IMG/VR virus record: IMGVR_UViG_3300047548_000345
Location: 1-59,795 of that record
Length of the DNA stretch: 59,795 nt
Source: a virus
Lineage: Duplodnaviria > Caudoviricetes
Reading direction: 5' to 3' (one strand)
In this document: one piece after another, positions 1-59,795 of the stretch
How positions within the stretch are numbered: position 1 is the stretch's first letter
Layout of the letters: each line of letters opens with the position of its first letter
The notes under the pieces: model-generated
Databases searched by the model: none
Told to the model about the DNA's origin: nothing
Seen by the model: only the letters and a program-made list of their open reading frames with translations
Translations under genes and position numbers: made by a program

Positions 1-430
1 CATCTGGATCACGCTCACCGGCTGATACGACAGTCCACTTGTCAAATGAATAGTGTTTCTTAGGATCAAAGTTAGGGTCTTTACGATCCTTGATATACTT
101 GCCTATAGAGGTCTTAAATTCTTGAACACGGTCAGAACCGACAACCATCGTAACATCACGATAGCCTTCATCAGACAATATCTTAGCCACATGAAATGCT
201 GTATGTGCATTAGGATCATCCATGACATTAGCATTAGGGAAAAGTTGTCTGAGAAAAGACACTTTTTCTTTGTATGGGATTGGATTCTTGCTGGTATCAA
301 ATGACTTTGAGGTATAGATACGGTTCTCGGCACCCGTTTCTTTGGCATAATCAATAACTTTATTGATTAGTTTGGCATGACCGATGGTAGGAGGCGTAAA
401 TCTACCAAATGTGAAGACAATTTTTTTCAT
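1..430 (-). CDS. HxGH nucleotidyltransferase (cytidylyltransferase/NMNAT-like), runs off window
   Basis: Manual translation from ATG 430: MKKIVFTFGRFTPPTIGHAKL...KNPIPY...VVGSDRV...VVSAGERDPD; absent from ORF track because truncated. Confidence 0.85.
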   Translation of the reverse strand, partial: MKKIVFTFGRFTPPTIGHAKLINKVIDYAKETGAENRIYTSKSFDTSKNPIPYKEKVSFLRQLFPNANVMDDPNAHTAFHVAKILSDEGYRDVTMVVGSDRVQEFKTSIGKYIKDRKDPNFDPKKHYSFDKWTVVSAGERDPD

Positions 431-465
431 TCTTCCCTCTACAGGAATGGTTTTTATAATGTTAT

Positions 466-1494
466 TTAGTAAATCTCTCTATTACGAGCTTCTCTGATCA
501 CATTTTTGACACATTCTGTTAGTGCAGAAACATTTTTATAGTATGTATTTTCAAAAGACTTAGCTAGTCGCATGAGTTCTAATATAGGTAGGTCTACACG
601 GATAACTTCAATCTTTCTGCCTTGATTGAAGTGCGCTAGCCAACGATGGTGACCATCTAGCACATAATTATCGTTAGATATGACAATACCAGACTTTACC
701 TGTTTAGGTTCAGTCATGATTGACATGATCTTTTTCTTATCAAATTCAGACTGGCTTGATCTAAGTTTATGTGGGTCTATGAGTTCTTTATGAAACTCAA
801 CCTTATGCTTTTTAAGATTTTTAAGAAAATCACCTAGAGGTCCTAACTGAGGCATCATTTCTCTAGAGAATGTTAGACCTGGTGCAGGTAATTTAATGTC
901 TAGTGGTTCAAAGTTTTCAGTAATTGTCTTACCGTCAGTTTTTTTGACTACTTTGAATATTTTTTTGATATGGATATCATCGGCGTCATAAGCTAGATAA
1001 ACATCGTGCTTGGTAGCCGTATTCATATTCAAACCGCCATTATAGCGAAGACCATCATAGCCTAGTGAGATAAGTTTCTGTCTAGCCTTGGCAGTGTTGA
1101 CCATACCTCTTGACAGACCTTTGAAAACTTGGTCACCAGTCAGTTCATAGTCACCGTCTTTAAGTTTTCCTATAACAACAAATCTGTCAGTGCCCATCTT
1201 CATCAGACCAGCACCACGGGCAAAGTCTTCTGCTTCTTTAGGATCAAAAAACTTAGTCAGTTCTTTACCCGTGAATTTGCTATCAACATCAAAAATCTTC
1301 TTGAGGTTCAGTTCGACCTCATAGATATAACGCTCACCACCTTTTGATTTGACCATAGAGTTAGCATACGTCTTAGCAATATCTTTGTTTGAGGTAAAGT
1401 AAGCAACACCGCCGCCATAGAAATCGTTTATAATTCTAGCTTTGCCTTGGTCAAATTTACCAAACTTTGCGTTTGAGCCGTGATATGCAATCAT
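466..1494 (-). CDS. ADP-ribosyltransferase-like (ART-PolyVal type) domain fused to ParB/Srx-like domain
   Basis: N-term YHGS..F..F, GGGVAYFTS, A..YA, GYDG; C-term IVISNDNYVLDGHHRW. Confidence 0.65.
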   Translation of the reverse strand: MIAYHGSNAKFGKFDQGKARIINDFYGGGVAYFTSNKDIAKTYANSMVKSKGGERYIYEVELNLKKIFDVDSKFTGKELTKFFDPKEAEDFARGAGLMKMGTDRFVVIGKLKDGDYELTGDQVFKGLSRGMVNTAKARQKLISLGYDGLRYNGGLNMNTATKHDVYLAYDADDIHIKKIFKVVKKTDGKTITENFEPLDIKLPAPGLTFSREMMPQLGPLGDFLKNLKKHKVEFHKELIDPHKLRSSQSEFDKKKIMSIMTEPKQVKSGIVISNDNYVLDGHHRWLAHFNQGRKIEVIRVDLPILELMRLAKSFENTYYKNVSALTECVKNVIREARNREIY

Positions 1495-2099
1495 TTTCTG
1501 TATCTCTTTGTATTACCTACTTCATCAACAAGATATGCTTCCATCTCAATGTCTGGATATTTCTGACCGATCTTTAGAAGAATGTCTAAGTTACCTTCAT
1601 GGTCATCCCACATGCGGATCTTGTTGAATTTACCTGTCTTGATGTATTTGAGAAGAACAACACCTTTAGTGATATGTGTCTTGGCTGACGGCATAATCTT
1701 TTGTAGATTACCGGCGCGCTCAATATAAACTTTGTCAATAGGAAAACCATGTTCTCTAAACTTCTGCAAGAATGGTTCTTTATCAACAAAATCTGATCGT
1801 GCTGTGATAATAACAGACTTATCATTTTCAGTTTGAGATGCAACCGCACGTTGCGCTCTCTTGATCATATTGTCGATTGGTTTGGCTGTAGTGTGAAAAT
1901 GTTTGCCTGAGCGAAACTGTTGAAAATCATATTCTTCACCAGACTTCAACTTGTAGGTGTTAAACTCACCAGAGCCTAACTCTTTTACAACTTTACCGTC
2001 TTTGACAATCAAGACACGCGAATCCGTTTTGAAAAGAGTATCGTCAATGTCAAAGACATTCAGCGTGCCTTTTTGCTCTTTTCTGCGAACCTTAATCAT
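1491..2099 (-). CDS. HAD-superfamily phosphatase
   Basis: FDIDDTL motif I, IITAR motif II, MWDD motif IV. Confidence 0.75.
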   Translation of the reverse strand: MIKVRRKEQKGTLNVFDIDDTLFKTDSRVLIVKDGKVVKELGSGEFNTYKLKSGEEYDFQQFRSGKHFHTTAKPIDNMIKRAQRAVASQTENDKSVIITARSDFVDKEPFLQKFREHGFPIDKVYIERAGNLQKIMPSAKTHITKGVVLLKYIKTGKFNKIRMWDDHEGNLDILLKIGQKYPDIEMEAYLVDEVGNTKRYRK

Positions 2100-3331
2100 T
2101 TATCCCACGCTTTGGCTGCGTTGAAGTTAGCCTGTGAAAATTCTAGGCGGTCGACCAACTTGACTGCATTACCTTTGAGAACATCAACTGCGACAAAACC
2201 TTCTGGTGCTGTGACTTTGAATCCGTTATCAGTGCGAAGGAATGTGCCTGTCACACCTTTGACTTGCTCTAACTTACGAACAATCGTGTTCTTTGCATCG
2301 ACCAAAATGTTCTGTAAATCGAATATCTTTTTCAATTCATCTTTATTAGCCTTATACCAATTCATGATAATCGTTTTTTCCTTAGAGCGTTTAAGGCGAG
2401 TATCTTCTTTCTTCGCATCAGCAATCGAGGCGTTGAGTTTGCTCTCAACTGCCAGAATAAGTCCCTTAACATGCTCTGCTGTGTTCGTGATCTTCTGCCC
2501 TTCACGGACTTTGAGATTGTTCCATGCTTTGATTTGTATCTTGTAGGTATCATTGGTAGCGATTTCATTGAGTGTCCTTGCCGAAATTGTTCTGAACAAA
2601 TTACCAGCCTGAGACAACAAAGCATTGATAGCCGTTGTTTCTTGCTCTGTGAATGTGGCTGTGCCAGTAGCATCAACAAAAGAAGCATCACGGAACCAAA
2701 CGTCTTTAGTCATAGTCAACTTACCAATATCAACACCAAAAGATGCTTCCATATCTTCTAGTGCAGGTCCAACATATGAAGTATGCCAGACAATTCCCAT
2801 CTTAGCGTTACGAATTTGTTCTGCTAATTTTGAATCAGCAGGCACGGCATAAACAATTGTATTAGGTTGAAATGTGACATATCGTTCACCATCAATAGTT
2901 TCTGTTTTCAAATCTTCTTTGGTAAACATCATGTCGCCTTGAATAACACCTTTGATATTCAACAAAGGTAAATAACGTAGAGCGACTTTGAGTTTCTTGT
3001 TTAGACCTTCACCAGGATGATTACGGTCAATGTCTTGTGGTGTGTAGTTTAGCTTTGCGTTCTTTGCAAATACACCTTTTGTTCCTACAAAGAACTTACC
3101 GTTTTTAGGATTGACACCGGCAAAGATAGCAGGCGCACCGTCCCATTTTGTTGTGAGATTGACTTTTCGTGAAGGTGAATGACCAACTAACATATCTCTA
3201 AGAGACTGTAAGAAATTGATTGCGCCGCGAGTGCCTGCAACTCCGCCGTTCAACACCTCATCTTCAAGGTGTTCTAGGTGAAGGTTTTTACCTTCTTTGG
3301 CTTCGGTGATATATTGATTGAGGTTTATCAT
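2096..3331 (-). CDS. Conserved T4-like phage protein (DUF6267-like), ligase-type nucleotidyltransferase motifs
   Basis: HLEHLED, TTKWDGAP (KxDG), QGDMMF, PEGFV, VKLVDRLEFS. Confidence 0.65.
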   Translation of the reverse strand: MINLNQYITEAKEGKNLHLEHLEDEVLNGGVAGTRGAINFLQSLRDMLVGHSPSRKVNLTTKWDGAPAIFAGVNPKNGKFFVGTKGVFAKNAKLNYTPQDIDRNHPGEGLNKKLKVALRYLPLLNIKGVIQGDMMFTKEDLKTETIDGERYVTFQPNTIVYAVPADSKLAEQIRNAKMGIVWHTSYVGPALEDMEASFGVDIGKLTMTKDVWFRDASFVDATGTATFTEQETTAINALLSQAGNLFRTISARTLNEIATNDTYKIQIKAWNNLKVREGQKITNTAEHVKGLILAVESKLNASIADAKKEDTRLKRSKEKTIIMNWYKANKDELKKIFDLQNILVDAKNTIVRKLEQVKGVTGTFLRTDNGFKVTAPEGFVAVDVLKGNAVKLVDRLEFSQANFNAAKAWDK

Positions 3332-4119
3332 ATATTTCCTCTAGTCTCTATTCTAAATGCAATGCTTGTGATGCCGCCGCGACTTTTTGATCTAATATCA
3401 AGTTTAACTTTTGACTTAACTTTTGAAACATAAGAATCATCTATCTTATAAAATCCTGCTGGTGATAGTATATAATTTGCCGCAGCATTTTTAAATCTAG
3501 CAAGTGTTCTTTGTCCTGTCAACGCTTCTCTAATCATCTCTGAATAAAATTCTGGATTCTTACTGATAAATGTGCTAATGTCTTGCATAAGTTTAGGTTT
3601 AATTTGCGACAACCAGTTTTCAGCGTTTTTCTCTTTTAGAATTTTACCTGCTTTTGTAAATTCTTTCAAAACCTTAGGATTAGCATCTTCTAATATCCTA
3701 TCTAGATTTTGAGGAGCTAACAATCGTGTAGGCATATCTTCAATAACTTTGGCTAGACTTTCAACTTCTGATAGTTTCTTCTTATCTGTAAATACAGCTT
3801 TTGCCGTTTCTCTGAATAATTCAGCGGTTGACCTTCCTTGACCAGAAGCAAGTTGAACGCCGCCTTCCATCTTTACAGATACGAAATACTTTTGACCTCT
3901 CGCCTCAACAACTATGTCTGTTTTAGGTTCAGGAGATGCCGAGATACCCATCTCATCAGAGTGAAAGATTTTATATTTTTTACCAACTTTAGCTTCTATA
4001 TGGCCAAGTGCTTTCTTTGCTTGTGTCAATATATTATTTGAGTATTTTCTAGTTAACTTTTCTTTTCTTCCTAGTTGGACTATTGCCCATTCAAGATCAA
4101 CACCTTCAGACGCAGCCAT
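3328..4119 (-). CDS. PD-(D/E)xK-type nuclease-like protein
   Basis: PKTDI...SVK spacing; start placed at ATG 4119 after AGGAG and a late promoter. Confidence 0.5.
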   Translation of the reverse strand: MAASEGVDLEWAIVQLGRKEKLTRKYSNNILTQAKKALGHIEAKVGKKYKIFHSDEMGISASPEPKTDIVVEARGQKYFVSVKMEGGVQLASGQGRSTAELFRETAKAVFTDKKKLSEVESLAKVIEDMPTRLLAPQNLDRILEDANPKVLKEFTKAGKILKEKNAENWLSQIKPKLMQDISTFISKNPEFYSEMIREALTGQRTLARFKNAAANYILSPAGFYKIDDSYVSKVKSKVKLDIRSKSRGGITSIAFRIETRGNI

Positions 4120-4154
4120 ATATAAACTCCTTTTTCTTGTATTTAGCATATAAG

Positions 4155-4176
4155 AAAAAAGCCCTCCGAAGAGAGC
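4155..4176 (-). terminator. Rho-independent terminator
   Basis: GCTCTC-TTCG-GAGGGC-TTTTTT. Confidence 0.8.
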
Positions 4177-4177
4177 T

Positions 4178-4597
4178 TTAGGCTGCTTGCGATTTGATTT
4201 TGATGATATGCCGACAAGACTTTCGATATTGAAAACCAAGACAATCACAAGAGTAGTGATTACCGTCTCTTGTCACCGTGTAGAACCCACCTTTACGACT
4301 ATCCGATTTGACCTGCCAGGCTGAAATTGTGATAATTTTCTGCGTATGGGTTTCACCTTTAGACCCATCCTCGTAGATGATCTCCTTGACATGATCCAAA
4401 GGGACAACAGAGAAAGGGAAACTGCGATCACCAGTGGCAAGACGAAAAGTATCTGGATCATCATAGTGTTCGCTCCTGGTCACCACACCAGACTTGGTGG
4501 TAGTGGTCGATAGATTAGATGAGAAGCCCTTACGATCATATTCTGTGACGACCGTAAGACGTTTTCCGATAGCTGGTTTAGAGAACTTTTTTGTCAT
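4178..4597 (-). CDS. SWIM zinc-finger protein
   Basis: YTV...YSCDCLGFQYRKSCRH (CxC..CxH). Confidence 0.7.
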   Translation of the reverse strand: MTKKFSKPAIGKRLTVVTEYDRKGFSSNLSTTTTKSGVVTRSEHYDDPDTFRLATGDRSFPFSVVPLDHVKEIIYEDGSKGETHTQKIITISAWQVKSDSRKGGFYTVTRDGNHYSCDCLGFQYRKSCRHIIKIKSQAA

Positions 4598-4603
4598 GGT
4601 AGT

Positions 4604-4632
4604 ATTATAGGACAACCAGCAAGGAATGGCAA
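4604..4632 (-). promoter_or_regulatory. sigma70-type early promoter
   Basis: TTGCCA-17-TATAAT. Confidence 0.65.
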
Positions 4633-4636
4633 CCAT

Positions 4637-4663
4637 AAAAAAGGCGCCCCAGAGGACGCCTTT
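4637..4663 (-). terminator. Rho-independent terminator
   Basis: GGCGTCC..GGGCGCC followed by T6. Confidence 0.7.
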
Positions 4664-4693
4664 ACGTTACGTTAGGTCAGTATTGTTGACCTA

Positions 4694-5164
4694 TTAGCCA
4701 GCAGCGCCGGCACCAGCCTTTTGACCAGCGAGAGACTTGAGCATCCAAGCATGTTTAGCAAGTGCTGTCAAACGGTCTTGAAGAAAATTAGAGAAAGCAA
4801 ATTCTTTTTCTTCTTCTGCCATTTCATAGGCTTCTGTCATGCACTTCATAACAGCTTCGTTAGCAGCTAGAAGATTTGTGACCATCTTAGCAGCAACAGG
4901 AATCTTTGCATCTTCTCCAACGTCTTTGCCCAACTCAACCATGCGTGTGAGTGTGCCTGGTGCAAATGAATCGATAGCACGAATCTGTTCTGCAATATCA
5001 TCGATAGAACCATGAAGTTCGTTATAAAGATCACCGAAGAAATCGTGCAACTGAGGGAAGTCAGAACCGATTACGTTCCAGTGATAGCCATGAGCCTTCA
5101 TATAATATACGAAGGTATTACCGAGGCATTCTTTTGCCTTTTGAACGAGTTGTGCAGATGCCAT
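4694..5164 (-). CDS. dps: Dps/ferritin-like protein
   Basis: HGYHWNVIG, LHDFF, IDDIAEQIRA, KHAWML. Confidence 0.9.
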   Translation of the reverse strand: MASAQLVQKAKECLGNTFVYYMKAHGYHWNVIGSDFPQLHDFFGDLYNELHGSIDDIAEQIRAIDSFAPGTLTRMVELGKDVGEDAKIPVAAKMVTNLLAANEAVMKCMTEAYEMAEEEKEFAFSNFLQDRLTALAKHAWMLKSLAGQKAGAGAAG

Positions 5165-5165
5165 T

Positions 5166-5387
5166 TTATTTGTTCTCCTCAGACATATCTACTTCATCTA
5201 TATTTATAGGTCCCCATTTTCCAATGGGACAATCGACATAAGGTAAAAGACTTTTGAACTCCATGAAGCAACCACATTTATGGCACTTCATTCTAGACTG
5301 ATCTAGGTGTTCGCATGTTCTACAGATTGCTAGTCTCTGTTCTGAGATTTTATGTCTTCTAGTCCATATTGTATCAAGTATGACCAT
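5166..5387 (-). CDS. Small Cys-rich metal-binding protein
   Basis: RLAICRTC..CHKCGCFM..K..CPIGKW. Confidence 0.65.
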   Translation of the reverse strand: MVILDTIWTRRHKISEQRLAICRTCEHLDQSRMKCHKCGCFMEFKSLLPYVDCPIGKWGPINIDEVDMSEENK

Positions 5388-5395
5388 ATTATTTT

Positions 5396-5487
5396 TGGCG
5401 GAGGGTGTGGGATTCGAACCCACGGTGAAGATTTCTCCCCACGCTCATTTAGCAAACGAGTGCTTTAAGCCTCTCAGCCAACCCTCC
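5396..5487 (-). tRNA. tRNA-Ser(GCT)
   Basis: Cloverleaf, long variable arm, loop TTGCTAA, encoded CCA. Confidence 0.95.
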
Positions 5488-5961
5488 TTAAGCTGCTAGA
5501 ATACCTTTTAATCTGTCGGCTGCATATGATGCTGCGAAGGCGTCTGGTTTGACCATTGGGACGACATTGCAGGTGCCTCTGATGTATCCGATGGCTTGCT
5601 GCACAACGCAAGAAGACCCGTGAACAATATCAGGATTAATATCAAGATGAACTTCACAGTGACGATTTCCGATAGCGTCGGCAAGGTCGAGATACATTTG
5701 TGCAGCACGGTAAACCTCGTTCATTAGCCTTAGGGCTGGGCGATCATGACGGTTATCGTAGTCGCGCTCTGTAGAAACATCACCAAAAACTTTGCAACCT
5801 TTGTTACCGTCATAGTGAACAACGATTGCAACAGTATAACTGGCACACCACTTATCTTCTTTGTCACGGTATCTCTCAGAGTCCGCACCAATATAAACAC
5901 AAGTGGTATCAGAAGTATTTCTAATAAAATCTCTCACTTCATCAATATTAAACTTACGCAT
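5488..5961 (-). CDS. RNase H-like YkuK family protein
   Basis: YIGADS, RLMNEV, EVHLDIN, KPDAFAASYAAD. Confidence 0.8.
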   Translation of the reverse strand: MRKFNIDEVRDFIRNTSDTTCVYIGADSERYRDKEDKWCASYTVAIVVHYDGNKGCKVFGDVSTERDYDNRHDRPALRLMNEVYRAAQMYLDLADAIGNRHCEVHLDINPDIVHGSSCVVQQAIGYIRGTCNVVPMVKPDAFAASYAADRLKGILAA

Positions 5962-5973
5962 ATTATATTCCAA

Positions 5974-6198
5974 TTATCGTAATGAAGACTCGAACTCCAT
6001 GATTGCTTCAACATCATTAGTATTTAATTCAGTAAACCGATCAGCCAGTTTTTGTAATGGCTCTCTTGTCTTTATATAGGGCTTTAGGAAGTGTGGTGGG
6101 TGATAAACAACGTAACCATCTTTATTGATGATTACGAGGTTACCGTTTCTCTTAGATACCGAATAAGTCTGAGTGACCTCAGCAACCTTTTCTTTTGG
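5974..6198 (-). CDS. Hypothetical protein, start uncertain
   Basis: Open frame fills the gap, but there is no clear start codon outside the upstream gene. Confidence 0.3.
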   Translation of the reverse strand, partial: PKEKVAEVTQTYSVSKRNGNLVIINKDGYVVYHPPHFLKPYIKTREPLQKLADRFTELNTNDVEAIMEFESSLR

Positions 6199-6199
6199 C

Positions 6200-6430
6200 T
6201 TAGTAAGGCCAGTTATAATATCCGTAAGGGCGATAGTATCTGTAATAAGTTGGTCCCACAACAACAGATGGCGGTGCAACCAAAACTGGGGGTCGTATAA
6301 TGACTGGACTTGGAACATAGACAGGTGCTGCGACTGGCGCGACCATGGGTTCCACATAGGTTGGACTAGGCACATAATAGGTGCATCCTGCTAGTGTTAG
6401 CGATAATAGTAATAAAGCAATTTTTCTCAT
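6200..6430 (-). CDS. Small Pro/Tyr-rich lipoprotein
   Basis: MRKIALLLLSLTLAGC lipobox. Confidence 0.6.
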   Translation of the reverse strand: MRKIALLLLSLTLAGCTYYVPSPTYVEPMVAPVAAPVYVPSPVIIRPPVLVAPPSVVVGPTYYRYYRPYGYYNWPY

Positions 6431-6448
6431 ACTATTATATAGGATATT

Positions 6449-6525
6449 TGGTGCCTCTGGAGGGATTCGAACCCACAACCCCTTGATTCTAAGTCAAGTA
6501 TCTCTACCAGTTGGACTACAGAGGC
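6449..6525 (-). tRNA. tRNA-Leu(TAG), short variable loop
   Basis: Loop CTTAGAA, A73, CCA. Confidence 0.85.
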
Positions 6526-6716
6526 CTATTAGCTGTTATGTTTCTTTGTGCCCTAATGTCTTTATTATTCCAAGACCAGCACTCACCAGTTTCATCTTGA
6601 AAGCAAACCCAAACCAAGTCTTGTTCAAAGCCATAGTCAATTAGAAAGTGAGCCTGTGCTTTGCCTTTTGGAGTGTTTACGGGTATAGGTGGATCGATAC
6701 GAACTATATCAGCCAT
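6516..6716 (-). CDS. Hypothetical phage protein
   Basis: ORF track; PPIPVNTPKG..AHFLIDYG..LVWV. Confidence 0.6.
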   Translation of the reverse strand: MADIVRIDPPIPVNTPKGKAQAHFLIDYGFEQDLVWVCFQDETGECWSWNNKDIRAQRNITANRPL

Positions 6717-6819
6717 AGAAGAAGTGTATGATAATGACGAAAATGATGCACAGTAATGGCATCCAACTTATCAGACCAATCGTAAAAAACCAATCTCTAA
6801 ATTCTTCTTTCGTCATCAT
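6709..6819 (-). CDS. Small membrane peptide
   Basis: Manual: MMTKEEFRDWFFTIGLISWMPLLCIIFVIIHFFYG. Confidence 0.4.
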   Translation of the reverse strand: MMTKEEFRDWFFTIGLISWMPLLCIIFVIIIHFFYG

Positions 6820-6828
6820 TATAATCCT

Positions 6829-6903
6829 TGGTGGGCGATGAGAGGTTCGAACTCCCGACCCGCTGCGTGTAAAGCAGCCGCTCTTCCACTGAGCTAATCG
6901 CCC
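6829..6903 (-). tRNA. tRNA-Val(TAC)
   Basis: Cloverleaf, loop TTTACAC, CCA. Confidence 0.95.
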
Positions 6904-6909
6904 TATTTC

Positions 6910-6985
6910 TGGTGGACTCGGACGGGATCGAACCGACGACCTATAGCTTGCAAAGCTACCGCTCTCCCAACTGAGCTACGAGCCC
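6910..6985 (-). tRNA. tRNA-Ala(TGC)
   Basis: Cloverleaf, G3-U70, CCA. Confidence 0.95.
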
Positions 6986-7351
6986 TTATGCTTGCCTTGT
7001 CAAATAGTTTGGACGAACATACTTCGCACCAAAATATTCTTTGACTAGAGCAATGACAACTTGATCATCGTATTCTTTGCAAGAGAAAACATCAAGATAC
7101 ATTGCATTACCACCCATGCCATCATCAGGTACAAAGTGGGCACAAATGTTAGAAGTTTCAATCAACTGGACTAGAGTATAACCAGCCTTGTTGCCAGAAC
7201 CGAAATTGATGATTTGCGGTTCGCCATATGCAACCATATCAATATCCTTCACAAGTCTTTTTGTGAAAGCGTAGATTGTATCATAAGATGTGATTGCATC
7301 GTGATTTAATTCAGCGCAATCTAAAAGGAGATGAAACCCCCAATAACTCAT
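6986..7351 (-). CDS. speD: S-adenosylmethionine decarboxylase proenzyme
   Basis: WGFHLLLD, QLIETSNICAHF, YLDVFSCK. Confidence 0.85.
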   Translation of the reverse strand: MSYWGFHLLLDCAELNHDAITSYDTIYAFTKRLVKDIDMVAYGEPQIINFGSGNKAGYTLVQLIETSNICAHFVPDDGMGGNAMYLDVFSCKEYDDQVVIALVKEYFGAKYVRPNYLTRQA

Positions 7352-7375
7352 TTCATGTAAACTCCTTGTTATAGA

Positions 7376-7446
7376 TGGAGCGGAGTCTGGAATTAAACCA
7401 GTCTGGCGAGTGGGAACCCGCTGTGCTATCGTTACACTAAATCCGC
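7376..7446 (-). pseudogene. Degenerate tRNA-Gly-like element
   Basis: GCGGA/TCCGC-T-CCA acceptor, 6-nt anticodon loop TTCCCA, T-loop TTTAATT, 4-bp T stem, no D-loop GG. Confidence 0.55.
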
Positions 7447-7453
7447 AAACTCG

Positions 7454-7618
7454 TTAGTCCTTGAGAAGTTTTGGTGCAGATTCATTGAGTTGAGTCTGTT
7501 GATACTCTGCAAGTTTCTTCTGATATTCTTCATTAGTCAGACTGTGCCAACCAATGCAAGAACCTGTTGGCGATCTACCGCAACCACATGAAGCGGCCTT
7601 CTTTTCTTGTTCAGTCAT
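7454..7618 (-). CDS. CDGSH-type iron-sulfur peptide
   Basis: Manual: MTEQEKKAASCGCGRSPTGSCIGWHSL..., AGGAG upstream. Confidence 0.65.
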   Translation of the reverse strand: MTEQEKKAASCGCGRSPTGSCIGWHSLTNEEYQKKLAEYQQTQLNESAPKLLKD

Positions 7619-7638
7619 CTATTTCACTCCTAAAAAAT

Positions 7639-7726
7639 TGGCGGAGAGGGTGAGATTCGAACTCACGGAACCTTGCGGTTCTCCAGTTTTCAAGACTGGC
7701 GGATTAAACCACTCTCCCACCTCTCC
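7639..7726 (-). tRNA. tRNA-Ser(TGA)
   Basis: Long variable arm, loop CTTGAAA, G73, CCA. Confidence 0.95.
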
Positions 7727-7732
7727 AAACTT

Positions 7733-7861
7733 TTATATCTCGTAAATCCTCGCACCAATATGTGCTAATGGATCTGCAAAGAGAACTGCTTTGTAATAAT
7801 CACTAAATGTTGTCCTGATTGGTCCAATAACAGGATCAGGTATGATAACAACCCATTTCAT
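7733..7861 (-). CDS. Small hypothetical protein
   Basis: MKWVVIIPDP..., GGAG upstream. Confidence 0.45.
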   Translation of the reverse strand: MKWVVIIPDPVIGPIRTTFSDYYKAVLFADPLAHIGARIYEI

Positions 7862-7876
7862 AATAATTCTCCAAAA

Positions 7877-7950
7877 TGGTGCCGGTAAGAAGAATCGAAC
7901 TCCTGTCAGAGGGTTACAAATCCACTGTAATGCCACTATACTATACCGGC
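7877..7950 (-). tRNA. tRNA-Thr(TGT)
   Basis: GCCG/CGGC-A-CCA, loop TTTGTAA; two mismatches in anticodon stem. Confidence 0.8.
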
Positions 7951-7956
7951 GAAACT

Positions 7957-8349
7957 TTAGTAACTTTTACCTTCTCGGTATCTCAAACGTCGGCTATGTC
8001 TACCATTACCAACATTCTTTGCTTTATATGTATCTGTCTGTGAATGGCAGTTTGGACACAGAAGGCATACATTATCTAAACTATTATCGCTAGAGTTTCC
8101 ATTTTTATGCTCTAACTCTAGAACAATAGGTTTGTTGTTGTAACTGTCTATACCACACTCTTCACAAAAGTAACCATTAGTCTCAATTAGATACCGTTTC
8201 ATAGTCTTAGAAGAAGCGGTATTCGTCTTAACTTTAGTAAGCATCTGGTGTTCATGCTGGCACTTATTAGAACAATACTTACCAGCAGTATTTGAGCGTC
8301 TGCAAAAGATTCCGCAGTTTAGACAGTTATATTCTAAAACAATAGGCAT
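7957..8349 (-). mobile_element. HNH homing endonuclease
   Basis: CEECG...LELEHKNGNSSDNSLDNVCLLCPNCH. Confidence 0.85.
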
Positions 8350-8350
8350 C

Positions 8351-8377
8351 GGTCTACTCCTTGGTAGACCTATTTAG
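8351..8377 (-). promoter_or_regulatory. Late promoter plus RBS-sequestering hairpin
   Basis: CTAAATA then GGTCTAC-CAAGGA-GTAGACC covering AGGAG. Confidence 0.75.
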
Positions 8378-8395
8378 TAAACTTCGATGCTCTAC

Positions 8396-8851
8396 TCAAA
8401 ACTTAATTTTGTTTTTCTTCTTGTATTCTATATAGCGTTCATATAAACCTAATTCTCGACCGAACGCATCTATTTCCCAAGGTTTGTCAAAATAGTGCGT
8501 CTTACGACCGACAACTTTACCTTGCCACTTATCTATGCCACCTTTATAGAGATATTTCAACTCACCTTTTGCATACTGCTTTACATGAACCATTTCATGT
8601 GCTAGTGTAATCAATAATTTGCGCTTTGGCAAGTCTTTTCTTACAGAGATTAGAAATTCTTTTGGTCTGTGATTATCATCTAAAAATTCGATGAAGCCAT
8701 GATATGATCCTGTGTTTCCACAGTTAATAGAAACTACCAAATTTTTTAATAGTCTCTTACTCATCAAAAGGCTGCCATAAAATTTTGCAGCACAATAAAT
8801 TTCTTTTTTTGTTATTTTTTCATTCTTACTACCTGTTACATTGACTTTCAT
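8396..8851 (-). CDS. HExxH metallopeptidase-like protein
   Basis: TLAHEMVHVKQY...PWEIDA. Confidence 0.75.
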   Translation of the reverse strand: MKVNVTGSKNEKITKKEIYCAAKFYGSLLMSKRLLKNLVVSINCGNTGSYHGFIEFLDDNHRPKEFLISVRKDLPKRKLLITLAHEMVHVKQYAKGELKYLYKGGIDKWQGKVVGRKTHYFDKPWEIDAFGRELGLYERYIEYKKKNKIKF

Positions 8852-8864
8852 AATGAACCTCAAG

Positions 8865-8970
8865 GGTGAAGAAAGAAGTGAGGCACTAACCGTGGTGCCT
8901 CGCGGGTCTATTTATGGCGACCAACCCATATTATCACTCCGACCAGGGTAAGTTTTACTTGATTCCAGCA
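8865..8970 (-). ncRNA. Unassigned structured RNA candidate
   Basis: GGGTT/GACCC and GAGGCAC/GTGCCTC stems in an intergenic gap. Confidence 0.4.
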
Positions 8971-8974
8971 AGAT

Positions 8975-9050
8975 TGGCTCCCCGACTAGGACTCGAACCT
9001 AGGACCGAACGATTAACAGTCGTTTGCTCTACCAACTGAGCTATCGGGAA
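8975..9050 (-). tRNA. tRNA-Asn(GTT)
   Basis: Canonical cloverleaf, CCA. Confidence 0.95.
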
Positions 9051-9057
9051 AAATTCA

Positions 9058-9582
9058 TCAGAAGCGGTAATTCAAGCCGATTGTGATTACATTCTGATGA
9101 TTATTTACGTTATAATCTGCAACGTAACGATAGCGAAGATCGGTTTCGATATTGCGAGTGATCGAGTAGCGAACACCAGCACCTACGTTCCAGATTGCTT
9201 CGTTGTTGGTTGACCAGCGATAGCCGGTGCCAACGAGAGCATAAGGAGTGAAGTTACCAATTGGATACTGACCAATTGCATTGGCTACGAGAGAGTTGGA
9301 ATGACGAGCATTGTCGCCGTTCCAGCCATACTCATAGACGCCTTCGACACGGGCATACTTGAAAGGCTGCCAGCCAGCAACAGCACCGATACGGGCATCA
9401 CCAGACCATGATGAAAAATCGGTTGCAACGCCGCCAACAAATGCACCAGCATAGAACTGAGGTTCTAATGCAACGCGATCTGGGATTGGCGGAAGCGGAG
9501 GTGTGCGCTTAGGAAGATCAGCAGCTTGAACAGCGGTCGCAGCAAAAAGGCCAAGAGCAGCCAACTTAATTGTCTTAATCAT
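9058..9582 (-). CDS. Omp25/RopB-like 8-stranded outer-membrane beta-barrel
   Basis: Signal peptide, AADLP, PYALVGTG, GAGVRY, C-terminal GLNYRF. Confidence 0.85.
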   Translation of the reverse strand: MIKTIKLAALGLFAATAVQAADLPKRTPPLPPIPDRVALEPQFYAGAFVGGVATDFSSWSGDARIGAVAGWQPFKYARVEGVYEYGWNGDNARHSNSLVANAIGQYPIGNFTPYALVGTGYRWSTNNEAIWNVGAGVRYSITRNIETDLRYRYVADYNVNNHQNVITIGLNYRF

Positions 9583-9983
9583 TCTTTATTCTCCTTTTGT
9601 TTCTTGAAGTCACTGTGATCATAGCAAGTGCGGCGATAACCGTTTTCGGTGGGAAAGCCACAGCCAGCATTATCAAAGCAACCAGGTTCGTCACACATAT
9701 TTAGAACGCTTTTTAGAACGTCCAACTTATGTTCTCTTACTATAGCCATTATATCATTTATTCGCTCAATGTCAAACTCATTCGATATTTCCATGCCACC
9801 TGCTTCGAATAGTGGCACATATGCATCAAGATCAAATCCTAGCCGATCATAGATTAGATAACGGTAAGAACCACCTTCTTTAGCATGTTCTACTATGTTC
9901 TTGAATACCCAAGCCGTGACGGCTAGTTTGGTATCATAATCACAATTCTCGACCAGATTGTCTGGTTGGTTTTCCGTCATCAT
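9579..9983 (-). CDS. Hypothetical phage protein
   Basis: GGSYRYLIYDRLGF; C-terminal Cys/His cluster. Confidence 0.6.
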   Translation of the reverse strand: MMTENQPDNLVENCDYDTKLAVTAWVFKNIVEHAKEGGSYRYLIYDRLGFDLDAYVPLFEAGGMEISNEFDIERINDIMAIVREHKLDVLKSVLNMCDEPGCFDNAGCGFPTENGYRRTCYDHSDFKKQKENKE

Positions 9984-10332
9984 ATAATCTTTCTGCTTCA
10001 ACTTTACATATTCCGCTAGAAAGGCATCCTAACTGCCTTGCTACTCCACGAGAAAGGTCGATATGTCGTCCTTTGATGAATGGTCCCCTATCATTAACTC
10101 TTACTATAACAGATTTGTCGCCATGTGTCAAGCGTAATTTTGTATGAAAAGGAAGTGTCTTGTGTGCTACTGTCATTCCGTCAGGATTAAATTTTTCGCC
10201 GTTCGCTGTTCTAGTTCCGTGCATATACCACGAAGCTACCATAACCTCTTTCTTACCTGCACCTGCATCCGCAATGGTATTGCAGGCCGCAAGCAATAGT
10301 GTTGCCGCGGCAACGGTGAAAATCTTAAACAT
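9940..10332 (-). CDS. RlpA-like lytic transglycosylase lipoprotein (DPBB)
   Basis: LLLAAC lipobox, ASWY, TANGE, AHKTLPF, VRVNDRGPF, IDLS. Confidence 0.9.
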   Translation of the reverse strand: MFKIFTVAAATLLLAACNTIADAGAGKKEVMVASWYMHGTRTANGEKFNPDGMTVAHKTLPFHTKLRLTHGDKSVIVRVNDRGPFIKGRHIDLSRGVARQLGCLSSGICKVEAERLYDDGKPTRQSGREL

Positions 10333-10458
10333 ATTAGTATCCTTTCTTTGTGGGCTTCGCGCAGCCCAGATGCAACTCCATAAAAGCATCGGTTGAAGAT
10401 ATCCAGCCTGAATGGCTGGATTGAGAAATAATGTTTATTATTTAGGTTGGGTGGAGGA

Positions 10459-10911
10459 CTACTTTTTGTAGAGGTCTTTTATTTGAAACTGATACAACAT
10501 CAGGTCGCCAGTCTCGTCATCGGGTGATTGTTCTTTTGACTTTCTTTTTCCTGCAATTGCTTTACCTTCTGATACAGCTTTCTTTGCATCTTGTGTTGCT
10601 TTGGAATCTTTCTGTGTCCAAGGTATCATGACTGTGTAAGGTGTATCTTTATCTTTTTCAATGATCCAGAGAAAGATTACCTTTTGCGGAATCTCTACAC
10701 TGTGTAAGAAAAAGTAATCCGCAGGTAGAGTGTTCTTAGGTTGCGCTTTGATAGCATCAACCATATAGATCAGTTTAAATAGTATAAACAAAACCACAGG
10801 AATGGCAACAAACAAATACTTTCTGTATTTTGGTGTTCTTGCCACTATAATAAGTGCGATTAAAGTAGGCACAGTTATGAGTATGAGTAACAGATAGTAA
10901 AGAGTAATCAT
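10459..10911 (-). CDS. Two-TM membrane protein
   Basis: Hydrophobic N-terminal helices; coupled to upstream gene. Confidence 0.6.
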   Translation of the reverse strand: MITLYYLLLILITVPTLIALIIVARTPKYRKYLFVAIPVVLFILFKLIYMVDAIKAQPKNTLPADYFFLHSVEIPQKVIFLWIIEKDKDTPYTVMIPWTQKDSKATQDAKKAVSEGKAIAGKRKSKEQSPDDETGDLMLYQFQIKDLYKK

Positions 10912-11495
10912 CTTACACCCATCAAGAACGGATATTGAGTTTTTGAATCAAAGAAATTAATCTCACCTTCGGCTTTCATGAAAAAGCGAACAAGAGTGAT
11001 CTCTTGCCCTTGGCTTGAAAAGATAACCTGACCACGATCTACAATCTTATTATTGTCATAGACGGCAATGATTGCCCATTGAACAATAGGAATAGGACCT
11101 TCATCACGCTTACGATACCAGTGTGCGGCTACAGTATACCAGCCTTCTTGAAATGCTCTAATTGCAATTATTTCTTCATTGATCGGTGTGAAATGCAACA
11201 TTTGTGCTGTGTCATCAGGACCTAGATCGTCGCGTTCTAGTGCAATGTTACTAGACTGACGCATAGGGAAACCAATTGCTCTCTCACCATATTGAATCCA
11301 TAAATCAACATCATGATTTGATCCATCTTGCCACTTCATGACAATTAGATACTTCGCTTCTTTCTTTGTATTGGATTCTTGTCTAGGTGGGTTAAGCATG
11401 ATAATGCTGAGAATGAACAGCGCGATCAAAGCAATGATCAAGTTAAATGCAAAATCTATGAATGATAATGTTGTGCCAAATCTAGTTCGGTTCAT
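10908..11495 (-). CDS. ExbD/MotB-like single-pass membrane protein
   Basis: FIDFAFN TM with Asp; DVDLW, LERDDLG. Confidence 0.55.
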   Translation of the reverse strand: MNRTRFGTTLSFIDFAFNLIIALIALFILSIIMLNPPRQESNTKKEAKYLIVMKWQDGSNHDVDLWIQYGERAIGFPMRQSSNIALERDDLGPDDTAQMLHFTPINEEIIAIRAFQEGWYTVAAHWYRKRDEGPIPIVQWAIIAVYDNNKIVDRGQVIFSSQGQEITLVRFFMKAEGEINFFDSKTQYPFLMGVR

Positions 11496-11925
11496 TTGTC
11501 TTTTCTAGATTGACGAGCAAGGCTTTGATGATCAGACCTGATGAGAGACCAACGAGAGTTGTCCAAATTGCAGTGCCGACACCTAAAGCAATTGAAGTGA
11601 TGATCGTCTTGATATTTTCCGCACTAATAACGCCTGAGAAAGCACCACTAAACATAATGATGAAACCGACGAGAGTGCCGACCATACCTAGGCCTAGCTG
11701 TGTTTCAGAAACGAACCATAATGGATCAATATTTGATAGGTCTTTTTTATAGGTGTAATAACCTATGATCAATATTGTAACAGCGTGAACCAATAGAATG
11801 AAAAGAGAGATGTATGTTGGATCCGCCGCGATGATCATATCAAATACACCGAAGTGATAACCAACAACAGCACCAAAAACTTGTAGGCAGAAGAACAACC
11901 ACCAGATTAACATAGCTTGTGTCAT
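11482..11925 (-). CDS. MotA/TolQ/ExbB proton-channel family protein
   Basis: LGMVGTLVGFI, GVGTAIWTTLVGL. Confidence 0.8.
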   Translation of the reverse strand: MTQAMLIWWLFFCLQVFGAVVGYHFGVFDMIIAADPTYISLFILLVHAVTILIIGYYTYKKDLSNIDPLWFVSETQLGLGMVGTLVGFIIMFSGAFSGVISAENIKTIITSIALGVGTAIWTTLVGLSSGLIIKALLVNLEKTNEPN

Positions 11926-12263
11926 GCTCTGACTCCTACCAACTTACGCATGATTTCTTCAAATGCTTTATCGTTCATTTGAAGGTTTTCTTGCATTGTG
12001 GCTAGGCAGGCTACACTTTGCTCTGGTGCTTTAGCGGTTGAATCAAATACAATAACAGCCATCGCCTTCTTCTCGCCTTGAATGAGAACAAGTGTGGCTG
12101 TCTTACCATTGTTTGTCTTGAATACTGGAACGAAACCTACGCCTGTGATCATCTCCATCATCTGAGGTAATGGGAGACACAAAGTATCATTTTTAGCCGG
12201 AGTTTCTTGTGAGAAAGCCAGGGTTGGTAATAAACAGGCGGATGCGATTAACAAATTACGCAT
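11922..12263 (-). CDS. Secreted hypothetical protein
   Basis: N-terminal signal peptide. Confidence 0.55.
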   Translation of the reverse strand: MRNLLIASACLLPTLAFSQETPAKNDTLCLPLPQMMEMITGVGFVPVFKTNNGKTATLVLIQGEKKAMAVIVFDSTAKAPEQSVACLATMQENLQMNDKAFEEIMRKLVGVRA

Positions 12264-12315
12264 GGCTATGCCTTTCTTGAATACCTATTATTTAGGCTAC
12301 AAGTGGCTTTAACGA

Positions 12316-12537
12316 TTAGGTATCTGTCTCTCTACGAAATTCTACCGACTCGCTGGTCAAGATCATTTCTTGCTGGCCGTGATAGCCATCCGATAGAACA
12401 TCTGTCTCCAATAAGACATTATAGAGACCATCTTCACCATAATCAACCTTGCTTATGATCTTTATAATTACAACATAAGGTGGTTCTGAGACTTTTTCTA
12501 TTAGTTTTTCGTGCATAAGCACATGGCATGTGCCCAT
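12316..12537 (-). CDS. Hypothetical protein
   Basis: ORF track, AGGAG upstream. Confidence 0.5.
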   Translation of the reverse strand: MGTCHVLMHEKLIEKVSEPPYVVIIKIISKVDYGEDGLYNVLLETDVLSDGYHGQQEMILTSESVEFRRETDT

Positions 12538-12551
12538 TATGCTCTCCTAAT

Positions 12552-12627
12552 TGGTACCGTCTGTCGGATTCGAACCAACTCTACAAGTGCCACAAACTTG
12601 TGTGCTGACCTACAACACTAAGACGGC
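12552..12627 (-). tRNA. tRNA-His(GTG), alphaproteobacterial type
   Basis: Loop TTGTGGC; G1-U72, A73, T at -1. Confidence 0.9.
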
Positions 12628-12631
12628 AAAC

Positions 12632-12706
12632 TGGCGAAGGTCCTAGGAATCGAACCTAGTTCTCAAGGTTTTGGAGACCTGCGGATTACCATCTTCCCCG
12701 ACCGAC
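12632..12706 (-). tRNA. tRNA-Trp(CCA)
   Basis: Loop CTCCAAA, G73; two acceptor-stem mismatches. Confidence 0.8.
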
Positions 12707-12726
12707 ACAAGACTATTTATATCGTT

Positions 12727-12800
12727 TGGCTGGGGCACATGGATTCGAACCACGATTGACGGAATCAAAATCCGCTGTCCTACCTTTAGACGATGCCCCA
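12727..12800 (-). tRNA. tRNA-Gln(TTG)
   Basis: U1-A72, loop TTTTGAT, CCA. Confidence 0.95.
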
Positions 12801-12816
12801 ATGTGGGTTGGGTAAT

Positions 12817-12896
<80 letters not shown>

Positions 12897-12897
12897 T

Positions 12898-12973
12898 TGG
12901 TTGCAGAGGCAGGATTTGCACCTGCGATTCCTTGGTTATGAGCCAAGTGAGATAACTACTTCTCTACTCTGCA
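12898..12973 (-). tRNA. tRNA-Met(CAT), initiator-like
   Basis: Loop CTCATAA, A11-U24, atypical T-loop TGCAAAT. Confidence 0.8.
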
Positions 12974-12979
12974 ATAATT

Positions 12980-13336
12980 ATAACAGAAGAACACTAGGGG
13001 GTTTCCCATCCTGCATTGGTGGTACCCGCCACCTTTGCCTGTTGTCACGATCTCGGTGGATCGGTATGATAGCCTAGTGTTCGTCAATTACAATGAAGGT
13101 TACAACCCAGTCACTTACCTACATCGGCATACGTTACAGGTCTACCTACAATCCCTCTAACTCAAATTGGCTCGGGCTATCCGCGGCGAATCCGCCTAAG
13201 GATTTAATTCTTCTCATAACCCCCGAGCAGCCATGAGTATATCTGGTCTAAAGCGTCAGCCGAAGCGACAGTCACAAGCACAGGACCTGAACCGTGCAAG
13301 TCAAGGCAGTTTCTCACATGAACTCTGCCAAAACTC
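12980..13336 (-). ncRNA. Large structured non-coding region (one or two RNAs)
   Basis: No credible ORF; 10-bp GAACACTAGG/CCTAGTGTTC closing stem, C(UUCG)G hairpin, pseudoknot pairing. Confidence 0.55.
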
Positions 13337-13531
13337 TTAGATGTTGAAGAAACGTCTATAATTTTTCTTATCGTATTCTATGTAGCCTTCAGGTGCTTCA
13401 TAACGCTCATGATTAATATCGACCAAGAAAGGTGTCATATTTCCATCTGCGTGTTTGAGGTGACAAATTACCAAGTCATGCTTTTCTACTTTATCAAAGA
13501 TTTGCTCATTTGTCAAGTCGAGCTTCTTCAT
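13337..13531 (-). CDS. Hypothetical protein
   Basis: ORF track. Confidence 0.5.
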   Translation of the reverse strand: MKKLDLTNEQIFDKVEKHDLVICHLKHADGNMTPFLVDINHERYEAPEGYIEYDKKNYRRFFNI

Positions 13532-13549
13532 GCGTATTACCACCGTGAA

Positions 13550-13756
13550 TTATCCTTTCAGAAAAAACTTTTCAGTCCTTTCTTCTAAGAGTGTTCTCTG
13601 ATTGTCAGCCTTGAAAAGCGACACAGTATTTAGCACAGCAACAGTCTTACGATTATTATATGCATCCACGGCTGCATCATAATTCTCAAAGGTTTCACGA
13701 TAAACGGACATCTTGCTATCGTTGTCCAATTCTTCAACGATCCATTGCTGTTTCAT
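13550..13756 (-). CDS. Hypothetical protein
   Basis: ORF track, GAGGTG RBS, own promoter. Confidence 0.6.
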   Translation of the reverse strand: MKQQWIVEELDNDSKMSVYRETFENYDAAVDAYNNRKTVAVLNTVSLFKADNQRTLLEERTEKFFLKG

Positions 13757-13784
13757 TTTCTCACCTCAGTTTCGATTGTCCTGT

Positions 13785-13813
13785 ATAATAGCACAATCAC
13801 TTAGGAATGTCAA
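13785..13813 (-). promoter_or_regulatory. sigma70-type promoter
   Basis: TTGACA-17-TATTAT. Confidence 0.7.
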
Positions 13814-13814
13814 G

Positions 13815-13889
13815 TGGTGGGCGAGGTAGGACTCGAACCTACACTCAGACCGTTATGAGCGGCCGGCTTCACCTTTAAGCTACTCGCCC
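13815..13889 (-). tRNA. tRNA-Ile2(CAT) (lysidine type) or Met
   Basis: GGGC/GCCC-A-CCA acceptor typical of Ile2; loop CTCATAA. Confidence 0.85.
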
Positions 13890-13897
13890 GATATTCT

Positions 13898-14827
13898 TTA
13901 GTTGATTACTTTCCAGCCTTCGATATTCTTAGCCTTTTCTTCACTCGAAAGAGGAACATAATCTAACTCATCTGCCATTGTGTCACCTTTTTCATAAGCC
14001 CACTTGAAAAAGTCAAGAGCCAACTTAGCCTGTTCTTTGTTAGTAGGATTCTTATGCATCAGAATGTATGTCGGTGCAGCAATAGGCCAGTCTTTCTGAA
14101 AACTTTCTTTGCCTGCTACAATCACCTTGTCAACAACTTTCAATGAAGTATAAGCGATTTGGTTCTGTTTGGCAAATGCATACTCAACATAGCCGATAGA
14201 AAACTTTGTTTGCTTGACATTTCCTGCTACGCCTTCGTTACCTTTTGCACCGATGCCAACTGGCCATTCAATAGCCGCAGCAGCACCAATCTTAGTATTC
14301 CATTCTTGACTTACAGAGGACAAATACTTGGTAAACAAGTAGGTGGTTCCGCTGCCGTCACTTCGTCTTACTACAAGAATAGTTTGATTAGGCAGATTTA
14401 CATTAGGGTTCAAATCTGTGATACGCTTATCATTCCACTTTGTAATCTTACCAAGGTAAATGTCTGCAACAACATCACCAGTCAAAACTAATTGATTAGA
14501 CTTGATACCATCAAGATTGAAAACAACCACGTTGCCACCGATCACCATTGGAAACTGGTGTAAGCCATCTTTATCCAACTGAGTCTGTGTTAAAGGCATA
14601 TCTGTTGCGCCGAATGTAACGGTCTTAGCCTGAATTTGCTTAATGCCTGCACCACTTCCTACAGATTGATAATTGACTGTGATGCCAGTTTCTTTACGAT
14701 AGGCATCTGCCCACTTTGCATAAACTGGATATGGAAATGTCGCGCCTGCTCCTGTTACAGTTTTATCCTGTGCGTGTGCTAGTGTAGTCGATAATGCTAA
14801 TACTAAACCAATAATTGTCTTTTTCAT
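13898..14827 (-). CDS. pstS: Phosphate-binding protein PstS
   Basis: GAGATFPYP, YQSVGSGAG, FGATD, RRSDGSGTT, GAKGNEGV, IGYVE. Confidence 0.95.
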   Translation of the reverse strand: MKKTIIGLVLALSTTLAHAQDKTVTGAGATFPYPVYAKWADAYRKETGITVNYQSVGSGAGIKQIQAKTVTFGATDMPLTQTQLDKDGLHQFPMVIGGNVVVFNLDGIKSNQLVLTGDVVADIYLGKITKWNDKRITDLNPNVNLPNQTILVVRRSDGSGTTYLFTKYLSSVSQEWNTKIGAAAAIEWPVGIGAKGNEGVAGNVKQTKFSIGYVEYAFAKQNQIAYTSLKVVDKVIVAGKESFQKDWPIAAPTYILMHKNPTNKEQAKLALDFFKWAYEKGDTMADELDYVPLSSEEKAKNIEGWKVIN

Positions 14828-14843
14828 TTTTCACCTTGTGATT

Positions 14844-14920
14844 TGGTGCCCGTGGTCAGACTCGAACTGACACTGTAGAGATTTTAAGTCTCCCTTCTCT
14901 GCCGATTGGAATACACGGGC
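14844..14920 (-). tRNA. tRNA-Leu(TAA), short variable loop
   Basis: Loop CTTAAAA, A73, CCA. Confidence 0.85.
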
Positions 14921-15555
14921 GAAATTCTTCCTTTAGTATAACCTAATTGTAGCCATTTGTCAAGATCAGACTTCATGACCTTTTTATTCTCTTTACCGTC
15001 ATTCATCCAGCAAGTGCCATATTGACTATTTTTTTCACCGGACTGTTTACCTAGCGATGAGGCTTTCATCTTTTCTATGGTTTCTACGGTATGTTTTTTA
15101 CCTTTCCATATACCCAAAGGATATTTTTGTCTTAGAGTTTCGTGACCTTTTTCAGAAAGTTTTCTCATAAAGGTCTTTTCATCATCTTCCTGACATTTCT
15201 TTTTTCTATATTCAGAAAGTTTCTTTATTCTTTTCTTATGAGATTCTGGTGTGCGATCTTTATTATTCATACCGTTGCGGTTAATGAAGCTGAAACCTCC
15301 ACTACCACCTTCATTAAGATTATACGTTTCTTCTGAAATTATAACAAGTTCTTTTTCTTTCATATTCATTTCAGTTTCAGTTTCGAAAACATGGAGTATT
15401 TCTTTTGTGAAGTTTTCGACACCGTATTTTGCAAAGGCTCTTTTTAAGAGTTTACCAGAACCCATGTAATCATCATTCAAATCTTTTGTTTGATGTTTAC
15501 CAATATAATACTTACCGTTTATGTTATTTGTAATTTTATAAACCGTAAAAAACAT
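14884..15555 (-). mobile_element. GIY-YIG homing endonuclease (Seg-like, NUMOD3)
   Basis: VYKITNNINGKYYIGKH, YMGSG, YNLNEGG, GKKHTVETIEKM. Confidence 0.9.
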
Positions 15556-15567
15556 AAAAGTGATCTT

Positions 15568-16293
15568 CTAGATTGTGTAGTTTTTACATTCTTCTAATGT
15601 AGGTATTATAACAATGTTATTGTATTGAGTCAATAGACAATCAATCTTTTCTTTTTGTGCTTTTATAGCAGCTGGATTTTTTGGATCCAGATAGAGGTTG
15701 TATTCTGGCAAGAAAAAATCTGGGAAATAATTATGATATAAGCCTTTTTTATCTATCCATTGTATCGGGTCAGGTCTTGTCCATGTTATTTGAAGGTCGT
15801 CCAATCTTTTTGCAAGTTCAAGTTCCCAGGTCGAATCTAACATTATACCATTATATACTATAATGTTTCTCTGTAATCTCCTATGCTTAGACAAGCGGGC
15901 TTTTTCACTCATTACTTGTTTAGTCTTTTCAGAATGTTTTTTACCTAAGAAACTATCATATTTGATATGTTTATATTTGCCTTCGTTGTGCGCTTTCTTT
16001 ATTTTTTCACTTGCTTTTTTTCTTGCTTCCGGCGTGTTCATAGCATCAATACTAATATGTCTAGCATTATTGACATATTCATCTCTCTTAGGATTCAATG
16101 AACACCATCTTGAATGGTTAGCCATCCATCCTGATGGTTTATCGGACAAATCAAAAATTTCTTGACAATACTTACATTTACCTTTTATATGATTAGAATC
16201 GTATGAACCATCGCAAGATATGAAATGTCTATTATAATTTCCGCCGCGATTAGAAAAATAACCGTTACATTTTATACACAGCGTTTTTTTCAT
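15568..16293 (-). mobile_element. Putative homing endonuclease (Zn finger + NUMOD3 + PD-(D/E)xK domain)
   Basis: GKKHSEKTKQ; DSTWE...YFPDFFLPEYNLYLDPKN. Confidence 0.75.
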
Positions 16294-16311
16294 CTTATAT
16301 TCCTTAGTAGT

Positions 16312-16394
16312 TGGCGCGAACGGAGGGAGTCGAACCCCCATTTTCAGCTCCAGTTACGATTAGGGAGGTAGAAGCTCCCCTCGGCTACGTTCGC
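16312..16394 (-). ncRNA. tRNA-Arg(TCT)-like RNA lacking a D-arm
   Basis: Perfect 7-bp acceptor, G73-CCA, T-arm TTCGACT, anticodon hairpin GGGAG-CTTCTAC-CTCCC only ~8 nt after the acceptor. Confidence 0.75.
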
Positions 16395-16420
16395 ATATCA
16401 CTACTTATATAAAATGAACC

Positions 16421-16450
16421 TATCTTTCTGTCCAGTTGAGCTACGCAGCC
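16421..16450 (-). pseudogene. 5' fragment of a tRNA (Arg-like D-loop)
   Basis: GGCTGCG-TA-GCTCAACTGGACAGA with no matching 3' half. Confidence 0.5.
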
Positions 16451-16458
16451 AAACTTTG

Positions 16459-16914
16459 TTACCAACTGGCCTGATAGTATATATCCCAGCCATCAAGATT
16501 AGCCGCTAGAATTTTTTTCAATTCTTCTTTCGTGGTCTTTAGATTTTCCCAATACCACTCATCAACATCACCTGAGCCAAAGAAGAATCCAGTTTGAGGC
16601 GGCAGTAAAGCCATAGCAGTCTCGTTATTATTTTCTTTCAAGACTTCTTCAATGATATTATACAGGTGTTGTAAGTCCTCTTTCTGCACGGACGATTGCT
16701 GACAATCATCTTTACCGTCTTGCACATTATCCACGAACCACTTATGAATTGCATTAGCCTTTCGCCAATACATCAATTCAGCGCGAACCTCGGTCGGCTT
16801 AGCAAAATCTCGTATCTCAGGAAAAACCGATGCAACGAGATTAGATTTCTTTACATCATCTTCATTGAAAGACCAGAGCTGACGCCGAGCTTCCAGATAC
16901 ATATCAAGACCCAT
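16459..16914 (-). CDS. Conserved hypothetical phage protein
   Basis: MGLDMYL...YWRKANAIHKWFV...LLPPQTGFFFG...YYQASW. Confidence 0.75.
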   Translation of the reverse strand: MGLDMYLEARRQLWSFNEDDVKKSNLVASVFPEIRDFAKPTEVRAELMYWRKANAIHKWFVDNVQDGKDDCQQSSVQKEDLQHLYNIIEEVLKENNNETAMALLPPQTGFFFGSGDVDEWYWENLKTTKEELKKILAANLDGWDIYYQASW

Positions 16915-16924
16915 AATAGACTCC

Positions 16925-17281
16925 TTACGCCACTTCCCAAGACATATCGGCTTCCGTCACAATAGTTTCGAGTCCATCGTATTCATCGATATAGTAGCGA
17001 GTGCCTTTCGGCAATTCAGCAATAACCAACGCCGAAAATCTTGTATCAGCCTCTTTACCCAACTCTTCGACAACTTGAACCAAGAACCGATCATCACGAC
17101 GAATATCGGACTCAAAAACATCTTCGCCGCTCTTGTCTTTCATTTCATAGTATTCACCGGCAATTTCGGACTTCTTGATTTCAAAACTATAGCCAGCAAG
17201 TTCCGCATATCGCCTGAGTGCAGCGTGAGAAAGGCCAAAGCCGCCGTAGCAACGGTTATAGACAATCTTAGTCGTTTCCAT
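16925..17281 (-). CDS. Conserved hypothetical phage protein
   Basis: KIVYNRCYGGFGLS, LVQVVEELG, IDEYDGLE. Confidence 0.75.
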   Translation of the reverse strand: METTKIVYNRCYGGFGLSHAALRRYAELAGYSFEIKKSEIAGEYYEMKDKSGEDVFESDIRRDDRFLVQVVEELGKEADTRFSALVIAELPKGTRYYIDEYDGLETIVTEADMSWEVA

Positions 17282-17377
17282 TTTTCACATCCATATAGTG
17301 TGTTACACCGAAGCCGATCATCATGATTGTGACGATAGCAAAGAACGGTGACATGACCAGAAAAATATCAGAGGAAC

Positions 17378-17539
17378 TCACTTCACGACTCCGCAAGCCT
17401 GATAAAACTTACGCACATCAAAGCGCGGATTGATACGAGCGCAAGCCGAAGCGACCGCGGCCGCCGCATTGAGGCGCTGATTAGGATCAAGCAGGTTGCG
17501 AATTTCTTGTGCGAGGATTTCAAAATCTTTACGGGACAT
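17378..17539 (-). CDS. Small early hypothetical protein
   Basis: Manual: MSRKDFEILA...NPRFDVRKFYQACG. Confidence 0.6.
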   Translation of the reverse strand: MSRKDFEILAQEIRNLLDPNQRLNAAAAVASACARINPRFDVRKFYQACGVVK

Positions 17540-17543
17540 TCTA

Positions 17544-17702
17544 TTAACCTTCCATCTCTTGTTCGATCACATCATATTGGCAGTAACCATATTCTTTTTG
17601 TGAACGTGCTACATAAGCCTCAGCAGATCCACGAGTGCGGAAAACGCCGACCACTTCTGCATTTTCATATAAGAAGTATCTGGTCACAACGAAGACGGTC
17701 AT
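17544..17702 (-). CDS. Small early hypothetical protein
   Basis: Manual: MTVFVVTRY...VVGVFRTRGSAEAY. Confidence 0.55.
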   Translation of the reverse strand: MTVFVVTRYFLYENAEVVGVFRTRGSAEAYVARSQKEYGYCQYDVIEQEMEG

Positions 17703-17729
17703 AGAGCACCTTTCAACCGATTATGCTCT

Positions 17730-17800
17730 ATAATAACACAACTGGAGGGCTGGTCAAGCATATTTTTGCATACCTGACCAGACCTCCATGCATAGCTAAG
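17730..17800 (-). promoter_or_regulatory. Early promoter with conserved upstream block (copy 1)
   Basis: TTGACC-16-TATTAT; ~50 bp shared with 52996-53045. Confidence 0.7.
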
Positions 17801-17834
17801 TGCTTGATTTTACTAGGTTTACCTAACGTAAGGT

Positions 17835-18077
17835 CTATTCCGTAACGTCAAATTCACGCATAAAACTATCGTCCAGGCTCTCAGGAACCTTGATGGTTCT
17901 GAGCATAAAGGATGGAGTAAAGCCAGCGAAGCCGCCGCCTTTTTCAAGGAATCTTGCATAATCTTCTGCGTCTTCTTGAAAGACAAAGGCATCAACAATC
18001 TGTTCTGTCTGGTTTTCAGCCACAGCCCAGAAAAAGTCCTGATCATCTTGAATGGTAACCACTTGATAGTTCATCAT
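17835..18077 (-). CDS. Hypothetical protein
   Basis: ORF track; GGGFAGFTPSF. Confidence 0.65.
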   Translation of the reverse strand: MMNYQVVTIQDDQDFFWAVAENQTEQIVDAFVFQEDAEDYARFLEKGGGFAGFTPSFMLRTIKVPESLDDSFMREFDVTE

Positions 18078-19456
18078 ACCACCTTTAACTTTTTGAATTT
18101 GTCTTTGTTTGAAGATTGATTAGTCGTAACTTGTGCAGACTGACCGCTATCGATAATATCGATTTGAGCCGAGTTTTCAACATCGAATAGTTTCATCTTT
18201 GCTCTATCAATACCAATCACAAACCTCTTGTTCATTGTGGGATCATTATAACGGTTCTTCAACTGTTTGACCATGAGTTGACCGAGTTGTTCAAGTTCTT
18301 CGGTGCTGATCAAGGCAAACATGAAGTCAGCCGTTGCAGGCAAGCCAAAGGATTCAGAAGTATCGGTCAAATCAACATCGGAGTTAGAATAACCACTTCT
18401 TGTCGTTTGTGTTGCAGAGACGAGAGGAATTTCATACTCAACAGCCAAGCCACGAAGTTCTTCTGCAATAGACTTGATGTATGTGTATGAGTTGACACTA
18501 CCACCTGGCTTCACGCGAGATGACATACAGATATTGAGATAGTCAACAAAGATAATATCTGGCTTGAAAGACTTCTTCAAATTCAATTCATTCAACAAAG
18601 CCTTGAAATGAATTGTCGATGCGCCAGCAGTGGGGTATTCTTTGATGATAAGTTTGCCATCGGTTCTTGATTTTACTGACATGGCTTTCTTCTCATACAT
18701 TTCTTTTGACAAAGACATGAGGTCTTCAAAAGAAACATTCATGAGATTAGCATCGATACGCTTTGCAACTTCTTCTTCGGCCAATTCAAGGGTGATATAC
18801 AGAACATTTTTGCCTTGATTGAGACATGCAGCAGCCACATGACACATGAACAAGGACTTACCGACACCAGTGCCAGCAAGAGCCACATTCAGAGTTTTCT
18901 TAGGCAAACCGTTTTTGGTGATCTTGTTGAAGAAGTCTAGATCAAATGGAATCTTTTCTTGAACGCGATGATAGTATTCATAACGATCATCGAAGTCTTC
19001 AAGATAATCATGACCAACATTCGGATCAAAAGATACGGCTAGTGCATCAGAAAGCAATTGAGGGATGGCACCCTTTGTGAGAGCGCCACCCTTATCATTC
19101 ATGATTTCTATTGATGACATGATTGCATGATAGATAGCTTTTTCTTGACAAAACTTCTCAGTCTTCTCAGAAAGCCAATCAACATTCGTATCAATGGAAT
19201 CTTGATGCAGTTCTTCAATTGTTTTAACAATCGACTTTACTTGATCTTCTTTGACATTACGGAGACTATCAATCTCCAATGTCAATGCATCAGGTGTCGG
19301 CAGATTGTTATATTTTAGAATGAAGTCCTTGATCTCACGAAAAAGGACTCTATCCTCTTCAACCGTGAAATACTCATCCTTTAGAAACGGAAGAACTTTC
19401 CGCATGAACGGTTCGTTCTTCATCAGGTTCTTCAAGATAGTCTTCTCGATTTGCAT
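18074..19456 (-). CDS. 41: Replicative helicase gp41
   Basis: LAGTGVGKSL, YITLE, FVDYLNIC, ATQTTR, SESFGLPATAD, KQLKNRY. Confidence 0.97.
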   Translation of the reverse strand: MQIEKTILKNLMKNEPFMRKVLPFLKDEYFTVEEDRVLFREIKDFILKYNNLPTPDALTLEIDSLRNVKEDQVKSIVKTIEELHQDSIDTNVDWLSEKTEKFCQEKAIYHAIMSSIEIMNDKGGALTKGAIPQLLSDALAVSFDPNVGHDYLEDFDDRYEYYHRVQEKIPFDLDFFNKITKNGLPKKTLNVALAGTGVGKSLFMCHVAAACLNQGKNVLYITLELAEEEVAKRIDANLMNVSFEDLMSLSKEMYEKKAMSVKSRTDGKLIIKEYPTAGASTIHFKALLNELNLKKSFKPDIIFVDYLNICMSSRVKPGGSVNSYTYIKSIAEELRGLAVEYEIPLVSATQTTRSGYSNSDVDLTDTSESFGLPATADFMFALISTEELEQLGQLMVKQLKNRYNDPTMNKRFVIGIDRAKMKLFDVENSAQIDIIDSGQSAQVTTNQSSNKDKFKKLKVV

Positions 19457-19745
19457 CTGCCTGTCCTTCTATCGATTCAAGAATAAGGTGGTTCAGTAAC
19501 AATCCTGCATGAGTTTCAAAACGAGTATCAGAACGAAGTTTCGTTTCTGAGTTGTCACCCATCTCTAACAAATCATATTGGAATTGTAGCTTGGCGGTAC
19601 CGTCTTCTAACTCTGAAACACCAACCTTAGTATAACGAAGTATAACACCTTTATACGGTCCTGTCAAGATTTCAATAGGAACAGTTTCAGTATTTTGATC
19701 TTTAATCAAATCATCTCTAAAGCGGAAATCACCATTTTCAATCAT
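19374..19745 (-). CDS. gp40-like head vertex assembly chaperone
   Basis: Position between uvsX and 41; IEILTGPYKG..Y..V...LQFQY. Confidence 0.55.
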   Translation of the reverse strand: MIENGDFRFRDDLIKDQNTETVPIEILTGPYKGVILRYTKVGVSELEDGTAKLQFQYDLLEMGDNSETKLRSDTRFETHAGLLLNHLILESIEGQADANREDYLEEPDEERTVHAESSSVSKG

Positions 19746-19902
19746 TGTTTGCCTCCGCTTTCAAGGCTTGTTTAATCAGGTATTGGAGTTGCTGTAGTTT
19801 TTCTTCGTCTGTGCTTTCAGAAACCATAACACCTTCCATTCGTCTCAGAATATCAATTACCCAAGTATATTGAACTTGTAAAAGTAAACTTTCATCAATC
19901 AT
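19738..19902 (-). CDS. Hypothetical protein
   Basis: Translationally coupled ORF. Confidence 0.45.
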
Positions 19903-20962
19903 TGTCTTCCTCCTCAACATCTTCATCTACGGTATCGGCTGCACCACCATATAAGAACTCTTTCTTGCAAGCCTCATCAATTTGATCTAAGATATCCTGA
20001 GTGAAGAATTTCTCAGGGTTCTTGACAATCTGTGACTCGAAAGCCTTTGAACCATCAGGTAATTCATATCGAGTTGAGACTTTCTTGAAGATGCCATACT
20101 TCTCGGCAATGTCAAGCAAACCATAATATGGATCAAGACCTGTCTGGTAATTTAGCCAAGTTTCAATCTTCTTATCTTCGATGGTCAAGCGAGCCTTCTT
20201 TGAATGTGCAGTGACAACGGTACCTGTGCGGCCGCTATCATCATCAAGCATCTTATCTTTCTTCTTTGAGAGGAAGATAATTGTCGATGCGGCATATTCA
20301 AGACCAGAACCACCACCCATCTTCTTTGTTGGCACATAAGCACCGACAACATCATAGATGTGGTTCGTAACAATCAATGGCACCTTAGCCTTACCGAGTT
20401 TCAGTGTCAGAACACGGAAAGCGCCGCGAATAAGTTGTGCGCGGGTCATGTCGCGTGTGTCTTTACCATCAGCAATGTCAGCCATTTCTTTCTCTGTTGA
20501 AAGATTGCCGAGAGAGTCGAGGACAAAAACCATCGGCGGCTTGTCACCCTTTTGATCAATATACTTGTCGAGGATCTTTACAGCCTGTGTGCGAAACTCC
20601 TGAATGGTTGCAACAGGAACAATCGCAACACGCTTTGTATCTACACCACGATCTGCAAGCATCTGCTTAGAGATAGCCGACTCAGATTCGAAGTAGAAAA
20701 TAAAACCGTTTGGATTGTCTTGAAGGAACTGGCGACAAATGTTGATTGCATAGAATGTCTTACCAGTTGAAGGTTCACCAGCGAGTGCGGTGACTTTGTT
20801 TGCAGGAAGCCCACCATAGATGGAACCTGAAAGTAGTGCATTGAGACTGTAACTGCCGGTGCCGATGAAACCAGTAACGTCACCAGCTTCCACACCATCA
20901 TCTACAATACCTGCATACTCATTACCTGTCTCCTTGAGGAGACTTGAAAAAATATCAGCCAT
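19895..20962 (-). CDS. uvsX: RecA-like recombinase UvsX
   Basis: [36 protein letters not shown]. Confidence 0.95.
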
Positions 20963-20972
20963 AAGTTTCTCC

Positions 20973-21320
20973 TTATTGTGGCGGTCTTTTAATATCGGAT
21001 TCTTCGGTAATCTCACCGAGTTGAACTTCGATTGCTACAAGACCTGTTTCATGTGCAGTAACTTTATGTAATCTTCCTACTGGAACTACAAAGGTGTCAC
21101 CTGCTTTGACCTCAAATGTTTTTTCACCCAACTTGACGATGCCTTCTCCACCTACAATACACCATGTTTCAGAACGATGTTCGTGCCATTGTAAACTAAT
21201 GGCTTGATTAGGTTCAATCGTCAGTTTCTTTACTTTGTAACCTTTTCCTTTTTCGATTACTTCCCACAATCCCCACGGCCTTTTCTCCGCTTCGATTGTG
21301 TTGACTTTGAAGTCCGTCAC
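20973..21320 (-). CDS. Mannose-6-phosphate isomerase type II C-terminal cupin
   Basis: [27 protein letters not shown]. Confidence 0.85.
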
Positions 21321-22089
21321 TCGTCACCTCGCTCATATCTAAAAACTCAGGAACACTATCACGATTTTTTGATACATTGTAGGCTAATAACAATAGAATA
21401 GCCAAAGGATCAAAAACGAATATAAGAAGTATTATAACAAATCGGATGGCTTTGTCAACCACTTCTTTATCAGAACCGCCATAAATTATCTCAGCCACAT
21501 ACTTGATTGGACCAACTTCGGCTTCGATCTTCTTAAACTCAGATTCAAACTTGATCTTTTCTGTCTTTAGCAGAGATAGCTTTTTGATTTCTTCTTGTTT
21601 ACGATTGACAAGTTCCGTTCTCGTCTTACGTTGCTGGTCTGCGGCTCTTAGTGATGACTGTGCTTGGTTTCTCTCAGTCATCTTATCGATAGCACTATCA
21701 ATCTGTGCTACCTGTTTATCTATATCGTATATAGAATCTTCAATAAACTTTATCTGGCTATCAACGACCTGTATCTGCTCGGTGACGCCTGTGTTTAGTG
21801 ACAGAGTTTGTTCTATGTGTGCTTTTGAAAGGAAACCAAATATACCCATGCTGGTGATTAGCATGAGAACGGTAACAGCCACAGTCAAGTAGTATTTGAT
21901 AAACCTTGGTGCAACCGACCAATTATTGTAGAGCCATGATGTGGCTACAAGTTTGCCTACTTCTAACACAGAACCCATGATAACGATAGGCCAAAATGCA
22001 CCAGCAAATATCGTGGTCAAGCCGACAATCGAATAGAAAGCGGCGACCATCGATATTGCGATGCCAGTTAGAAAGACTAGAATGTTCAT
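21214..22089 (-). CDS. Multi-TM plus coiled-coil membrane protein
   Basis: TSMGIFGFLSKAH, EVGPIKY, FVFDPLA. Confidence 0.65.
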   Translation of the reverse strand: MNILVFLTGIAISMVAAFYSIVGLTTIFAGAFWPIVIMGSVLEVGKLVATSWLYNNWSVAPRFIKYYLTVAVTVLMLITSMGIFGFLSKAHIEQTLSLNTGVTEQIQVVDSQIKFIEDSIYDIDKQVAQIDSAIDKMTERNQAQSSLRAADQQRKTRTELVNRKQEEIKKLSLLKTEKIKFESEFKKIEAEVGPIKYVAEIIYGGSDKEVVDKAIRFVIILLIFVFDPLAILLLLAYNVSKNRDSVPEFLDMSEVTSDGLQSQHNRSGEKAVGIVGSNRKRKRLQSKETDD

Positions 22090-22097
22090 GCAGCTAT

Positions 22098-24650
22098 TTA
22101 GCTAAAGAAAGCCGCTAGACTTGATACATGCTCTGTCTTCCAGCCAATGCTATCCAAGACAATCTTCAAAGGCTCAACAAAAGACTTTTCATATTGTGTA
22201 TCATAGTCGATGAACTTAGCAATTTCAAATTCAGGCGGAATCATATTCGGGAATGAAATGATGTTGCTCTGAATTGTGTTTGGTTCTTTGAGATAGATAA
22301 ATTTGATCTTCTCACCTTCTTTGATCAACTCATACTTCTTGGTCAACTTGTGCTTCTGCAACAGGTGATTATAGACAAGAGAACCACGAACATGAATTGG
22401 TGTCTTGTCACCATAGATTGCATTGCCTGTGCCTTTATACTTCGTGAGACCATTCACGCCACGAGGAAAGGCAATGTCAGCAGGATTAAGTGTCTTAAAC
22501 TCCTGTCTGAAATCATCGATGAATTGAATGACGGAATCTTCATCTTTGTTGAAGATAAGATCAATGGCGTGCCACAACTTTTCTTTACAAGCCGATGGTG
22601 TGGATGACTTGATCATTTCAAGACCCATCACCTTCAACTTTGGCTTTGCATACTGCACGCCTTCATTGTTATGCACGTTGAGAATGTAACGCTTCTTAGC
22701 TGTCCAGATACCTTTATCAGCAAGAGCCTCACGCTTCATCATCATTTTTTGTTGGAAGGCATTAACATATCGAGCAAGTTCAGCATAAGACTTGTCAATA
22801 AATGGCTGAATTTTAGCTTCACAGATTTTGTCCATGAAGGCGATAACTTCTGCTGTTCCAGCAGATGGATTCTGGTCAACAATAGTCGCGTTGACCAATC
22901 GACCCATAGACAGATAAATCGAATCCGTATCACTTGCAATAACATAATCTTCACCTTCAGTTTTAAGGATCTTGTTCATATATTCATTCATCTTCTTTTC
23001 AATCCAACGGATCGACAACTGACCAGATGTGGTGATTGCTGTCGCCTGTCGAATATCGAAGAAGCGAAAATATTCATTGCCTAGCGCACCGTAAGCTGAG
23101 TTCAAACAAACTTTCTTAGCCAACTGTAGATTGTTATAACGAGCAATTCGTTTTTCAATCTCAAATCGTTTAGCTTTGTCAGTTTCTTTTTCTAGTTCTT
23201 TCTTAGCCTCGATTGCTTTGCTCTTATACTTAGTGCGATCATTATACATTGTCTCCATCATTTCAGGCAGAAAGCCTTGCTTATCTGCGCGGAAGAAATG
23301 ACCATTAGGTGTGAGCGTAACACCAAGTTCTTTGAGACCACTTGTATCGATTTCTTGATCAAGCAAAGAATCCACAGATACACCACGAATACGGTGTAAC
23401 TCAGTAGGCCAATTACTTGGATCAATAAACATCTCAGGTGAAATGTTATACTGCATAATCAAATGCGGATATAGAGAGTTTAAGTCAAACGATGCAACCC
23501 ACTTATGCATACCGATAATCGGATCTTTCACATATGCACCAACATATGCGGCATCTTTCCTATTCTGTGTGATAGGTGGAATGACAAGGTTTTGTTCACG
23601 CAAATGATTATAGATTAGTGCATCCCACATTCTAACTTGTGCGAACACATCATCATAGTTTGTCTTACTATCATAGGCTAGAGTGAGAGCGAGTTCAATC
23701 AGTTTCAATTTATCATCTAGGCGTTCAATGAGTTCCACGTCCTTGATGTTATACTCAATGAACAATTGATAGTTATCACGATAGAGTGAATGTAGATTGC
23801 CATATTCTTCATACGACAACTTACGCTCACCCAATTCAACATGGGCAATGTTATCAAGTTTATAGGATTCTTGCGACTTGCCTTCAGGAGCATATCGCTG
23901 ATACAGATCGATATAATCTAGATTAGAAATACCGAGAATGTTATATGTTTTGAATTGGCGACCAGGCCCAAAGTTAACCTCACGTTCATTCAAAACACCC
24001 CAAGGCGAGAGACGCTTTGCAGTGTCCTCGCCGAGCAAGTTGCGAATACGATTGACAAGATAAGGAACGTCGAACAGCTTCACGTTCCAGCCAGTGATAA
24101 TATCTGGATAATCACCTTCCCACTCATCAATGAACCGCTTGATCAAATCAATTTCATCACGGCACTTGATATAGCGAACATCATCACGGACGTTATTGAA
24201 GTCGCCGCAACCAAGCACGATAAATTTACCACTACCCATCTTCATGGTAATGGCTGTGATAGGTTCACGCGCATCATTAGGCTCAGGGAAACCATTCTCT
24301 GAACCGACCTCAATATCGATGTTGCAGACGTTGATGAAGTCTAAGTCCCAATCAACTTCATGCGGATGATTGTCAGAGATAAAAACATATTCATACTTCT
24401 GATTGCCATAAATCTTGAAGCCATCAACGCCTTCATACTGCTTTACGAAATCACGACAATCACGGATATTACCTGGCTTCATCTCAGCCAAGTATTCACC
24501 TGTGACAGTCTTAAACTCCGTCGGTTTGTTTGAAGGAACGAAAAGAGTAGGATGATAGTCCACTTTATTGCGAACGCGGCGCCCGTTATGGACGCCGCGA
24601 TACAAAATTCTAGAACCATATACTACAACATTAGTGTAGAAATCTTTCAT
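22098..24650 (-). CDS. 43: Family B DNA polymerase gp43
   Basis: DIEV exo I, SFDLNSLYPHLI, KKVCLNSAYG, ASDTDS, KKRY. Confidence 0.98.
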   Translation of the reverse strand: MKDFYTNVVVYGSRILYRGVHNGRRVRNKVDYHPTLFVPSNKPTEFKTVTGEYLAEMKPGNIRDCRDFVKQYEGVDGFKIYGNQKYEYVFISDNHPHEVDWDLDFINVCNIDIEVGSENGFPEPNDAREPITAITMKMGSGKFIVLGCGDFNNVRDDVRYIKCRDEIDLIKRFIDEWEGDYPDIITGWNVKLFDVPYLVNRIRNLLGEDTAKRLSPWGVLNEREVNFGPGRQFKTYNILGISNLDYIDLYQRYAPEGKSQESYKLDNIAHVELGERKLSYEEYGNLHSLYRDNYQLFIEYNIKDVELIERLDDKLKLIELALTLAYDSKTNYDDVFAQVRMWDALIYNHLREQNLVIPPITQNRKDAAYVGAYVKDPIIGMHKWVASFDLNSLYPHLIMQYNISPEMFIDPSNWPTELHRIRGVSVDSLLDQEIDTSGLKELGVTLTPNGHFFRADKQGFLPEMMETMYNDRTKYKSKAIEAKKELEKETDKAKRFEIEKRIARYNNLQLAKKVCLNSAYGALGNEYFRFFDIRQATAITTSGQLSIRWIEKKMNEYMNKILKTEGEDYVIASDTDSIYLSMGRLVNATIVDQNPSAGTAEVIAFMDKICEAKIQPFIDKSYAELARYVNAFQQKMMMKREALADKGIWTAKKRYILNVHNNEGVQYAKPKLKVMGLEMIKSSTPSACKEKLWHAIDLIFNKDEDSVIQFIDDFRQEFKTLNPADIAFPRGVNGLTKYKGTGNAIYGDKTPIHVRGSLVYNHLLQKHKLTKKYELIKEGEKIKFIYLKEPNTIQSNIISFPNMIPPEFEIAKFIDYDTQYEKSFVEPLKIVLDSIGWKTEHVSSLAAFFS

Positions 24651-24955
24651 TACGGTACAATTAGCTTGTTTGTGGGTGCGATGATTCCGCCGAACATAGT
24701 GTTGTATTGATTTACAAACTCTTTTACCGGCGTCATTGTAACTATAACATGAGCCTTATGAATTGTAAACTCTTTTTCTTCGGAAAACTCCGCCCAAGGT
24801 GCGAAGCCAACCGTAGGAGTTTTAGGATCAGTTTTAGATGGAATGATAGCAACGCGGACAGGATTCTTTACCGTAATATGCGTATCTGTTTCTGTGGTAT
24901 CACCGAGCATTTCAATGCCATCGATGAGACGGTGAAGTTTTACATTTAGTGCCAT
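24650..24955 (-). CDS. Conserved hypothetical (Sm-like fold?) protein
   Basis: Typical gene 43 neighbour; GFAPW, VNQY..MFG.I..P. Confidence 0.6.
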   Translation of the reverse strand: MALNVKLHRLIDGIEMLGDTTETDTHITVKNPVRVAIIPSKTDPKTPTVGFAPWAEFSEEKEFTIHKAHVIVTMTPVKEFVNQYNTMFGGIIAPTNKLIVP

Positions 24956-25161
24956 TAGTCAACAATCTCCAAAAGATAATCATACACACCAATCGTAACC
25001 CACTTTTCAGGGATCAAGGTCACGCGAGAACCTGATTCCGTGTTGTAGGTATACTTGCTATCATAGTCCACAATCTTAGCCAATCTCTCCCACTTTCCGT
25101 CAAACTCACGCTGACGAAGTTGAGTTTCGAGAATGTTAAGGCCGTATTCAGAACCACGCAT
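24955..25161 (-). CDS. Hypothetical protein
   Basis: ORF track. Confidence 0.5.
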   Translation of the reverse strand: MRGSEYGLNILETQLRQREFDGKWERLAKIVDYDSKYTYNTESGSRVTLIPEKWVTIGVYDYLLEIVD

Positions 25162-25172
25162 AGTTTTTCCTT

Positions 25173-25448
25173 TCAAAATCCAATACCAAAATAATTGTTT
25201 TGACTTTCAAGTTCAAAGTCGCCTGCATCTAATCCTTTTTGGATGCAATTATCACATATCATACCACGTTTATAGTTATCTGTCAAGACATTATATAATT
25301 CTCCATCTGCGATGACTGAACCATAATGTCCTACAAGATAGGTTTGACCACCAAAATCAAAGATTGTGGCTGAACAACGATGTGATTGTTCATATTCTTT
25401 ACCGAAGAGGTTTTTGAATTTCGCACCACAAGTTTTACAGGTTGCCAT
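25173..25448 (-). CDS. Cys-rich hypothetical protein
   Basis: CKTC...GHYGS...ICDNC. Confidence 0.55.
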   Translation of the reverse strand: MATCKTCGAKFKNLFGKEYEQSHRCSATIFDFGGQTYLVGHYGSVIADGELYNVLTDNYKRGMICDNCIQKGLDAGDFELESQNNYFGIGF

Positions 25449-25450
25449 GA

Positions 25451-26125
25451 TTAATCCCACAGAGCGTGATAGTATTTGCCAAATAGCATCATTGCATGAT
25501 TACGCCTCTTCCAAGCCTTATCATATGCTTTTTTATCAAACACATGAGTATGGTTTGGACCGTTTTTCATCTGATAGGTCTTTTCACCATCATATTCACC
25601 GGCTTCGACCCATGTATAATCAAACTCACCTGAATGAAACTGGCTATCCCAGTCTTCATCAAGCATACACTCAAAAGCCCAGATCATTTCATCAAGAACC
25701 CATTCCCAACGAGCCTCATGAAACTCATCTGTGTCCCATTCATCTTTTTTTGGTGGTGCAGCAGTCGAGCGTAAATGCTTTGGAACATCCTTATCTTCAA
25801 CAAAAGGTGAACCGTGCTTCGTTTCTTTTAGTTGAAGAAGCATAGGATGAATGATATGAGCTAGAGTATAATCCATGCTCCATGTATCATAGCGATCAAT
25901 GCGAACCTTGATCTTCTGTTTCTTCTTGTAAAAGTAATACTTATTGATTGTCGCATCAATAATATCTTGAATTACATCAAAGAAACTTTCTAACTTTTTA
26001 TCAAAGTTTGTCACCTCACTTGACTTAATCATATAGTAAGGCTTCTTATACTTCTTCTTTTGATACCAGTATAAGAGTGGTAAGACCGTCGCACGACCAG
26101 GATAAGGACCAATATCAACTTTCAT
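25451..26125 (-). CDS. Conserved hypothetical phage protein
   Basis: IDRYDTWSMDYTLA, WVLDEMIWAF, LFGKYYHALWD. Confidence 0.75.
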   Translation of the reverse strand: MKVDIGPYPGRATVLPLLYWYQKKKYKKPYYMIKSSEVTNFDKKLESFFDVIQDIIDATINKYYFYKKKQKIKVRIDRYDTWSMDYTLAHIIHPMLLQLKETKHGSPFVEDKDVPKHLRSTAAPPKKDEWDTDEFHEARWEWVLDEMIWAFECMLDEDWDSQFHSGEFDYTWVEAGEYDGEKTYQMKNGPNHTHVFDKKAYDKAWKRRNHAMMLFGKYYHALWD

Positions 26126-26549
26126 TCTTCTGTTCCTTAGAAAAGTTTTCTACACTTTCTAACAAAACCGCCTCAAGACCAATCTTAGCAAAAGTCTTGA
26201 CCATCTCATCACTAAGTTCAAACGTCACGGTTGCAGAACCGTCTTCATGCTCAACGATTCCATCAACCATGATTTTATCATCACCAGCTTTTTCACCTGT
26301 GATAACATCGTAGGTTTTCTTGAAGATACTATCTTTGCAAGGATAAAACTCACCATTCACACCCTTGATGATCCAATCGCCTTTTTCGGCTCGCATAGAA
26401 CCTTCTAGCGTCGGTATCATAATGTAAGGTGTGAGATTATCTTCGCGGAACTTTACAATACCTCCACACCATGAGGAAAGATATTTGATATTGTAATCAT
26501 CAATTTGTTCACCTTCAACTTCAATAGGCTTTTTACGAATACGCATCAT
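26115..26549 (-). CDS. Hypothetical phage protein
   Basis: RKKPIEVE, TLEG..GDWIIKGVNGEFYPCK..F..TY. Confidence 0.7.
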   Translation of the reverse strand: MMRIRKKPIEVEGEQIDDYNIKYLSSWCGGIVKFREDNLTPYIMIPTLEGSMRAEKGDWIIKGVNGEFYPCKDSIFKKTYDVITGEKAGDDKIMVDGIVEHEDGSATVTFELSDEMVKTFAKIGLEAVLLESVENFSKEQKNES

Positions 26550-27238
26550 ACAATTCCTATTTCTAAAGTATCTCTCAAAGATGGAAATTGTGCAGTCAAA
26601 GCATACCAAGCGGAATATGCAACTTCACGATGTTCGTGTTGAGTTTCAACACCACAACGCAATTGACAATAGTGAATCCATGAACGGACAGAACCAGTCA
26701 TATACATACGCGAAATAGTAAGACCTTCTGGCAGAACAGCACGGGCCTGTTCTTTTGCAATACCATTATTGATTGCCCATTCGTAGGCTTTTCGTGAAGC
26801 AATTGTTACATCAATCTGTGCATCTTCCCAATCTTTATATAACTCACGATGTTCAAGATTGTTAGCAGTGTCTAATTGAATTGAGTTTTGACGGTTCTTT
26901 GTATCTTGCAAACGAGCCGCGCGGCGTTCAAAACCGAGGTCTTTTGTAGGATCGGCATAACGCTGGCTAAACTCTTGAAACGAGAACGAACGATGCCGTA
27001 AAATCTGACGAGCAATGTCGCGTGTCGTTTCAATTTCCATACACACAGAAACCATTTCAAATGGTGACCAATGTTTATGTTTAGCCAAATACCGCAACAA
27101 CTTTGGTGCGGTCTCAGTATTGTTTTGATTTGAAGGATTAGAAACGCGGGCTACATAGGCAATAAGTTCATCGGCTGACTTACAGCCAGTAACACTTTCA
27201 ATCGGTTGCGTAACAGCAACCACTCTCGCATGATGCAT
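26546..27238 (-). CDS. thyX: Flavin-dependent thymidylate synthase
   Basis: HWSPFE, QILRHRSFSFQEFSQRY, EQARAVLP, TQHEHR. Confidence 0.95.
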   Translation of the reverse strand: MHHARVVAVTQPIESVTGCKSADELIAYVARVSNPSNQNNTETAPKLLRYLAKHKHWSPFEMVSVCMEIETTRDIARQILRHRSFSFQEFSQRYADPTKDLGFERRAARLQDTKNRQNSIQLDTANNLEHRELYKDWEDAQIDVTIASRKAYEWAINNGIAKEQARAVLPEGLTISRMYMTGSVRSWIHYCQLRCGVETQHEHREVAYSAWYALTAQFPSLRDTLEIGIV

Positions 27239-27258
27239 AGTTCACCTTTTATGAAAAA

Positions 27259-27678
27259 TTAATTACAAACGACTTGCGAAATTGTCTGACCTGTGGCAGC
27301 ATCATAACCAAGCACTTGACGGAAACATTGCTGTTGAATAACCGGCGCTGCATAAGCAGGCTGATTGATCAAAGCACCACCGATAAGGCCGCCAAGTAAA
27401 CCAAGCCCGACACCTGCGGCGATAGCACCACCATTATTCCAGCCGCCGCCATAACCACGGCCACCATAATAGTTATTCTGGACATATCTATTGCCATTGT
27501 TGCGATAATAATTTCCACTATTTCTGTAGTAGTTATTATTAGGTCTATAATTTCGCTGAACATAATTACGAGAAGGAGGAGAATAACCACCGCCTTGTCG
27601 ACCTCGTTGCTGCTGTGCTTCTGCGATAGTCGGTATTACAAATAATGTAATTGCAGCTAATGTAGTTACGAGACGCAT
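27259..27678 (-). CDS. Secreted Gly/Asn/Tyr-rich protein (BA14K-like glycine zipper)
   Basis: Signal peptide, NYYRN repeats, GVGLGLLGGLIGGAL. Confidence 0.55.
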   Translation of the reverse strand: MRLVTTLAAITLFVIPTIAEAQQQRGRQGGGYSPPSRNYVQRNYRPNNNYYRNSGNYYRNNGNRYVQNNYYGGRGYGGGWNNGGAIAAGVGLGLLGGLIGGALINQPAYAAPVIQQQCFRQVLGYDAATGQTISQVVCN

Positions 27679-27703
27679 GGTTATTCTCCTGTCTCAGTTA
27701 TAG

Positions 27704-27779
27704 TGGAGCGGGGTGCCAGTAACGCTCTGGTCCTATCTAGCTTGGAAGGCTAGCGCACATCTATCTATACCAACCCCGC
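27704..27779 (-). tRNA. tRNA-Gly(TCC), non-canonical D and T loops
   Basis: GCG/CGC-T-CCA, loop CTTCCAA; T-loop AGCGTTA, no D-loop GG. Confidence 0.75.
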
Positions 27780-27785
27780 GATTGA

Positions 27786-28046
27786 TTACTTAGTCTTTGA
27801 CTTAGGCTTAGCCGCTGTCTTAGTCTTAGCAGGCGCCTTTGTCTTATCGGCAACTTTGTTCGCTGTCTTATTAACAGCCTTGCGAACATTCTTCTTAGCC
27901 TTTTCGACAACAACCTCAGCATCAGCCTTACTGACCTGGCCATCTTTGTTGAGGTCGAAGATATTCTGACCTTCTCTGATGTTGAGCATCCAATAGGCAG
28001 CAAAACCAACTGCGGCTAATGCGATCAATACAATTAAAACTTCCAT
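27786..28046 (-). CDS. Membrane-anchored protein with EF-hand-like loop and Lys/Ala tail
   Basis: N-terminal TM, DLNKDGQVSKAD. Confidence 0.55.
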   Translation of the reverse strand: MEVLIVLIALAAVGFAAYWMLNIREGQNIFDLNKDGQVSKADAEVVVEKAKKNVRKAVNKTANKVADKTKAPAKTKTAAKPKSKTK

Positions 28047-28048
28047 TT

Positions 28049-28297
28049 TTAACTCCTAACTAATTTAGTCATACCATACAAATCTGGATAAAGTCTTTCC
28101 AGCAAGATCATTGCATCCAGTATATAGCCACGCCGAAAGCGCCAGATGACTTCTTCCATTCCATCATCTAATGTATGAATTTCTTTTTTCTGTCCTTTAT
28201 CTAAAACAACGAAACCACGTTTTTCAAGTTCATCTATCAGGTCATCATCATCTAAATCATCAAGATCAACATAAACATCTGCGGACACATATGGCAT
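28049..28297 (-). CDS. Hypothetical protein
   Basis: VDLDDLDDDDLIDELEKRG. Confidence 0.6.
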   Translation of the reverse strand: MPYVSADVYVDLDDLDDDDLIDELEKRGFVVLDKGQKKEIHTLDDGMEEVIWRFRRGYILDAMILLERLYPDLYGMTKLVRS

Positions 28298-28300
28298 GAT

Positions 28301-29239
28301 CTAGTTCCTCATTGACTCTATAATAGATACTATATCATGCTCAGGTAGGAATTGCAAGTCATTTCTCATCTTAGTCGTATCGGAATACAAGATTGGAAGA
28401 TCACCATTCCGTCTAGGCTTAAACTCAATCAAAAGTGACTTTCCTTGAGTTACTTCTACCTTGTCAATAACTTCCATAACAGAGTGACCTTGACCTGTTC
28501 CTAGATTACATACTATTCCTTTATCATTCTTTTCCATGTATTCATATGCTTTGATATGGGCTCGGCAAAGATCGATCACATGAATATAATCACGAACGGC
28601 GGTACCATCTGGTGTATCATAAGTGTTGCCATACACAGTAACTTTATTGTGTTTGATTAAATTAGGAATCAAGTGTGTTTCTGGTTCATGTTCTTCATAT
28701 AGATTGGCTTCAACACTTCTACCTGCTGCATTGAAGTATCTCAGCAAAGAAACACGAACACCATGTTCTTTTTCAGCAGCGAGAAGAATATCTTCTGCAA
28801 TGCTTTTACTTGCTGCATAAACACTCTCAGGCTTCTTCTTTTCACTTTCACTAATAGGCAAACTCTTTGGTGTGCCATACACCGCACAAGTGCTAGAGAA
28901 AACAAAGTTCTTGACACCATAATGGATAGCCTCATCCATCATCTTGACGGTGCTCAAAACATTATTGCGATAATATGTGTAAGGCTTTTCTTCACTCTCA
29001 GGAACAACTGCGAGTGCAGCAAAGTGAAAGATGCAATCGATACCTTTGTGAAACTCAAAGAGATTTGCATTTGTCTTTGAAATATCTCTCAAATCAAATA
29101 CATCATAAAGATGGTCGAGTTTATGTTTTCTATGCTTATCGATGGCGATGATGAAACAATCAGGATAGGCTTTACGCAATTCATAGCACATATGCGAGCC
29201 AATATAACCACTCGCACCGGTTACCACAAACTTTTTCAT
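28301..29239 (-). CDS. galE: UDP-glucose 4-epimerase
   Basis: TGASGYIG, HFAA, FSSTCAVYG, YAASK, LRYFNAAG, TPDGTAVRDYIHV. Confidence 0.9.
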   Translation of the reverse strand: MKKFVVTGASGYIGSHMCYELRKAYPDCFIIAIDKHRKHKLDHLYDVFDLRDISKTNANLFEFHKGIDCIFHFAALAVVPESEEKPYTYYRNNVLSTVKMMDEAIHYGVKNFVFSSTCAVYGTPKSLPISESEKKKPESVYAASKSIAEDILLAAEKEHGVRVSLLRYFNAAGRSVEANLYEEHEPETHLIPNLIKHNKVTVYGNTYDTPDGTAVRDYIHVIDLCRAHIKAYEYMEKNDKGIVCNLGTGQGHSVMEVIDKVEVTQGKSLLIEFKPRRNGDLPILYSDTTKMRNDLQFLPEHDIVSIIESMRN

Positions 29240-29403
29240 TTCTTCAACCTTTGTTTGGCTGTCTTGATGATTTCGACTTTACGATCTTTGGTTGCTGCGA
29301 ACCATTCTTCTATCTCTTGAAGGGTTCGACCGCACGATTGACAATGTTGAATAACAGGATCATAATCACAAATTTCTTTACATGGAGATTTAGGTGTATT
29401 CAT
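29236..29403 (-). CDS. DUF1289-like Cys-rich protein
   Basis: Manual: SPCKEIC...CQSCGRTLQEIEEW. Confidence 0.7.
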   Translation of the reverse strand: MNTPKSPCKEICDYDPVIQHCQSCGRTLQEIEEWFAATKDRKVEIIKTAKQRLKK

Positions 29404-30115
29404 TTCTTCTAATTAACTGTGCTGATAGATTGATTACTCTGTCTAAGTTTTTGACTGAAAATACTTTACGATCTTTGTTTGAAAGAGTCCACATTTCATC
29501 TCTGAAACGATCTGGTGCCGATTTGAGCCAACTGTCATTTGTCTCTGACTTCAATTGATACCACCATTCTTTAGTCGATGGATCAGGTAAAGTCTTGATA
29601 TAAGATGAGTTAGCCCACCAAAAGTTTCCGCTAAAATGTGGAGCTGGTTCATCAAAGTAATTTACACCAGCCACATCATATGTATCTAACGCCTCAACAC
29701 ATTCTTTCCACTTTTCAATGACACCCCAATTTAAAAACTGACGCCAATAATAATAGTTCTTGAAAGTATGACCATTACCAGTTTGCAAATGATTTTCAAC
29801 AGATGTTATGCCTTTAGAGTGTAAATATAACATACTGAAATTGTCCGTCTGGCTATCTTTCCACATCTTTCTCATCATAACATTCTCAGCCTCAGGTTCA
29901 TTCATATAGACTGAAAGTTCAATATTGCGAAATGTGGCTAGAAGACTAATGAAGTTTTCGATATGTCTTTTATCATTAGCAATAGCAGTGACTTTTACAT
30001 CATCGAAATCATGTAACAAGCCAACATCTTCAAGGAGTTTGAATTGCTCCATGAAGATATGGCTCCACGTTCCATAGTCATTCAAAAAGATATGATAATA
30101 TAAGACTTTTTTCAC
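29390..30115 (-). CDS. Putative glycosyltransferase-like protein
   Basis: LYLHSKG, YWRQFL, HFSGNFWWA; sugar-cluster context. Confidence 0.5.
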   Translation of the reverse strand: MKKVLYYHIFLNDYGTWSHIFMEQFKLLEDVGLLHDFDDVKVTAIANDKRHIENFISLLATFRNIELSVYMNEPEAENVMMRKMWKDSQTDNFSMLYLHSKGITSVENHLQTGNGHTFKNYYYWRQFLNWGVIEKWKECVEALDTYDVAGVNYFDEPAPHFSGNFWWANSSYIKTLPDPSTKEWWYQLKSETNDSWLKSAPDRFRDEMWTLSNKDRKVFSVKNLDRVINLSAQLIRRNEYT

Positions 30116-31347
30116 GAACGAGTTTCTACTTTAGGGAAATATGTGATGAAACGATCATATTGATTGTTACGGCGTGCCTTGATCTTGGTGACAATTTCAT
30201 CGAAGAAGTTCCATGCGAGAGGCACAAAGACCAATGTCGAATCATATTCATCAAGTTTGGTTGCAGGATAAATTGGAATACTAGAACCTGGTGTAAATCG
30301 TCCTTGCTTAAGAGGATTGTCATCAATGATGAAGTCCAGTTTAAGACCAGAATAATTGAGCAGCGTCATACCTTTTGCTGGTGCACCATAACCAATAGCA
30401 AGCCAACCAATATCACTGCGAGTATATTGTGAAACTTCATCAACAAGTTCTTTTACAATTTCATTACAACGAGCCGCATATTTGACATAGGTATCAGGCT
30501 CATAAAGACCGTCAACAGCTTCATGTTGTAGAACACTCAAAACATTACCTTCACGAGGAGTTTTGCTGATGCAAAAGATATAACTTGTGCCATGAATAGG
30601 CATAAACTCCACATTGAACAAATGCAGACCAGCACGTTCGCAAAGTGTCTTCATTGACAATGTATTGAAGAACGAGATATGCTCATGATAGATTGTATCA
30701 AACTCATTGTTCTTAATCATATGAGCCTGAGAAGTTTGAATGTAGAGTGTTGTATCATCATTCATCAACATTCTAGCTGCTCTGAGAAAACCAAGCGGAT
30801 CAGGACCGTGAGCAAAGACATTCTGTGCTGTCATAACATCAATATGAATACCCGCCTTCTGTAATTCTCTTGCAAAATCTTCATTGAACCAGTCGCAGAA
30901 AACAAGGTGATCTTTTGAAGAGGTCTCAACAAGGTTCTTTGCTGGATCAACACCAAATGTTCTATAGCCGATCTTCTTGAAATAATCTAACTGAGTGCCA
31001 TCATTGCAACCAATGTCAAAGACAGTTTTGTTGGGAACATCACCAACAAATTTATCTGTCATTGCAGCAAAATCTTCAAAATGCTTGTGCATTGTCTTGG
31101 CTGTGCCAGACACATAAAGATAGTCCTCAAACATAAGTTTAGGATTGACAGAATGTGTCAACTGCACATGATAACATTCTTCACAATGATTGATAGCCAA
31201 AGGATATTCTGCTTGAACATCATCCTTGTTTAGTTTGAATGAGTTAGCAAGAGGCTGCTTACCCAAGTTAAGGACAAGTTTCAGCTTGTGAGAACCGCAG
31301 GCTACACATTGCTTAAGTTCTGTTACATCAGAGTTTTGGTGCGACAC
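30112..31347 (-). CDS. NDP-hexose C-methyltransferase
   Basis: CVACG, QPLAN, DIGCNDG, FDTIYHEH, GYGAPAKG, LAWNF. Confidence 0.9.
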   Translation of the reverse strand: MSHQNSDVTELKQCVACGSHKLKLVLNLGKQPLANSFKLNKDDVQAEYPLAINHCEECYHVQLTHSVNPKLMFEDYLYVSGTAKTMHKHFEDFAAMTDKFVGDVPNKTVFDIGCNDGTQLDYFKKIGYRTFGVDPAKNLVETSSKDHLVFCDWFNEDFARELQKAGIHIDVMTAQNVFAHGPDPLGFLRAARMLMNDDTTLYIQTSQAHMIKNNEFDTIYHEHISFFNTLSMKTLCERAGLHLFNVEFMPIHGTSYIFCISKTPREGNVLSVLQHEAVDGLYEPDTYVKYAARCNEIVKELVDEVSQYTRSDIGWLAIGYGAPAKGMTLLNYSGLKLDFIIDDNPLKQGRFTPGSSIPIYPATKLDEYDSTLVFVPLAWNFFDEIVTKIKARRNNQYDRFITYFPKVETRS

Positions 31348-31993
31348 GCTGCATCTTCCTTTTGCCAAACTTTTCAAACACGACCATACTATCATAAAAG
31401 AATACGCCAGTCAAGTCTTTACCGATCTTATTCAATCTATCTAGATCAGTGTTATAGTTTTCTTTCCAATCCCAATGAAGAACATCAACATACTGTTTTG
31501 CATATTCGATGAAAGTTCCTTTACGGTTCAAACCGCCACCATTATGTGCCATATAACTCGTATGACAATCTTCACAAATGAAGATACTGCCAACAGGCAT
31601 GACAGGAAAGATTTTTTCAAACGTGAGGATTTGTTGATCCATATAGTGACCACCATCGTCAATGAAAACATCGATCTTAGGATTGCCTGCTAAGAAACTA
31701 TCCCAAAAAGCAGGATCACCTTGATCACCAATGAGAACTTTTACATTTGGATTATCATAGGTGAGTTTAGCACATTCAGGATCAACATCGATACCTGTGA
31801 TCTTTGCACCTTCACCAAAGAATGATCCCCACATATCAAGAGAACCACCTTTTTGAACGCCAACTTCTACAATGTTGAGTTCTGTTCCTCTCCAGCGACG
31901 AAGATGCCTTTCATAGACTTCGAAGTATGGCTCCCACTTATCAGATGGGTGTTTTGCATTATCGAAACATTCTCTCAAAAAAGATACACTCAT
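31328..31993 (-). CDS. Class I SAM O-methyltransferase
   Basis: KWEPYFEVY, EVGVQKGGSL, GDQ, IDDGGH, ED. Confidence 0.85.
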   Translation of the reverse strand: MSVSFLRECFDNAKHPSDKWEPYFEVYERHLRRWRGTELNIVEVGVQKGGSLDMWGSFFGEGAKITGIDVDPECAKLTYDNPNVKVLIGDQGDPAFWDSFLAGNPKIDVFIDDGGHYMDQQILTFEKIFPVMPVGSIFICEDCHTSYMAHNGGGLNRKGTFIEYAKQYVDVLHWDWKENYNTDLDRLNKIGKDLTGVFFYDSMVVFEKFGKRKMQRVAPKL

Positions 31994-33033
31994 TCTACTT
32001 CAATCCATTCTGGGTTTGCAAGAGACCATTCAACAACTTCTTTGATACGATCTTGCAGGCTGTGACGAGGTTCCCAACCGAGGTCACGCATGAAGTCTCC
32101 AGACAAGGCATAACGAAGATCATGGCCAGGTCGTGAAGTGTGGAAGTCTACCATTTCATATTTCAATTCTTTGTTCTGTGCATCAGCAATGATTTGCACC
32201 ATCTGTAGATTGTTGATTTCTTCTTTGCCGACAACATTGAATTTCGGACACTTTGCACCACCATAATCAGGTGTATAAACTTTCTTCATCTGTTCGTCAT
32301 TGAGATGCAACAAGAAATACATTGCATCAGCAACATCTTTTGCGTGAACGTAGAAGCGAGAACCTGGAATGGTCTTCGAAGGATCGGAGTGAATATGAAT
32401 TGTTTCACCATCTCTAATCTTACGAATAGACATGGGAATAAATTTCTCTGGATGCTGACGTTCACCGAAGACATTCATTGTATGGGTGATAAAGATGGGT
32501 AACTTGTAAGTGTTTTCGTAGGCAACACAAAACTCCTCAGCAGCAGCCTTCGATGCTGAATATGGGTTGGTTGAATTGTAACGATCACGTTCAGCATATG
32601 CAACACCATTTGGTGCAATACCAAAGATTTCATCTGTGGAGAAATAAATCATACGCTCAAGGTTCTTCAACTTACGAGCGAAGTTGAGGACATTCACGGT
32701 GCCAACCGTGTTGTCCATCAAAAACTCCATTGGGTGAGAAATAGAACGATCAACGTGCGATGCAGCAGCAAGGTGAAGAATGATATTAACATCACCAATC
32801 ATATTTGCGGTAAGGTCTTGAATCTCAGCCTTCAAATCATGCCATACAATCTTGACGCGCTTTCTTGTTTCCGCAGGATATTTGCGAACCACATTATCGA
32901 GTCTATTGAGATTACCTGAATAGTCAAGACGATCTAGAGAAATAATTTCCCAATCTGTCTTTTCAAGAAAGAGGTCTACGATGTGATGACCGATGAAGCC
33001 TGCGCCACCGGTAATGAGAACACGTTTAGCCAT
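31990..33033 (-). CDS. rfbB: dTDP-glucose 4,6-dehydratase
   Basis: TGGAGFIG, AAASHVDRSI, STDE, PYSASK, QHPEKFIP, RPGHDLRY. Confidence 0.9.
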   Translation of the reverse strand: MAKRVLITGGAGFIGHHIVDLFLEKTDWEIISLDRLDYSGNLNRLDNVVRKYPAETRKRVKIVWHDLKAEIQDLTANMIGDVNIILHLAAASHVDRSISHPMEFLMDNTVGTVNVLNFARKLKNLERMIYFSTDEIFGIAPNGVAYAERDRYNSTNPYSASKAAAEEFCVAYENTYKLPIFITHTMNVFGERQHPEKFIPMSIRKIRDGETIHIHSDPSKTIPGSRFYVHAKDVADAMYFLLHLNDEQMKKVYTPDYGGAKCPKFNVVGKEEINNLQMVQIIADAQNKELKYEMVDFHTSRPGHDLRYALSGDFMRDLGWEPRHSLQDRIKEVVEWSLANPEWIEVE

Positions 33034-33035
33034 TA

Positions 33036-33797
33036 TTATTCACCTTTATCATTCTGTTTCACATAAGCCCGCAAAGTCTCTTGCCGGTCTTCATATATAT
33101 ATGTTCTATTAAACTTCTCTTTCATATACTTTGGAAACCATTCTTTCATCAAGTATTCCATTTCTGAAAAAGCATTGGTCTTATCATACCAACTTTCACG
33201 GCGCATGTGCTTGATGGAAGTTTCATGTATAACAAAAGCAGTCTGTCCAAGATAATGACACATAATCTTGTCAATTCCCCATTCAGACTCATTATACACA
33301 TAATCAGTGAGTAATGTCAAGACTTTTTTGAAAATGTCTGCACGATAAAATGGAACACCCATTTCGGTAAAGTTCGTTTCTGCAAATACCCAATCTTTAT
33401 TTTGTTCCAAGCAAGGATAAACTGTCCATGAAGTCAAAGATTGTTGAAACAATCGCATATCATAACCACGGGCTAACATCAATGCAATCTCAACGGACTG
33501 AATATCGGTGCAGTAATCATCATCCCAATAACCGATATAGTCATAATCCCACCACTTGACTCCTTTAGTTGCTAAAAAATCGCAGAGTTCAGGCAATTGT
33601 TTCCATTTATGACGAACAGGATAGTGAAAAAAGTAATCATATGATCCTTCTTCTGGTACATAATCATCTTTGAAGCCAATAACACAAACTTCGAACGTGC
33701 GATTTGGCTTATTGAAGCGCCAATGATTGTCTTTGTCATAATCATCATCAAAGAACATTGGACAGCCGGTTGGTGTAATGATGAGAGCTTTAAACAT
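33036..33797 (-). CDS. GT-A fold glycosyltransferase-like (DUF707-like)
   Basis: YDYIGYWDDD, TNFTEMG, WGID. Confidence 0.55.
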   Translation of the reverse strand: MFKALIITPTGCPMFFDDDYDKDNHWRFNKPNRTFEVCVIGFKDDYVPEEGSYDYFFHYPVRHKWKQLPELCDFLATKGVKWWDYDYIGYWDDDYCTDIQSVEIALMLARGYDMRLFQQSLTSWTVYPCLEQNKDWVFAETNFTEMGVPFYRADIFKKVLTLLTDYVYNESEWGIDKIMCHYLGQTAFVIHETSIKHMRRESWYDKTNAFSEMEYLMKEWFPKYMKEKFNRTYIYEDRQETLRAYVKQNDKGE

Positions 33798-34683
33798 TAT
33801 TAATCACGCCTTTATAAACATTTTTTTCAAACCAAGTTAGAAAACGATCTTTGTCCATAAACTTATTAGCACGTTGATAATCTACGAACATTGGTTGCAT
33901 ATACATTTCTTCATAGAGATCAGGATTTTCATCAATGCGTTTGATAGCTTCAAAGAAAGCATCATCATCCTGATAGTCATGCCAATTTAGAAAGGCTTTT
34001 GGATTGAAGTCTGTTTCTACAGAAGGTGAACCCCAATAGATTGGAATAGTCTTAGCACACAGAGCATCGTAGAGCTTTTCTGTTACATAACCAGGCCACG
34101 ATGAGTTCTCAAAGCAAAGATTGAATTTATATGAATTAAGAAACTTAAATTTAGCTTCTACAGCCTGATCACCACGAGGAAGAATATGACCAATGTTATT
34201 GAACAGAGGGCCACCAGAAGCAACAGGTTTATATAAACTCAATTTGTGAAACCATTTGTTACGCATTTCACAATTAGGATTTTTGACAACGAATGAACAG
34301 AAACCTTCTTTCTTTTCATTTAGATCGGATGGTTGGCGATTGATGTTGCTTGTATTAGGAACATCTCTATTGTGATTATCATAATCATAGATGACCCACA
34401 AAGGTAATCTATAATTGCGATTATCTAGATCCATATGATCGAATGAAATTGAAAAGTGGCAAGGATAACTCCAAGGTCTTTCATTCTCACCTGTATAGAA
34501 AATTCTTATATTGTTCTTACCAAGATATGTTTTGTTGTTTTCACCAAAGTTCTTATCACCAAAGATAAGGTAGTCAGGATTTACATCATCACGAATGACA
34601 TTAAATCTTTCTGACAAAATATTGGTAAAAAAGTTTTCGATAGCACCAAATGTATCTGTGAAGCCTAGTCTCAAAACTTTCAT
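33790..34683 (-). CDS. GT10 alpha-1,3-fucosyltransferase-like
   Basis: FYTGEN, FCSFVV, YKFNLCFENSS..GYVTEKL, IPIYWG. Confidence 0.9.
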   Translation of the reverse strand: MKVLRLGFTDTFGAIENFFTNILSERFNVIRDDVNPDYLIFGDKNFGENNKTYLGKNNIRIFYTGENERPWSYPCHFSISFDHMDLDNRNYRLPLWVIYDYDNHNRDVPNTSNINRQPSDLNEKKEGFCSFVVKNPNCEMRNKWFHKLSLYKPVASGGPLFNNIGHILPRGDQAVEAKFKFLNSYKFNLCFENSSWPGYVTEKLYDALCAKTIPIYWGSPSVETDFNPKAFLNWHDYQDDDAFFEAIKRIDENPDLYEEMYMQPMFVDYQRANKFMDKDRFLTWFEKNVYKGVINNV

Positions 34684-34688
34684 AATGA

Positions 34689-35783
34689 TTACCTTCTTAT
34701 AAATTCTTCTTCAACATAACCTCTTCTGAACCAGAAAGGAACTCTGGTTACTCGGTTCATAGGAGTAATATCACAAACCTTGAAAGGATCAATCTCTCTA
34801 TTGATAGACAAGAAGTGTTTGCTATTCTTACTTATCTTCTCCACATAGTCTTTAGCCACTTGCAAATTATATTCTGTCAGACCATCAACATTGACAACCA
34901 GATCAGCCTTACCTGTAAATTCTTCTGGTGAGATGACTTTTATGCCATGGTTGTCTAAGTTAGTATTGAGGAAATATTTTGTTGAGATCGCAACAGTAGG
35001 GATTTCTACAAGAGTGAGATTCTTAAATCCTAGTTTGTAAAGATAGTATGCTAAGTGACCAACACCAGCACCAATTTCAGTTATTGCGATATTTTTACGA
35101 TCCCAATATCTTTCTGCAATACGAATAGCAACACCAAGAGACATAATATCTCTATCACTATAAAGCCCATGTTTTTCTGATTGTAGACCAAAATGATAAC
35201 CTTGATACTTTGGTGCAGAAAGATCGCAGTTGTCATTATTGTATTCTAGCATCTCAATATACTTATCGACTGAGATTGCATAGAAACGCAAAAAGTCATT
35301 CTTCTTAGAAAATTCCTCAGGTGAAAATAGAGGAATAAGACCGGTTGCTTCCATCAAAGATAGCAACTTATCATAGATAGCAAAGGCTACATGCTGCTGA
35401 ATATCATCTTCATTTCTGGTAAGAAGACCGTAGTATCGATCACCTTGTGCCGTTCCGTTTGTGATAGGCTGTCTAAACATACCACTCATGTAATTGTGTA
35501 GATTATCTAGGTCTTTTCTCAATAAAAACTTAACTACATCTTCATGACCTGGAACAATAGAGTCCCAAATAATCGAATCGCTTTTTAGGTCTTCTTTCTT
35601 TGTTCTTTCGATAAAATATTCACATAGTTCTGTGAGCATCTTATCATCTCTAACGGCAACAGGTTTTCCCCAACCAGAGATGTAGTTACCTTCGGCTGGC
35701 GGATGATTAATCATAAGAAAGCCTGTGAAGTGGCTTGATGGCAACTTCACAGTCCATTTCATCAATCTAATTTCTTTATTCAT
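34689..35783 (-). CDS. Putative sugar O-methyltransferase
   Basis: EIGAGVGHLAY, DLVVNVDGLTE, FLSINRE. Confidence 0.65.
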   Translation of the reverse strand: MNKEIRLMKWTVKLPSSHFTGFLMINHPPAEGNYISGWGKPVAVRDDKMLTELCEYFIERTKKEDLKSDSIIWDSIVPGHEDVVKFLLRKDLDNLHNYMSGMFRQPITNGTAQGDRYYGLLTRNEDDIQQHVAFAIYDKLLSLMEATGLIPLFSPEEFSKKNDFLRFYAISVDKYIEMLEYNNDNCDLSAPKYQGYHFGLQSEKHGLYSDRDIMSLGVAIRIAERYWDRKNIAITEIGAGVGHLAYYLYKLGFKNLTLVEIPTVAISTKYFLNTNLDNHGIKVISPEEFTGKADLVVNVDGLTEYNLQVAKDYVEKISKNSKHFLSINREIDPFKVCDITPMNRVTRVPFWFRRGYVEEEFIRR

Positions 35784-36804
35784 TACTAAGATTTACTCTT
35801 TTTTCAATCCATTCATAAGTCTTTTGCATACCTAAGAAAAGTGGATATGAAGGTCTCCAATTCAACTTTTCTCCAATCAGTCTATTATCTGAGTTACGAC
35901 CTCTCACGCCTGTAGGACCATCGATATAAACCTTTTCTAATTGTTTACCACCAATATCACAAGCCATATCGACAAGTCTATTGATCGTAACCATTTCATC
36001 AGAACCGATATTCACAGGTCCCATGAAGTCAGATTCCATCAAACGGCGAACACCTTCAATACACTCATCAATATACAAGAATGATCTTGTTTGATTACCA
36101 TCACCCCAAATCTCAATCTTATCATCACTTGTAATGACTTTGCGACAAATGGCTGCGGGCGCCTTTTCTTTACCGCCTTGCCATGTGCCTAGAGGACCGT
36201 AGATATTATGGAATCTAGCAATGCGAACAGGAATACCATAATTGCGATTATAGGCAAGATAAAGTCTTTCACTGAATAATTTTTCCCATCCATATTCACT
36301 ATCCGGGTTAGCAGGGTAAGCACTGTCTTCTGCACAGTTTGGGTTATTTGGATCAAGTTGATTGTGTTCAGGATACATACATGCTGATGATGAATAGAAA
36401 ACTTTTGGATAATGCTCATCATTGTGCTTAACTAATGCATCAAGCAAATTTAGATTAATCATGGCTGAGTTGTGCATCACATCAGCATCGTGTTCACCGG
36501 TGAAGATATAACCAGCACCACCCATATCAGCAGCGAATTGATAAATCTCATCAAATGGTTTATCAAATTGCATAGCAAAAATTTCATATGGATTACGATT
36601 GCAACCTGCATATCCAACAAGTTGCTCAACATCGCGTTGATCACGAAGATCACGGATTACAAAATGATCCGCCTCAGTCTTATCATATTCAGGATATTTA
36701 AGGTCGACACCGCGAACCCAATATCCTTCCGCTTTAAGTCTCTTGACCATGTGGTTGCCAATGAAACCGCCAGCGCCTAGAACAAGTGCTGTTTTCTTTG
36801 TCAT
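35776..36804 (-). CDS. GDP-mannose 3,5-epimerase-like SDR
   Basis: GAGGFIG, AADMGGAG, SSSACMYP, YGWEK, EKAPAAICRK, GVRGRNSDN. Confidence 0.9.
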   Translation of the reverse strand: MTKKTALVLGAGGFIGNHMVKRLKAEGYWVRGVDLKYPEYDKTEADHFVIRDLRDQRDVEQLVGYAGCNRNPYEIFAMQFDKPFDEIYQFAADMGGAGYIFTGEHDADVMHNSAMINLNLLDALVKHNDEHYPKVFYSSSACMYPEHNQLDPNNPNCAEDSAYPANPDSEYGWEKLFSERLYLAYNRNYGIPVRIARFHNIYGPLGTWQGGKEKAPAAICRKVITSDDKIEIWGDGNQTRSFLYIDECIEGVRRLMESDFMGPVNIGSDEMVTINRLVDMACDIGGKQLEKVYIDGPTGVRGRNSDNRLIGEKLNWRPSYPLFLGMQKTYEWIEKRVNLSNE

Positions 36805-36806
36805 AG

Positions 36807-37334
36807 TTACCTCTTATACCAAAACCAAACGGCTCTATTTGAAACCTGAATTGGTGTTCCAATTCTCACTTCTCTACGAAACTTACTCAATTCTTCTTTC
36901 ACAGGAACATATTCGTGCCCGTTACCACAAAAGATACCACCACTCTTTACAAGATCATAGTATAGCTTAAGATTATCGGAAGTGCAAGCACTTTGATCTA
37001 TGCAGACAATATCACTTTCTCTATCGGATTTGAATCTGATTTTGTCTTTGATATTTTTAATATTCGCTTCAAATACTTTCTTATAATTTTGCGACTTCTC
37101 ATCTTCACCATAATTATTGATAACGAAAACGCGAGCAATCTTAGGGCAATTATCTATAAGGTCTACGGTAGAATCACCTTTCAAATCACCAACAATGGTA
37201 ATCTTTACTTTGTCTTTCCTCATTCTATTAACATAAGGAATAATGCCTCTAGAAATCATAGTGGTAGAAGGCCACATTCCCATAGCCCTCAATTGATCAA
37301 TTTCAAAAAATTCTGGATCACCAATCATTATCAA
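36807..37334 (-). CDS. Degenerate methyltransferase-fold protein
   Basis: DIVCID...YYDLVKSGGIFCGNGHEY. Confidence 0.5.
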   Translation of the reverse strand: MIMIGDPEFFEIDQLRAMGMWPSTTMISRGIIPYVNRMRKDKVKITIVGDLKGDSTVDLIDNCPKIARVFVINNYGEDEKSQNYKKVFEANIKNIKDKIRFKSDRESDIVCIDQSACTSDNLKLYYDLVKSGGIFCGNGHEYVPVKEELSKFRREVRIGTPIQVSNRAVWFWYKR

Positions 37335-38227
37335 TCTCCGTAAAGTTCTTCAATTTTTGTTTTGAGATGAGGTACGCGATCATATTGATGAACGATAACA
37401 TATTTCTTATTTTCATTCATACTTGTAACCGTACCATCTTCATTGATCACGGGTTGATTATCTTCATAGAGTGCTTCATATCGAGAAGGATCATCATTGA
37501 AAATAACGCCAAGATCACCACGACCAGCCTTGACTGCTTCAACTGTAGTGCCTAACTGAATAGCCCAGTTATCACTGTTGTTTGTGAAGAGTGTGTCCAT
37601 GTTATATGGTTGGAAATTGATCAGAAAGTTGAATACAGCCTGATCAACAATAGGAATAGGTCTATTCACACTCATTTGAAAGATCATCAACATCAAATCA
37701 CGAACAAACTCAAAGTTACCGGCAATGGTACCAACATTATATATCATCTTTTCTTTGAGAATATTATGAAAGTAAGGACCAAATGTATCGTGCAAGTTCT
37801 TATTACCCCAAGGTTCATTCTTGTATCTCAGACCTTCCGATGAACAGACGAGGAATGAACCCATGCAATTATCATAGAGCCAATCTGTTGGATTAGTTTG
37901 AAATACTACATCGCGGGTATCTGTAGTAATGAGATGGGTGTATTGCTTAGGATCAAGAGAGTTGAGATAGTTCCACATATAGAAAAAGCGTTCAACATGC
38001 GGCGCACCGTTATTATGTGCAACGACACTACCATCATCTTGCATTTTACCATATAGAGATAGTAACACACCTTCTTGTGTTAGCTTTTCAATTGTTTCTT
38101 TTGACATATTGGTGCCAACAATAGCAACGTCACCGTCAAAACCGCTTTTCTTGATTGAGTTGACCCAGTATTTCAAGTCATCCCATGTGTAGTTTGAGGC
38201 GCCGCCAATAATCAAATCTTTAGCCAT
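37331..38227 (-). CDS. Putative glycosyltransferase
   Basis: TTDTRDVVFQ.NP, DQAVFN, IVHQYDR. Confidence 0.65.
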   Translation of the reverse strand: MAKDLIIGGASNYTWDDLKYWVNSIKKSGFDGDVAIVGTNMSKETIEKLTQEGVLLSLYGKMQDDGSVVAHNNGAPHVERFFYMWNYLNSLDPKQYTHLITTDTRDVVFQTNPTDWLYDNCMGSFLVCSSEGLRYKNEPWGNKNLHDTFGPYFHNILKEKMIYNVGTIAGNFEFVRDLMLMIFQMSVNRPIPIVDQAVFNFLINFQPYNMDTLFTNNSDNWAIQLGTTVEAVKAGRGDLGVIFNDDPSRYEALYEDNQPVINEDGTVTSMNENKKYVIVHQYDRVPHLKTKIEELYGD

Positions 38228-38937
38228 GGATAATCACCCTTATAGAAGTTGTTATAATATTCGTTACCTTTTAAGAAGAAGTCTGCGGATACAGAACCTG
38301 GATTACCATCTAGTCTGTAGCAAAGCGTTCTCTTACCGCTAGTGTCATGTTTAGTTTGCTCTCTGATAAGATTGAAGAAACGACGATCACCACCCCAACC
38401 AGAGTGCCAGAGTTGACTTACTTGAATTAGAAACTCACGACGAAAAGCATATGAAGATGTATCGACAAGATAATGCTTTTCTGGTTGTTCATTGGTGAAA
38501 TAGATTGGCCACTTGCCAAGTGCTTCACAGTTATCATCAATTGCGAAAGATTTATCAGGATTATGAATAGAACGAAGTGAATAAGCAAAGTCTAGAGATT
38601 TTTCCTCAATGGTCTTGACCAATGTTTCTACATGATCAGGCTGATACCAATTGTCTTCATCAAGAAAGAAAATGTAATCTGAGGAAAGCAAATGAGGATA
38701 TGCTGCGTAGATACGATGACCATAGAAACCTGCGCCGCCAGTATTTTCAGGAGAAACTGTAACTTGTAATTTATTTGAGGCTTGAACAAATCTAATTGCT
38801 TTGTTAAAGTAATCAGGTCCATCAATAACTACCAGATGCTTTATATCTTCATAAGTTTGATTCTTGACGCTTTCAACGGCATCAAGTAATTTATCAGAAC
38901 CAATTGTCGGTGTGATAACAGCAACTTTACTCATCAA
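38212..38937 (-). CDS. GT2 glycosyltransferase
   Basis: VITPT, SVKNQTY, VVIDG, FFLDEDN. Confidence 0.85.
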   Translation of the reverse strand: MMSKVAVITPTIGSDKLLDAVESVKNQTYEDIKHLVVIDGPDYFNKAIRFVQASNKLQVTVSPENTGGAGFYGHRIYAAYPHLLSSDYIFFLDEDNWYQPDHVETLVKTIEEKSLDFAYSLRSIHNPDKSFAIDDNCEALGKWPIYFTNEQPEKHYLVDTSSYAFRREFLIQVSQLWHSGWGGDRRFFNLIREQTKHDTSGKRTLCYRLDGNPGSVSADFFLKGNEYYNNFYKGDYPWLKI

Positions 38938-39307
38938 ACAGTTCTTTCACAAATTCAGAGGAGAGATGCATATAGATATGACACTTCTTGCCACGCTTAT
39001 TCATTTCATAGATCATATGTTTAGTGCCTTTAGAAACACCGTCCCAAATGATAACAGCAGCATCAGCATAATCTGCCATCTCACGATTACGCATAGGGCC
39101 AGCGGCTTTGCCGTGTTTGTCCCAATCAGCAGGAAAAAGTTTAGTTGGAATACTTTTCACTAGAGCATAATGTTCACCAAGTTTATCTACACCCTTGGCT
39201 CTACCAGAAACAATCTCGGTAATATCAAAACCACTATCTTCAATAGCTTTCTTCACGACACCTAGGCTCTCAATTGAGCGAGAGCCTGCCACGATTACCT
39301 TCATCAC
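38927..39307 (-). CDS. YspA/SLOG-family protein
   Basis: VAGSR, SGRAKGVD, ADWDKHGKAAGPMRN, WDGVSKGT. Confidence 0.85.
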   Translation of the reverse strand: MMKVIVAGSRSIESLGVVKKAIEDSGFDITEIVSGRAKGVDKLGEHYALVKSIPTKLFPADWDKHGKAAGPMRNREMADYADAAVIIWDGVSKGTKHMIYEMNKRGKKCHIYMHLSSEFVKELFDE

Positions 39308-39352
39308 GAAACTCCATAATCTTACTATTATATATCAAACCGTGGATAAGGC

Positions 39353-39380
39353 AAGAGGGAGATTGCTCTCCCTCTTTTTT
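39353..39380. terminator. Terminator-like hairpin
   Basis: AAGAGGGAGA-TTGC-TCTCCCTCTT with T run. Confidence 0.6.
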
Positions 39381-39558
39381 ATTTCTTAGGAAGCGGAAAT
39401 TGCTTCTTTGCACTTTTCTTTGCTATGAACGGAATATCTCCTCTTGAAATACCAAGATCGTTAAGACCTCTTTCATTCAATTGGTTAAGTTCTGCCATAG
39501 TGGCTCTTGCTGCCATCTTGCGACGGCAGCGGGCTTTTAGACGCTTAAAAAAAGACAT
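39379..39558 (-). CDS. DUF1127 (YjiS-like) small protein
   Basis: Manual: ...RATMAELNQLNERGLNDLGISRGDI. Confidence 0.75.
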   Translation of the reverse strand: MSFFKRLKARCRRKMAARATMAELNQLNERGLNDLGISRGDIPFIAKKSAKKQFPLPKK

Positions 39559-39559
39559 A

Positions 39560-40063
39560 TTACTTACTTTCTGTTTCGTTGAGTAAAGTCTTTTTAGATT
39601 CCGTATTTACGGTTTCACCTACATTAATATCAATCTTGCGTGGCATCTTTTCTTCTGGAATGAAGCGTTCTAGCCAGACCTTGAGCATACCATTGATGAG
39701 GTCTGCGTTCTTGACTACAACTGAATCGGCTAAGGTGAATGAGCGAGTGAAGGCACGATCAGCAATACCTTTGAAGATGAAGTTTTCATCATCGTCGGTT
39801 GTTTCAATATTACCTTTTACTGTCAATACACCATCTGCAAGTTCGAGTTCAATATCTTGTCTTCCAAAACCGGCTACTGCGATTTCGATTACATACTTTG
39901 TTTCATCGACTTTACGAATGTTATATGGAGGATATGTTGGAATTTTTGGGAAGTTTTCTGTTACTTCCTGCATTTTCTTGAGAACGGCATCTGCACCGAT
40001 GATTTGTTTGGTGAGGTTAGGGAAAGAAAATGGGTCAAAATGAGGGATACGGTTGAATGTCAT
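39560..40063 (-). CDS. Small heat-shock protein Hsp20/IbpA
   Basis: YPPYNI, IEIAVAGF, KGIADRAFTRSFTLA, NGML. Confidence 0.95.
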   Translation of the reverse strand: MTFNRIPHFDPFSFPNLTKQIIGADAVLKKMQEVTENFPKIPTYPPYNIRKVDETKYVIEIAVAGFGRQDIELELADGVLTVKGNIETTDDDENFIFKGIADRAFTRSFTLADSVVVKNADLINGMLKVWLERFIPEEKMPRKIDINVGETVNTESKKTLLNETESK

Positions 40064-40120
40064 TGCTTTAACTCCTTTATAAGCAAGTTAGTTACTCTGT
40101 CTCCCATTAGGCGAGACTTA
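40064..40120 (-). promoter_or_regulatory. ROSE-like RNA thermometer
   Basis: AACTTGCTT-ATA-AAGGAGTT: UUGCU opposite the SD with bulged G; upstream hairpin GTCTC/GAGAC. Confidence 0.65.
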
Positions 40121-40152
40121 CATATTATATATAATACTTTTACTGCGATTTG

Positions 40153-40449
40153 TCAACCGCCCGCAAAAACATTTCCTGAGCCTTGTGCAACAAAAGTGCA
40201 GGCGAACAAAGGATCACCAATTCTTCCAGCGCCGAGACCATGCACTCTTACTGTAGTGCTACCGACAATGATTGCACCAACATGCGGTAGACATTTCTTG
40301 CCAGCAGGAATAAGATGTACCGTGTTGACACATCCTTGAATTGATATTGGGCGTCCATTAACAAAAACACTACCTGAGCCAACAGCTCTTACCATAGGGC
40401 TACAGTGCGGAAGATCAAGATCACCTACTCTAGTCACCGCTGGCATCAA
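40153..40449 (-). CDS. PAAR spike-tip protein (gp5.4-like)
   Basis: PAVTRVGD, GSGSVFVNG, GRIGD, GSGNVFAGG. Confidence 0.9.
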   Translation of the reverse strand: MMPAVTRVGDLDLPHCSPMVRAVGSGSVFVNGRPISIQGCVNTVHLIPAGKKCLPHVGAIIVGSTTVRVHGLGAGRIGDPLFACTFVAQGSGNVFAGG

Positions 40450-40949
40450 ACTTCTCCTGTATAGTATTGGTAGTTTCTTAAAAAATTGTAGGCTGCATAA
40501 ACATTATTAACGACAAATCTATTGATTGTATGATTACTATTAGCACCGCTATTAGAATTATTATGTGTAACAGTAAATGTATGCGTCACAGTTACACCTG
40601 TCGGAGCAGGCTGGTTAACTTCATAGATGAACTTTCTAGGTGGAACAGAATTAAAATCATACGCAACGCTAGGTGTATCTGTTATGTCATTGCCATAAGG
40701 AGGTTCGAAGTATTTTATAGTAGTCGATTCACCAGTTGTATAATAACCATTGAACCAAATACGATTATTACTTACAGTGATTGTTACATTAGGTTGATTA
40801 ATACTATAAGAAATATTGGATACGTTTGCAATGCTAATAAGAGTATTGGTCATAGCCATTTCATCATAGTCATAAACTTCAACATAATCTGAGATATATG
40901 TAAAAGTCTGCGCCTCTGGTAATTCATTAGGAATAAGAATTATAGTCAC
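40446..40949 (-). CDS. Hypothetical (probable baseplate-associated) protein
   Basis: Asn/Thr-rich beta-type ORF beside PAAR. Confidence 0.5.
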   Translation of the reverse strand: MTIILIPNELPEAQTFTYISDYVEVYDYDEMAMTNTLISIANVSNISYSINQPNVTITVSNNRIWFNGYYTTGESTTIKYFEPPYGNDITDTPSVAYDFNSVPPRKFIYEVNQPAPTGVTVTHTFTVTHNNSNSGANSNHTINRFVVNNVYAAYNFLRNYQYYTGEV

Positions 40950-41143
40950 TTCTTTTCTCTTTTCATCAACTCAGCAAATTTATCAAACCAACCTTCAATC
41001 TCTTCATGTTGTTCATCAGTATGAGGACCAGGCGGAATCTCTGGAAAAAACGCAATCAGATTATCAAATTCCATAGGTATGTCTTCATATTTATCGTAGT
41101 CATAGATTTTATCATCTATAAGAACAGTAAATTTATGAGCCAT
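40946..41143 (-). CDS. Conserved small protein next to PAAR
   Basis: YEDIP..FDNLIAFFPEIPPGPHTDEQHEEI. Confidence 0.65.
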   Translation of the reverse strand: MAHKFTVLIDDKIYDYDKYEDIPMEFDNLIAFFPEIPPGPHTDEQHEEIEGWFDKFAELMKREKK

Positions 41144-41456
41144 GGTGATGATCCTTCAAAGTCTGTAAATGTTCCATTCTTTCTTCGAATGTAATACTTT
41201 CATGGTGTGGATTCAAATCAATACGCGGAGCCATATGCACCATATGAGTTTTCGATTCGAGAACCATATCATCTTCGCCGAGCATATTAATCTTCTTTGC
41301 GTTGATGTTTAAATCACCAGCGCAATTAAAATTAAGATTATTGTGACCTTCAATCTCAATGTTATTATCCTCATCAATCTTGATGCAGATTTTACCGACT
41401 CTTACTAATGCTGGTTGCTCTGTGATCACATATTCAGGATAATTAGTCTTTAACAT
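41133..41456 (-). CDS. gp5 C-terminal spike-like beta-repeat protein
   Basis: NLNFNCAGDLNINAKKINM...APRIDLN. Confidence 0.5.
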   Translation of the reverse strand: MLKTNYPEYVITEQPALVRVGKICIKIDEDNNIEIEGHNNLNFNCAGDLNINAKKINMLGEDDMVLESKTHMVHMAPRIDLNPHHESITFEERMEHLQTLKDHHHGS

Positions 41457-42031
41457 TATGCTGCATCCTTTTTAGGACGACCACGACCACGCTTTGCAGG
41501 CTGTTCAATAGCCGCATCTACAGTTTTTACACCGGTTGAACCAAGACCACCAACACGATTAGTTCTTTGCTCTGGCTTCGTCTTCGTTTCAGTGATCTTA
41601 TACTTGATTTGTTCGACAAGTTCAGCCTGTGCTAGACGTTCGCCATGAGCAACATTGATCTTGTTTTCAGATGTATTGTGGATGAGCAAAAACAATTCAT
41701 TAAAATAGTCAGAGTCAATAACTGCTTCACAGTTAGCAAGGACAAGACCAAGTTTGAGCGAAAGACCGGAGCGAGGATGCAGGCGAACAGAATAGCCTTT
41801 TGGAATATCCAAGATCATACCAGTTGGCACCATAACACGGTCACCAGGCATGATAGCGATTGAGCCATCAGAGCCGATCTTGCGTTCAAACTTTGAATTG
41901 GTTTTATTATATCCTTCGTAGGTTACTTTACCAAGCATAGAAGCTGCAATGTCGAAACATGCAGCCTCGTCTGTGGCAAATGCAGGAAGGTTAACGTCAG
42001 GATGCGTCTTAAAGATTTTCAATTCAGTCAT
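41456..42031 (-). CDS. dut: dUTPase
   Basis: AACFD, PRSGL, VIDSDY, RLAQ, RVGGLGSTG; C-terminal KRGRGRPKK. Confidence 0.95.
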   Translation of the reverse strand: MTELKIFKTHPDVNLPAFATDEAACFDIAASMLGKVTYEGYNKTNSKFERKIGSDGSIAIMPGDRVMVPTGMILDIPKGYSVRLHPRSGLSLKLGLVLANCEAVIDSDYFNELFLLIHNTSENKINVAHGERLAQAELVEQIKYKITETKTKPEQRTNRVGGLGSTGVKTVDAAIEQPAKRGRGRPKKDAA

Positions 42032-42057
42032 AATATAACTCCATAATGTTATTTAAA

Positions 42058-43371
42058 TTAGCCTACAACTTCTTCCCAAGTCATTGCACCAACACCATCA
42101 TTACCGTTTACGGCACCTGTTGCTGCAAGTGTGATTATGATTCCGTTATTGCTGGCCGCAAAAGGATCTCTTTCTAATTGATATGCAAACAAAGTTTCTC
42201 TTCCAAGATTAACTGTTGCACCACCAGCACCAGCAGATACGTTTACATAACCTATTTGTGCATCACGACCACCGCTAACGGCAGTTGCAGTTATGTCATA
42301 TTCTACAGAAGAATCCGATGCAGAAGAAACCCAAGAAGCGCCAGTCAATGTACCACCGATGATAATCTTATAGCGATAGCTGGTGTTGTTAGTAACACCA
42401 AAAAACTCCACATCTTTCAGAAGAGCAATCGCATCTTTAAAAGAGTCTTTTAACCTGATCGACACAACAGGTGTAAATGTACCAGCAGTTGGTAAATCTT
42501 TGGGTGTAGTGATAGGAATACTTATGCTTCGTGCCTTACCTTCGAGAGTATAACCACCTTCAGAAATAACCGTAGAACAAATCTGCTTGAGTGTGCTATT
42601 GTTTGATGTGACACCAGTGTTGAATATTTCATAACGAATAGGCAAGCAGGCTGTTGTCATATATGGAACAGTTCTTAGATTATCGTTATGGAATATGTGC
42701 GCAGGCACCATAAGGCCGTCAACAACAAAACCACATCTTACATCACCAACACCTAACCATTCAACATCAACCCAAAAAATGTTTGTCTTTGTTGTATCTA
42801 GACCGCCGTGTCCGACAGCCGCAGCAAAACTGTTTGCTGTACCGTCGAAAACATCTTTGTTCCAATTAGACTGTGCTACTTTTGTTTCTGTGATTGTGCC
42901 AGTTGAATTTGATCTAAGAACAATATACACATCATTGTTGCTTTTCTCAAGAAAAATACCATTGTCTGTATTGAAGTATCCTACTCTTTGTGTAAGATTG
43001 GCTTGAGCCTCAGCCATAGCAAAGGTATTCATAATCAGCAGTGACTTACCTGGCTGATAAGCAAATACTCTCTTTGTTTCAGTTCGAACGGAGTCGGTCG
43101 CTGAGGTACCGATGTTTAGATCGACTGCACTTTGATAGGGTATGTAAGATGTATTGGCGTTTGAGCTGCCAGTATTTGATGTGATGAATTTATCGTTTAT
43201 TTGATAGCGGTGCTGTGAATCGAATAGTGTGAGTGGGTTAGATACTCTCAGTCTTCCAAAAGCATCTGTGGCCGTACCAGACGGGCTGATTCTGTCGTAA
43301 AGACCGACAACCTCAAATAAAGTCTTTTCTTGATTCAAGTAAACATTCGTGTCTTTACGATACTGTGCCAT
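42058..43371 (-). CDS. Conserved beta-rich viral protein (probable virion component)
   Basis: DAFGRLRVS, YQPGKS, EWLGVGDVRCGF, QICSTVISEGG; late promoter at 43402. Confidence 0.65.
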   Translation of the reverse strand: MAQYRKDTNVYLNQEKTLFEVVGLYDRISPSGTATDAFGRLRVSNPLTLFDSQHRYQINDKFITSNTGSSNANTSYIPYQSAVDLNIGTSATDSVRTETKRVFAYQPGKSLLIMNTFAMAEAQANLTQRVGYFNTDNGIFLEKSNNDVYIVLRSNSTGTITETKVAQSNWNKDVFDGTANSFAAAVGHGGLDTTKTNIFWVDVEWLGVGDVRCGFVVDGLMVPAHIFHNDNLRTVPYMTTACLPIRYEIFNTGVTSNNSTLKQICSTVISEGGYTLEGKARSISIPITTPKDLPTAGTFTPVVSIRLKDSFKDAIALLKDVEFFGVTNNTSYRYKIIIGGTLTGASWVSSASDSSVEYDITATAVSGGRDAQIGYVNVSAGAGGATVNLGRETLFAYQLERDPFAASNNGIIITLAATGAVNGNDGVGAMTWEEVVG

Positions 43372-43775
43372 TAGTCTTCCCTGCGCTTCTTGCCTATGTT
43401 GTATTTAGTCACAAGAATCCAGTCATTCTTTTCTTTATGCGAGATGATTTTGATTTGGCTAAGAGGTGCTACTGGATCAGCACTTTTCTTTGTATCGACT
43501 AGAGTAAGCAACTTCCACTCTGCTAGAAGATTGGCGATAGTGTTTAGTCTTGCACGGTCTTCATCTGAGAAGTCTGACTTCTTACCATCTAAAAGGAATA
43601 ACTGCTTAAAGTGGATCACGAAATAGCGACCCTGTTTATGAAGGATATGACAGGACTGATAGAGGGTTCTGTCTTTCTTGGAGGCTACGCCGATACGAGA
43701 CAGAGTTTCCCTGATTTTTAAGAAATCATCAGGTTCGCGTAGGGTCACCTCTATTAGTTCGTCTAGATTTAACAT
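43371..43775 (-). CDS. regA: Translational repressor RegA
   Basis: DDFLKIRETLSRIGVAS, LYQSCHILHKQG.Y..HFK. Confidence 0.95.
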   Translation of the reverse strand: MLNLDELIEVTLREPDDFLKIRETLSRIGVASKKDRTLYQSCHILHKQGRYFVIHFKQLFLLDGKKSDFSDEDRARLNTIANLLAEWKLLTLVDTKKSADPVAPLSQIKIISHKEKNDWILVTKYNIGKKRRED

Positions 43776-44154
43776 TCAAACCACCTTTATTTAATCTTTT
43801 TCTTATCTCAATGATTTGGTCATCAGATAGAATGTTAAGGGCTTCTTTGGCCTTCTCGTTTGAGTAGTTAAAGTATTCCTTAACTAATTCGAGATTTTCT
43901 AGGGTTTCTCGCTTCTGCCATTTCTGGAACGGACGGCGATAACCCCGCACCTTATTTATAAGGTAGTGGAATTGAAGGAGTCCGTCAGTATTAGGTCTCA
44001 GGTTCATCTCATTAGCCCACATAACACAGTCATAATGAAACGATAGAGCCTTATTAACAACGAAAGGCACATAGTCACTCTCGTTCTCTGAGGTGACTAC
44101 ATGCTTCTTGGTCTGTAGAATAGATGGTATTACGTCTTTGAATAGGTCTGTCAT
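43729..44154 (-). CDS. 62: Clamp loader subunit gp62
   Basis: YVPFVVNKALS, ANEMN, VKEYFNYSNEKA. Confidence 0.9.
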   Translation of the reverse strand: MTDLFKDVIPSILQTKKHVVTSENESDYVPFVVNKALSFHYDCVMWANEMNLRPNTDGLLQFHYLINKVRGYRRPFQKWQKRETLENLELVKEYFNYSNEKAKEALNILSDDQIIEIRKRLNKGGLNVKSRRTNRGDPTRT

Positions 44155-44765
44155 GAGAAATGCTCTAGTAAGCTGTTATTAGAAACCTCTTTAATCTTTT
44201 TCTGGTTTAGTGTATTTGCATCAATCAATGTGTCACCATTCTCTATGGAATGTGCAATCTGCATCAAAGGTTGATAACCGAAGTTTTTTGAATAGAGGTA
44301 AATAGAAAGACTTTCGATCATCATCAACCAAGCTCGGACGTTAGCATTATCAAGTTTTACTTTAGGTACTAAAACACATACATTTACATTATCACGGTGG
44401 TCTTTTGAGAAACCATATTCTTCAAAAAACTTGACATAAGAAGTTTGTTTAGGAAACAAAACAGGATCGGTGCCTAGTTCGGTGCGATGGTGTCTCAGTC
44501 TTTGATATAATTTACCAGACTTGTGGAATCGATTACTATCTTTATCTTTTCTATCATAGTAAACATCATCATATGATTTACCGGCTACACCAAAATAGAC
44601 AACTCCCATATGCTCATGAGGCCAAATATTCACAGATGGCAGTCTTTCTTCTGGTCCAGTAATGGCATATACACCAAAAGGTATATTGTGTAGCTTGATA
44701 ATGTCGCGCATTTTTACCCAAGCTACGACTTCACATTCTTCTTTAATGTCGATGCTGTTAAACAT
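44151..44765 (-). CDS. Divergent GIY-YIG-like protein between genes 44 and 62
   Basis: GVY...VVYFGVAG...LYQRLRHH...IE. Confidence 0.45.
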   Translation of the reverse strand: MFNSIDIKEECEVVAWVKMRDIIKLHNIPFGVYAITGPEERLPSVNIWPHEHMGVVYFGVAGKSYDDVYYDRKDKDSNRFHKSGKLYQRLRHHRTELGTDPVLFPKQTSYVKFFEEYGFSKDHRDNVNVCVLVPKVKLDNANVRAWLMMIESLSIYLYSKNFGYQPLMQIAHSIENGDTLIDANTLNQKKIKEVSNNSLLEHFS

Positions 44766-45705
44766 ACTCGCAATCCACCATCATCTCTGTAAGACAGGCG
44801 ACAAGGTTAATTTCTTGATCAGCCACAAATGCAGACTGATACTGATACTTGGCTAAGATAACGACAGCCTGTGGAATCGATTCGATTTTGAAGTATTCAT
44901 ACAGGCTATCATAGACTTTGCGATAGATACGAGCAGGTTCAATATCGGAGTTGGCTACAACCCACTTACGCATCTCTGCAAAGTTGCCATCTTTCAGAAA
45001 GCCAACGAGTTCAGCAATCTTTCTTACATCTGAAATCTGAGCGAGAGTGCCAGCATCAAGAGAACCAGCATTGCTATAGCGTTGAAGTTCATTGAGTGTG
45101 CGACGATAATCCGGAAAAAACTTTCCGACAACTTGTTGAAGAACGCCTTTATCATATTCGACACCTTCTTGTTTGAGAACATTTTCAAGCCTCTTGAATA
45201 GTTGCAAAGCCATTTTTGGCTTTTCATCAGGCTGCAAAGAGAAATCAATCACCGAACAGCGAGAATGAAGCGCATCAATTAATCGTGACTTGAAGTTACA
45301 GGTAAAGATGAATGTGCAATTCTCAGAAAACTCTTCGATTGCACCACGCAAACCAGCTTGTGCTTCTGGTGTAAGATAATCAGCCTCATCAAGAATGATA
45401 ACCTTGCGACCACCTGTCAATGAGATAGTTGAGGCATAACCCTTGATCTTAGTTCGTAGCATATCAATGCCACGTTCTTCTGATGAGTTAATGAAAAGAT
45501 GGTTGACACCAATCTCTTCACACATAGCCATAGCAACCGTTGTCTTACCGACACCAGCACTACCAGTTAGCATTAGATTTGGAATAGATTTCGTATCAAC
45601 ATAAGACTGGAAGACTTTCTTGATACGATCAGGAAGAATACAGTCCGCAACAGTGTGCGGACGGTATCGCTCTGTCCAGAGGAATTCTTGGTTATTACCG
45701 TTCAT
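44758..45705 (-). CDS. 44: Clamp loader AAA+ subunit gp44
   Basis: LWTERYRP, GSAGVGKTT, ILDEAD, LHSRC, FPDYRR. Confidence 0.97.
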   Translation of the reverse strand: MNGNNQEFLWTERYRPHTVADCILPDRIKKVFQSYVDTKSIPNLMLTGSAGVGKTTVAMAMCEEIGVNHLFINSSEERGIDMLRTKIKGYASTISLTGGRKVIILDEADYLTPEAQAGLRGAIEEFSENCTFIFTCNFKSRLIDALHSRCSVIDFSLQPDEKPKMALQLFKRLENVLKQEGVEYDKGVLQQVVGKFFPDYRRTLNELQRYSNAGSLDAGTLAQISDVRKIAELVGFLKDGNFAEMRKWVVANSDIEPARIYRKVYDSLYEYFKIESIPQAVVILAKYQYQSAFVADQEINLVACLTEMMVDCEYV

Positions 45706-45758
45706 AAAGGTTCACCTTTTACTAAATAGGACGATACTTTTCTTCTGAGGAACATACT

Positions 45759-46319
45759 ATGCCTTGCATATATAGAATAAGAAATATTGTAACAGATGAT
45801 TGTTATATTGGCAAGACAAAGAAACTTGCCGAAGAAAGATACCAAAAGCATATCTATAATTGTCGTTCTGGAAGCGAAACATTCTTATACAATGCTATGC
45901 GTAAATATGGAGAAGAAAATTTCATTATTGAAACCATTGAAGAAGTCGATCATGAGTATCTTAATGAACGAGAGAAATATCACATACAAGAGCAAAAACC
46001 TCGTTATAACATGACAGAAGGTGGTGATGGAGGATATACTTCTAACTCACCCAAATTTATCAAATCTATGAAAGAGTATCATTCAAAGAAAGATAAATCT
46101 TCATATGCAACTTATGGAATGAAAGGTAAAAAGCAATCTGAACACTTCTTCAATTCAATAAGGCAAAAAAATAGTTGTCCAGTCATTTGCGAAAATATTG
46201 AATATCCTTCAGTAGGGGCTGCACAAGAAGCATATCCAGGTATATCTATTCGCAAAAGATTGGACAACCCTAAATATCCAGATTTTTATAGATTACGACC
46301 AAAAACTAATCGTAAGTAA
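45759..46319 (+). mobile_element. GIY-YIG homing endonuclease, opposite strand
   Basis: IYRIRN..YIGKT, R...H, YNMTEGGDG; CTAAATA at 45722 and GAGG RBS. Confidence 0.9.
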
Positions 46320-46326
46320 TCTGACA

Positions 46327-46530
46327 TTATATCTCCTCAAGGACTCTTTGAAAGACTTCTCTAGCACCTTTCTTACCTAGTTGCGTAACAAAAATTTGTT
46401 TAGACGCAACCATCATGGCTGATGCTAGAGCAAACAAGTCTTGTGTATCATCGCACATCATGATCTGCCTGTCAATAGGTTTCATGAGTTCTTTCATTCT
46501 TTCTAGGCGATGTTTAGGATCATATGCCAT
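46327..46530 (-). CDS. Hypothetical protein
   Basis: RMKELMKPIDRQIMMCDD. Confidence 0.6.
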   Translation of the reverse strand: MAYDPKHRLERMKELMKPIDRQIMMCDDTQDLFALASAMMVASKQIFVTQLGKKGAREVFQRVLEEI

Positions 46531-46832
46531 TATACGGGTGCAGTATCTTTGAGAACCTTTGTGTAAAACTTTTCGAAGTTTTCGTTTTCTTCAACTTCCT
46601 CGTTGTAGTTAGCCTTGTAGTAAACCTTAGCCATACGACGAACAAGTTTCTTATCCACACCAAGGTCTTCAAATACCTTGTTGATGGTTTCTTTCTGCAA
46701 ATCGCGTTCAGCAGCCACGCGGGTCATGGAGTCATTCAGTTCTTGAATTGCACCACGAAGCCGCTTCTTATCACCATCAGAAAGCGATTCGACACTTACA
46801 TAAGGATTATTATGACCGATATTAGCCATCAC
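46530..46832 (-). CDS. DsbA-like double-stranded DNA-binding protein
   Basis: IQELNDSMTRVAAERD...VDKKLVRRMAKVYYK. Confidence 0.7.
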   Translation of the reverse strand: MMANIGHNNPYVSVESLSDGDKKRLRGAIQELNDSMTRVAAERDLQKETINKVFEDLGVDKKLVRRMAKVYYKANYNEEVEENENFEKFYTKVLKDTAPV

Positions 46833-47485
46833 TTAGTCTCCAAAGCAATGAAGTAAACCAACTTGCCAGTTGCATTGACAAACTTAGCAAAGCCACCGAT
46901 AGCAATCTCAACGTGATAGTTATCAGGAATCAAGCGAAGATTTTCAGTCTTGAACGATACAGCAAAGTCCTTGCCAGTATAATCATCAATCTTTGTCGAT
47001 GCAAAGTTCGAAGTGTCGTTTGACTTTTCGTGAGTTTGAAGACGAAGTTCACCATTCTTACCAATGACAGTCAAGTGAGACAAGCTATTCATGGCTGCAA
47101 GACGAAGGATCTTGCTGAGTGTGGTATTAGAAAGGTTGAACGAAACATCTACATTCTTCAACACAAGGTCTTTGCCTTGCGGTGGAGAAATGATCAGGCT
47201 CGGCGAACAAGAATAATAGTTAAGTTGCATCTCACCATCATCCATGACAACACTCTCATTCGAGAATGTCATATCAGGATTCTTTAGAGTTGTAACATTG
47301 CCGAGAAACTGGTTCAGATCATAGATGCCGAAAGTTTCAGGAATGTTATCTTCAAGATGAGCTTCAACCAGAATAGTCTGTTCTGGTGAAATGGTTTTCT
47401 GAACATTGCCTTTCTGAAGGACAACTCCCGAATTAATCGAAGAAAAGTTCTTCAAGACAGCCAAGGTATTTTCAGATAGTTTCAT
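46829..47485 (-). CDS. 45: Sliding clamp gp45
   Basis: MKLSENTLAVLKNFSSIN, FGIYDLNQFL, YFIALE. Confidence 0.95.
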   Translation of the reverse strand: MKLSENTLAVLKNFSSINSGVVLQKGNVQKTISPEQTILVEAHLEDNIPETFGIYDLNQFLGNVTTLKNPDMTFSNESVVMDDGEMQLNYYSCSPSLIISPPQGKDLVLKNVDVSFNLSNTTLSKILRLAAMNSLSHLTVIGKNGELRLQTHEKSNDTSNFASTKIDDYTGKDFAVSFKTENLRLIPDNYHVEIAIGGFAKFVNATGKLVYFIALETK

Positions 47486-47503
47486 AATATACTCCTAGAG
47501 TTT

Positions 47504-48157
47504 TCACGCGACTTTGTTTAGTATAGCAGCATTTGTAGGTCCTGTAAAGACCTTTAGCATATGAAAAACATCAGCCTCTAACATTATTAAGGACGAGTTG
47601 TTTGGAATATGATAATCAAAGTTTTCACCAATCCATGCCCATTCAGAATAATGAACATTAGGATATTTTTCTGTCATAATATCGGTGTTCTTTTCAGTAT
47701 TAGCCTTAAGTGCTGTATCATACCACTTCGGCTCTTTACCTCTCGAAACACGGACAACATGCCCACCGTAATCTCGAATAAATTTTACCTCATTTGAGAA
47801 GCGAACATCAGGAATGACAACATGCTCATGATTGGCTAGCCGCTTTGCTACGGTATGAATCCATATATCAGGATGAAATGTGTTTCGACCTGCTTCTGTT
47901 CCCATCATCTGCAAAGCGAGGCGAGGTGTGATATTGAAGTCTAACCGCTCACTCCACCAAGAATCGATAGTTTCTCTAAAGTCTCGGCTTTCATCAGTAT
48001 CACCTTCAAGTAGGTGCCGTGGCCACTGGAAGATAGTGGCCACGGCGTCTTTGACTGCATCAGCAAAAGACAGTTTGACAAACCCATAATCTTTTACGAG
48101 AATGTCTCCTACGGTGCCTTTGCCTGATCCTGCAAATCCGACAACACCAATAAGCAT
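47504..48157 (-). CDS. Deoxynucleoside monophosphate kinase (gp1-like)
   Basis: GFAGSGKGT, SFAD, PRLALQMMGTE, DVRFSNE, HYSE. Confidence 0.9.
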   Translation of the reverse strand: MLIGVVGFAGSGKGTVGDILVKDYGFVKLSFADAVKDAVATIFQWPRHLLEGDTDESRDFRETIDSWWSERLDFNITPRLALQMMGTEAGRNTFHPDIWIHTVAKRLANHEHVVIPDVRFSNEVKFIRDYGGHVVRVSRGKEPKWYDTALKANTEKNTDIMTEKYPNVHYSEWAWIGENFDYHIPNNSSLIMLEADVFHMLKVFTGPTNAAILNKVA

Positions 48158-48975
48158 CAGAGATTTCCTGTCAATGCGGCGATCTTATTCATATCGCCAG
48201 TAAATGCGTAAGTGCCGACATGCTGAGTTCTCATCCATGGGCAAAGCCAAATCTGACCGCCAATGGCTCGCCAATACTGACAGAACATATAATCTTCTGA
48301 TAGATAGCGATGAGAATCAGGATCAATCACGGTATCAAAGTATGCATGAATGTATCTTGAGCCATCAAAGTTAGCCTGGCCTGCATGATCAGGCTTATAG
48401 TTCAAGTGAGGATATTCTTCTTTGAATTTATCAAAGACGGCACGCTTGACGAGCATGAAGCCTGTGCCAATTTCCATCACTTCAAGAGGTTCGGTTACTC
48501 TGAATGAGGTTGTACCAGGAACAGCGTTGAAAACATAATCGCCAGTCAAACCTTCAAGTTCACCTGGATCAAATTTACTATCATCAAAATCAGGTTTGGC
48601 TAAAACATTCTTAGCACCCTTGAATACATTCTTCCAGTTGATTGACTTTTTAGGATAAGGTCCACCAATAATATCTTTGTCAATAGCAAGAAGCGCAAGA
48701 ACATCTTGAGGATTGAAAAGAATATCTGAGTCAATAAACAAAAGATGTGTATAGCCAGAACGAAGAAATTCATCTACAAGATAATTTCGCGCTCTAGTAA
48801 TCAGAGATTCGTTGAAGAGGAATGAAAAGCGGATTTCAATACCATATTGGGTACACATGCCTTGTAAATCGAGACATGCTTTCATATAAAGACCATTGCA
48901 ATTACCACCATACATAGGTGTTGCAACAAATAGTTTATGTTTGCGAAGATCGTTGACGTTAATCGAAAGTTCCAT
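48157..48975 (-). CDS. GT-A fold glycosyltransferase-like protein
   Basis: VATPMYGG, ESLITRARN, FIDSDI, GTGFML, LSEDYMFC. Confidence 0.7.
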   Translation of the reverse strand: MELSINVNDLRKHKLFVATPMYGGNCNGLYMKACLDLQGMCTQYGIEIRFSFLFNESLITRARNYLVDEFLRSGYTHLLFIDSDILFNPQDVLALLAIDKDIIGGPYPKKSINWKNVFKGAKNVLAKPDFDDSKFDPGELEGLTGDYVFNAVPGTTSFRVTEPLEVMEIGTGFMLVKRAVFDKFKEEYPHLNYKPDHAGQANFDGSRYIHAYFDTVIDPDSHRYLSEDYMFCQYWRAIGGQIWLCPWMRTQHVGTYAFTGDMNKIAALTGNL

Positions 48976-48996
48976 GATGATCACTCCGTGAATAAT

Positions 48997-49030
48997 AAAA
49001 GGGATGCTACAAGTATATAGCATCCCTTTT
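48997..49030. terminator. Bidirectional terminator-like hairpin
   Basis: AAAAGGGATGCTA...TAGCATCCCTTTT. Confidence 0.6.
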
Positions 49031-49051
49031 GAAAAGTATCACATGAAAAAC

Positions 49052-49264
49052 TTACGAGGCAATACGATAGAACATCGTGCGACGACCATTCACCATACGG
49101 TAGTTGCTGTAGATCGTCTTGCCTTCGAGATTACGAAGGTCAGAAACACGCTTGTGGACTGCCGAAGGAGAAACCTTGGCGAGACGAGCGAGTTTGGAAA
49201 CGGTAATACCGGCACCATCTGAATTGCGACGAAGATACTTAGCAACCTGTGAAAGCTGTGACAT
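49052..49264 (-). CDS. Small winged-HTH DNA-binding protein
   Basis: ITVSKLARLAKVSPSAVHKRVSDLR; GGAG RBS. Confidence 0.7.
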   Translation of the reverse strand: MSQLSQVAKYLRRNSDGAGITVSKLARLAKVSPSAVHKRVSDLRNLEGKTIYSNYRMVNGRRTMFYRIAS

Positions 49265-49295
49265 TAGTTTATGCTCCATTTGTTTCAAAATATAC

Positions 49296-49379
49296 GGTCA
49301 CTTATAGAAGTGGCTCCATGATGGAAAGTGACCAGCAACCATCATGGAGCCATTATGACATACTTTTAAGGTATGTCAA
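49296..49379 (-). promoter_or_regulatory. Promoter with palindromic operator and leader pseudoknot
   Basis: TTGACA-16-CATAAT overlapped by TGACATAC-N7-GTATGTCA; 14-bp hairpin whose loop pairs downstream. Confidence 0.65.
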
Positions 49380-49391
49380 TTCTTTTTTTGA

Positions 49392-50630
49392 TTAGAACGC
49401 AACTTCTTCCGTTGCGTTGCCAACCGGATCGACAGCGCCTTCAGGAAGCGGATCGACAGTAGCATCCAGTTTCTTGTAAAGATCAAGAAAGCTATTCTTG
49501 GTATCCACATCAAAGCGGTTCAAGCAAAGCGTAACAGCCTTTTCACGATCATTGAAGATAGCGAAGGCTTCGCAGATATGAACCAGGCGGCGGGTCGAAA
49601 TGATTTCAGACACAGCACCTTCAAAGAAGGACTTGCGGATCACATCAGCCCAAGTCACCAACTTTTCAACGAAGTCTTTGTCTTCCATGCCAGAAGCCTT
49701 GAGGACATTAGTGATGATCTTAGTTTCGATTTTCGTGGAAGGATATTCTTGTTCCATTGTAATCGAGAAACGCTCAAGGAAGGCTTCGTTCATAACATTG
49801 GTGCCGATAAAGCGACCATCATCAGAACCTTTGCCTTTTGTGTTAGCCGTTGCAATGATATTGAAACCAGCAGCAGGCGTGATGACCTTGTTGATCTTTT
49901 TGAGATAGATCGGCTTGCCTTCGAGGACAGGCTGAAGGCACATTAGTTTATTAGAACCAAGGTCAACTTCATCAAGGAGAAGAACGGCGCCACGCTCCAT
50001 TGCAACCACAATTGGACCATTCTGCCAGACGGTCTTGCCGTCTTGCAGGCGGAAGCCGCCGATCAGATCATCCTCATCAGTTTCGATTGTAATGTTGACG
50101 CGAACACACTCGCGCTTTTCCTGAGCGCAAACTTGTTCGACCATCATCGTCTTGCCGTTGCCAGAAAGACCTGTGATATAAACGGGATAAAACTTTTTGG
50201 ATGCGATGATTGACCGAACATCAGCAAAGTTGCCGAACGGGACATAGCCAGTAGCCTTTTCAGGCACAAGGCTAAATTCATTGACTTGAGCCTGAGGGTT
50301 CATTTGTAATACCGTTGCTGCCATCGCGGCTTCTGCAAGATTTTCAACAGGTGCGGAAGAAACTTCCACGGTTTGGACGAGAGGCTTAGCAACCGTCTTG
50401 ACCTTAGCGACCTTGACAGGCACGGACTTAACTTGAATATAAGACGGACCGTTCAGCGAATAAACGCCACGGGCAATCCGTAGAGAAGTATCATTAAGAA
50501 GCCAATTCGGAAGATCAAGGTTGTTCTCAGCGCAAACATCAAGAACCTGCTGGCGGGTGATGGAATCAATATCACCATAAGAGGACTTGACGGCATTGAG
50601 GAACACCGAACGGTCAACGAGCTTAGGCAT
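49392..50630 (-). CDS. CobS-like MoxR AAA+ ATPase
   Basis: GLSGNGKT, DEDDLIGG, LLDEVD, TANTKGKGSDDGRF, AFLERF. Confidence 0.9.
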   Translation of the reverse strand: MPKLVDRSVFLNAVKSSYGDIDSITRQQVLDVCAENNLDLPNWLLNDTSLRIARGVYSLNGPSYIQVKSVPVKVAKVKTVAKPLVQTVEVSSAPVENLAEAAMAATVLQMNPQAQVNEFSLVPEKATGYVPFGNFADVRSIIASKKFYPVYITGLSGNGKTMMVEQVCAQEKRECVRVNITIETDEDDLIGGFRLQDGKTVWQNGPIVVAMERGAVLLLDEVDLGSNKLMCLQPVLEGKPIYLKKINKVITPAAGFNIIATANTKGKGSDDGRFIGTNVMNEAFLERFSITMEQEYPSTKIETKIITNVLKASGMEDKDFVEKLVTWADVIRKSFFEGAVSEIISTRRLVHICEAFAIFNDREKAVTLCLNRFDVDTKNSFLDLYKKLDATVDPLPEGAVDPVGNATEEVAF

Positions 50631-50669
50631 GGGTCACTTTTCCTAGTTGTCTGTTTCGATTATGGATTG

Positions 50670-50698
50670 ATTATAGCATGGTAAAGGCGGAATGTCAA
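50670..50698 (-). promoter_or_regulatory. Consensus sigma70 promoter
   Basis: TTGACA-17-TATAAT with TG extension. Confidence 0.85.
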
Positions 50699-52950
50699 GC
50701 CGCCTTCGCCTTATTTGAGGAAACTTTGTCAATGAATTGTCGCAGAAGGACACGATTGATTGACTTGTTTTCCGTAAACTTCATAAACTCCTTAGCGATC
50801 TTCGTTTTTGTCATGGTAGGATCGATAGTGAGTTTATTTTCGGTTGCTGCCATAGACTTGGCATTGATAACATAATATTCATCATAGCCTTCAGACTTGA
50901 CAGGAACAAACTTGTTTTCTTTCCAGAATTTGTTCATCTTATCATGAATTTCAAGATTGAAATAGCGGCGCATAACAGAGCGAGTGCTATCTGTGCTAAG
51001 GAAGAACCCGATCAGGTTAGTATCGGTTCGATCCTTGAGAATACGCAACAAAATATTGGTCAATTCACCATAGGCGCCACGAATATCACCGTTGATATTA
51101 TATTCTTTTTTCGCCACATTATCGCGGAGAATAAAGCGAGTGCCTTTTGGTTTATGAGGTTGATATTGGAGAGAATTTACACCTTCGATAGGATTAGATT
51201 CACCATCTGTCAAGAAAATGGTATTGACGATTTGCAACTTATTGTTTTTGCGGAAATCGTTGACCAGTTTTTCAGCCGCAATGATAGCCTGATTAAGCGG
51301 CGTGCCGTTCATAGGATCAATATGGTTCCACATTGAACGCGCCCACAAATAAACGTAAGCACGATTAAGTTCCGCAACATTCATACGAGACGAGAGAATG
51401 TTACGCATACGCAAGTTGCCGACAGAAAAAGTGCCGGGTGTCCTATCAAAGCAAAGTTCACCGCGAAGATCATCTTTGTAAGTTGGATCACGGAACGTGT
51501 AGACTTCAAACGGAATCTGAACACGCTTACAGAACATGGTCAGGCTCATAAGTTGTTTTACGGTATTTGTCATACCATAACTCATTGAACCAGACCAGTC
51601 AAGAAACATGATGAAGCCATGGTTCTTACCATTAGGAACAACCGACAAGCGGCGGAAGATATCCTCATTAAACTTGTAACTGTGTAGTTTATTGGTATCG
51701 ATAACACCGGTTTTGGCTACAGAAATGCGGGAGTAAATATCAGCCGATTTACGAGCTTCAAACTCTTTCACCATGAAAGAAATCGTGGCATTTTCTTCCG
51801 CTTTGAAACGGTTCACGTTTTCATTTACAGCGGCATACCATCCTTCAGTATAGTTATAGTGACTTTTGATTGACGTTTCAATTTCAGACAAAACTCGTTT
51901 ATAATCATGAACGATTACATCATGATTAGCTTTGGGAATGTCCACATAGACATAATTAATATCATCATCGGCTACGATATTAGCAAGATTGCGTTCCCAA
52001 GCCCGTTCTGTTTGGGACTCAGGAATAAAATCTTTATCGGATGAACCGGCGCGGTCGCTGCCAGTTTTGTTTTTTTGATTTTCAGAATCCGTTTCGTTAA
52101 TGTCGCCTTCGCCTTGATGACCATCAGCGCCGTCACCATCATCATTATCAGATTCCTCATCACCTTCGGCTGAGGTTTCTTTTGCTTTTGAAGTTTTTAC
52201 TTTTTGAGAGTTTCCATCGGAATCATCCGCATCATCATCGTCGAAATCGAAATCATCACCATCATCGGACATTTCAAAATCAAAATCATCGGAGTCATCA
52301 TCGCCTTCACCAAAGTCAATGTCCGATTCCAACTCTTGATTGTTCTCGCCTTTACGCTTTGAGTAAAGATAAACTTCCTCAGTAAGAGCCTCAACTTCGG
52401 CCCACGTTTCAAGATTTTCAGCCCGCTTGATAAACGGCATTTCTTCTTTTGAAAACTTAACGCCGAGCAAAGCACCACCTTTGAAGTAAAGGTTCATGCG
52501 GTCGATGAAAGACATTGAATTAATATCTTTAGTAGCCGTGCCGAAAAAATCACGTTCGATTAATTCTTTATAGCCGACAATATAGTTTCGACGGGCACCA
52601 GGATAACGGCGCTTTTGACGTTTATCAATACGAGCATCCTCGATTACATTGAGAAAACCTTTGATAGCACCTTTCGCACGGTCATTTTCATTACCGTGGA
52701 CATTCTTGCAAATTTTATTAATAGTGCCGAGCCAGTCATCAGCCTTGGTATCAAGAGCATGACCGACCTCATGGACGACCAGCATATCATAAAGGTCATT
52801 TGAGATATTGCGCCAGACGGGAAGAACGAGCAAACGGTTCTTAACGTCAAAATATGCCGTCTTAGCGGACGGTGAATGTTGAAATGAAATGTTTTCAGTA
52901 GCCAGCAACTTAGCCAGCATGGACTTGCTTTGAGTATTATGTTCCGTCAT
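50695..52950 (-). CDS. CobT-like metallopeptidase-vWA protein
   Basis: HEVGH, NVIEDARI, acidic linker, DWSGS MIDAS, GTPL, LTDGE. Confidence 0.85.
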   Translation of the reverse strand: MTEHNTQSKSMLAKLLATENISFQHSPSAKTAYFDVKNRLLVLPVWRNISNDLYDMLVVHEVGHALDTKADDWLGTINKICKNVHGNENDRAKGAIKGFLNVIEDARIDKRQKRRYPGARRNYIVGYKELIERDFFGTATKDINSMSFIDRMNLYFKGGALLGVKFSKEEMPFIKRAENLETWAEVEALTEEVYLYSKRKGENNQELESDIDFGEGDDDSDDFDFEMSDDGDDFDFDDDDADDSDGNSQKVKTSKAKETSAEGDEESDNDDGDGADGHQGEGDINETDSENQKNKTGSDRAGSSDKDFIPESQTERAWERNLANIVADDDINYVYVDIPKANHDVIVHDYKRVLSEIETSIKSHYNYTEGWYAAVNENVNRFKAEENATISFMVKEFEARKSADIYSRISVAKTGVIDTNKLHSYKFNEDIFRRLSVVPNGKNHGFIMFLDWSGSMSYGMTNTVKQLMSLTMFCKRVQIPFEVYTFRDPTYKDDLRGELCFDRTPGTFSVGNLRMRNILSSRMNVAELNRAYVYLWARSMWNHIDPMNGTPLNQAIIAAEKLVNDFRKNNKLQIVNTIFLTDGESNPIEGVNSLQYQPHKPKGTRFILRDNVAKKEYNINGDIRGAYGELTNILLRILKDRTDTNLIGFFLSTDSTRSVMRRYFNLEIHDKMNKFWKENKFVPVKSEGYDEYYVINAKSMAATENKLTIDPTMTKTKIAKEFMKFTENKSINRVLLRQFIDKVSSNKAKAA

Positions 52951-52974
52951 GGATGCCTCACCAATCATGGTACC

Positions 52975-53045
52975 ATTATAGACGAAAAGGAGGCGTGGTC
53001 AAGCATGTTTTTGCATACCAGACCAGCCTCCTCTGCATGGCTCAG
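52975..53045 (-). promoter_or_regulatory. Early promoter with conserved upstream block (copy 2)
   Basis: TTGACC-16-TATAAT; matches 17751-17800. Confidence 0.7.
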
Positions 53046-53078
53046 GTGTGGCATAAAAGCCACATATTTTTCAATGGT

Positions 53079-54368
53079 TTATCGACCAACCTGTGGTAGA
53101 TATTTAGCTTTGGTCTCTTCCCAGGAGAGGTATATAAGGTCATCATAAAAGAGAGTTTCCGTCGAGACACGGTTCTGTTCTTTGAGAGACTTTATTCTTT
53201 TACTAGCATACTTGGTTTTCCACAATTCGGCAAGTGCTTCGTAAGAAGTATCAAAGGACTTTACCAATTGATCTTCTGTAATCTCACCACGAAGGAACTC
53301 ATTGGTGTTATTGTAGAGAGGTGAGAAATAGATACCGCGTTGATGCTCAGAGCGAATCAATTCTTTTGGAATGTCCAACTTTGAATAGGCAAATGTATAA
53401 GAGCGGTTCTTATGATCACGCTTGTAAGGCTGACCGCTAGCCTTCTTAGCAGCATACCATTCAAAATACTTTCTTGTGTAGTTCTTCTTCAACCAATCAC
53501 GAATTGCATTTACGGTACTGCGAGTTGTTTCATATGAAACTGAACCAGATGAAAAACCCATCTTCTTCCAATGTTTCAGATTATCATACTGAGACAGACC
53601 GCCCATCTTGTTTTTACCGTAGAGTGAAGTGGTTGTCACACCGACAAGAACATCACCATACTGTTTCTTCCATTGCTGTTGCACTTCATCAGAAAGGCAG
53701 AGCAACGCAAGAAGTTTACCGCCAACATAATTGTAACCAAGCGGCTGCAAAGGCACAATCGTAGAACCGATTGCGGTAAAGTTGATCATGCGACCTTGAG
53801 TTTTCTTCTCGCGTTCCCAACCGATAAACTTATCACGCGGCGTCAGATCAAGGAAGTCAGATGAGATACACATGACGCCGAGATATTTACCAGTCTTGCG
53901 ATCAACAACGATATAGTTCAGATTGCGACCGATATTAGAATTGTTCTTCATCGTGGAAGTGAATGTGCGAATACAATTCCACGTTTCAGATAGTTCTGCA
54001 TCTTTCGTATAGATCAATTCAGGCTGCAATTCAAGGTAATCATCAACAGACTTTGGTGACCAAATATTATTTTTGATTTGCTTGATGAACATCTCATCTT
54101 CGATATTCACTAATTGCTTTTCATCACCAAAGAGTGTAGAGACTTCATGCGTAGGATACCGTTCTTGAATTTCACACCACTTTTGGAATAGTGTGTATTC
54201 TTCAACGGTCATTTTTGACACGTTGGTCAGATCATTGATAACAATTTCTTTGAGTTGATCATCCGTCAGACATTCAAATGTTGAAGGATCATTATTAGAG
54301 AGCCAATCATTCCATTGTGCTTCAAGCAAAGGATCTTTCACTTCAACTTCTTCAATAGTTTCTGTCAT
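53079..54368 (-). CDS. DUF4338/DruA-like protein
   Basis: PRDKFIGW, IVPLQPLGYNYVGGKLLALL, TTTSLYG, SQY. Confidence 0.7.
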   Translation of the reverse strand: MTETIEEVEVKDPLLEAQWNDWLSNNDPSTFECLTDDQLKEIVINDLTNVSKMTVEEYTLFQKWCEIQERYPTHEVSTLFGDEKQLVNIEDEMFIKQIKNNIWSPKSVDDYLELQPELIYTKDAELSETWNCIRTFTSTMKNNSNIGRNLNYIVVDRKTGKYLGVMCISSDFLDLTPRDKFIGWEREKKTQGRMINFTAIGSTIVPLQPLGYNYVGGKLLALLCLSDEVQQQWKKQYGDVLVGVTTTSLYGKNKMGGLSQYDNLKHWKKMGFSSGSVSYETTRSTVNAIRDWLKKNYTRKYFEWYAAKKASGQPYKRDHKNRSYTFAYSKLDIPKELIRSEHQRGIYFSPLYNNTNEFLRGEITEDQLVKSFDTSYEALAELWKTKYASKRIKSLKEQNRVSTETLFYDDLIYLSWEETKAKYLPQVGR

Positions 54369-54436
54369 AATGTTTTCCGAATTTAGAGTATCTAACATAA
54401 TACCACAGATTAGGTATCAAGGCGAGAGAAATTTTA

Positions 54437-54886
54437 TCATTCTTGCAAATAAGTCCTAAACTTATCTTTATACTTTTCATATGTTCCTAAACCAAAGTTA
54501 CATGGTTTACATAAGAGTCCTCTATATTTACCAGTTTGATGGTCATGATCAACCTGAGGAGTTTTCATTACATCTTCACATATAAGGCATTTGTTATCTT
54601 GTTTTGTCAATTCTGAAAGATATTGCTCATAAGTAAAATCTACTATACCTTGCTTTTTCCAAGCATGTTCTCTATAGTATTTTTGATTTTTTTCTCTATA
54701 TTCTAGAGCCGCTTTAGGATCATATTTTTTCTTCCAGTATTCAGGGTCTTCTTCTACCTTTTTACCATACCACTCTTTAGTCAAAGTATTCATTCTGTCT
54801 CTATGCTTCTCCCTATACATTTTCATATAGTTAGGATCAGACCTAGGTGGTAAATCGTCGTAAATCTCTCTTTTCTTTCTAGACAT
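54437..54886 (-). mobile_element. Endonuclease VII-type HNH homing endonuclease
   Basis: QDNKCLIC..VDHDHQTGKYRGLLCKPCN. Confidence 0.85.
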
Positions 54887-54940
54887 ATTAGACTCCTTTC
54901 TAGAAGTTCTTATATGTATTTATAAGAAAAAACTCAAAAA

Positions 54941-56656
54941 TTACGACTGTAACATAGAAAAATTCTTAATTTTTTGAAACCTATAGACCTTTTCAAACTT
55001 ATCTAGCATCGTATCTGTCTTGTGTGAGATAACAAAGGTATTTGTATCGCCTAGCATGTCCCACATAATCTTGAGGAACTCATCGGTACCATTATTATCT
55101 AGCGAACCATCCAGAACCTCGTCAAGCACAAGAAGATTGGTATTGATTGAGTTACGCATCTTGGCAATCGAACGCCAAGTGAATAGCAGTGCAAGATCGA
55201 TACGGGTCTTCTCACCTTCTGAGAAGTTTTGATAGGAAAACTCATCACGATAACGGCTTTTGATTGTTTCTTCAAACTGTTCATTGATATTGAAGTTGAC
55301 AAAGAAACCCATACGAGCAAGATATTTGTTAATGAGTTTGTTGATGATAGGAAGATATTGCTTGATAATCTTTGTCTTGATACCGCCGTCTTTCAAAAGG
55401 CTTAGCGCGGTTTCAATGAAAAGCCTATCTTCTAAAATCTTAGCCTTCTCATCGGACAGTTCTTCAATCTCTTTTGTTACCGTAGCTAGATCATTCTGGT
55501 TATCAATCAGGATTCTATCAGCATTTTGAATTTGTTCAATTTCATCCGTCAGATCATTGACAATAGAAATAGATGTATTGATAAGAGACTTCTTAGTTGC
55601 AATCTCAGTATTGATCTTATTGTTTTCTAATACGATCTTATCCATCTCTTCGATTGATAGAATACAAGCATCAATTTGCTTAGAGATTTCTCCAAGCCCG
55701 TCTTCAAGTTCTTTAACCTTAGTTTCTGTTTCACATACGATGTTAGACTTAAAACCACTATCAATAGCTTGCCGGCAAGTTGGGCACTCATCATGATCGT
55801 GATAGAAGGCAATGTCTTTCTTATACCGAGATAGATTAGTTTCTATTTTGGTCTGTAGCGCGATATACTTTTTGTGACGATCTTTGCTTTTTGCTTTTTC
55901 TGCGGCTTGTTCGACCAAGTCACTAGACCTTTTTTCAAGGGTTTCGATTTCGGCTTTGAGCGTATGAATTTTGTTCTCATGATCATCCTTTTGAGATATC
56001 AAAGCATCAATCTTATCGCTGTTAGTCTTTTTCAGACTTGCAATGTTGCGTTCAATAAAAGTTTTAAGTTCTTCTTTAGAAGTGAGAGACAGACGGTTTC
56101 GTTCAAGTGCGCTTTTGTTCTCCACCATCTTCTGCTTAACAAGGACATTCATTGTCGAAAAGATTTGAATGTCAAGCAGGTCTTCAATCACACTACGACG
56201 GTCAGCAGGTGATAACTGCATGAAAGGAACAAATGAGGCTGAACCAAGAATGACAATCTGAGTAAAGGACTTGTAGTTCATCTTGAGGATAAACTTCTCA
56301 AGGTGTTCTTGATAGTCCTTCGACGCAGAGTCTTGGTTCAGCAGAACATCATCACAATAGATTTCAAAGACAGCAGGCTTGATACCACGAATGATCTTGT
56401 ATTCTTTACCATTGGTCGAAAACTCAATCTGCACTTCACAATTCTTACCGTTGACCGAGTTGACGAGCAACGGCTTGTTGATCTTACGAAACGCTTTACC
56501 GAACAGAGCAAAGCAAAGCGCATCAAGGATCGTGGACTTACCAGCACCGTTCTCACCGATGATGAGGGCATTGGCAGTCTCGTTCAACTTGATTTCGGTA
56601 AAGGCATTACCAGTAGAGAGTAGATTCTTCCAACGAATAGTCTTGAATACGATCAT
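54941..56656 (-). CDS. 46: Recombination endonuclease ATPase subunit gp46 (Rad50-like)
   Basis: GENGAGKST, CPTC hook, FSEGEK, LDEVLDGSLD, ISH. Confidence 0.97.
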   Translation of the reverse strand: MIVFKTIRWKNLLSTGNAFTEIKLNETANALIIGENGAGKSTILDALCFALFGKAFRKINKPLLVNSVNGKNCEVQIEFSTNGKEYKIIRGIKPAVFEIYCDDVLLNQDSASKDYQEHLEKFILKMNYKSFTQIVILGSASFVPFMQLSPADRRSVIEDLLDIQIFSTMNVLVKQKMVENKSALERNRLSLTSKEELKTFIERNIASLKKTNSDKIDALISQKDDHENKIHTLKAEIETLEKRSSDLVEQAAEKAKSKDRHKKYIALQTKIETNLSRYKKDIAFYHDHDECPTCRQAIDSGFKSNIVCETETKVKELEDGLGEISKQIDACILSIEEMDKIVLENNKINTEIATKKSLINTSISIVNDLTDEIEQIQNADRILIDNQNDLATVTKEIEELSDEKAKILEDRLFIETALSLLKDGGIKTKIIKQYLPIINKLINKYLARMGFFVNFNINEQFEETIKSRYRDEFSYQNFSEGEKTRIDLALLFTWRSIAKMRNSINTNLLVLDEVLDGSLDNNGTDEFLKIMWDMLGDTNTFVISHKTDTMLDKFEKVYRFQKIKNFSMLQS

Positions 56657-56817
56657 TCACTTTTCCCAAGTGCAATGTGAATCTTTTCGAAACCTTCACG
56701 CAGTTCTTTAAATACATCAGAAACAGTTTGTATGTAATCTGAAACTGACTCAACGCTCTTTTTAGCCAATTCCAATTGGTCTAACAATTCAGGAACAGTT
56801 TTGAGTTCTTCGGTCAT
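56653..56817 (-). CDS. Small hypothetical protein
   Basis: Manual coupled [15 protein letters not shown]... Confidence 0.5.
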   Translation of the reverse strand: MTEELKTVPELLDQLELAKKSVESVSDYIQTVSDVFKELREGFEKIHIALGKSE

Positions 56818-57080
56818 TCTTTAATTCCAAAATGTTTTCGCAAATCTTCATTGATATCATCTGCTATATTCGAATTATGCACAATATCATTTTCAACAAC
56901 AAAAGTGCCCCACTTGGAAACTCTATCCATGCACTCTTTAGCAATCAGTTTGGCAAAGTCCATCAAGTCTTTTGTATCTGCGGCATCGGTAACATAATAG
57001 TGTCGATCTGTTCCGATTTCTTGATAGTTCAGAACACCGGCTTCAAACCCCAGTTCTATAAGTCTATCTTCGGTCATCAT
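56814..57080 (-). CDS. Hypothetical protein
   Basis: FAKLIAKEC...HFGIKE. Confidence 0.6.
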
Positions 57081-58157
57081 TCGGCAAACTCCACTTGTAA
57101 CGCTTCCATGTAGATATCATTCATGAAAGTCTTCATTCTATCAGAATCTACCGGTAATGTCAACCCGTCCAGGTACTTCCTTAGAATAGTCGGTGTATCT
57201 TCTGCTTGATCGATTGCCGTATCTTCTTCATTGTCTTTGAAGGATGAGATATCTTCAATGATGGAAATGTCTAGAGGTCCTGCTTTGTAGAGTTTATCAA
57301 ACATCATATCGAATGCATAAGGATTAGTTTTATTGACACAGACTAACTTGACATAAGAACCGGCATACTTACTAAAGTCAGACTTGTTGATACGTTCGAT
57401 GATATCTGTATGCTTCACATCATCATATGCAACCATCTTGAACATGCCGTGAGGATTACGATGAAAGATCAGTTCTCGCGTTTGCGTATCAAAGACATGA
57501 AAGCCTCGCGGATCATTGTAATCACTCCATGTAAACTCAGCGAAAGCGCCAAGATAATGGATATTACCAGTAGAAGACTTGTGATGATAATGCCCAGTGA
57601 ATACGCAGTCGTAGCGATCAAAGAGTTTAGAATCCATACCATGGTCCGAGACACTGCCTCGAAACATCTCGAAACCATTGAGTTCGAGGTGCCCCATGAG
57701 GACTTCGGCTGGACTTCTCCTGATTGCTTCCATAGACTCATCGTAATTAGACTCCGTTATCCAAGGTAGAAGTTGAATGAGAGTTCCATCAACATCTAGC
57801 AAATGTGGTTTATCATAGACAGAAATGTTTTGATAGCGACCTTCAACAAGTTCGCGCAAGGCATTTACTTCATGCGTATCACGCCAATAGATATCGTGGT
57901 TACCGGCGATGATATGTGTTTCGATACCTTTAGATTCGACAATATCTAAGAACACTTCTCTACAGACTTTGGCCGTTCGAAAGTTAACATACTTGCGACG
58001 ATCATACAAGTCACCTAGATGAATGATGTGCTTGATATTCTGGTCTTCTATGATCTTGAATATGTCTGCGAAGGACTTTGCAAAGTATTCATAGAATGTT
58101 GGATTGTCATTCCGAATCCCGAAAGTGGGTATCAGTTATAAGGGCAACTTTTGCCAT
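57077..58157 (-). CDS. 47: Recombination endonuclease subunit gp47 (Mre11-like), needs a +1 frameshift near 58122
   Basis: Frame 0 [12 protein letters not shown] then stop; +1 frame FGIRND...[22 protein letters not shown]. Confidence 0.9.
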
Positions 58158-58879
58158 CACTGATTCTCCTTATCAATAAGAGGTTTATAAACATAATCTC
58201 GGGGCACAGGCCCATCTTTACCAATTCTATCTTCTGGATCAAATCCTTTTGCATAGAATCTATTATACAAGAATTTAGATACTCCTGTCAAGTCTTGCAG
58301 TTCTTTCCAGCCTAGATAAACCTTACCTTTGTATTCTATTCGATTGGATCTAACTAGTTTTGCGGCTTGGCCACCTAGTGTGGCATTTTTTCGATTATTC
58401 TCCAGAAACTCTTCTCTGTTTTCTTGCTGCCATTGTTTGATTTTTTGAGACATTTTCTGTCGTCGTTCGTCGTTGTTTTCCCAATTTGCTGTGACCAACT
58501 CACGAATTTTTTGGTTCCAACCAGGTATCCTTTTGCTATGATGATTCTCTTTCAGAAAGCGAATATGTCGGCGGCGATACCACTCATAGTCTCTGGAGTT
58601 GAAGTAATCGACAGAACTATAGCACATTTTATGTAGCGCCCAATTCATTTTGACGGCATCTTCTTGATTATAGACCATCTTGGTCAATAGAAGGTGTGCT
58701 AAAAAATGTTCTCTAGGAAGAAGATTGACCAGATTGTCCGGATCATTACTTCCTCCCAGAGATTTAGGTATGATATGATGGGTTTCACAATAAACATCTT
58801 CTTTTAAGAGTTTATCATCTTTACGCTTATCAATCAGTTGGTAGTAGATTCGCGTATATTTGTTGTCTTTGAATATCAT
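58157..58879 (-). mobile_element. HNH homing endonuclease
   Basis: ETHHIIPKSLGGSNDPDNLVNLLPREHFLAHLLL; late promoter at 58914. Confidence 0.9.
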
Positions 58880-58924
58880 TGTTAACTCCAAACGTCTTTG
58901 GTATCGACAATGATATTTAGTATT

Positions 58925-59110
58925 TCAGTGATTTCTAGGAGCAGGCTTCTCTACACTTTTCTTGTAATCTGATATCTCATCCTCACCAACCAGACCAACC
59001 GCCTTCATGCGTTCCAGCACCTTCTCAGCATCTTTACTGTCATAAGGTGCTGGAATAGCGTTTCGCTTGCAAAACAATTCAATCAGTTGGTCTAGGTCGG
59101 TATCGATCAT
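58925..59110 (-). CDS. Hypothetical protein
   Basis: ORF track. Confidence 0.5.
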   Translation of the reverse strand: MIDTDLDQLIELFCKRNAIPAPYDSKDAEKVLERMKAVGLVGEDEISDYKKSVEKPAPRNH

Positions 59111-59286
59111 TCTTTTTCACCAAGCGAGGCGCGATCACAAAAGAACCGCTTACGCAATTTACTCCATCTAACTCTGTATAATGTTTTCTTAAACCGAACC
59201 CGTAAGCCAAAACTTGATTTATCGCGCCATGGGTAAAAGTGAACACCACATTTTAAATCAGCACCCTCTTCTGTGACATATATCAT
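59107..59286 (-). CDS. Small hypothetical protein
   Basis: Manual coupled ORF MIYVTEEGADLKCGVHFYPW... Confidence 0.5.
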   Translation of the reverse strand: MIYVTEEGADLKCGVHFYPWRDKSSFGLRVRFKKTLYRVRWSKLRKRFFCDRASLGEKE

Positions 59287-59489
59287 TTCGATTTCTCCAA
59301 AGCGGCGCGGGCTTTAACAAACACAGGCGCAAGAACAGTTCCTGCATCAGCGTATAGCCCTAAGTCTTCTGCCCAATCGACAACTTCACGCAGCGCCTCA
59401 CGCAGCCGCTCTATTTCGTCGGCAGCTTCATAACAATCGTCTTCATTGTGCTGCCACTTATCCCGCAACCGTTCAACAATGTCGGTCAT
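59283..59489 (-). CDS. Small MTDIVERLR-type phage protein
   Basis: MTDIVERLR..EAADEIERLREAL..ARAAL. Confidence 0.65.
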   Translation of the reverse strand: MTDIVERLRDKWQHNEDDCYEAADEIERLREALREVVDWAEDLGLYADAGTVLAPVFVKARAALEKSK

Positions 59490-59680
59490 TCCTTCCCCTC
59501 CCCAAGCGCAGCGCGGGCAATCTTGCGTAGTTTCCCAAGCAACATTCCGCACCTTGATGCCACAGCGCGGCTTTTCATCTTTGATCGTTCACTTCCAATG
59601 TCGCAGATCAAAAGGTTTTCCAACTGATCCACCTCTGCCACTGAAAGCATCTCACGCAGCGCCCCACGCAGCCGCTCTAT
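59387..59680. repeat. 28-bp near-perfect direct repeat in adjacent ORFs
   Basis: CACGCAGCGCC(T/C)CACGCAGCCGCTCTAT at 59387 and 59653. Confidence 0.8.
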
Positions 59681-59795
59681 GGTGACAGAAGCCGCATGTG
59701 CCTCTTGTTCCATCCATGCAATTTTTGCCTCCAGTGCCATGAAATATTGTTTGGCTGCATCACGGCTACAGTCATCACGATGCGCTTCACGACTT
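59486..59795 (-). CDS. Related small phage protein (5' end probably outside window)
   Basis: IERLRGALRE..IARAALGE. Confidence 0.5.
   Translation of the reverse strand, partial: SREAHRDDCSRDAAKQYFMALEAKIAWMEQEAHAASVTIERLRGALREMLSVAEVDQLENLLICDIGSERSKMKSRAVASRCGMLLGKLRKIARAALGEGKE

What the first reader, a model, noticed from the sequence alone, without database searches (positions are those of the whole stretch)
16312..16394. Rearranged tRNA-Arg(UCU): no D-arm, D-loop-like segment relocated 3' of the anticodon arm
Seen: GCGAACG-TAGC-CGA-GGGGAG-CTTCTAC-CTCCCT-AA-TCG-TAACTGGA-GCTG-AAAAT-GGGGG-TTCGACT-CCCTC-CGTTCGC-G-CCA. Acceptor, T-arm and anticodon hairpin are intact. TAGC/GCTG and CGA/TCG can extend the anticodon helix, bulging out TAACTGGA. 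That reads like an Arg D-loop with G18 G19 A20, and A20 is an established ArgRS identity element. No canonical Arg tRNA is in the window. Inference: a new tRNA topology that rebuilds the elbow from the opposite strand, acting as a nuclease-resistant tRNA or as a decoy.
Basis: partly seen in the sequence, partly recalled or inferred. Interest (0 to 1): 0.85.

Follow-up and report, generated by a model that had tools for sequence, protein, structure and literature searches.

The report
Phage arginine tRNA with relocated D-loop
A phage gene encodes an arginine tRNA whose D-loop lies on the far side of the anticodon arm; it belongs to a large, mostly unannotated family of rewired phage tRNAs.

Summary
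Window 16312-16394 (- strand) encodes an 83-nt RNA with a 7-bp acceptor stem, a canonical T arm, a UCU anticodon hairpin, discriminator G and CCA, but no D arm 5' of the anticodon arm. It is one member of a large family. I collected 180 distinct relatives by covariance model, plus 34 by a further pattern scan. They come from viral contigs and from cultured Vibrio, Caulobacter, Microbacterium and Maribacter phages, where they are unannotated. Covariation supports four D-stem-like pairs (10-11 and 12-13) interrupted by an 8-nt bulge, U-A-R-N-N-G-G-N. That bulge behaves like a D-loop. Its third base covaries with the last linker base, as in an R15:Y48 Levitt pair. The base after GG tracks identity: A with Arg anticodons, U or G with Ile-type anticodons. 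The "Arg-only" impression came from my own search patterns. The best reading is a functional AGA-decoding tRNA-Arg with a rewired core. The nuclease-resistance and decoy ideas are untested, and the decoy idea fits poorly. No RNA or charging data exist. Ten literature searches found no description. I rate it a new variant of a known kind, of high interest.

The parts
16312..16394 (-). Whole gene: non-canonical tRNA-Arg(UCU), 80 nt plus encoded CCA
   Evidence: Sequence. Rfam tRNA 32.2 bits. Family model R1 95.8 bits.
16388..16394 (-). Acceptor stem, 5' strand (RNA nt 1-7); pairs with 16316-16322
   Evidence: All 7 pairs covary; 99.3% of cells paired.
16386..16387 (-). U8 A9, invariant
   Evidence: TA in 183 of 183 distinct model hits, and not imposed by any search pattern.
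16381..16385 (-). D-stem-like 5' strand (nt 10-14). Nt 10-11 pair with nt 47-48; nt 12-14 pair with nt 36-38.
   Evidence: Pair counts. Pairs 10, 11 and 13 covary, pair 12 is an invariant CG, and pair 14 forms in 43 of 86.
16363..16380 (-). G15 (26-like, mostly G:U with nt 33), 5-bp anticodon stem and 7-nt loop CUUCUAC; anticodon UCU at 16370-16372
   Evidence: RNAalifold also predicts this stem.
16357..16362 (-). U33 (44-like), two-base bulge A34 A35, then nt 36-38, the 3' strand of the lower D-stem-like pairs
16349..16356 (-). 8-nt bulge UAACUGGA: the D-loop equivalent (U, A14-like, A15-like, N, N, G18-like, G19-like, A20-like)
   Evidence: Levitt-like covariation. The base after GG tracks the anticodon's amino acid.
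16345..16348 (-). G47 C48 (pair with nt 11 and 10), then the invariant U49 G50
   Evidence: The UG is absent in several divergent members.
16340..16344 (-). Linker AAAAU; the last U is the 48-like partner of the A15-like base
16323..16339 (-). T arm: 5-bp stem and loop UUCGACU
   Evidence: 98.1% of cells paired. T-loop tally.
16312..16322 (-). Acceptor 3' strand (16316-16322), discriminator G (16315), encoded CCA (16312-16314)
   Evidence: CCA follows the discriminator in 76 of 125 relatives.

Best explanation
This is a functional elongator tRNA-Arg(UCU) gene of a large freshwater phage. It belongs to a widespread, phage-borne class of tRNAs with a rewired core.

Anatomy:
- The acceptor stem, T arm and anticodon arm are canonical.
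- The four D-stem pairs (10-25, 11-24, 12-23 and 13-22 in standard numbering) still form.
- The anticodon arm caps the 13-22 end of that stem.
- The D-loop is extruded as an 8-nt bulge between positions 23 and 24, that is, 3' of the anticodon arm.

Inferred working:
- Acceptor and T stems stack as usual.
- The bulge supplies A14, R15, G18, G19 and A20, so the usual elbow and core contacts can form (U8:A14, R15:Y48, G18/G19 with the T-loop).
- The host ArgRS charges the RNA through A20, C35, U36 and G73.
- It reads AGA, and probably AGG.

Shown here: the helices (by covariation), the Levitt-like covariation, and the link between the nucleotide after GG and the anticodon's amino acid. Inferred: folding into an L shape, processing, charging and decoding.

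Why phages keep this form is unknown. My leading guess is that ArgRS and IleRS tolerate the rearrangement because they read position 20 and the anticodon, and that the variant then spread among phage tRNA clusters.
For: Family size: 180 distinct non-canonical model hits in about 1.86 Mb of fetched loci, plus 34 distinct sequences (6 of that scan's 41 loci were already held). I read members in cultured phages directly: Pumpernickel and Zooman, Vibrio PG07, Vibrio D423 (84 bits), Maribacter Panino and Caulobacter Ccr10. None is annotated in its record.

Structure: covariation in all stems and in D-stem-like pairs 10, 11 and 13.

D-loop equivalence:
- R15/Y48-like pair: AU 88, GC 8, other 1 of 98.
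- With both bases left free in the pattern: 25 G/C, 9 A/U, 0 discordant of 34.
- U8 and the A14-like base are invariant, 98 of 98.

Identity:
- Every row with an Arg anticodon carries GGA. The tally is UCU 89, ACG 37, UCG 22, CCU 13, GCG 1, plus one mis-parsed UCU. My regex mis-read some rows, and I checked those by eye in the listing.
- The 34 sequences found with A excluded after GG all carry Ile-type anticodons (UAU 27, GAU 5, CAU 2), with U (27) or G (7) after GG and discriminator A in 32 of 34. The other 2 were parsed one base out of register.
- Arg discriminators are G 62, A 52, U 47, C 2. This fits A/G/U73 for bacterial Arg in PMC9976931 (passage seen).

Decoding role:
- Several phages carry 2-3 members with different Arg anticodons (L015, L090, L038, L205).
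- Of 55 loci that also hold a separate ARAGORN tRNA-Arg, 40 share no anticodon with the non-canonical one.
- In the 45-kb stretch of PG07 that I scanned, the other 18 ARAGORN tRNAs include no Arg.
- AGA makes up 177 of 641 Arg codons in the window's long ORFs.
Against: - There is no evidence of a mature RNA, of charging or of decoding; no RNA run holds the stretch.
- Thermodynamics does not favour the extra helices. RNAalifold run de novo predicts only the acceptor stem, the 5-bp anticodon stem and the T stem. Single-sequence MFE holds all four D-stem-like pairs in 7 of 86 sequences, with mean pair probability 0.13-0.17. The anticodon and T stems reach only 0.35-0.41.
- Pair 14-36 forms in only half of the sequences.
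- The 3-D arrangement is unresolved. By my own counting, if the D-stem-like helix stacks on the anticodon stem, the arm is 1-3 layers longer than in a canonical tRNA, and one nucleotide must span from G19 back to the helix.
- 15 of 55 loci hold a canonical tRNA-Arg with the same anticodon, so the gene is sometimes redundant.
- Most Arg members were collected with patterns that required TAA, GGA, TG and AAAT. Conservation of those motifs in that subset is therefore circular.
Confidence: 0.8

Rival explanations
1. It is a tRNA-derived decoy or regulator. The RNA is made, and perhaps charged, but its job is to soak up a host tRNA-directed nuclease, a modification enzyme or ArgRS rather than to decode.
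For: The body is unusual while the anticodon loop is strictly canonical. The gene lies in a phage tRNA cluster interspersed with endonuclease genes. 15 of 55 loci also carry a canonical tRNA-Arg with the same anticodon.
Against: A decoy would not need five different Arg anticodons or Ile versions. It would not need discriminator and position-20 nucleotides that follow the aaRS identity sets, nor anticodons that differ from the canonical Arg genes in 40 of 55 loci. No partner nuclease is known or was found.
Confidence: 0.1
2. It is an ordinary tRNA with a degenerate D arm and a long, unstructured variable region, as the Rfam alignment reads it. On this view the UAACUGGA segment is not a D-loop equivalent and the extra helices are incidental.
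For: Rfam aligns it this way at 32.2 bits. RNAalifold predicts no extra helix. The MFE is not better than shuffles.
Against: Pairs 10, 11 and 13 covary with the "variable" region. The third bulge base covaries with the last linker base, 34 of 34 concordant when both are left free. The base after GG follows the amino acid.
Confidence: 0.06
3. It is a decaying tRNA pseudogene or recombination scar with no function.
For: A tRNA 5'-half remnant lies just upstream (16428-16450), so tRNA debris does occur at this spot.
Against: The same layout occurs in 180 distinct sequences, with compensatory changes in every stem, across phages of four bacterial phyla. CCA is encoded in 76 of 125.
Confidence: 0.02

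Closest known systems
Canonical bacterial and phage tRNA-Arg(UCU), e.g. the annotated tRNA-Arg-TCT of Caulobacter phage Ccr10 (L011 445-522)
   Same: A 7/5 acceptor/T branch, a UUCRA T-loop, a CUUCUAN anticodon loop, A after G18G19, a G/A/U discriminator, encoded CCA, and a place in a phage tRNA cluster.
   Different: The D-loop lies 3' of the anticodon arm as a bulge in the 3' strand of the D-stem, and the anticodon arm caps the D-stem. ARAGORN misses 193 of 217 members.
D-armless mitochondrial tRNAs, e.g. [quoted passage not shown]
   Same: No D arm between the acceptor stem and the anticodon arm, and an anticodon helix that starts right after nt 8-9.
   Different: In those tRNAs the D-loop is lost and replaced by a short connector, the T arm is short, and they depend on adapted organellar factors. 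Here G18G19 and position 20 are kept but relocated, the T arm is fully canonical, and the carrier is a phage of bacteria.
Class II tRNAs with long variable arms (Leu, Ser, bacterial Tyr)
   Same: About 22 nt lie between the anticodon stem and the T stem, and this is how Rfam aligns the element.
   Different: The region forms no stem-loop of its own. It pairs with nt 10-13 and carries the D-loop motif.
Allo-tRNAs and (8/4) tRNA-Ser/His of bacteria and their phages (PMC5389517; abstract and passages seen)
   Same: Non-canonical tRNA shapes found in metagenomes and in phage tRNA clusters.
   Different: Those alter the acceptor/T split (8/4 or 9/3) and keep a D arm. This class keeps the 7/5 split and rewires the D region.

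Membership tests
tRNA (Rfam RF00005, canonical cloverleaf) | 7-bp acceptor stem, unpaired discriminator, 3' CCA | tested here: met
   7 of 7 pairs covary and 99.3% of cells pair. CCA lies at 16312-16314.
tRNA (Rfam RF00005, canonical cloverleaf) | T arm with a 5-bp stem and a 7-nt UUCRA loop | tested here: met
   (98.1% paired); T-loop tally.
tRNA (Rfam RF00005, canonical cloverleaf) | Anticodon arm with a 5-bp stem and a 7-nt loop carrying U33 and purine 37 | tested here: met
   Loop CUUCUAC; family loops; stem covariation.
tRNA (Rfam RF00005, canonical cloverleaf) | D arm (a stem closing a G18G19 loop) between nt 10 and 25, 5' of the anticodon arm | tested here: not met
   The Rfam alignment replaces 13 model positions with 3 nt. 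The GG motif lies 3' of the anticodon arm.
tRNA (Rfam RF00005, canonical cloverleaf) | Score at or above the Rfam gathering score | tested here: met
   32.2 bits against 29. The PG07 homologue is not reported at the gathering threshold.
tRNA (Rfam RF00005, canonical cloverleaf) | Charged and used on the ribosome | not testable with these tools
   No RNA run holds the stretch; there are no biochemical data.
Bacterial tRNA-Arg identity set (A20, C35, U/G36, A/G/U73; PMC9976931, passage seen) | C35 with U36 or G36 | tested here: met
   Anticodon UCU in the window. All Arg members carry NCU or NCG anticodons.
Bacterial tRNA-Arg identity set (A20, C35, U/G36, A/G/U73; PMC9976931, passage seen) | A directly after G18G19 | tested here: met
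   GGA in every Arg member, including those found by the model alone. U or G in all 34 Ile-type members. Whether ArgRS can reach this base in its new position was not tested.
Bacterial tRNA-Arg identity set (A20, C35, U/G36, A/G/U73; PMC9976931, passage seen) | Discriminator A, G or U | tested here: met
   G in the window. Family tally: G 62, A 52, U 47, C 2.
D-armless mitochondrial tRNAs | D-loop lost, short connector, reduced T arm, organellar origin | tested here: not met
   The GG motif and a full T arm are kept. The carriers are phages.
Class II tRNAs | A self-contained variable stem-loop | tested here: not met
   The region pairs with nt 10-13 instead.
Allo-tRNAs (8/4, 9/3) | Acceptor stem of 8-9 bp with a T stem of 4-3 bp | tested here: not met
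   The split is 7/5.

The most novel reading that the evidence does not exclude
This is a previously undescribed tRNA fold class restricted to phages, with the D-loop transposed to the 3' side of the anticodon arm. It is charged and used in translation for Arg and Ile codons. Its rewired core is an adaptation: it keeps aaRS identity and the elbow while escaping host factors that read the canonical D stem, such as tRNA-directed defence nucleases, turnover or modification enzymes.
Probability: 0.25. Interest if true: 0.9.

Novelty: new variant of a known kind. Interest (0 to 1): 0.8.

Why it matters
- The tRNA core is among the most conserved RNA architectures. A natural, widespread class that keeps the tertiary contact set but changes the strand order would show that the L shape can be built from a different topology.
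- Such a class is also a possible scaffold for orthogonal tRNAs.
- Standard finders miss it: ARAGORN missed 193 of 217. Phage tRNA repertoires, including those of cultured T5-like vibriophages and phiCbK-like Caulobacter phages, are therefore under-counted, and Arg and Ile look absent where they are present.
- If the rewiring protects the tRNA from host factors, it adds a new route to the phage-host conflict over tRNAs.

Tried and rejected
- "Arg only": my first scans gave only Arg anticodons. All of those patterns required GGA. The covariance model then found Ile (GAU, UAU), CAU and one Lys (CUU) member with GGU. A scan that excluded A after GG gave only Ile-type anticodons. I withdrew the claim.
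- ARAGORN calls the PG07 element tRNA-Arg(CCG). I rejected this: it takes nt 36-38 as the anticodon, with no U33 or purine 37, and those bases covary as a helix.
- Expression: no RNA holder is listed for the stretch, and I did not lay reads.
- Earlier scan notes: no look-alike by sequence, and nothing relevant by words.
- Split-tRNA idea for the upstream 5' half: no T arm plus matching 3' acceptor strand exists anywhere in the window.
- Cellular origin: a type-A pattern scan of one genome per species gave 23 stretches. 15 are real, all on MAG contigs, and 10 of those 15 have 5-19 tRNAs within 8 kb. The other 8 are chance hits, including all 3 isolate genomes. This covers only that pattern.
- Literature: ten searches found no description. 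Every D-armless hit is mitochondrial. PMC7609411 has 0 occurrences of "phage" and PMC8450103 has 0. Only open-access papers and preprints are searched, and supplements were not available.
- A K-turn at the internal loop was considered by eye only and dropped, because the GA/AG order does not fit.

Full report
**What is at the site.**
- ARAGORN reports 14 canonical tRNAs on the same strand between 5.4 and 14.9 kb, none for Arg, and does not call this element.
- Rfam's tRNA model reaches 32.2 bits (gathering score 29) only by shrinking the D arm from 13 positions to 3 nt and inserting 20 nt before the T arm.
- The window is a 59.8-kb fragment of an IMG/VR viral contig, estimated 36% complete. 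It is 40% G+C.
- Its genes include a DNA polymerase, a DnaB-like helicase, an SbcC-like nuclease and structural genes. Near the element lie a PstS-like gene, a GIY-YIG SegE-like endonuclease and, immediately downstream, an endonuclease-like ORF (15568-16293).

**Relatives.** BLAST against GenBank phages found the central part of the element in Microbacterium phages Pumpernickel and Zooman. There it is intergenic and unannotated, inside tRNA clusters.
- I built a covariance model (R1) from 87 aligned 80-nt members and ran it over about 1.86 Mb of fetched loci. It gave 231 hits of 34 bits or more, 183 of them distinct. Three of these are canonical tRNAs scoring 35-38 bits, which leaves 180 non-canonical sequences.
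- I read members directly in Vibrio phage PG07, Vibrio phage D423 (84 bits), Maribacter phage Panino and Caulobacter phage Ccr10. None is annotated as a tRNA in its record.
- BLAST lists 324 GenBank records with a partial match at E up to 1, of which 296 are Vibrio phages. I verified only the records named above.
- ARAGORN gives no call for 193 of 217 hits and the right amino acid and anticodon for only 6.

**Secondary structure.** The covariation score is 0.796 (shuffled 0.200, 0 of 500 shuffles as high; slid partners 0.12-0.15).
- Pair 13 shows GC 77, AU 5, CG 3, GU 1. Pair 12 is an invariant CG.
- Pair 14-36 forms in only 43 of 86.
- U8-G and A9-U never vary, and the TG was required by my patterns, so these two pairs are untestable.
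- The upper two pairs are not universal. Among 125 parsed pattern hits, 93 have two bases after GGA, 14 have one and 18 have none.

Results against the extra helices:
- RNAalifold run de novo predicts only the acceptor stem, the 5-bp anticodon stem and the T stem.
- Single-sequence MFE contains all four D-stem-like pairs in 7 of 86 sequences, with mean pair probability 0.13-0.17.
- The anticodon and T stems reach only 0.35-0.41 by the same measure.
- The support for these helices is therefore evolutionary, not energetic.

**The bulge behaves as a D-loop.** The bulge reads U, A, R, N, N, G, G, N. This is the pattern A14-R15-N16-N17-G18-G19-N20 with one extra leading U. Three observations tie it to the canonical core.
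1. U8 and the A14-like base are invariant (98 of 98). U8 A9 is present in 183 of 183 hits without being imposed, including divergent members that lack the UG.
2. The R15-like base covaries with the last base before the T stem. Counts are A/U 88, G/C 8, other 1 on the model alignment, and A/U 166, G/C 10, other 3 over all hits. Because most A/U cases were imposed by my patterns, I ran a scan that left both bases free. All 34 distinct sequences were concordant: G/C 25, A/U 9, discordant 0. Neighbouring bases do not pair consistently, so this looks like a single Levitt-type pair and not a helix.
3. The base after GG follows the amino acid (next section).

**Amino-acid range and identity.** My first tallies showed only Arg anticodons. 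That was an artefact of requiring GGA in the patterns.
- The model also found members with GAU (6), UAU (8), CAU (2) and CUU (1). All of them carry GGU and discriminator A.
- The scan that excluded A after GG returned only Ile-type anticodons: UAU 27, GAU 5, CAU 2. The base after GG is U in 27 and G in 7, and the discriminator is A in 32 of 34. The other two were parsed one base out of register.
- Every member with an Arg anticodon has GGA. The tally is UCU 89 plus one mis-parsed, ACG 37, UCG 22, CCU 13 and GCG 1. This includes members found by the model alone.
- Arg discriminators are G 62, A 52, U 47, C 2.
- These patterns match the bacterial identity sets in Table 1 of Giege and Eriani 2023 (PMC9976931; passages seen): A20, C35, U/G36 and A/G/U73 for Arg, and A73 and U20, among others, for Ile.

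**Function.** The evidence fits decoding tRNAs.
- Several phages carry two or three members with different Arg anticodons.
- In 40 of 55 loci that also hold a separate ARAGORN tRNA-Arg, the anticodons do not overlap; in 15 they do.
- In the 45-kb stretch of Vibrio phage PG07 that I scanned, the other 18 ARAGORN tRNAs include no Arg.
- AGA makes up 177 of 641 Arg codons in the window's 48 long ORFs.
- CCA is encoded in 76 of 125 members.
- Nothing here shows a mature RNA, charging or decoding. No RNA run holds the stretch.

The three-dimensional arrangement is open. By my own counting, about nine stacked layers lie below the bulge, against ten below a canonical D-loop, so the bulge leaves the helix at about the right height. 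In type-A members, however, two more pairs sit above it, and only one base links G19 back to the helix.

**Distribution.** A type-A pattern scan of one genome per prokaryotic species gave 23 stretches.
- 15 are real. All lie on MAG contigs, and 10 of the 15 have 5-19 tRNAs within 8 kb.
- 8 are chance matches, including all three isolate genomes.
- With that limit, the class looks virus-borne.
- Hosts of cultured carriers span Actinomycetota, Alpha- and Gammaproteobacteria and Bacteroidota.

**Is it known?** Ten full-text searches found no description.
- A 2020 review of non-canonical tRNAs never mentions phages (PMC7609411; term search).
- The tRNAscan-SE 2.0 paper mentions neither phage nor virus (PMC8450103).
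- The allo-tRNA paper reports 8/4 Ser and His tRNAs in phages, a different change (PMC5389517).
- Subscription journals and supplements were out of reach, so prior description cannot be excluded.

**Verdict.** The functional reading is revised to a bona fide tRNA-Arg(UCU) of a rewired, phage-borne tRNA class.

Noticed in passing
window 16402-16450 (- strand): Directly upstream of the tRNA lies a tRNA 5'-half look-alike (acceptor strand, U8 A9, D arm) at 16428-16450, with no 3' partner anywhere in the window. Relatives L105, L074 and L093 keep it, two of them with a perfect D arm, followed by a conserved TATAAATA motif (TATAAGTA in the window, 16402-16409) 7 nt before the tRNA 5' end. From memory, the motif resembles the T4 late-promoter consensus. 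It may be a remnant of a disrupted tRNA gene plus a promoter.
   Followed up: partly
L191 18185-18602 (Vibrio phage PG07, record about 38184-38601): Rfam GOLLD RNA at 189.9 bits (gathering score 150) inside the phage's tRNA cluster. It is not annotated in the record.
   Followed up: no
L011 352-432 and 168-242 (Caulobacter phage Ccr10): Between the non-canonical Arg(ACG) and the annotated tRNA-Arg(TCT) lies another unannotated tRNA-like stretch. It has an acceptor stem, a T arm, CCA and a CUCCGAA loop (CCG, Arg), but an oversized D region, and ARAGORN does not call it. ARAGORN also calls an unannotated tRNA-Ile(aat) at 168-242.
   Followed up: no
L004 1952-2042, L037 918-1008, L044 4102-4190: Longer family members (89-91 nt) carry an extra insertion in the linker between the bulge and the T stem. 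In two of them it looks like a small hairpin, so some members have a D-loop bulge plus a variable arm.
   Followed up: no
L191 19747-19829 (Vibrio phage PG07): ARAGORN calls this family member tRNA-Arg(ccg) through a wrong fold that takes nt 36-38 as the anticodon. It gets the right amino acid for the wrong reason; the hairpin loop reads ACG.
   Followed up: yes
window 13898-16293 (- strand): The tRNA region is interspersed with a PstS-like phosphate-binding gene (13898-14827), a GIY-YIG SegE-like endonuclease (14884-15555) and an endonuclease-like ORF (15568-16293). The last is syntenic with the tRNA in relatives L105, L074 and L093.
   Followed up: partly
window 12635-12706 (- strand): The window's tRNA-Trp(CCA) scores only 34.9 bits on Rfam's tRNA model, against 54-67 bits for the other 13 canonical tRNAs.
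   Followed up: no
L038 11003-11080; L099 2612-2688; L154 2786-2862: Single family members carry a Lys (CUU) anticodon and two carry CAU, all with GGU and discriminator A. The CAU ones may be lysidine-type tRNA-Ile.
   Followed up: no

Follow-up and report, generated by a model that had tools for sequence, protein, structure and literature searches.

Bacteria and phages rarely rely on obligatory +1 frameshifting, and UUU_Y (Y, pyrimidine) is a +1 frameshift-prone site of bacteria that Schwartz and Curran reportedly described in 1997. The closest precedent for a homing endonuclease that travels with a recoding signal is T4 mobA, which accompanies the 50-nt translational bypass of gene 60 (Bonocora et al., 2011, cited in Atkins, 2016; bioRxiv 10.1101/2022.08.31.505936), and protection against the endonuclease has been demonstrated for mobA, according to the review's summary (Bonocora et al., 2011, via Atkins, 2016). 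The same review lists UUU followed by C or U as a frameshift-prone site in bacteria (Atkins et al., 2016, NAR 44:7007). In the debated case of YopN-TyeA a UUU-UGG site was proposed, and its mutation did not abolish the hybrid protein in Y. pseudotuberculosis. Influenza A virus makes PA-X by a +1 frameshift at UCC_UUU_CGU (Firth et al., 2012, per the Atkins review), and in glass-sponge mitochondria the Atkins review describes +1 shifts at UGG or CGG before GGA, where a T, or rarely a C, has been inserted. Finally, an SbcD-like gene 'fractured' by a Vsr-like homing endonuclease is described in an earlier study (Dassa et al., 2009, PMC2677866).

The locus described here lies in a 59,795-nt stretch of viral DNA (Caudoviricetes; IMG/VR record IMGVR_UViG_3300047548_000345), which is referred to below as the window. 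It contains gene 47 (gp47), encoding an SbcD/Mre11-like nuclease, between its partner gp46 and a gene for a homing endonuclease, with the following features.

54941..56656, minus strand: gp46 (SbcC/Rad50-like ATPase; Pfam AAA_23 and SMC_N), partner of gp47 and downstream of it
57077..58120, minus strand: body of gp47, read in the +1 frame (347 codons and a stop), an SbcD/Mre11-type metallophosphoesterase
58107..58109, minus strand: frame-0 stop TGA, four codons past the shift site, giving an unshifted product of 16 residues
58118..58124, minus strand: shift site TTT C GGG, with the C at 58121 as the extra pyrimidine, so that CGG fills the A site in the zero frame and GGG is the codon of the +1 frame
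58122..58157, minus strand: gp47 frame-0 segment, 12 codons with nuclease motif I (D-x-H)
58136..58138, minus strand: body-frame (+1) stop TAA ahead of the shift site, which bars a body-frame reading of the N-terminus
58157..58879, minus strand: free-standing HNH homing-endonuclease gene, 240 aa from a conserved ATG, with an alternative TTG at 58891
58166..58171, minus strand: Shine-Dalgarno sequence AAGGAG of gp47, inside the last HNH codons (..K E N Q stop)
58925..59110, minus strand: 61-aa ORF, which directly precedes gp47 in HNH-less relatives and here delimits the HNH insertion on its upstream side

The gp47 gene starts at 58157, and the minus strand from 58157 to 58107 reads ATG GCA AAA GTT GCC CTT ATA ACT GAT ACC CAC TTT CGG GAT TCG GAA TGA. 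Its 12 frame-0 codons align with residues 1-12 of an in-frame relative (P0002) and include motif I (D-x-H) of the SbcD/Mre11 nuclease, and the body, which carries motif II (G-D-x-x-D, as GDLYD), matches Pfam Metallophos (E 6e-10). After the TAA (58138-58136), the first ATG, GTG or TTG of the body frame is the TTG of GDL at 58009, which leaves frame 0 as the only source of motif I (DTH). The recoded product (P0121), which was translated by reading CGGG as G because reading TTTC as F would shift again at later TTTC words, matches PHROG 100 ('SbcD-like subunit', E 9.5e-100, residues 1-356) and aligns with P0002 over residues 1-359 at 80% identity, gapless at the site; a PDB sequence search with it returned no match at E <= 0.001. 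The neighboring gp46 is 69% identical to the gene found 3' of gp47 in loci L002-L007. The gp47 product can be made whole solely through a +1 change of frame at UUU_CGG, and on this the sequence, the TAA and the absent alternative start agree with the original prediction, which had also named the TAA as the block to any alternative start supplying motif I and had stated that no tRNA with a CCG anticodon is in the window, where ARAGORN finds 14 tRNAs, none for Arg, Phe or Gly.

The same arrangement (CAY-TTT-Y-GGN) was found in 85 loci, representing 61 distinct contexts, a count that comes from targeted patterns and is not a prevalence. When any four nucleotides were allowed between CAY and GGN-ATH, nine loci matched, eight of them gp47 starts and all of these with TTTC or TTTT, while a second pattern (GGN-GYN) gave 69 loci, comprising 67 gp47 starts (57 TTTC, 10 TTTT) and two chance matches. 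Pooled, the free-four-base patterns yielded TTTC or TTTT in 75/75 gp47 matches, and TTC was never seen among them. A search for the junction of Shine-Dalgarno sequence and start alone gave 42 loci, and all 13 that were gp47 were frameshifted (13/13). Protein searches with gp47 in viral and metagenome contigs returned relatives of at most 75% identity, and all those covering the N-terminus were in frame. An exact-pattern search of viral contigs for the window's own site gave no match, so there is no near-identical relative among them. Short blastn probes of the junction region, a weak search of a cultured-phage collection, found only in-frame starts of the cyanophage or Melnitz type. Cultured candidates that were set aside include the unannotated gp47 of cyanophage Syn10, which is broken mid-gene and away from this site, that of Syn1, an in-frame gene annotated as short because its TTG start was missed, and that of phiM12, which is intact and has mobE on the opposite strand.

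The TGA of the HNH gene (58159-58157) shares one base, its A, with the ATG of gp47 (58157-58155), so that the overlap noted in the original prediction amounts to a single nucleotide. The HNH protein matches Pfam PF01844 (HNH; E 6.6e-6, residues 33-57) and PHROG 655 ('homing endonuclease', E 9e-40), is ~30% identical to genes of T4-like phages annotated as homing endonuclease or MobE, and belongs to an alignment of three HNH sequences in which the H-H...N...H columns are invariant. The 61-aa ORF further upstream resembles (blastp, 39% identity, E ~1e-9) ORFs that lie ~60 nt upstream of gp47 in five loci (L005, L015, L017, L019 and L026), and in these five the HNH gene is absent between the ORF homologue and gp47. 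A MobE-like HNH gene, placed by insertion between gp47 and the gene upstream of it, would form the body of a mobile cassette, of which the extra base, the Shine-Dalgarno sequence and the first gp47 codons would be the 3' edge.

An HNH-family gene or its remnant lies upstream of 50/76 frameshifted and 0/115 in-frame loci (by a Fisher test uncorrected for shared descent), as anticipated by the idea that the extra base co-occurs with an upstream HNH gene across gene 47 homologues, and among these contigs the association of the HNH family with frameshifted gp47 is shown. A search seeded with the HNH protein, for which a three-sequence profile was used (a single-protein search of viral contigs gave no confirmed locus), kept 80 loci, of which seven have gp47 downstream, a weak opposite-strand match in L101 being left out of the seven. 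HNH-bearing relatives that are in frame had been named beforehand as evidence against the proposed link, and here the outcome is divided: five of the seven are frameshifted, and L083 and L084, which represent one HNH-bearing sequence, are in frame with GCA replacing TTT. The HNH genes form a decay series: 14 loci have the full gene, 41 have partial matches and 26 have scars or nothing, and an HNH gene is no longer detectable in at least 26 of the frameshifted loci. Given these loci and the in-frame L083/L084, the endonuclease does not strictly require the extra base, and the extra base does not depend on the endonuclease.

On a gp47 tree the frameshifted state needs at least seven changes, four of which are forced by well-supported branches. 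The window groups with five in-frame alleles (support 97), and its first 36 nt of gp47 match L037 and L038 at 33/36 positions and its own clade mates at 23-25/36, the body turning clade-like only after about codon 100. Similarly, L036 and L043 share 86/90 nt from -75 to +15 and then 7/15. Across all pairs the signal is weak, conservation of the 24 nt upstream at matched body divergence being only slightly higher among frameshifted than among in-frame alleles (0.75 vs 0.68). The mosaic sequences of the window and of L036/L043, together with the scattered distribution on the tree, suggest that the cassette is mobile.

What the extra base does for the cassette is a matter on which two accounts compete. 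By analogy with T4 mobA/gene 60, and as the original prediction proposed, it may interrupt the motif-I-coding target (DTHFG) of the endonuclease and thereby protect its carriers, to which we assign nearly an even chance. A broader proposal, made tentatively, is that the one-base scar would be a portable immunity device of widespread MobE-like cassettes, in which the UUU_Y slip repairs the frame and the scar persists after loss of the endonuclease, since cassettes circulating in the community would cut any in-frame revertant anew. The competing account, which we consider rather unlikely, accepts the frameshift as real and unrelated to immunity, the scar being either a mildly harmful hitch-hiker on the drive of the endonuclease cassette or a throttle that holds down the gp47 dose against the cassette's strong Shine-Dalgarno sequence. 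It draws on the fact that a strong Shine-Dalgarno sequence of the gp47 type and the frameshift travel together (83/85 frameshifted vs 12/120 in-frame loci), on the HNH-bearing allele without the extra base (L083/L084) and on the persistence of the frameshift in the loci that have lost the HNH gene, for which the endonuclease would not be needed, and homing drive is able to carry linked costly alleles. Against it, reversion of a harmful single-base insertion should come easily to large phage populations that no longer carry the endonuclease, yet the extra base has been kept through saturated synonymous divergence (dS >1.3) in the L035/L037/L038 clade. The insertion also sits exactly in the gene's most conserved coding stretch, and highly conserved coding sequence is what homing endonucleases usually recognize. 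Moreover, mobA with gene 60, the one parallel on record, protects its carrier.

In the mechanism that we propose for restoring the frame, ribosomes would read the 12 frame-0 codons with motif I, encounter the one extra pyrimidine and continue into the 347-codon body. The strong Shine-Dalgarno sequence and the stop-start overlap with the upstream gene would send many ribosomes into the site, where tRNA-Phe would occupy UUU in the P site with the rare CGG (UGG in some relatives) in the A site, re-pair one base forward on UUC (or UUU) and let Gly GGN be read next, and ribosomes failing to shift would terminate after 2 to 11 codons. Whole gp47 is probably the product of +1 ribosomal frameshifting of this kind, with tRNA-Phe slipping on UUU_Y. 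The UUU to UUC re-pairing put forward in the original prediction fits the data, because the Phe codon TTT is followed by the extra C or T in all pooled matches, and among in-frame alleles (n=120) the codon at the site is TTT in 71, TTC in 28, TGG in 16 and others in 5. CGG is the rarest Arg codon in the ORFs of the window (26/16562 codons, 1.6 per 1000) and occurs at 1.9 per 1000 in 61 frameshifted bodies; the TTT-T-GG alleles place UGG in the A site, which is not rare (8.6-14 per 1000). Within frameshifted bodies UUU_Y is depleted relative to UUC_Y (371/914 vs 223/438, p 4e-4). TTT_TGG occurs in frame six times in the window's ordinary ORFs, where 6.2 are expected, and TTT_CGA stands in frame at codon 59 of gp47 itself, so UUU_Y alone is not a very efficient shift site.

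A different route to the body frame, whether by a phage or host tRNA whose enlarged anticodon loop reads four bases, by out-of-frame binding of Gly-tRNA as in Ty3 or by transcriptional loss of a U, is improbable. Such a route would be in keeping with the search for a stimulator other than the site itself, which found none when downstream RNA was folded: the 75 nt downstream gave no frameshift-specific structure (mean z -0.52 vs -0.48 for in-frame loci). The window is 36% of the genome, which leaves room for a special tRNA elsewhere, and most of the +1 shifts of glass-sponge mitochondria have been interpreted as Ty3-like (Atkins review). However, all 14 tRNAs in the window have ordinary anticodons, and out-of-frame binding in the A site would not need TTT in preference to TTC, yet TTT is invariant at the shift sites (75/75), where in-frame alleles have TTT and TTC in the ratio 71:28. 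The T runs are three to five long, and known transcriptional slippage needs longer ones. Slippage of tRNA-Phe on UUU_Y is thus the form of recoding that we adopt, and a gp47 written in two frames, joined by this +1 slip and lying at the edge of an HNH cassette, is the probable explanation of the locus as a whole.

The coding capacity on both sides of the shift site appears to be maintained. All 13 frameshifted bodies examined are open (13/13), 11 stopping after 340-352 codons and two, L082 (303) and L085 (328), reaching the end of the locus. The dN/dS of frameshifted pairs is 0.065 (L053/L065, dS 0.37) and 0.079 (L036/L039), and that of an in-frame pair is 0.041. For the three codon positions, entropy amounts to 0.89/0.17/1.44 in frame 0 over the 12 upstream nt that are free of all search patterns and 1.17/0.95/1.64 in the +1 frame over nt 16-120 downstream, so that third-position variability follows frame 0 before the site and jumps by +1 exactly at the site. 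By these measures the frameshifted gp47 genes are under purifying selection, comparison shows the window's gp47 to be, as judged from its sequence, a functional gene written in two frames, and the shift site looks like a conserved recoding device rather than an error. That gp47 is inactive, either as a pseudogene or as a truncated protein from an internal start and devoid of motif I, is very improbable. Gene callers do give truncated proteins of this type, 292 aa in the window (P0001) and ~310 aa starting at the Leu of GDL in others (P0027, P0098 and P0112). Against inactivity, purifying selection on the intact bodies is strong, the 12 frame-0 codons retain D-x-H-F with synonymous changes at third positions only, there is a stop just upstream in the body frame and no conserved start, and the arrangement is kept in 61 distinct contexts. 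Genes of this kind that are truncated or missed by callers may therefore be logged as broken, probably wrongly.

Assembly error, which the original prediction had named as a refuting outcome, was addressed with a Logan contig (3784 nt, depth 10.2) from run X1, the probable source sample, an independent assembly that covers 56600-59098 with 0 differences and 0 gaps, the comparison being one of contigs, which can hide minor variants, rather than of reads. The extra base is, on this agreement between assemblies, not an assembly error, and the recurrence of the site in many other contigs further excludes chance or error. Although the window was assembled from a metagenome at modest depth (~10) and contigs rather than raw reads were compared, a sequencing or assembly error can be dismissed with near certainty, given that the independent assembly agrees across 2.5 kb, that the same extra pyrimidine occurs at the same place in 82 distinct contigs from ~76 datasets (a hand count of contig names), that TTTC is not a homopolymer error and that the shift site carries signatures of selection.

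Runs X3 and X4, which are from other studies, contain diverged fragments only. Record 28, a 270-nt contig of X4 with 39 differences and 8 gaps, extends across the site, and among its indels listed none falls at 58116-58127.

An essential recombination nuclease appears to depend on a +1 shift in dozens of uncultured T4-like phages, and a literature search, whose scope excluded supplements, found no report of a gp47/SbcD frameshift linked to homing endonucleases. The site is minimal, UUU-Y-GGN 12 codons from the start, and the gp47 series provides more than 60 natural sequence variants of one recoding site. For work on homing endonucleases it would offer a second, simpler cassette that carries its own recoding signal. 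If the interpretation is correct, it would be the second natural selfish element that protects its host gene by recoding, after T4 mobA/gene 60, and the first such element to rely on a simple frameshift, and obligatory +1 frameshifting in an essential phage gene would be common in nature.

How the gp47 site differs from the described systems is best seen by taking these in turn. With the bacterial UUU_Y sites it shares the tetranucleotide and a tRNA-Phe that can re-pair in the +1 direction, helped by a slow next codon, whereas those are error-level or reporter events and the shift here would be obligatory for an essential enzyme in many lineages. PA-X likewise shifts by +1 with UUU in the P site and a rare CGN Arg codon in the A site, but there the host is eukaryotic, the shift is low-level and the protein is accessory, while in gp47 the shifted product is the only useful one. 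In glass-sponge mitochondria, as in gp47, a base inserted 5' of a Gly codon creates a zero-frame UGG or CGG and the shift compensates for an indel in a conserved gene, although that case is mitochondrial, has no link to a mobile endonuclease and does not require a preceding UUU. The case of Dassa et al. (PMC2677866) also concerns an environmental phage-type SbcD targeted by a free-standing endonuclease whose 3' end overlaps the start of the next gene, but that gene is split by an endonuclease of a different family into two halves, each translated on its own, and the word 'frameshift' is absent from the text of the paper.

Compared with mobA/gene 60, the insert is one base with a +1 slip at UUU_Y instead of a 50-nt hop whose take-off and landing codons match, gp47 (SbcD/Mre11) replaces topoisomerase as the target, the gene is not split, and protection, which was shown there, is something that we infer here. 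An intron-free homing strategy had been suggested for gp47; the association with the HNH gene on which it was based is seen, and the strategy itself has a precedent in T4 mobA/gene 60. The gp47 case has no 50-nt gap and is not a member of that system, but it works like it: in both, a free-standing HNH-family gene lies just upstream of an essential gene of DNA metabolism, the 3' end of the element enters a few codons of the conserved target with a non-triplet insert that needs recoding, the insertions are multiple and independent or scattered in their distribution, and the recoding signal persists even where, as is often the case, the endonuclease has degenerated.

The window (59.8 kb, ~36% complete) derives from a T4-like phage, and on its minus strand the gene order is a 61-aa ORF, an HNH gene, gp47, two small ORFs and gp46, with the following features around the start of gp47:

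58925-59110, minus strand: 61-aa ORF
58879-58157, minus strand: HNH endonuclease gene (Pfam PF01844; PHROG 655, E 9e-40)
58171-58166, minus strand: Shine-Dalgarno sequence (SD) of gp47, AAGGAG, within the final HNH codons
ATG at 58157, minus strand: frame-0 start of gp47 (SbcD/Mre11-like), with its +1-frame body from 58120 to 57077
58121, minus strand: extra base, C
3' of gp47 and the two small ORFs, minus strand: gp46 (SbcC/Rad50-like)

From the ATG at 58157, frame 0 of gp47 encodes 12 residues followed by CGG GAT TCG GAA TGA (stop at 58109-58107), and the remainder of the protein, which opens with a 13-residue stretch and continues through GDLYDRRKY, occupies 58120-57077 in the +1 frame. The start sequence described in the original prediction is exact on re-reading of the window, and so are its overlap of the HNH stop TGA with the gp47 ATG, which have one base in common, and its exclusion of an alternative start that could supply motif I: a TAA at 58138-58136 interrupts the +1 frame, which is free of start codons from there to the Leu of GDL. 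Between gp47 and gp46 (56653-57080) neither small ORF (54 and 88 aa) has a family match, and the gp47-gp46 interval is only ~224 nt in the related loci L002-L004. Elsewhere in the window, several pairs of ORFs on one strand but in different frames share 40-100 nt (e.g., 3328-4248/4178-4636, 19895-21016/20973-21320/21214-22089, 26115-26609/26546-27238 and 30112-31395/31328-31993), which may merely reflect an ORF lister taking the earliest start codon.

A sequencing or assembly error, named originally among the outcomes that would refute the extra base, is ruled out by a matching contig and, more strongly, by recurrence. The Logan contig of sequencing run X1 (3784 nt, depth 10.2) has 0 differences and 0 gaps relative to window positions 56600-59098; since X1 may be the source sample and minor variants are hidden in contigs, this match alone rules out only an assembler artefact. 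Searching viral contigs for D-T-H codons, any four bases and G-I-R-N-D codons returned nine: eight gp47 starts, in which the free positions always read TTTC or TTTT, and one chance match. The pattern T-D-x-H, any four bases, G-[V/A]-R-N-D returned 69 contigs, comprising 67 gp47 starts (57 TTTC, 10 TTTT) and two chance matches, and a search with the SD-start junction alone returned 42 contigs, where all 13 gp47 starts are frameshifted at the same place. Among seven loci with gp47 downstream in a search seeded solely with an alignment of three HNH proteins (80 of 361 relatives kept, a weak opposite-strand match in L101 being left out of the count), five are frameshifted (L080, L082, L085, L086 and L116) and two, L083 and L084, which are one sequence, are in frame. 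The pooled frameshifted loci (n = 85 including the window) represent 82 distinct contigs and 61 distinct 260-nt contexts, plus L085, from ~76 datasets, as counted by hand from contig names. Written in frame, the second pattern matched at least 120 loci, so in-frame alleles are at least as common as frameshifted ones.

The frameshifted gp47 is a living gene. Its body is open in 13/13 examined cases, 11 of which stop after 340-352 codons, the other two (L082, 303 codons; L085, 328 codons) being open to the end of the locus. The dN/dS ratio is 0.065 for the frameshifted pair L053/L065 (dS 0.37), 0.079 for L036/L039 and ~0.2 for frameshifted pairs with saturated dS, compared with 0.041 for an in-frame pair. 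Across 57 distinct alleles, the 12 upstream nucleotides, which are free of any search-pattern constraint, have mean entropies of 0.89/0.17/1.44 at the three codon positions of frame 0, and this signature (1.17/0.95/1.64) recurs at nucleotides 16-120 downstream in the +1 frame only; this switch indicates that selection reads frame 0 through the Phe codon and the +1 frame beyond it. The recoded product of the window gene (P0121, printed with a one-step code in which CGGG = G) aligns over residues 1-359 with P0002, an in-frame relative, at 80% identity, the site being ungapped with F12 opposite W12, and matches PHROG 100 ('SbcD-like subunit') over residues 1-356 (E 9.5e-100).

Three database proteins of 309-310 aa (P0027, P0098 and P0112), 72-79% identical to the window gp47, begin exactly at the Leu of GDL, as does the truncated ORF of the window, and are probably more frameshifted alleles shortened by gene callers. 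The cultured Cyanophage Syn10 (L079, HQ634191.1, ~1470-2490) has an unannotated gp47 with a mid-gene frame change unrelated to the UUU_Y site, which might reflect a genuine lesion or a sequencing mistake, and the gp47 annotation of Prochlorococcus phage Syn1 (L229, GU071105.1, 1244-1481) omits ~80 codons: the conserved N-terminus, D-Q-H included, is in frame behind a TTG start.

How the frame is restored is suggested by the site itself. In-frame alleles vary at the Phe position (TTT 71, TTC 28, TGG 16, other 5, among the 120 matches listed), while TTT with C or T after it is invariable in frameshifted ones, the condition under which tRNA-Phe can move one base forward and re-pair with UUC or UUU; out-of-frame binding in the A site would not require this. 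The favoured mechanism, and quite a probable one, is a +1 ribosomal slip on UUU_Y: tRNA-Phe on UUU would re-pair +1 on UUC or UUU, and the Gly frame would then be read. The zero-frame A-site codon in most frameshifted alleles, CGG, is the rarest Arg codon (26/16562 codons in window ORFs; 1.9 per 1000 in 61 frameshifted bodies). As originally stated, the window has no tRNA with a CCG anticodon; Arg, Phe and Gly are unrepresented among its 14 tRNAs, and no anticodon is odd (cluster at 5396-14920, minus strand: Ser x2, Leu x2, Val, Ala, Thr, Asn, His, Trp, Gln, Pro, Met x2). Inside frameshifted bodies, in-frame TTT_CGG is absent (0 vs 1.78 expected) and, relative to UUC_Y, UUU_Y is depleted (371/914 vs 223/438, p 4e-4). 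The predicted UUU-to-UUC re-pairing fits the invariant TTT-pyrimidine. In the ordinary ORFs of the window TTT_TGG is not avoided (6 vs 6.2 expected). This count, an in-frame TTT_CGA at gp47 codon 59 and the lack of any downstream structure separating frameshifted from in-frame alleles point against a high shift efficiency. A strong SD (in 83/85 frameshifted loci vs 12/120 in-frame matches listed) and the overlap of the gp47 start with the stop of the upstream gene may jointly offset a modest shift rate.

The HNH protein is ~30% identical to genes of T4-like phages annotated as homing endonuclease or MobE. In L005-type relatives, where gp47 is in frame, a homologue of the 61-aa ORF lies ~60 nt 5' of it and the HNH gene is absent from this interval, which identifies the HNH gene as an insertion. 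Among frameshifted genes with at least 800 nt of upstream sequence, 50/76 have an HNH-family match (tblastn, within 1.5 kb upstream), vs 0/115 among the in-frame matches listed (Fisher p 5e-27, shared descent ignored), which bears out the proposed co-occurrence. Both this co-occurrence and the predicted need of gp47 for a +1 frameshift are well supported by the comparative sequence evidence. The HNH matches form a decay series from full gene through partial to nothing: a match of at least 180 aa in 14 loci, a partial one in 41, many of these being 165-181-aa ORFs that keep just the C-terminal part and have no Pfam match, and nothing detectable of the gene in 26 frameshifted loci, some of which (L035, the L036 group, L037) have only the last 5-20 HNH codons fused to the SD and others gp55 directly adjoining gp47. 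The frameshift therefore outlives the endonuclease. The expectation that endonuclease-bearing relatives would be frameshifted holds for most gp47-adjacent loci of the HNH-seeded search, but L083 (1501-2260) and L084 carry an HNH gene of the same family (Pfam HNH at cut-off) directly 5' of an in-frame gp47, with a GTG start and CAC GCA GGT, Ala (GCA) replacing the Phe and extra base of the others; on the gp47 tree they are sister to the frameshifted L053/L065. Hence the extra base is not the only possible state alongside the endonuclease, and immunity of its carriers, argued by analogy, is plausible if tentative.

The 165-181-aa ORFs often precede frameshifted gp47 genes of the 'DQHF' group (L162:4409-4939; similar in L178, L181, L185, L187, L191, L205 and L228). 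They carry the HNH C-terminal part (..IEYKG..GW..L...KHLYKKYY..G.DPE.RIG..GP..) behind a different N-terminus, with no HNH motif and no Pfam or PHROG match, and are either decayed endonucleases or a DNA-binding remnant with a new role. In Sinorhizobium phage phiM12 (L078, 565-1218) a mobE-annotated HNH relative lies on the opposite strand between gp55 and an intact gp47, and the gp55-gp47 interval seems to be a recurrent landing place for this endonuclease family.

Signs of mobility come from a tree of 42 gp47 bodies with the site's own codons left out, on which the frameshift state changes at least seven times, four of the changes being forced by well-supported branches. The window groups with five in-frame alleles (SH-aLRT support 97). 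Its first 36 nt are identical at 33/36 positions to those of L037 and L038, whose bodies share just ~55-65% nucleotide identity with that of the window, and at 23-25/36 to those of its clade mates L002-L004; its body has just ~50-70% identity to L002 up to about codon 100 and ~67-83% beyond. L036 (no HNH) and L043 (full HNH) agree at 86/90 nt between -75 and +15 of the extra base and then at 7/15, and in several other pairs the common block ends between 0 and +45, which places the extra base at the 3' edge of the block. The all-pair average shows a small excess of upstream conservation (0.75 vs 0.68 at 45-60% body identity), and the mosaic signal depends on particular pairs.

This case is of high interest for work on recoding and on homing endonucleases, and no paper on a gp47 or SbcD frameshift was found in the literature, supplementary files aside. 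SbcD-like genes are endonuclease targets in environmental phages, e.g., the fractured SbcD of Dassa et al. (2009; PMC2677866), whose text mentions no frameshift. A review (Atkins et al., 2016, NAR 44:7007) covers UUU followed by C or U as prone to +1 frameshifting in bacteria, the influenza site UCC_UUU_CGU and glass-sponge mitochondria, where shifts occur at UGG or CGG made by T or C inserted before GGA. The closest parallel is the T4 pairing of mobA and the gene 60 bypass, in which the insert guards against nicking (bioRxiv 10.1101/2022.08.31.505936; Atkins et al., 2016). As in gp47, an HNH-family endonuclease gene, often degenerate, lies just 5' of the recoded gene, and the element extends to, or slightly past, a recoding signal within a conserved gene. 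The gp47 case differs in using one base and a +1 slip rather than a 50-nt hop, and in its target gene, which is undivided. It resembles the mobA/gene 60 cassette in function, with protection here suggested by analogy, and is not a member of it.
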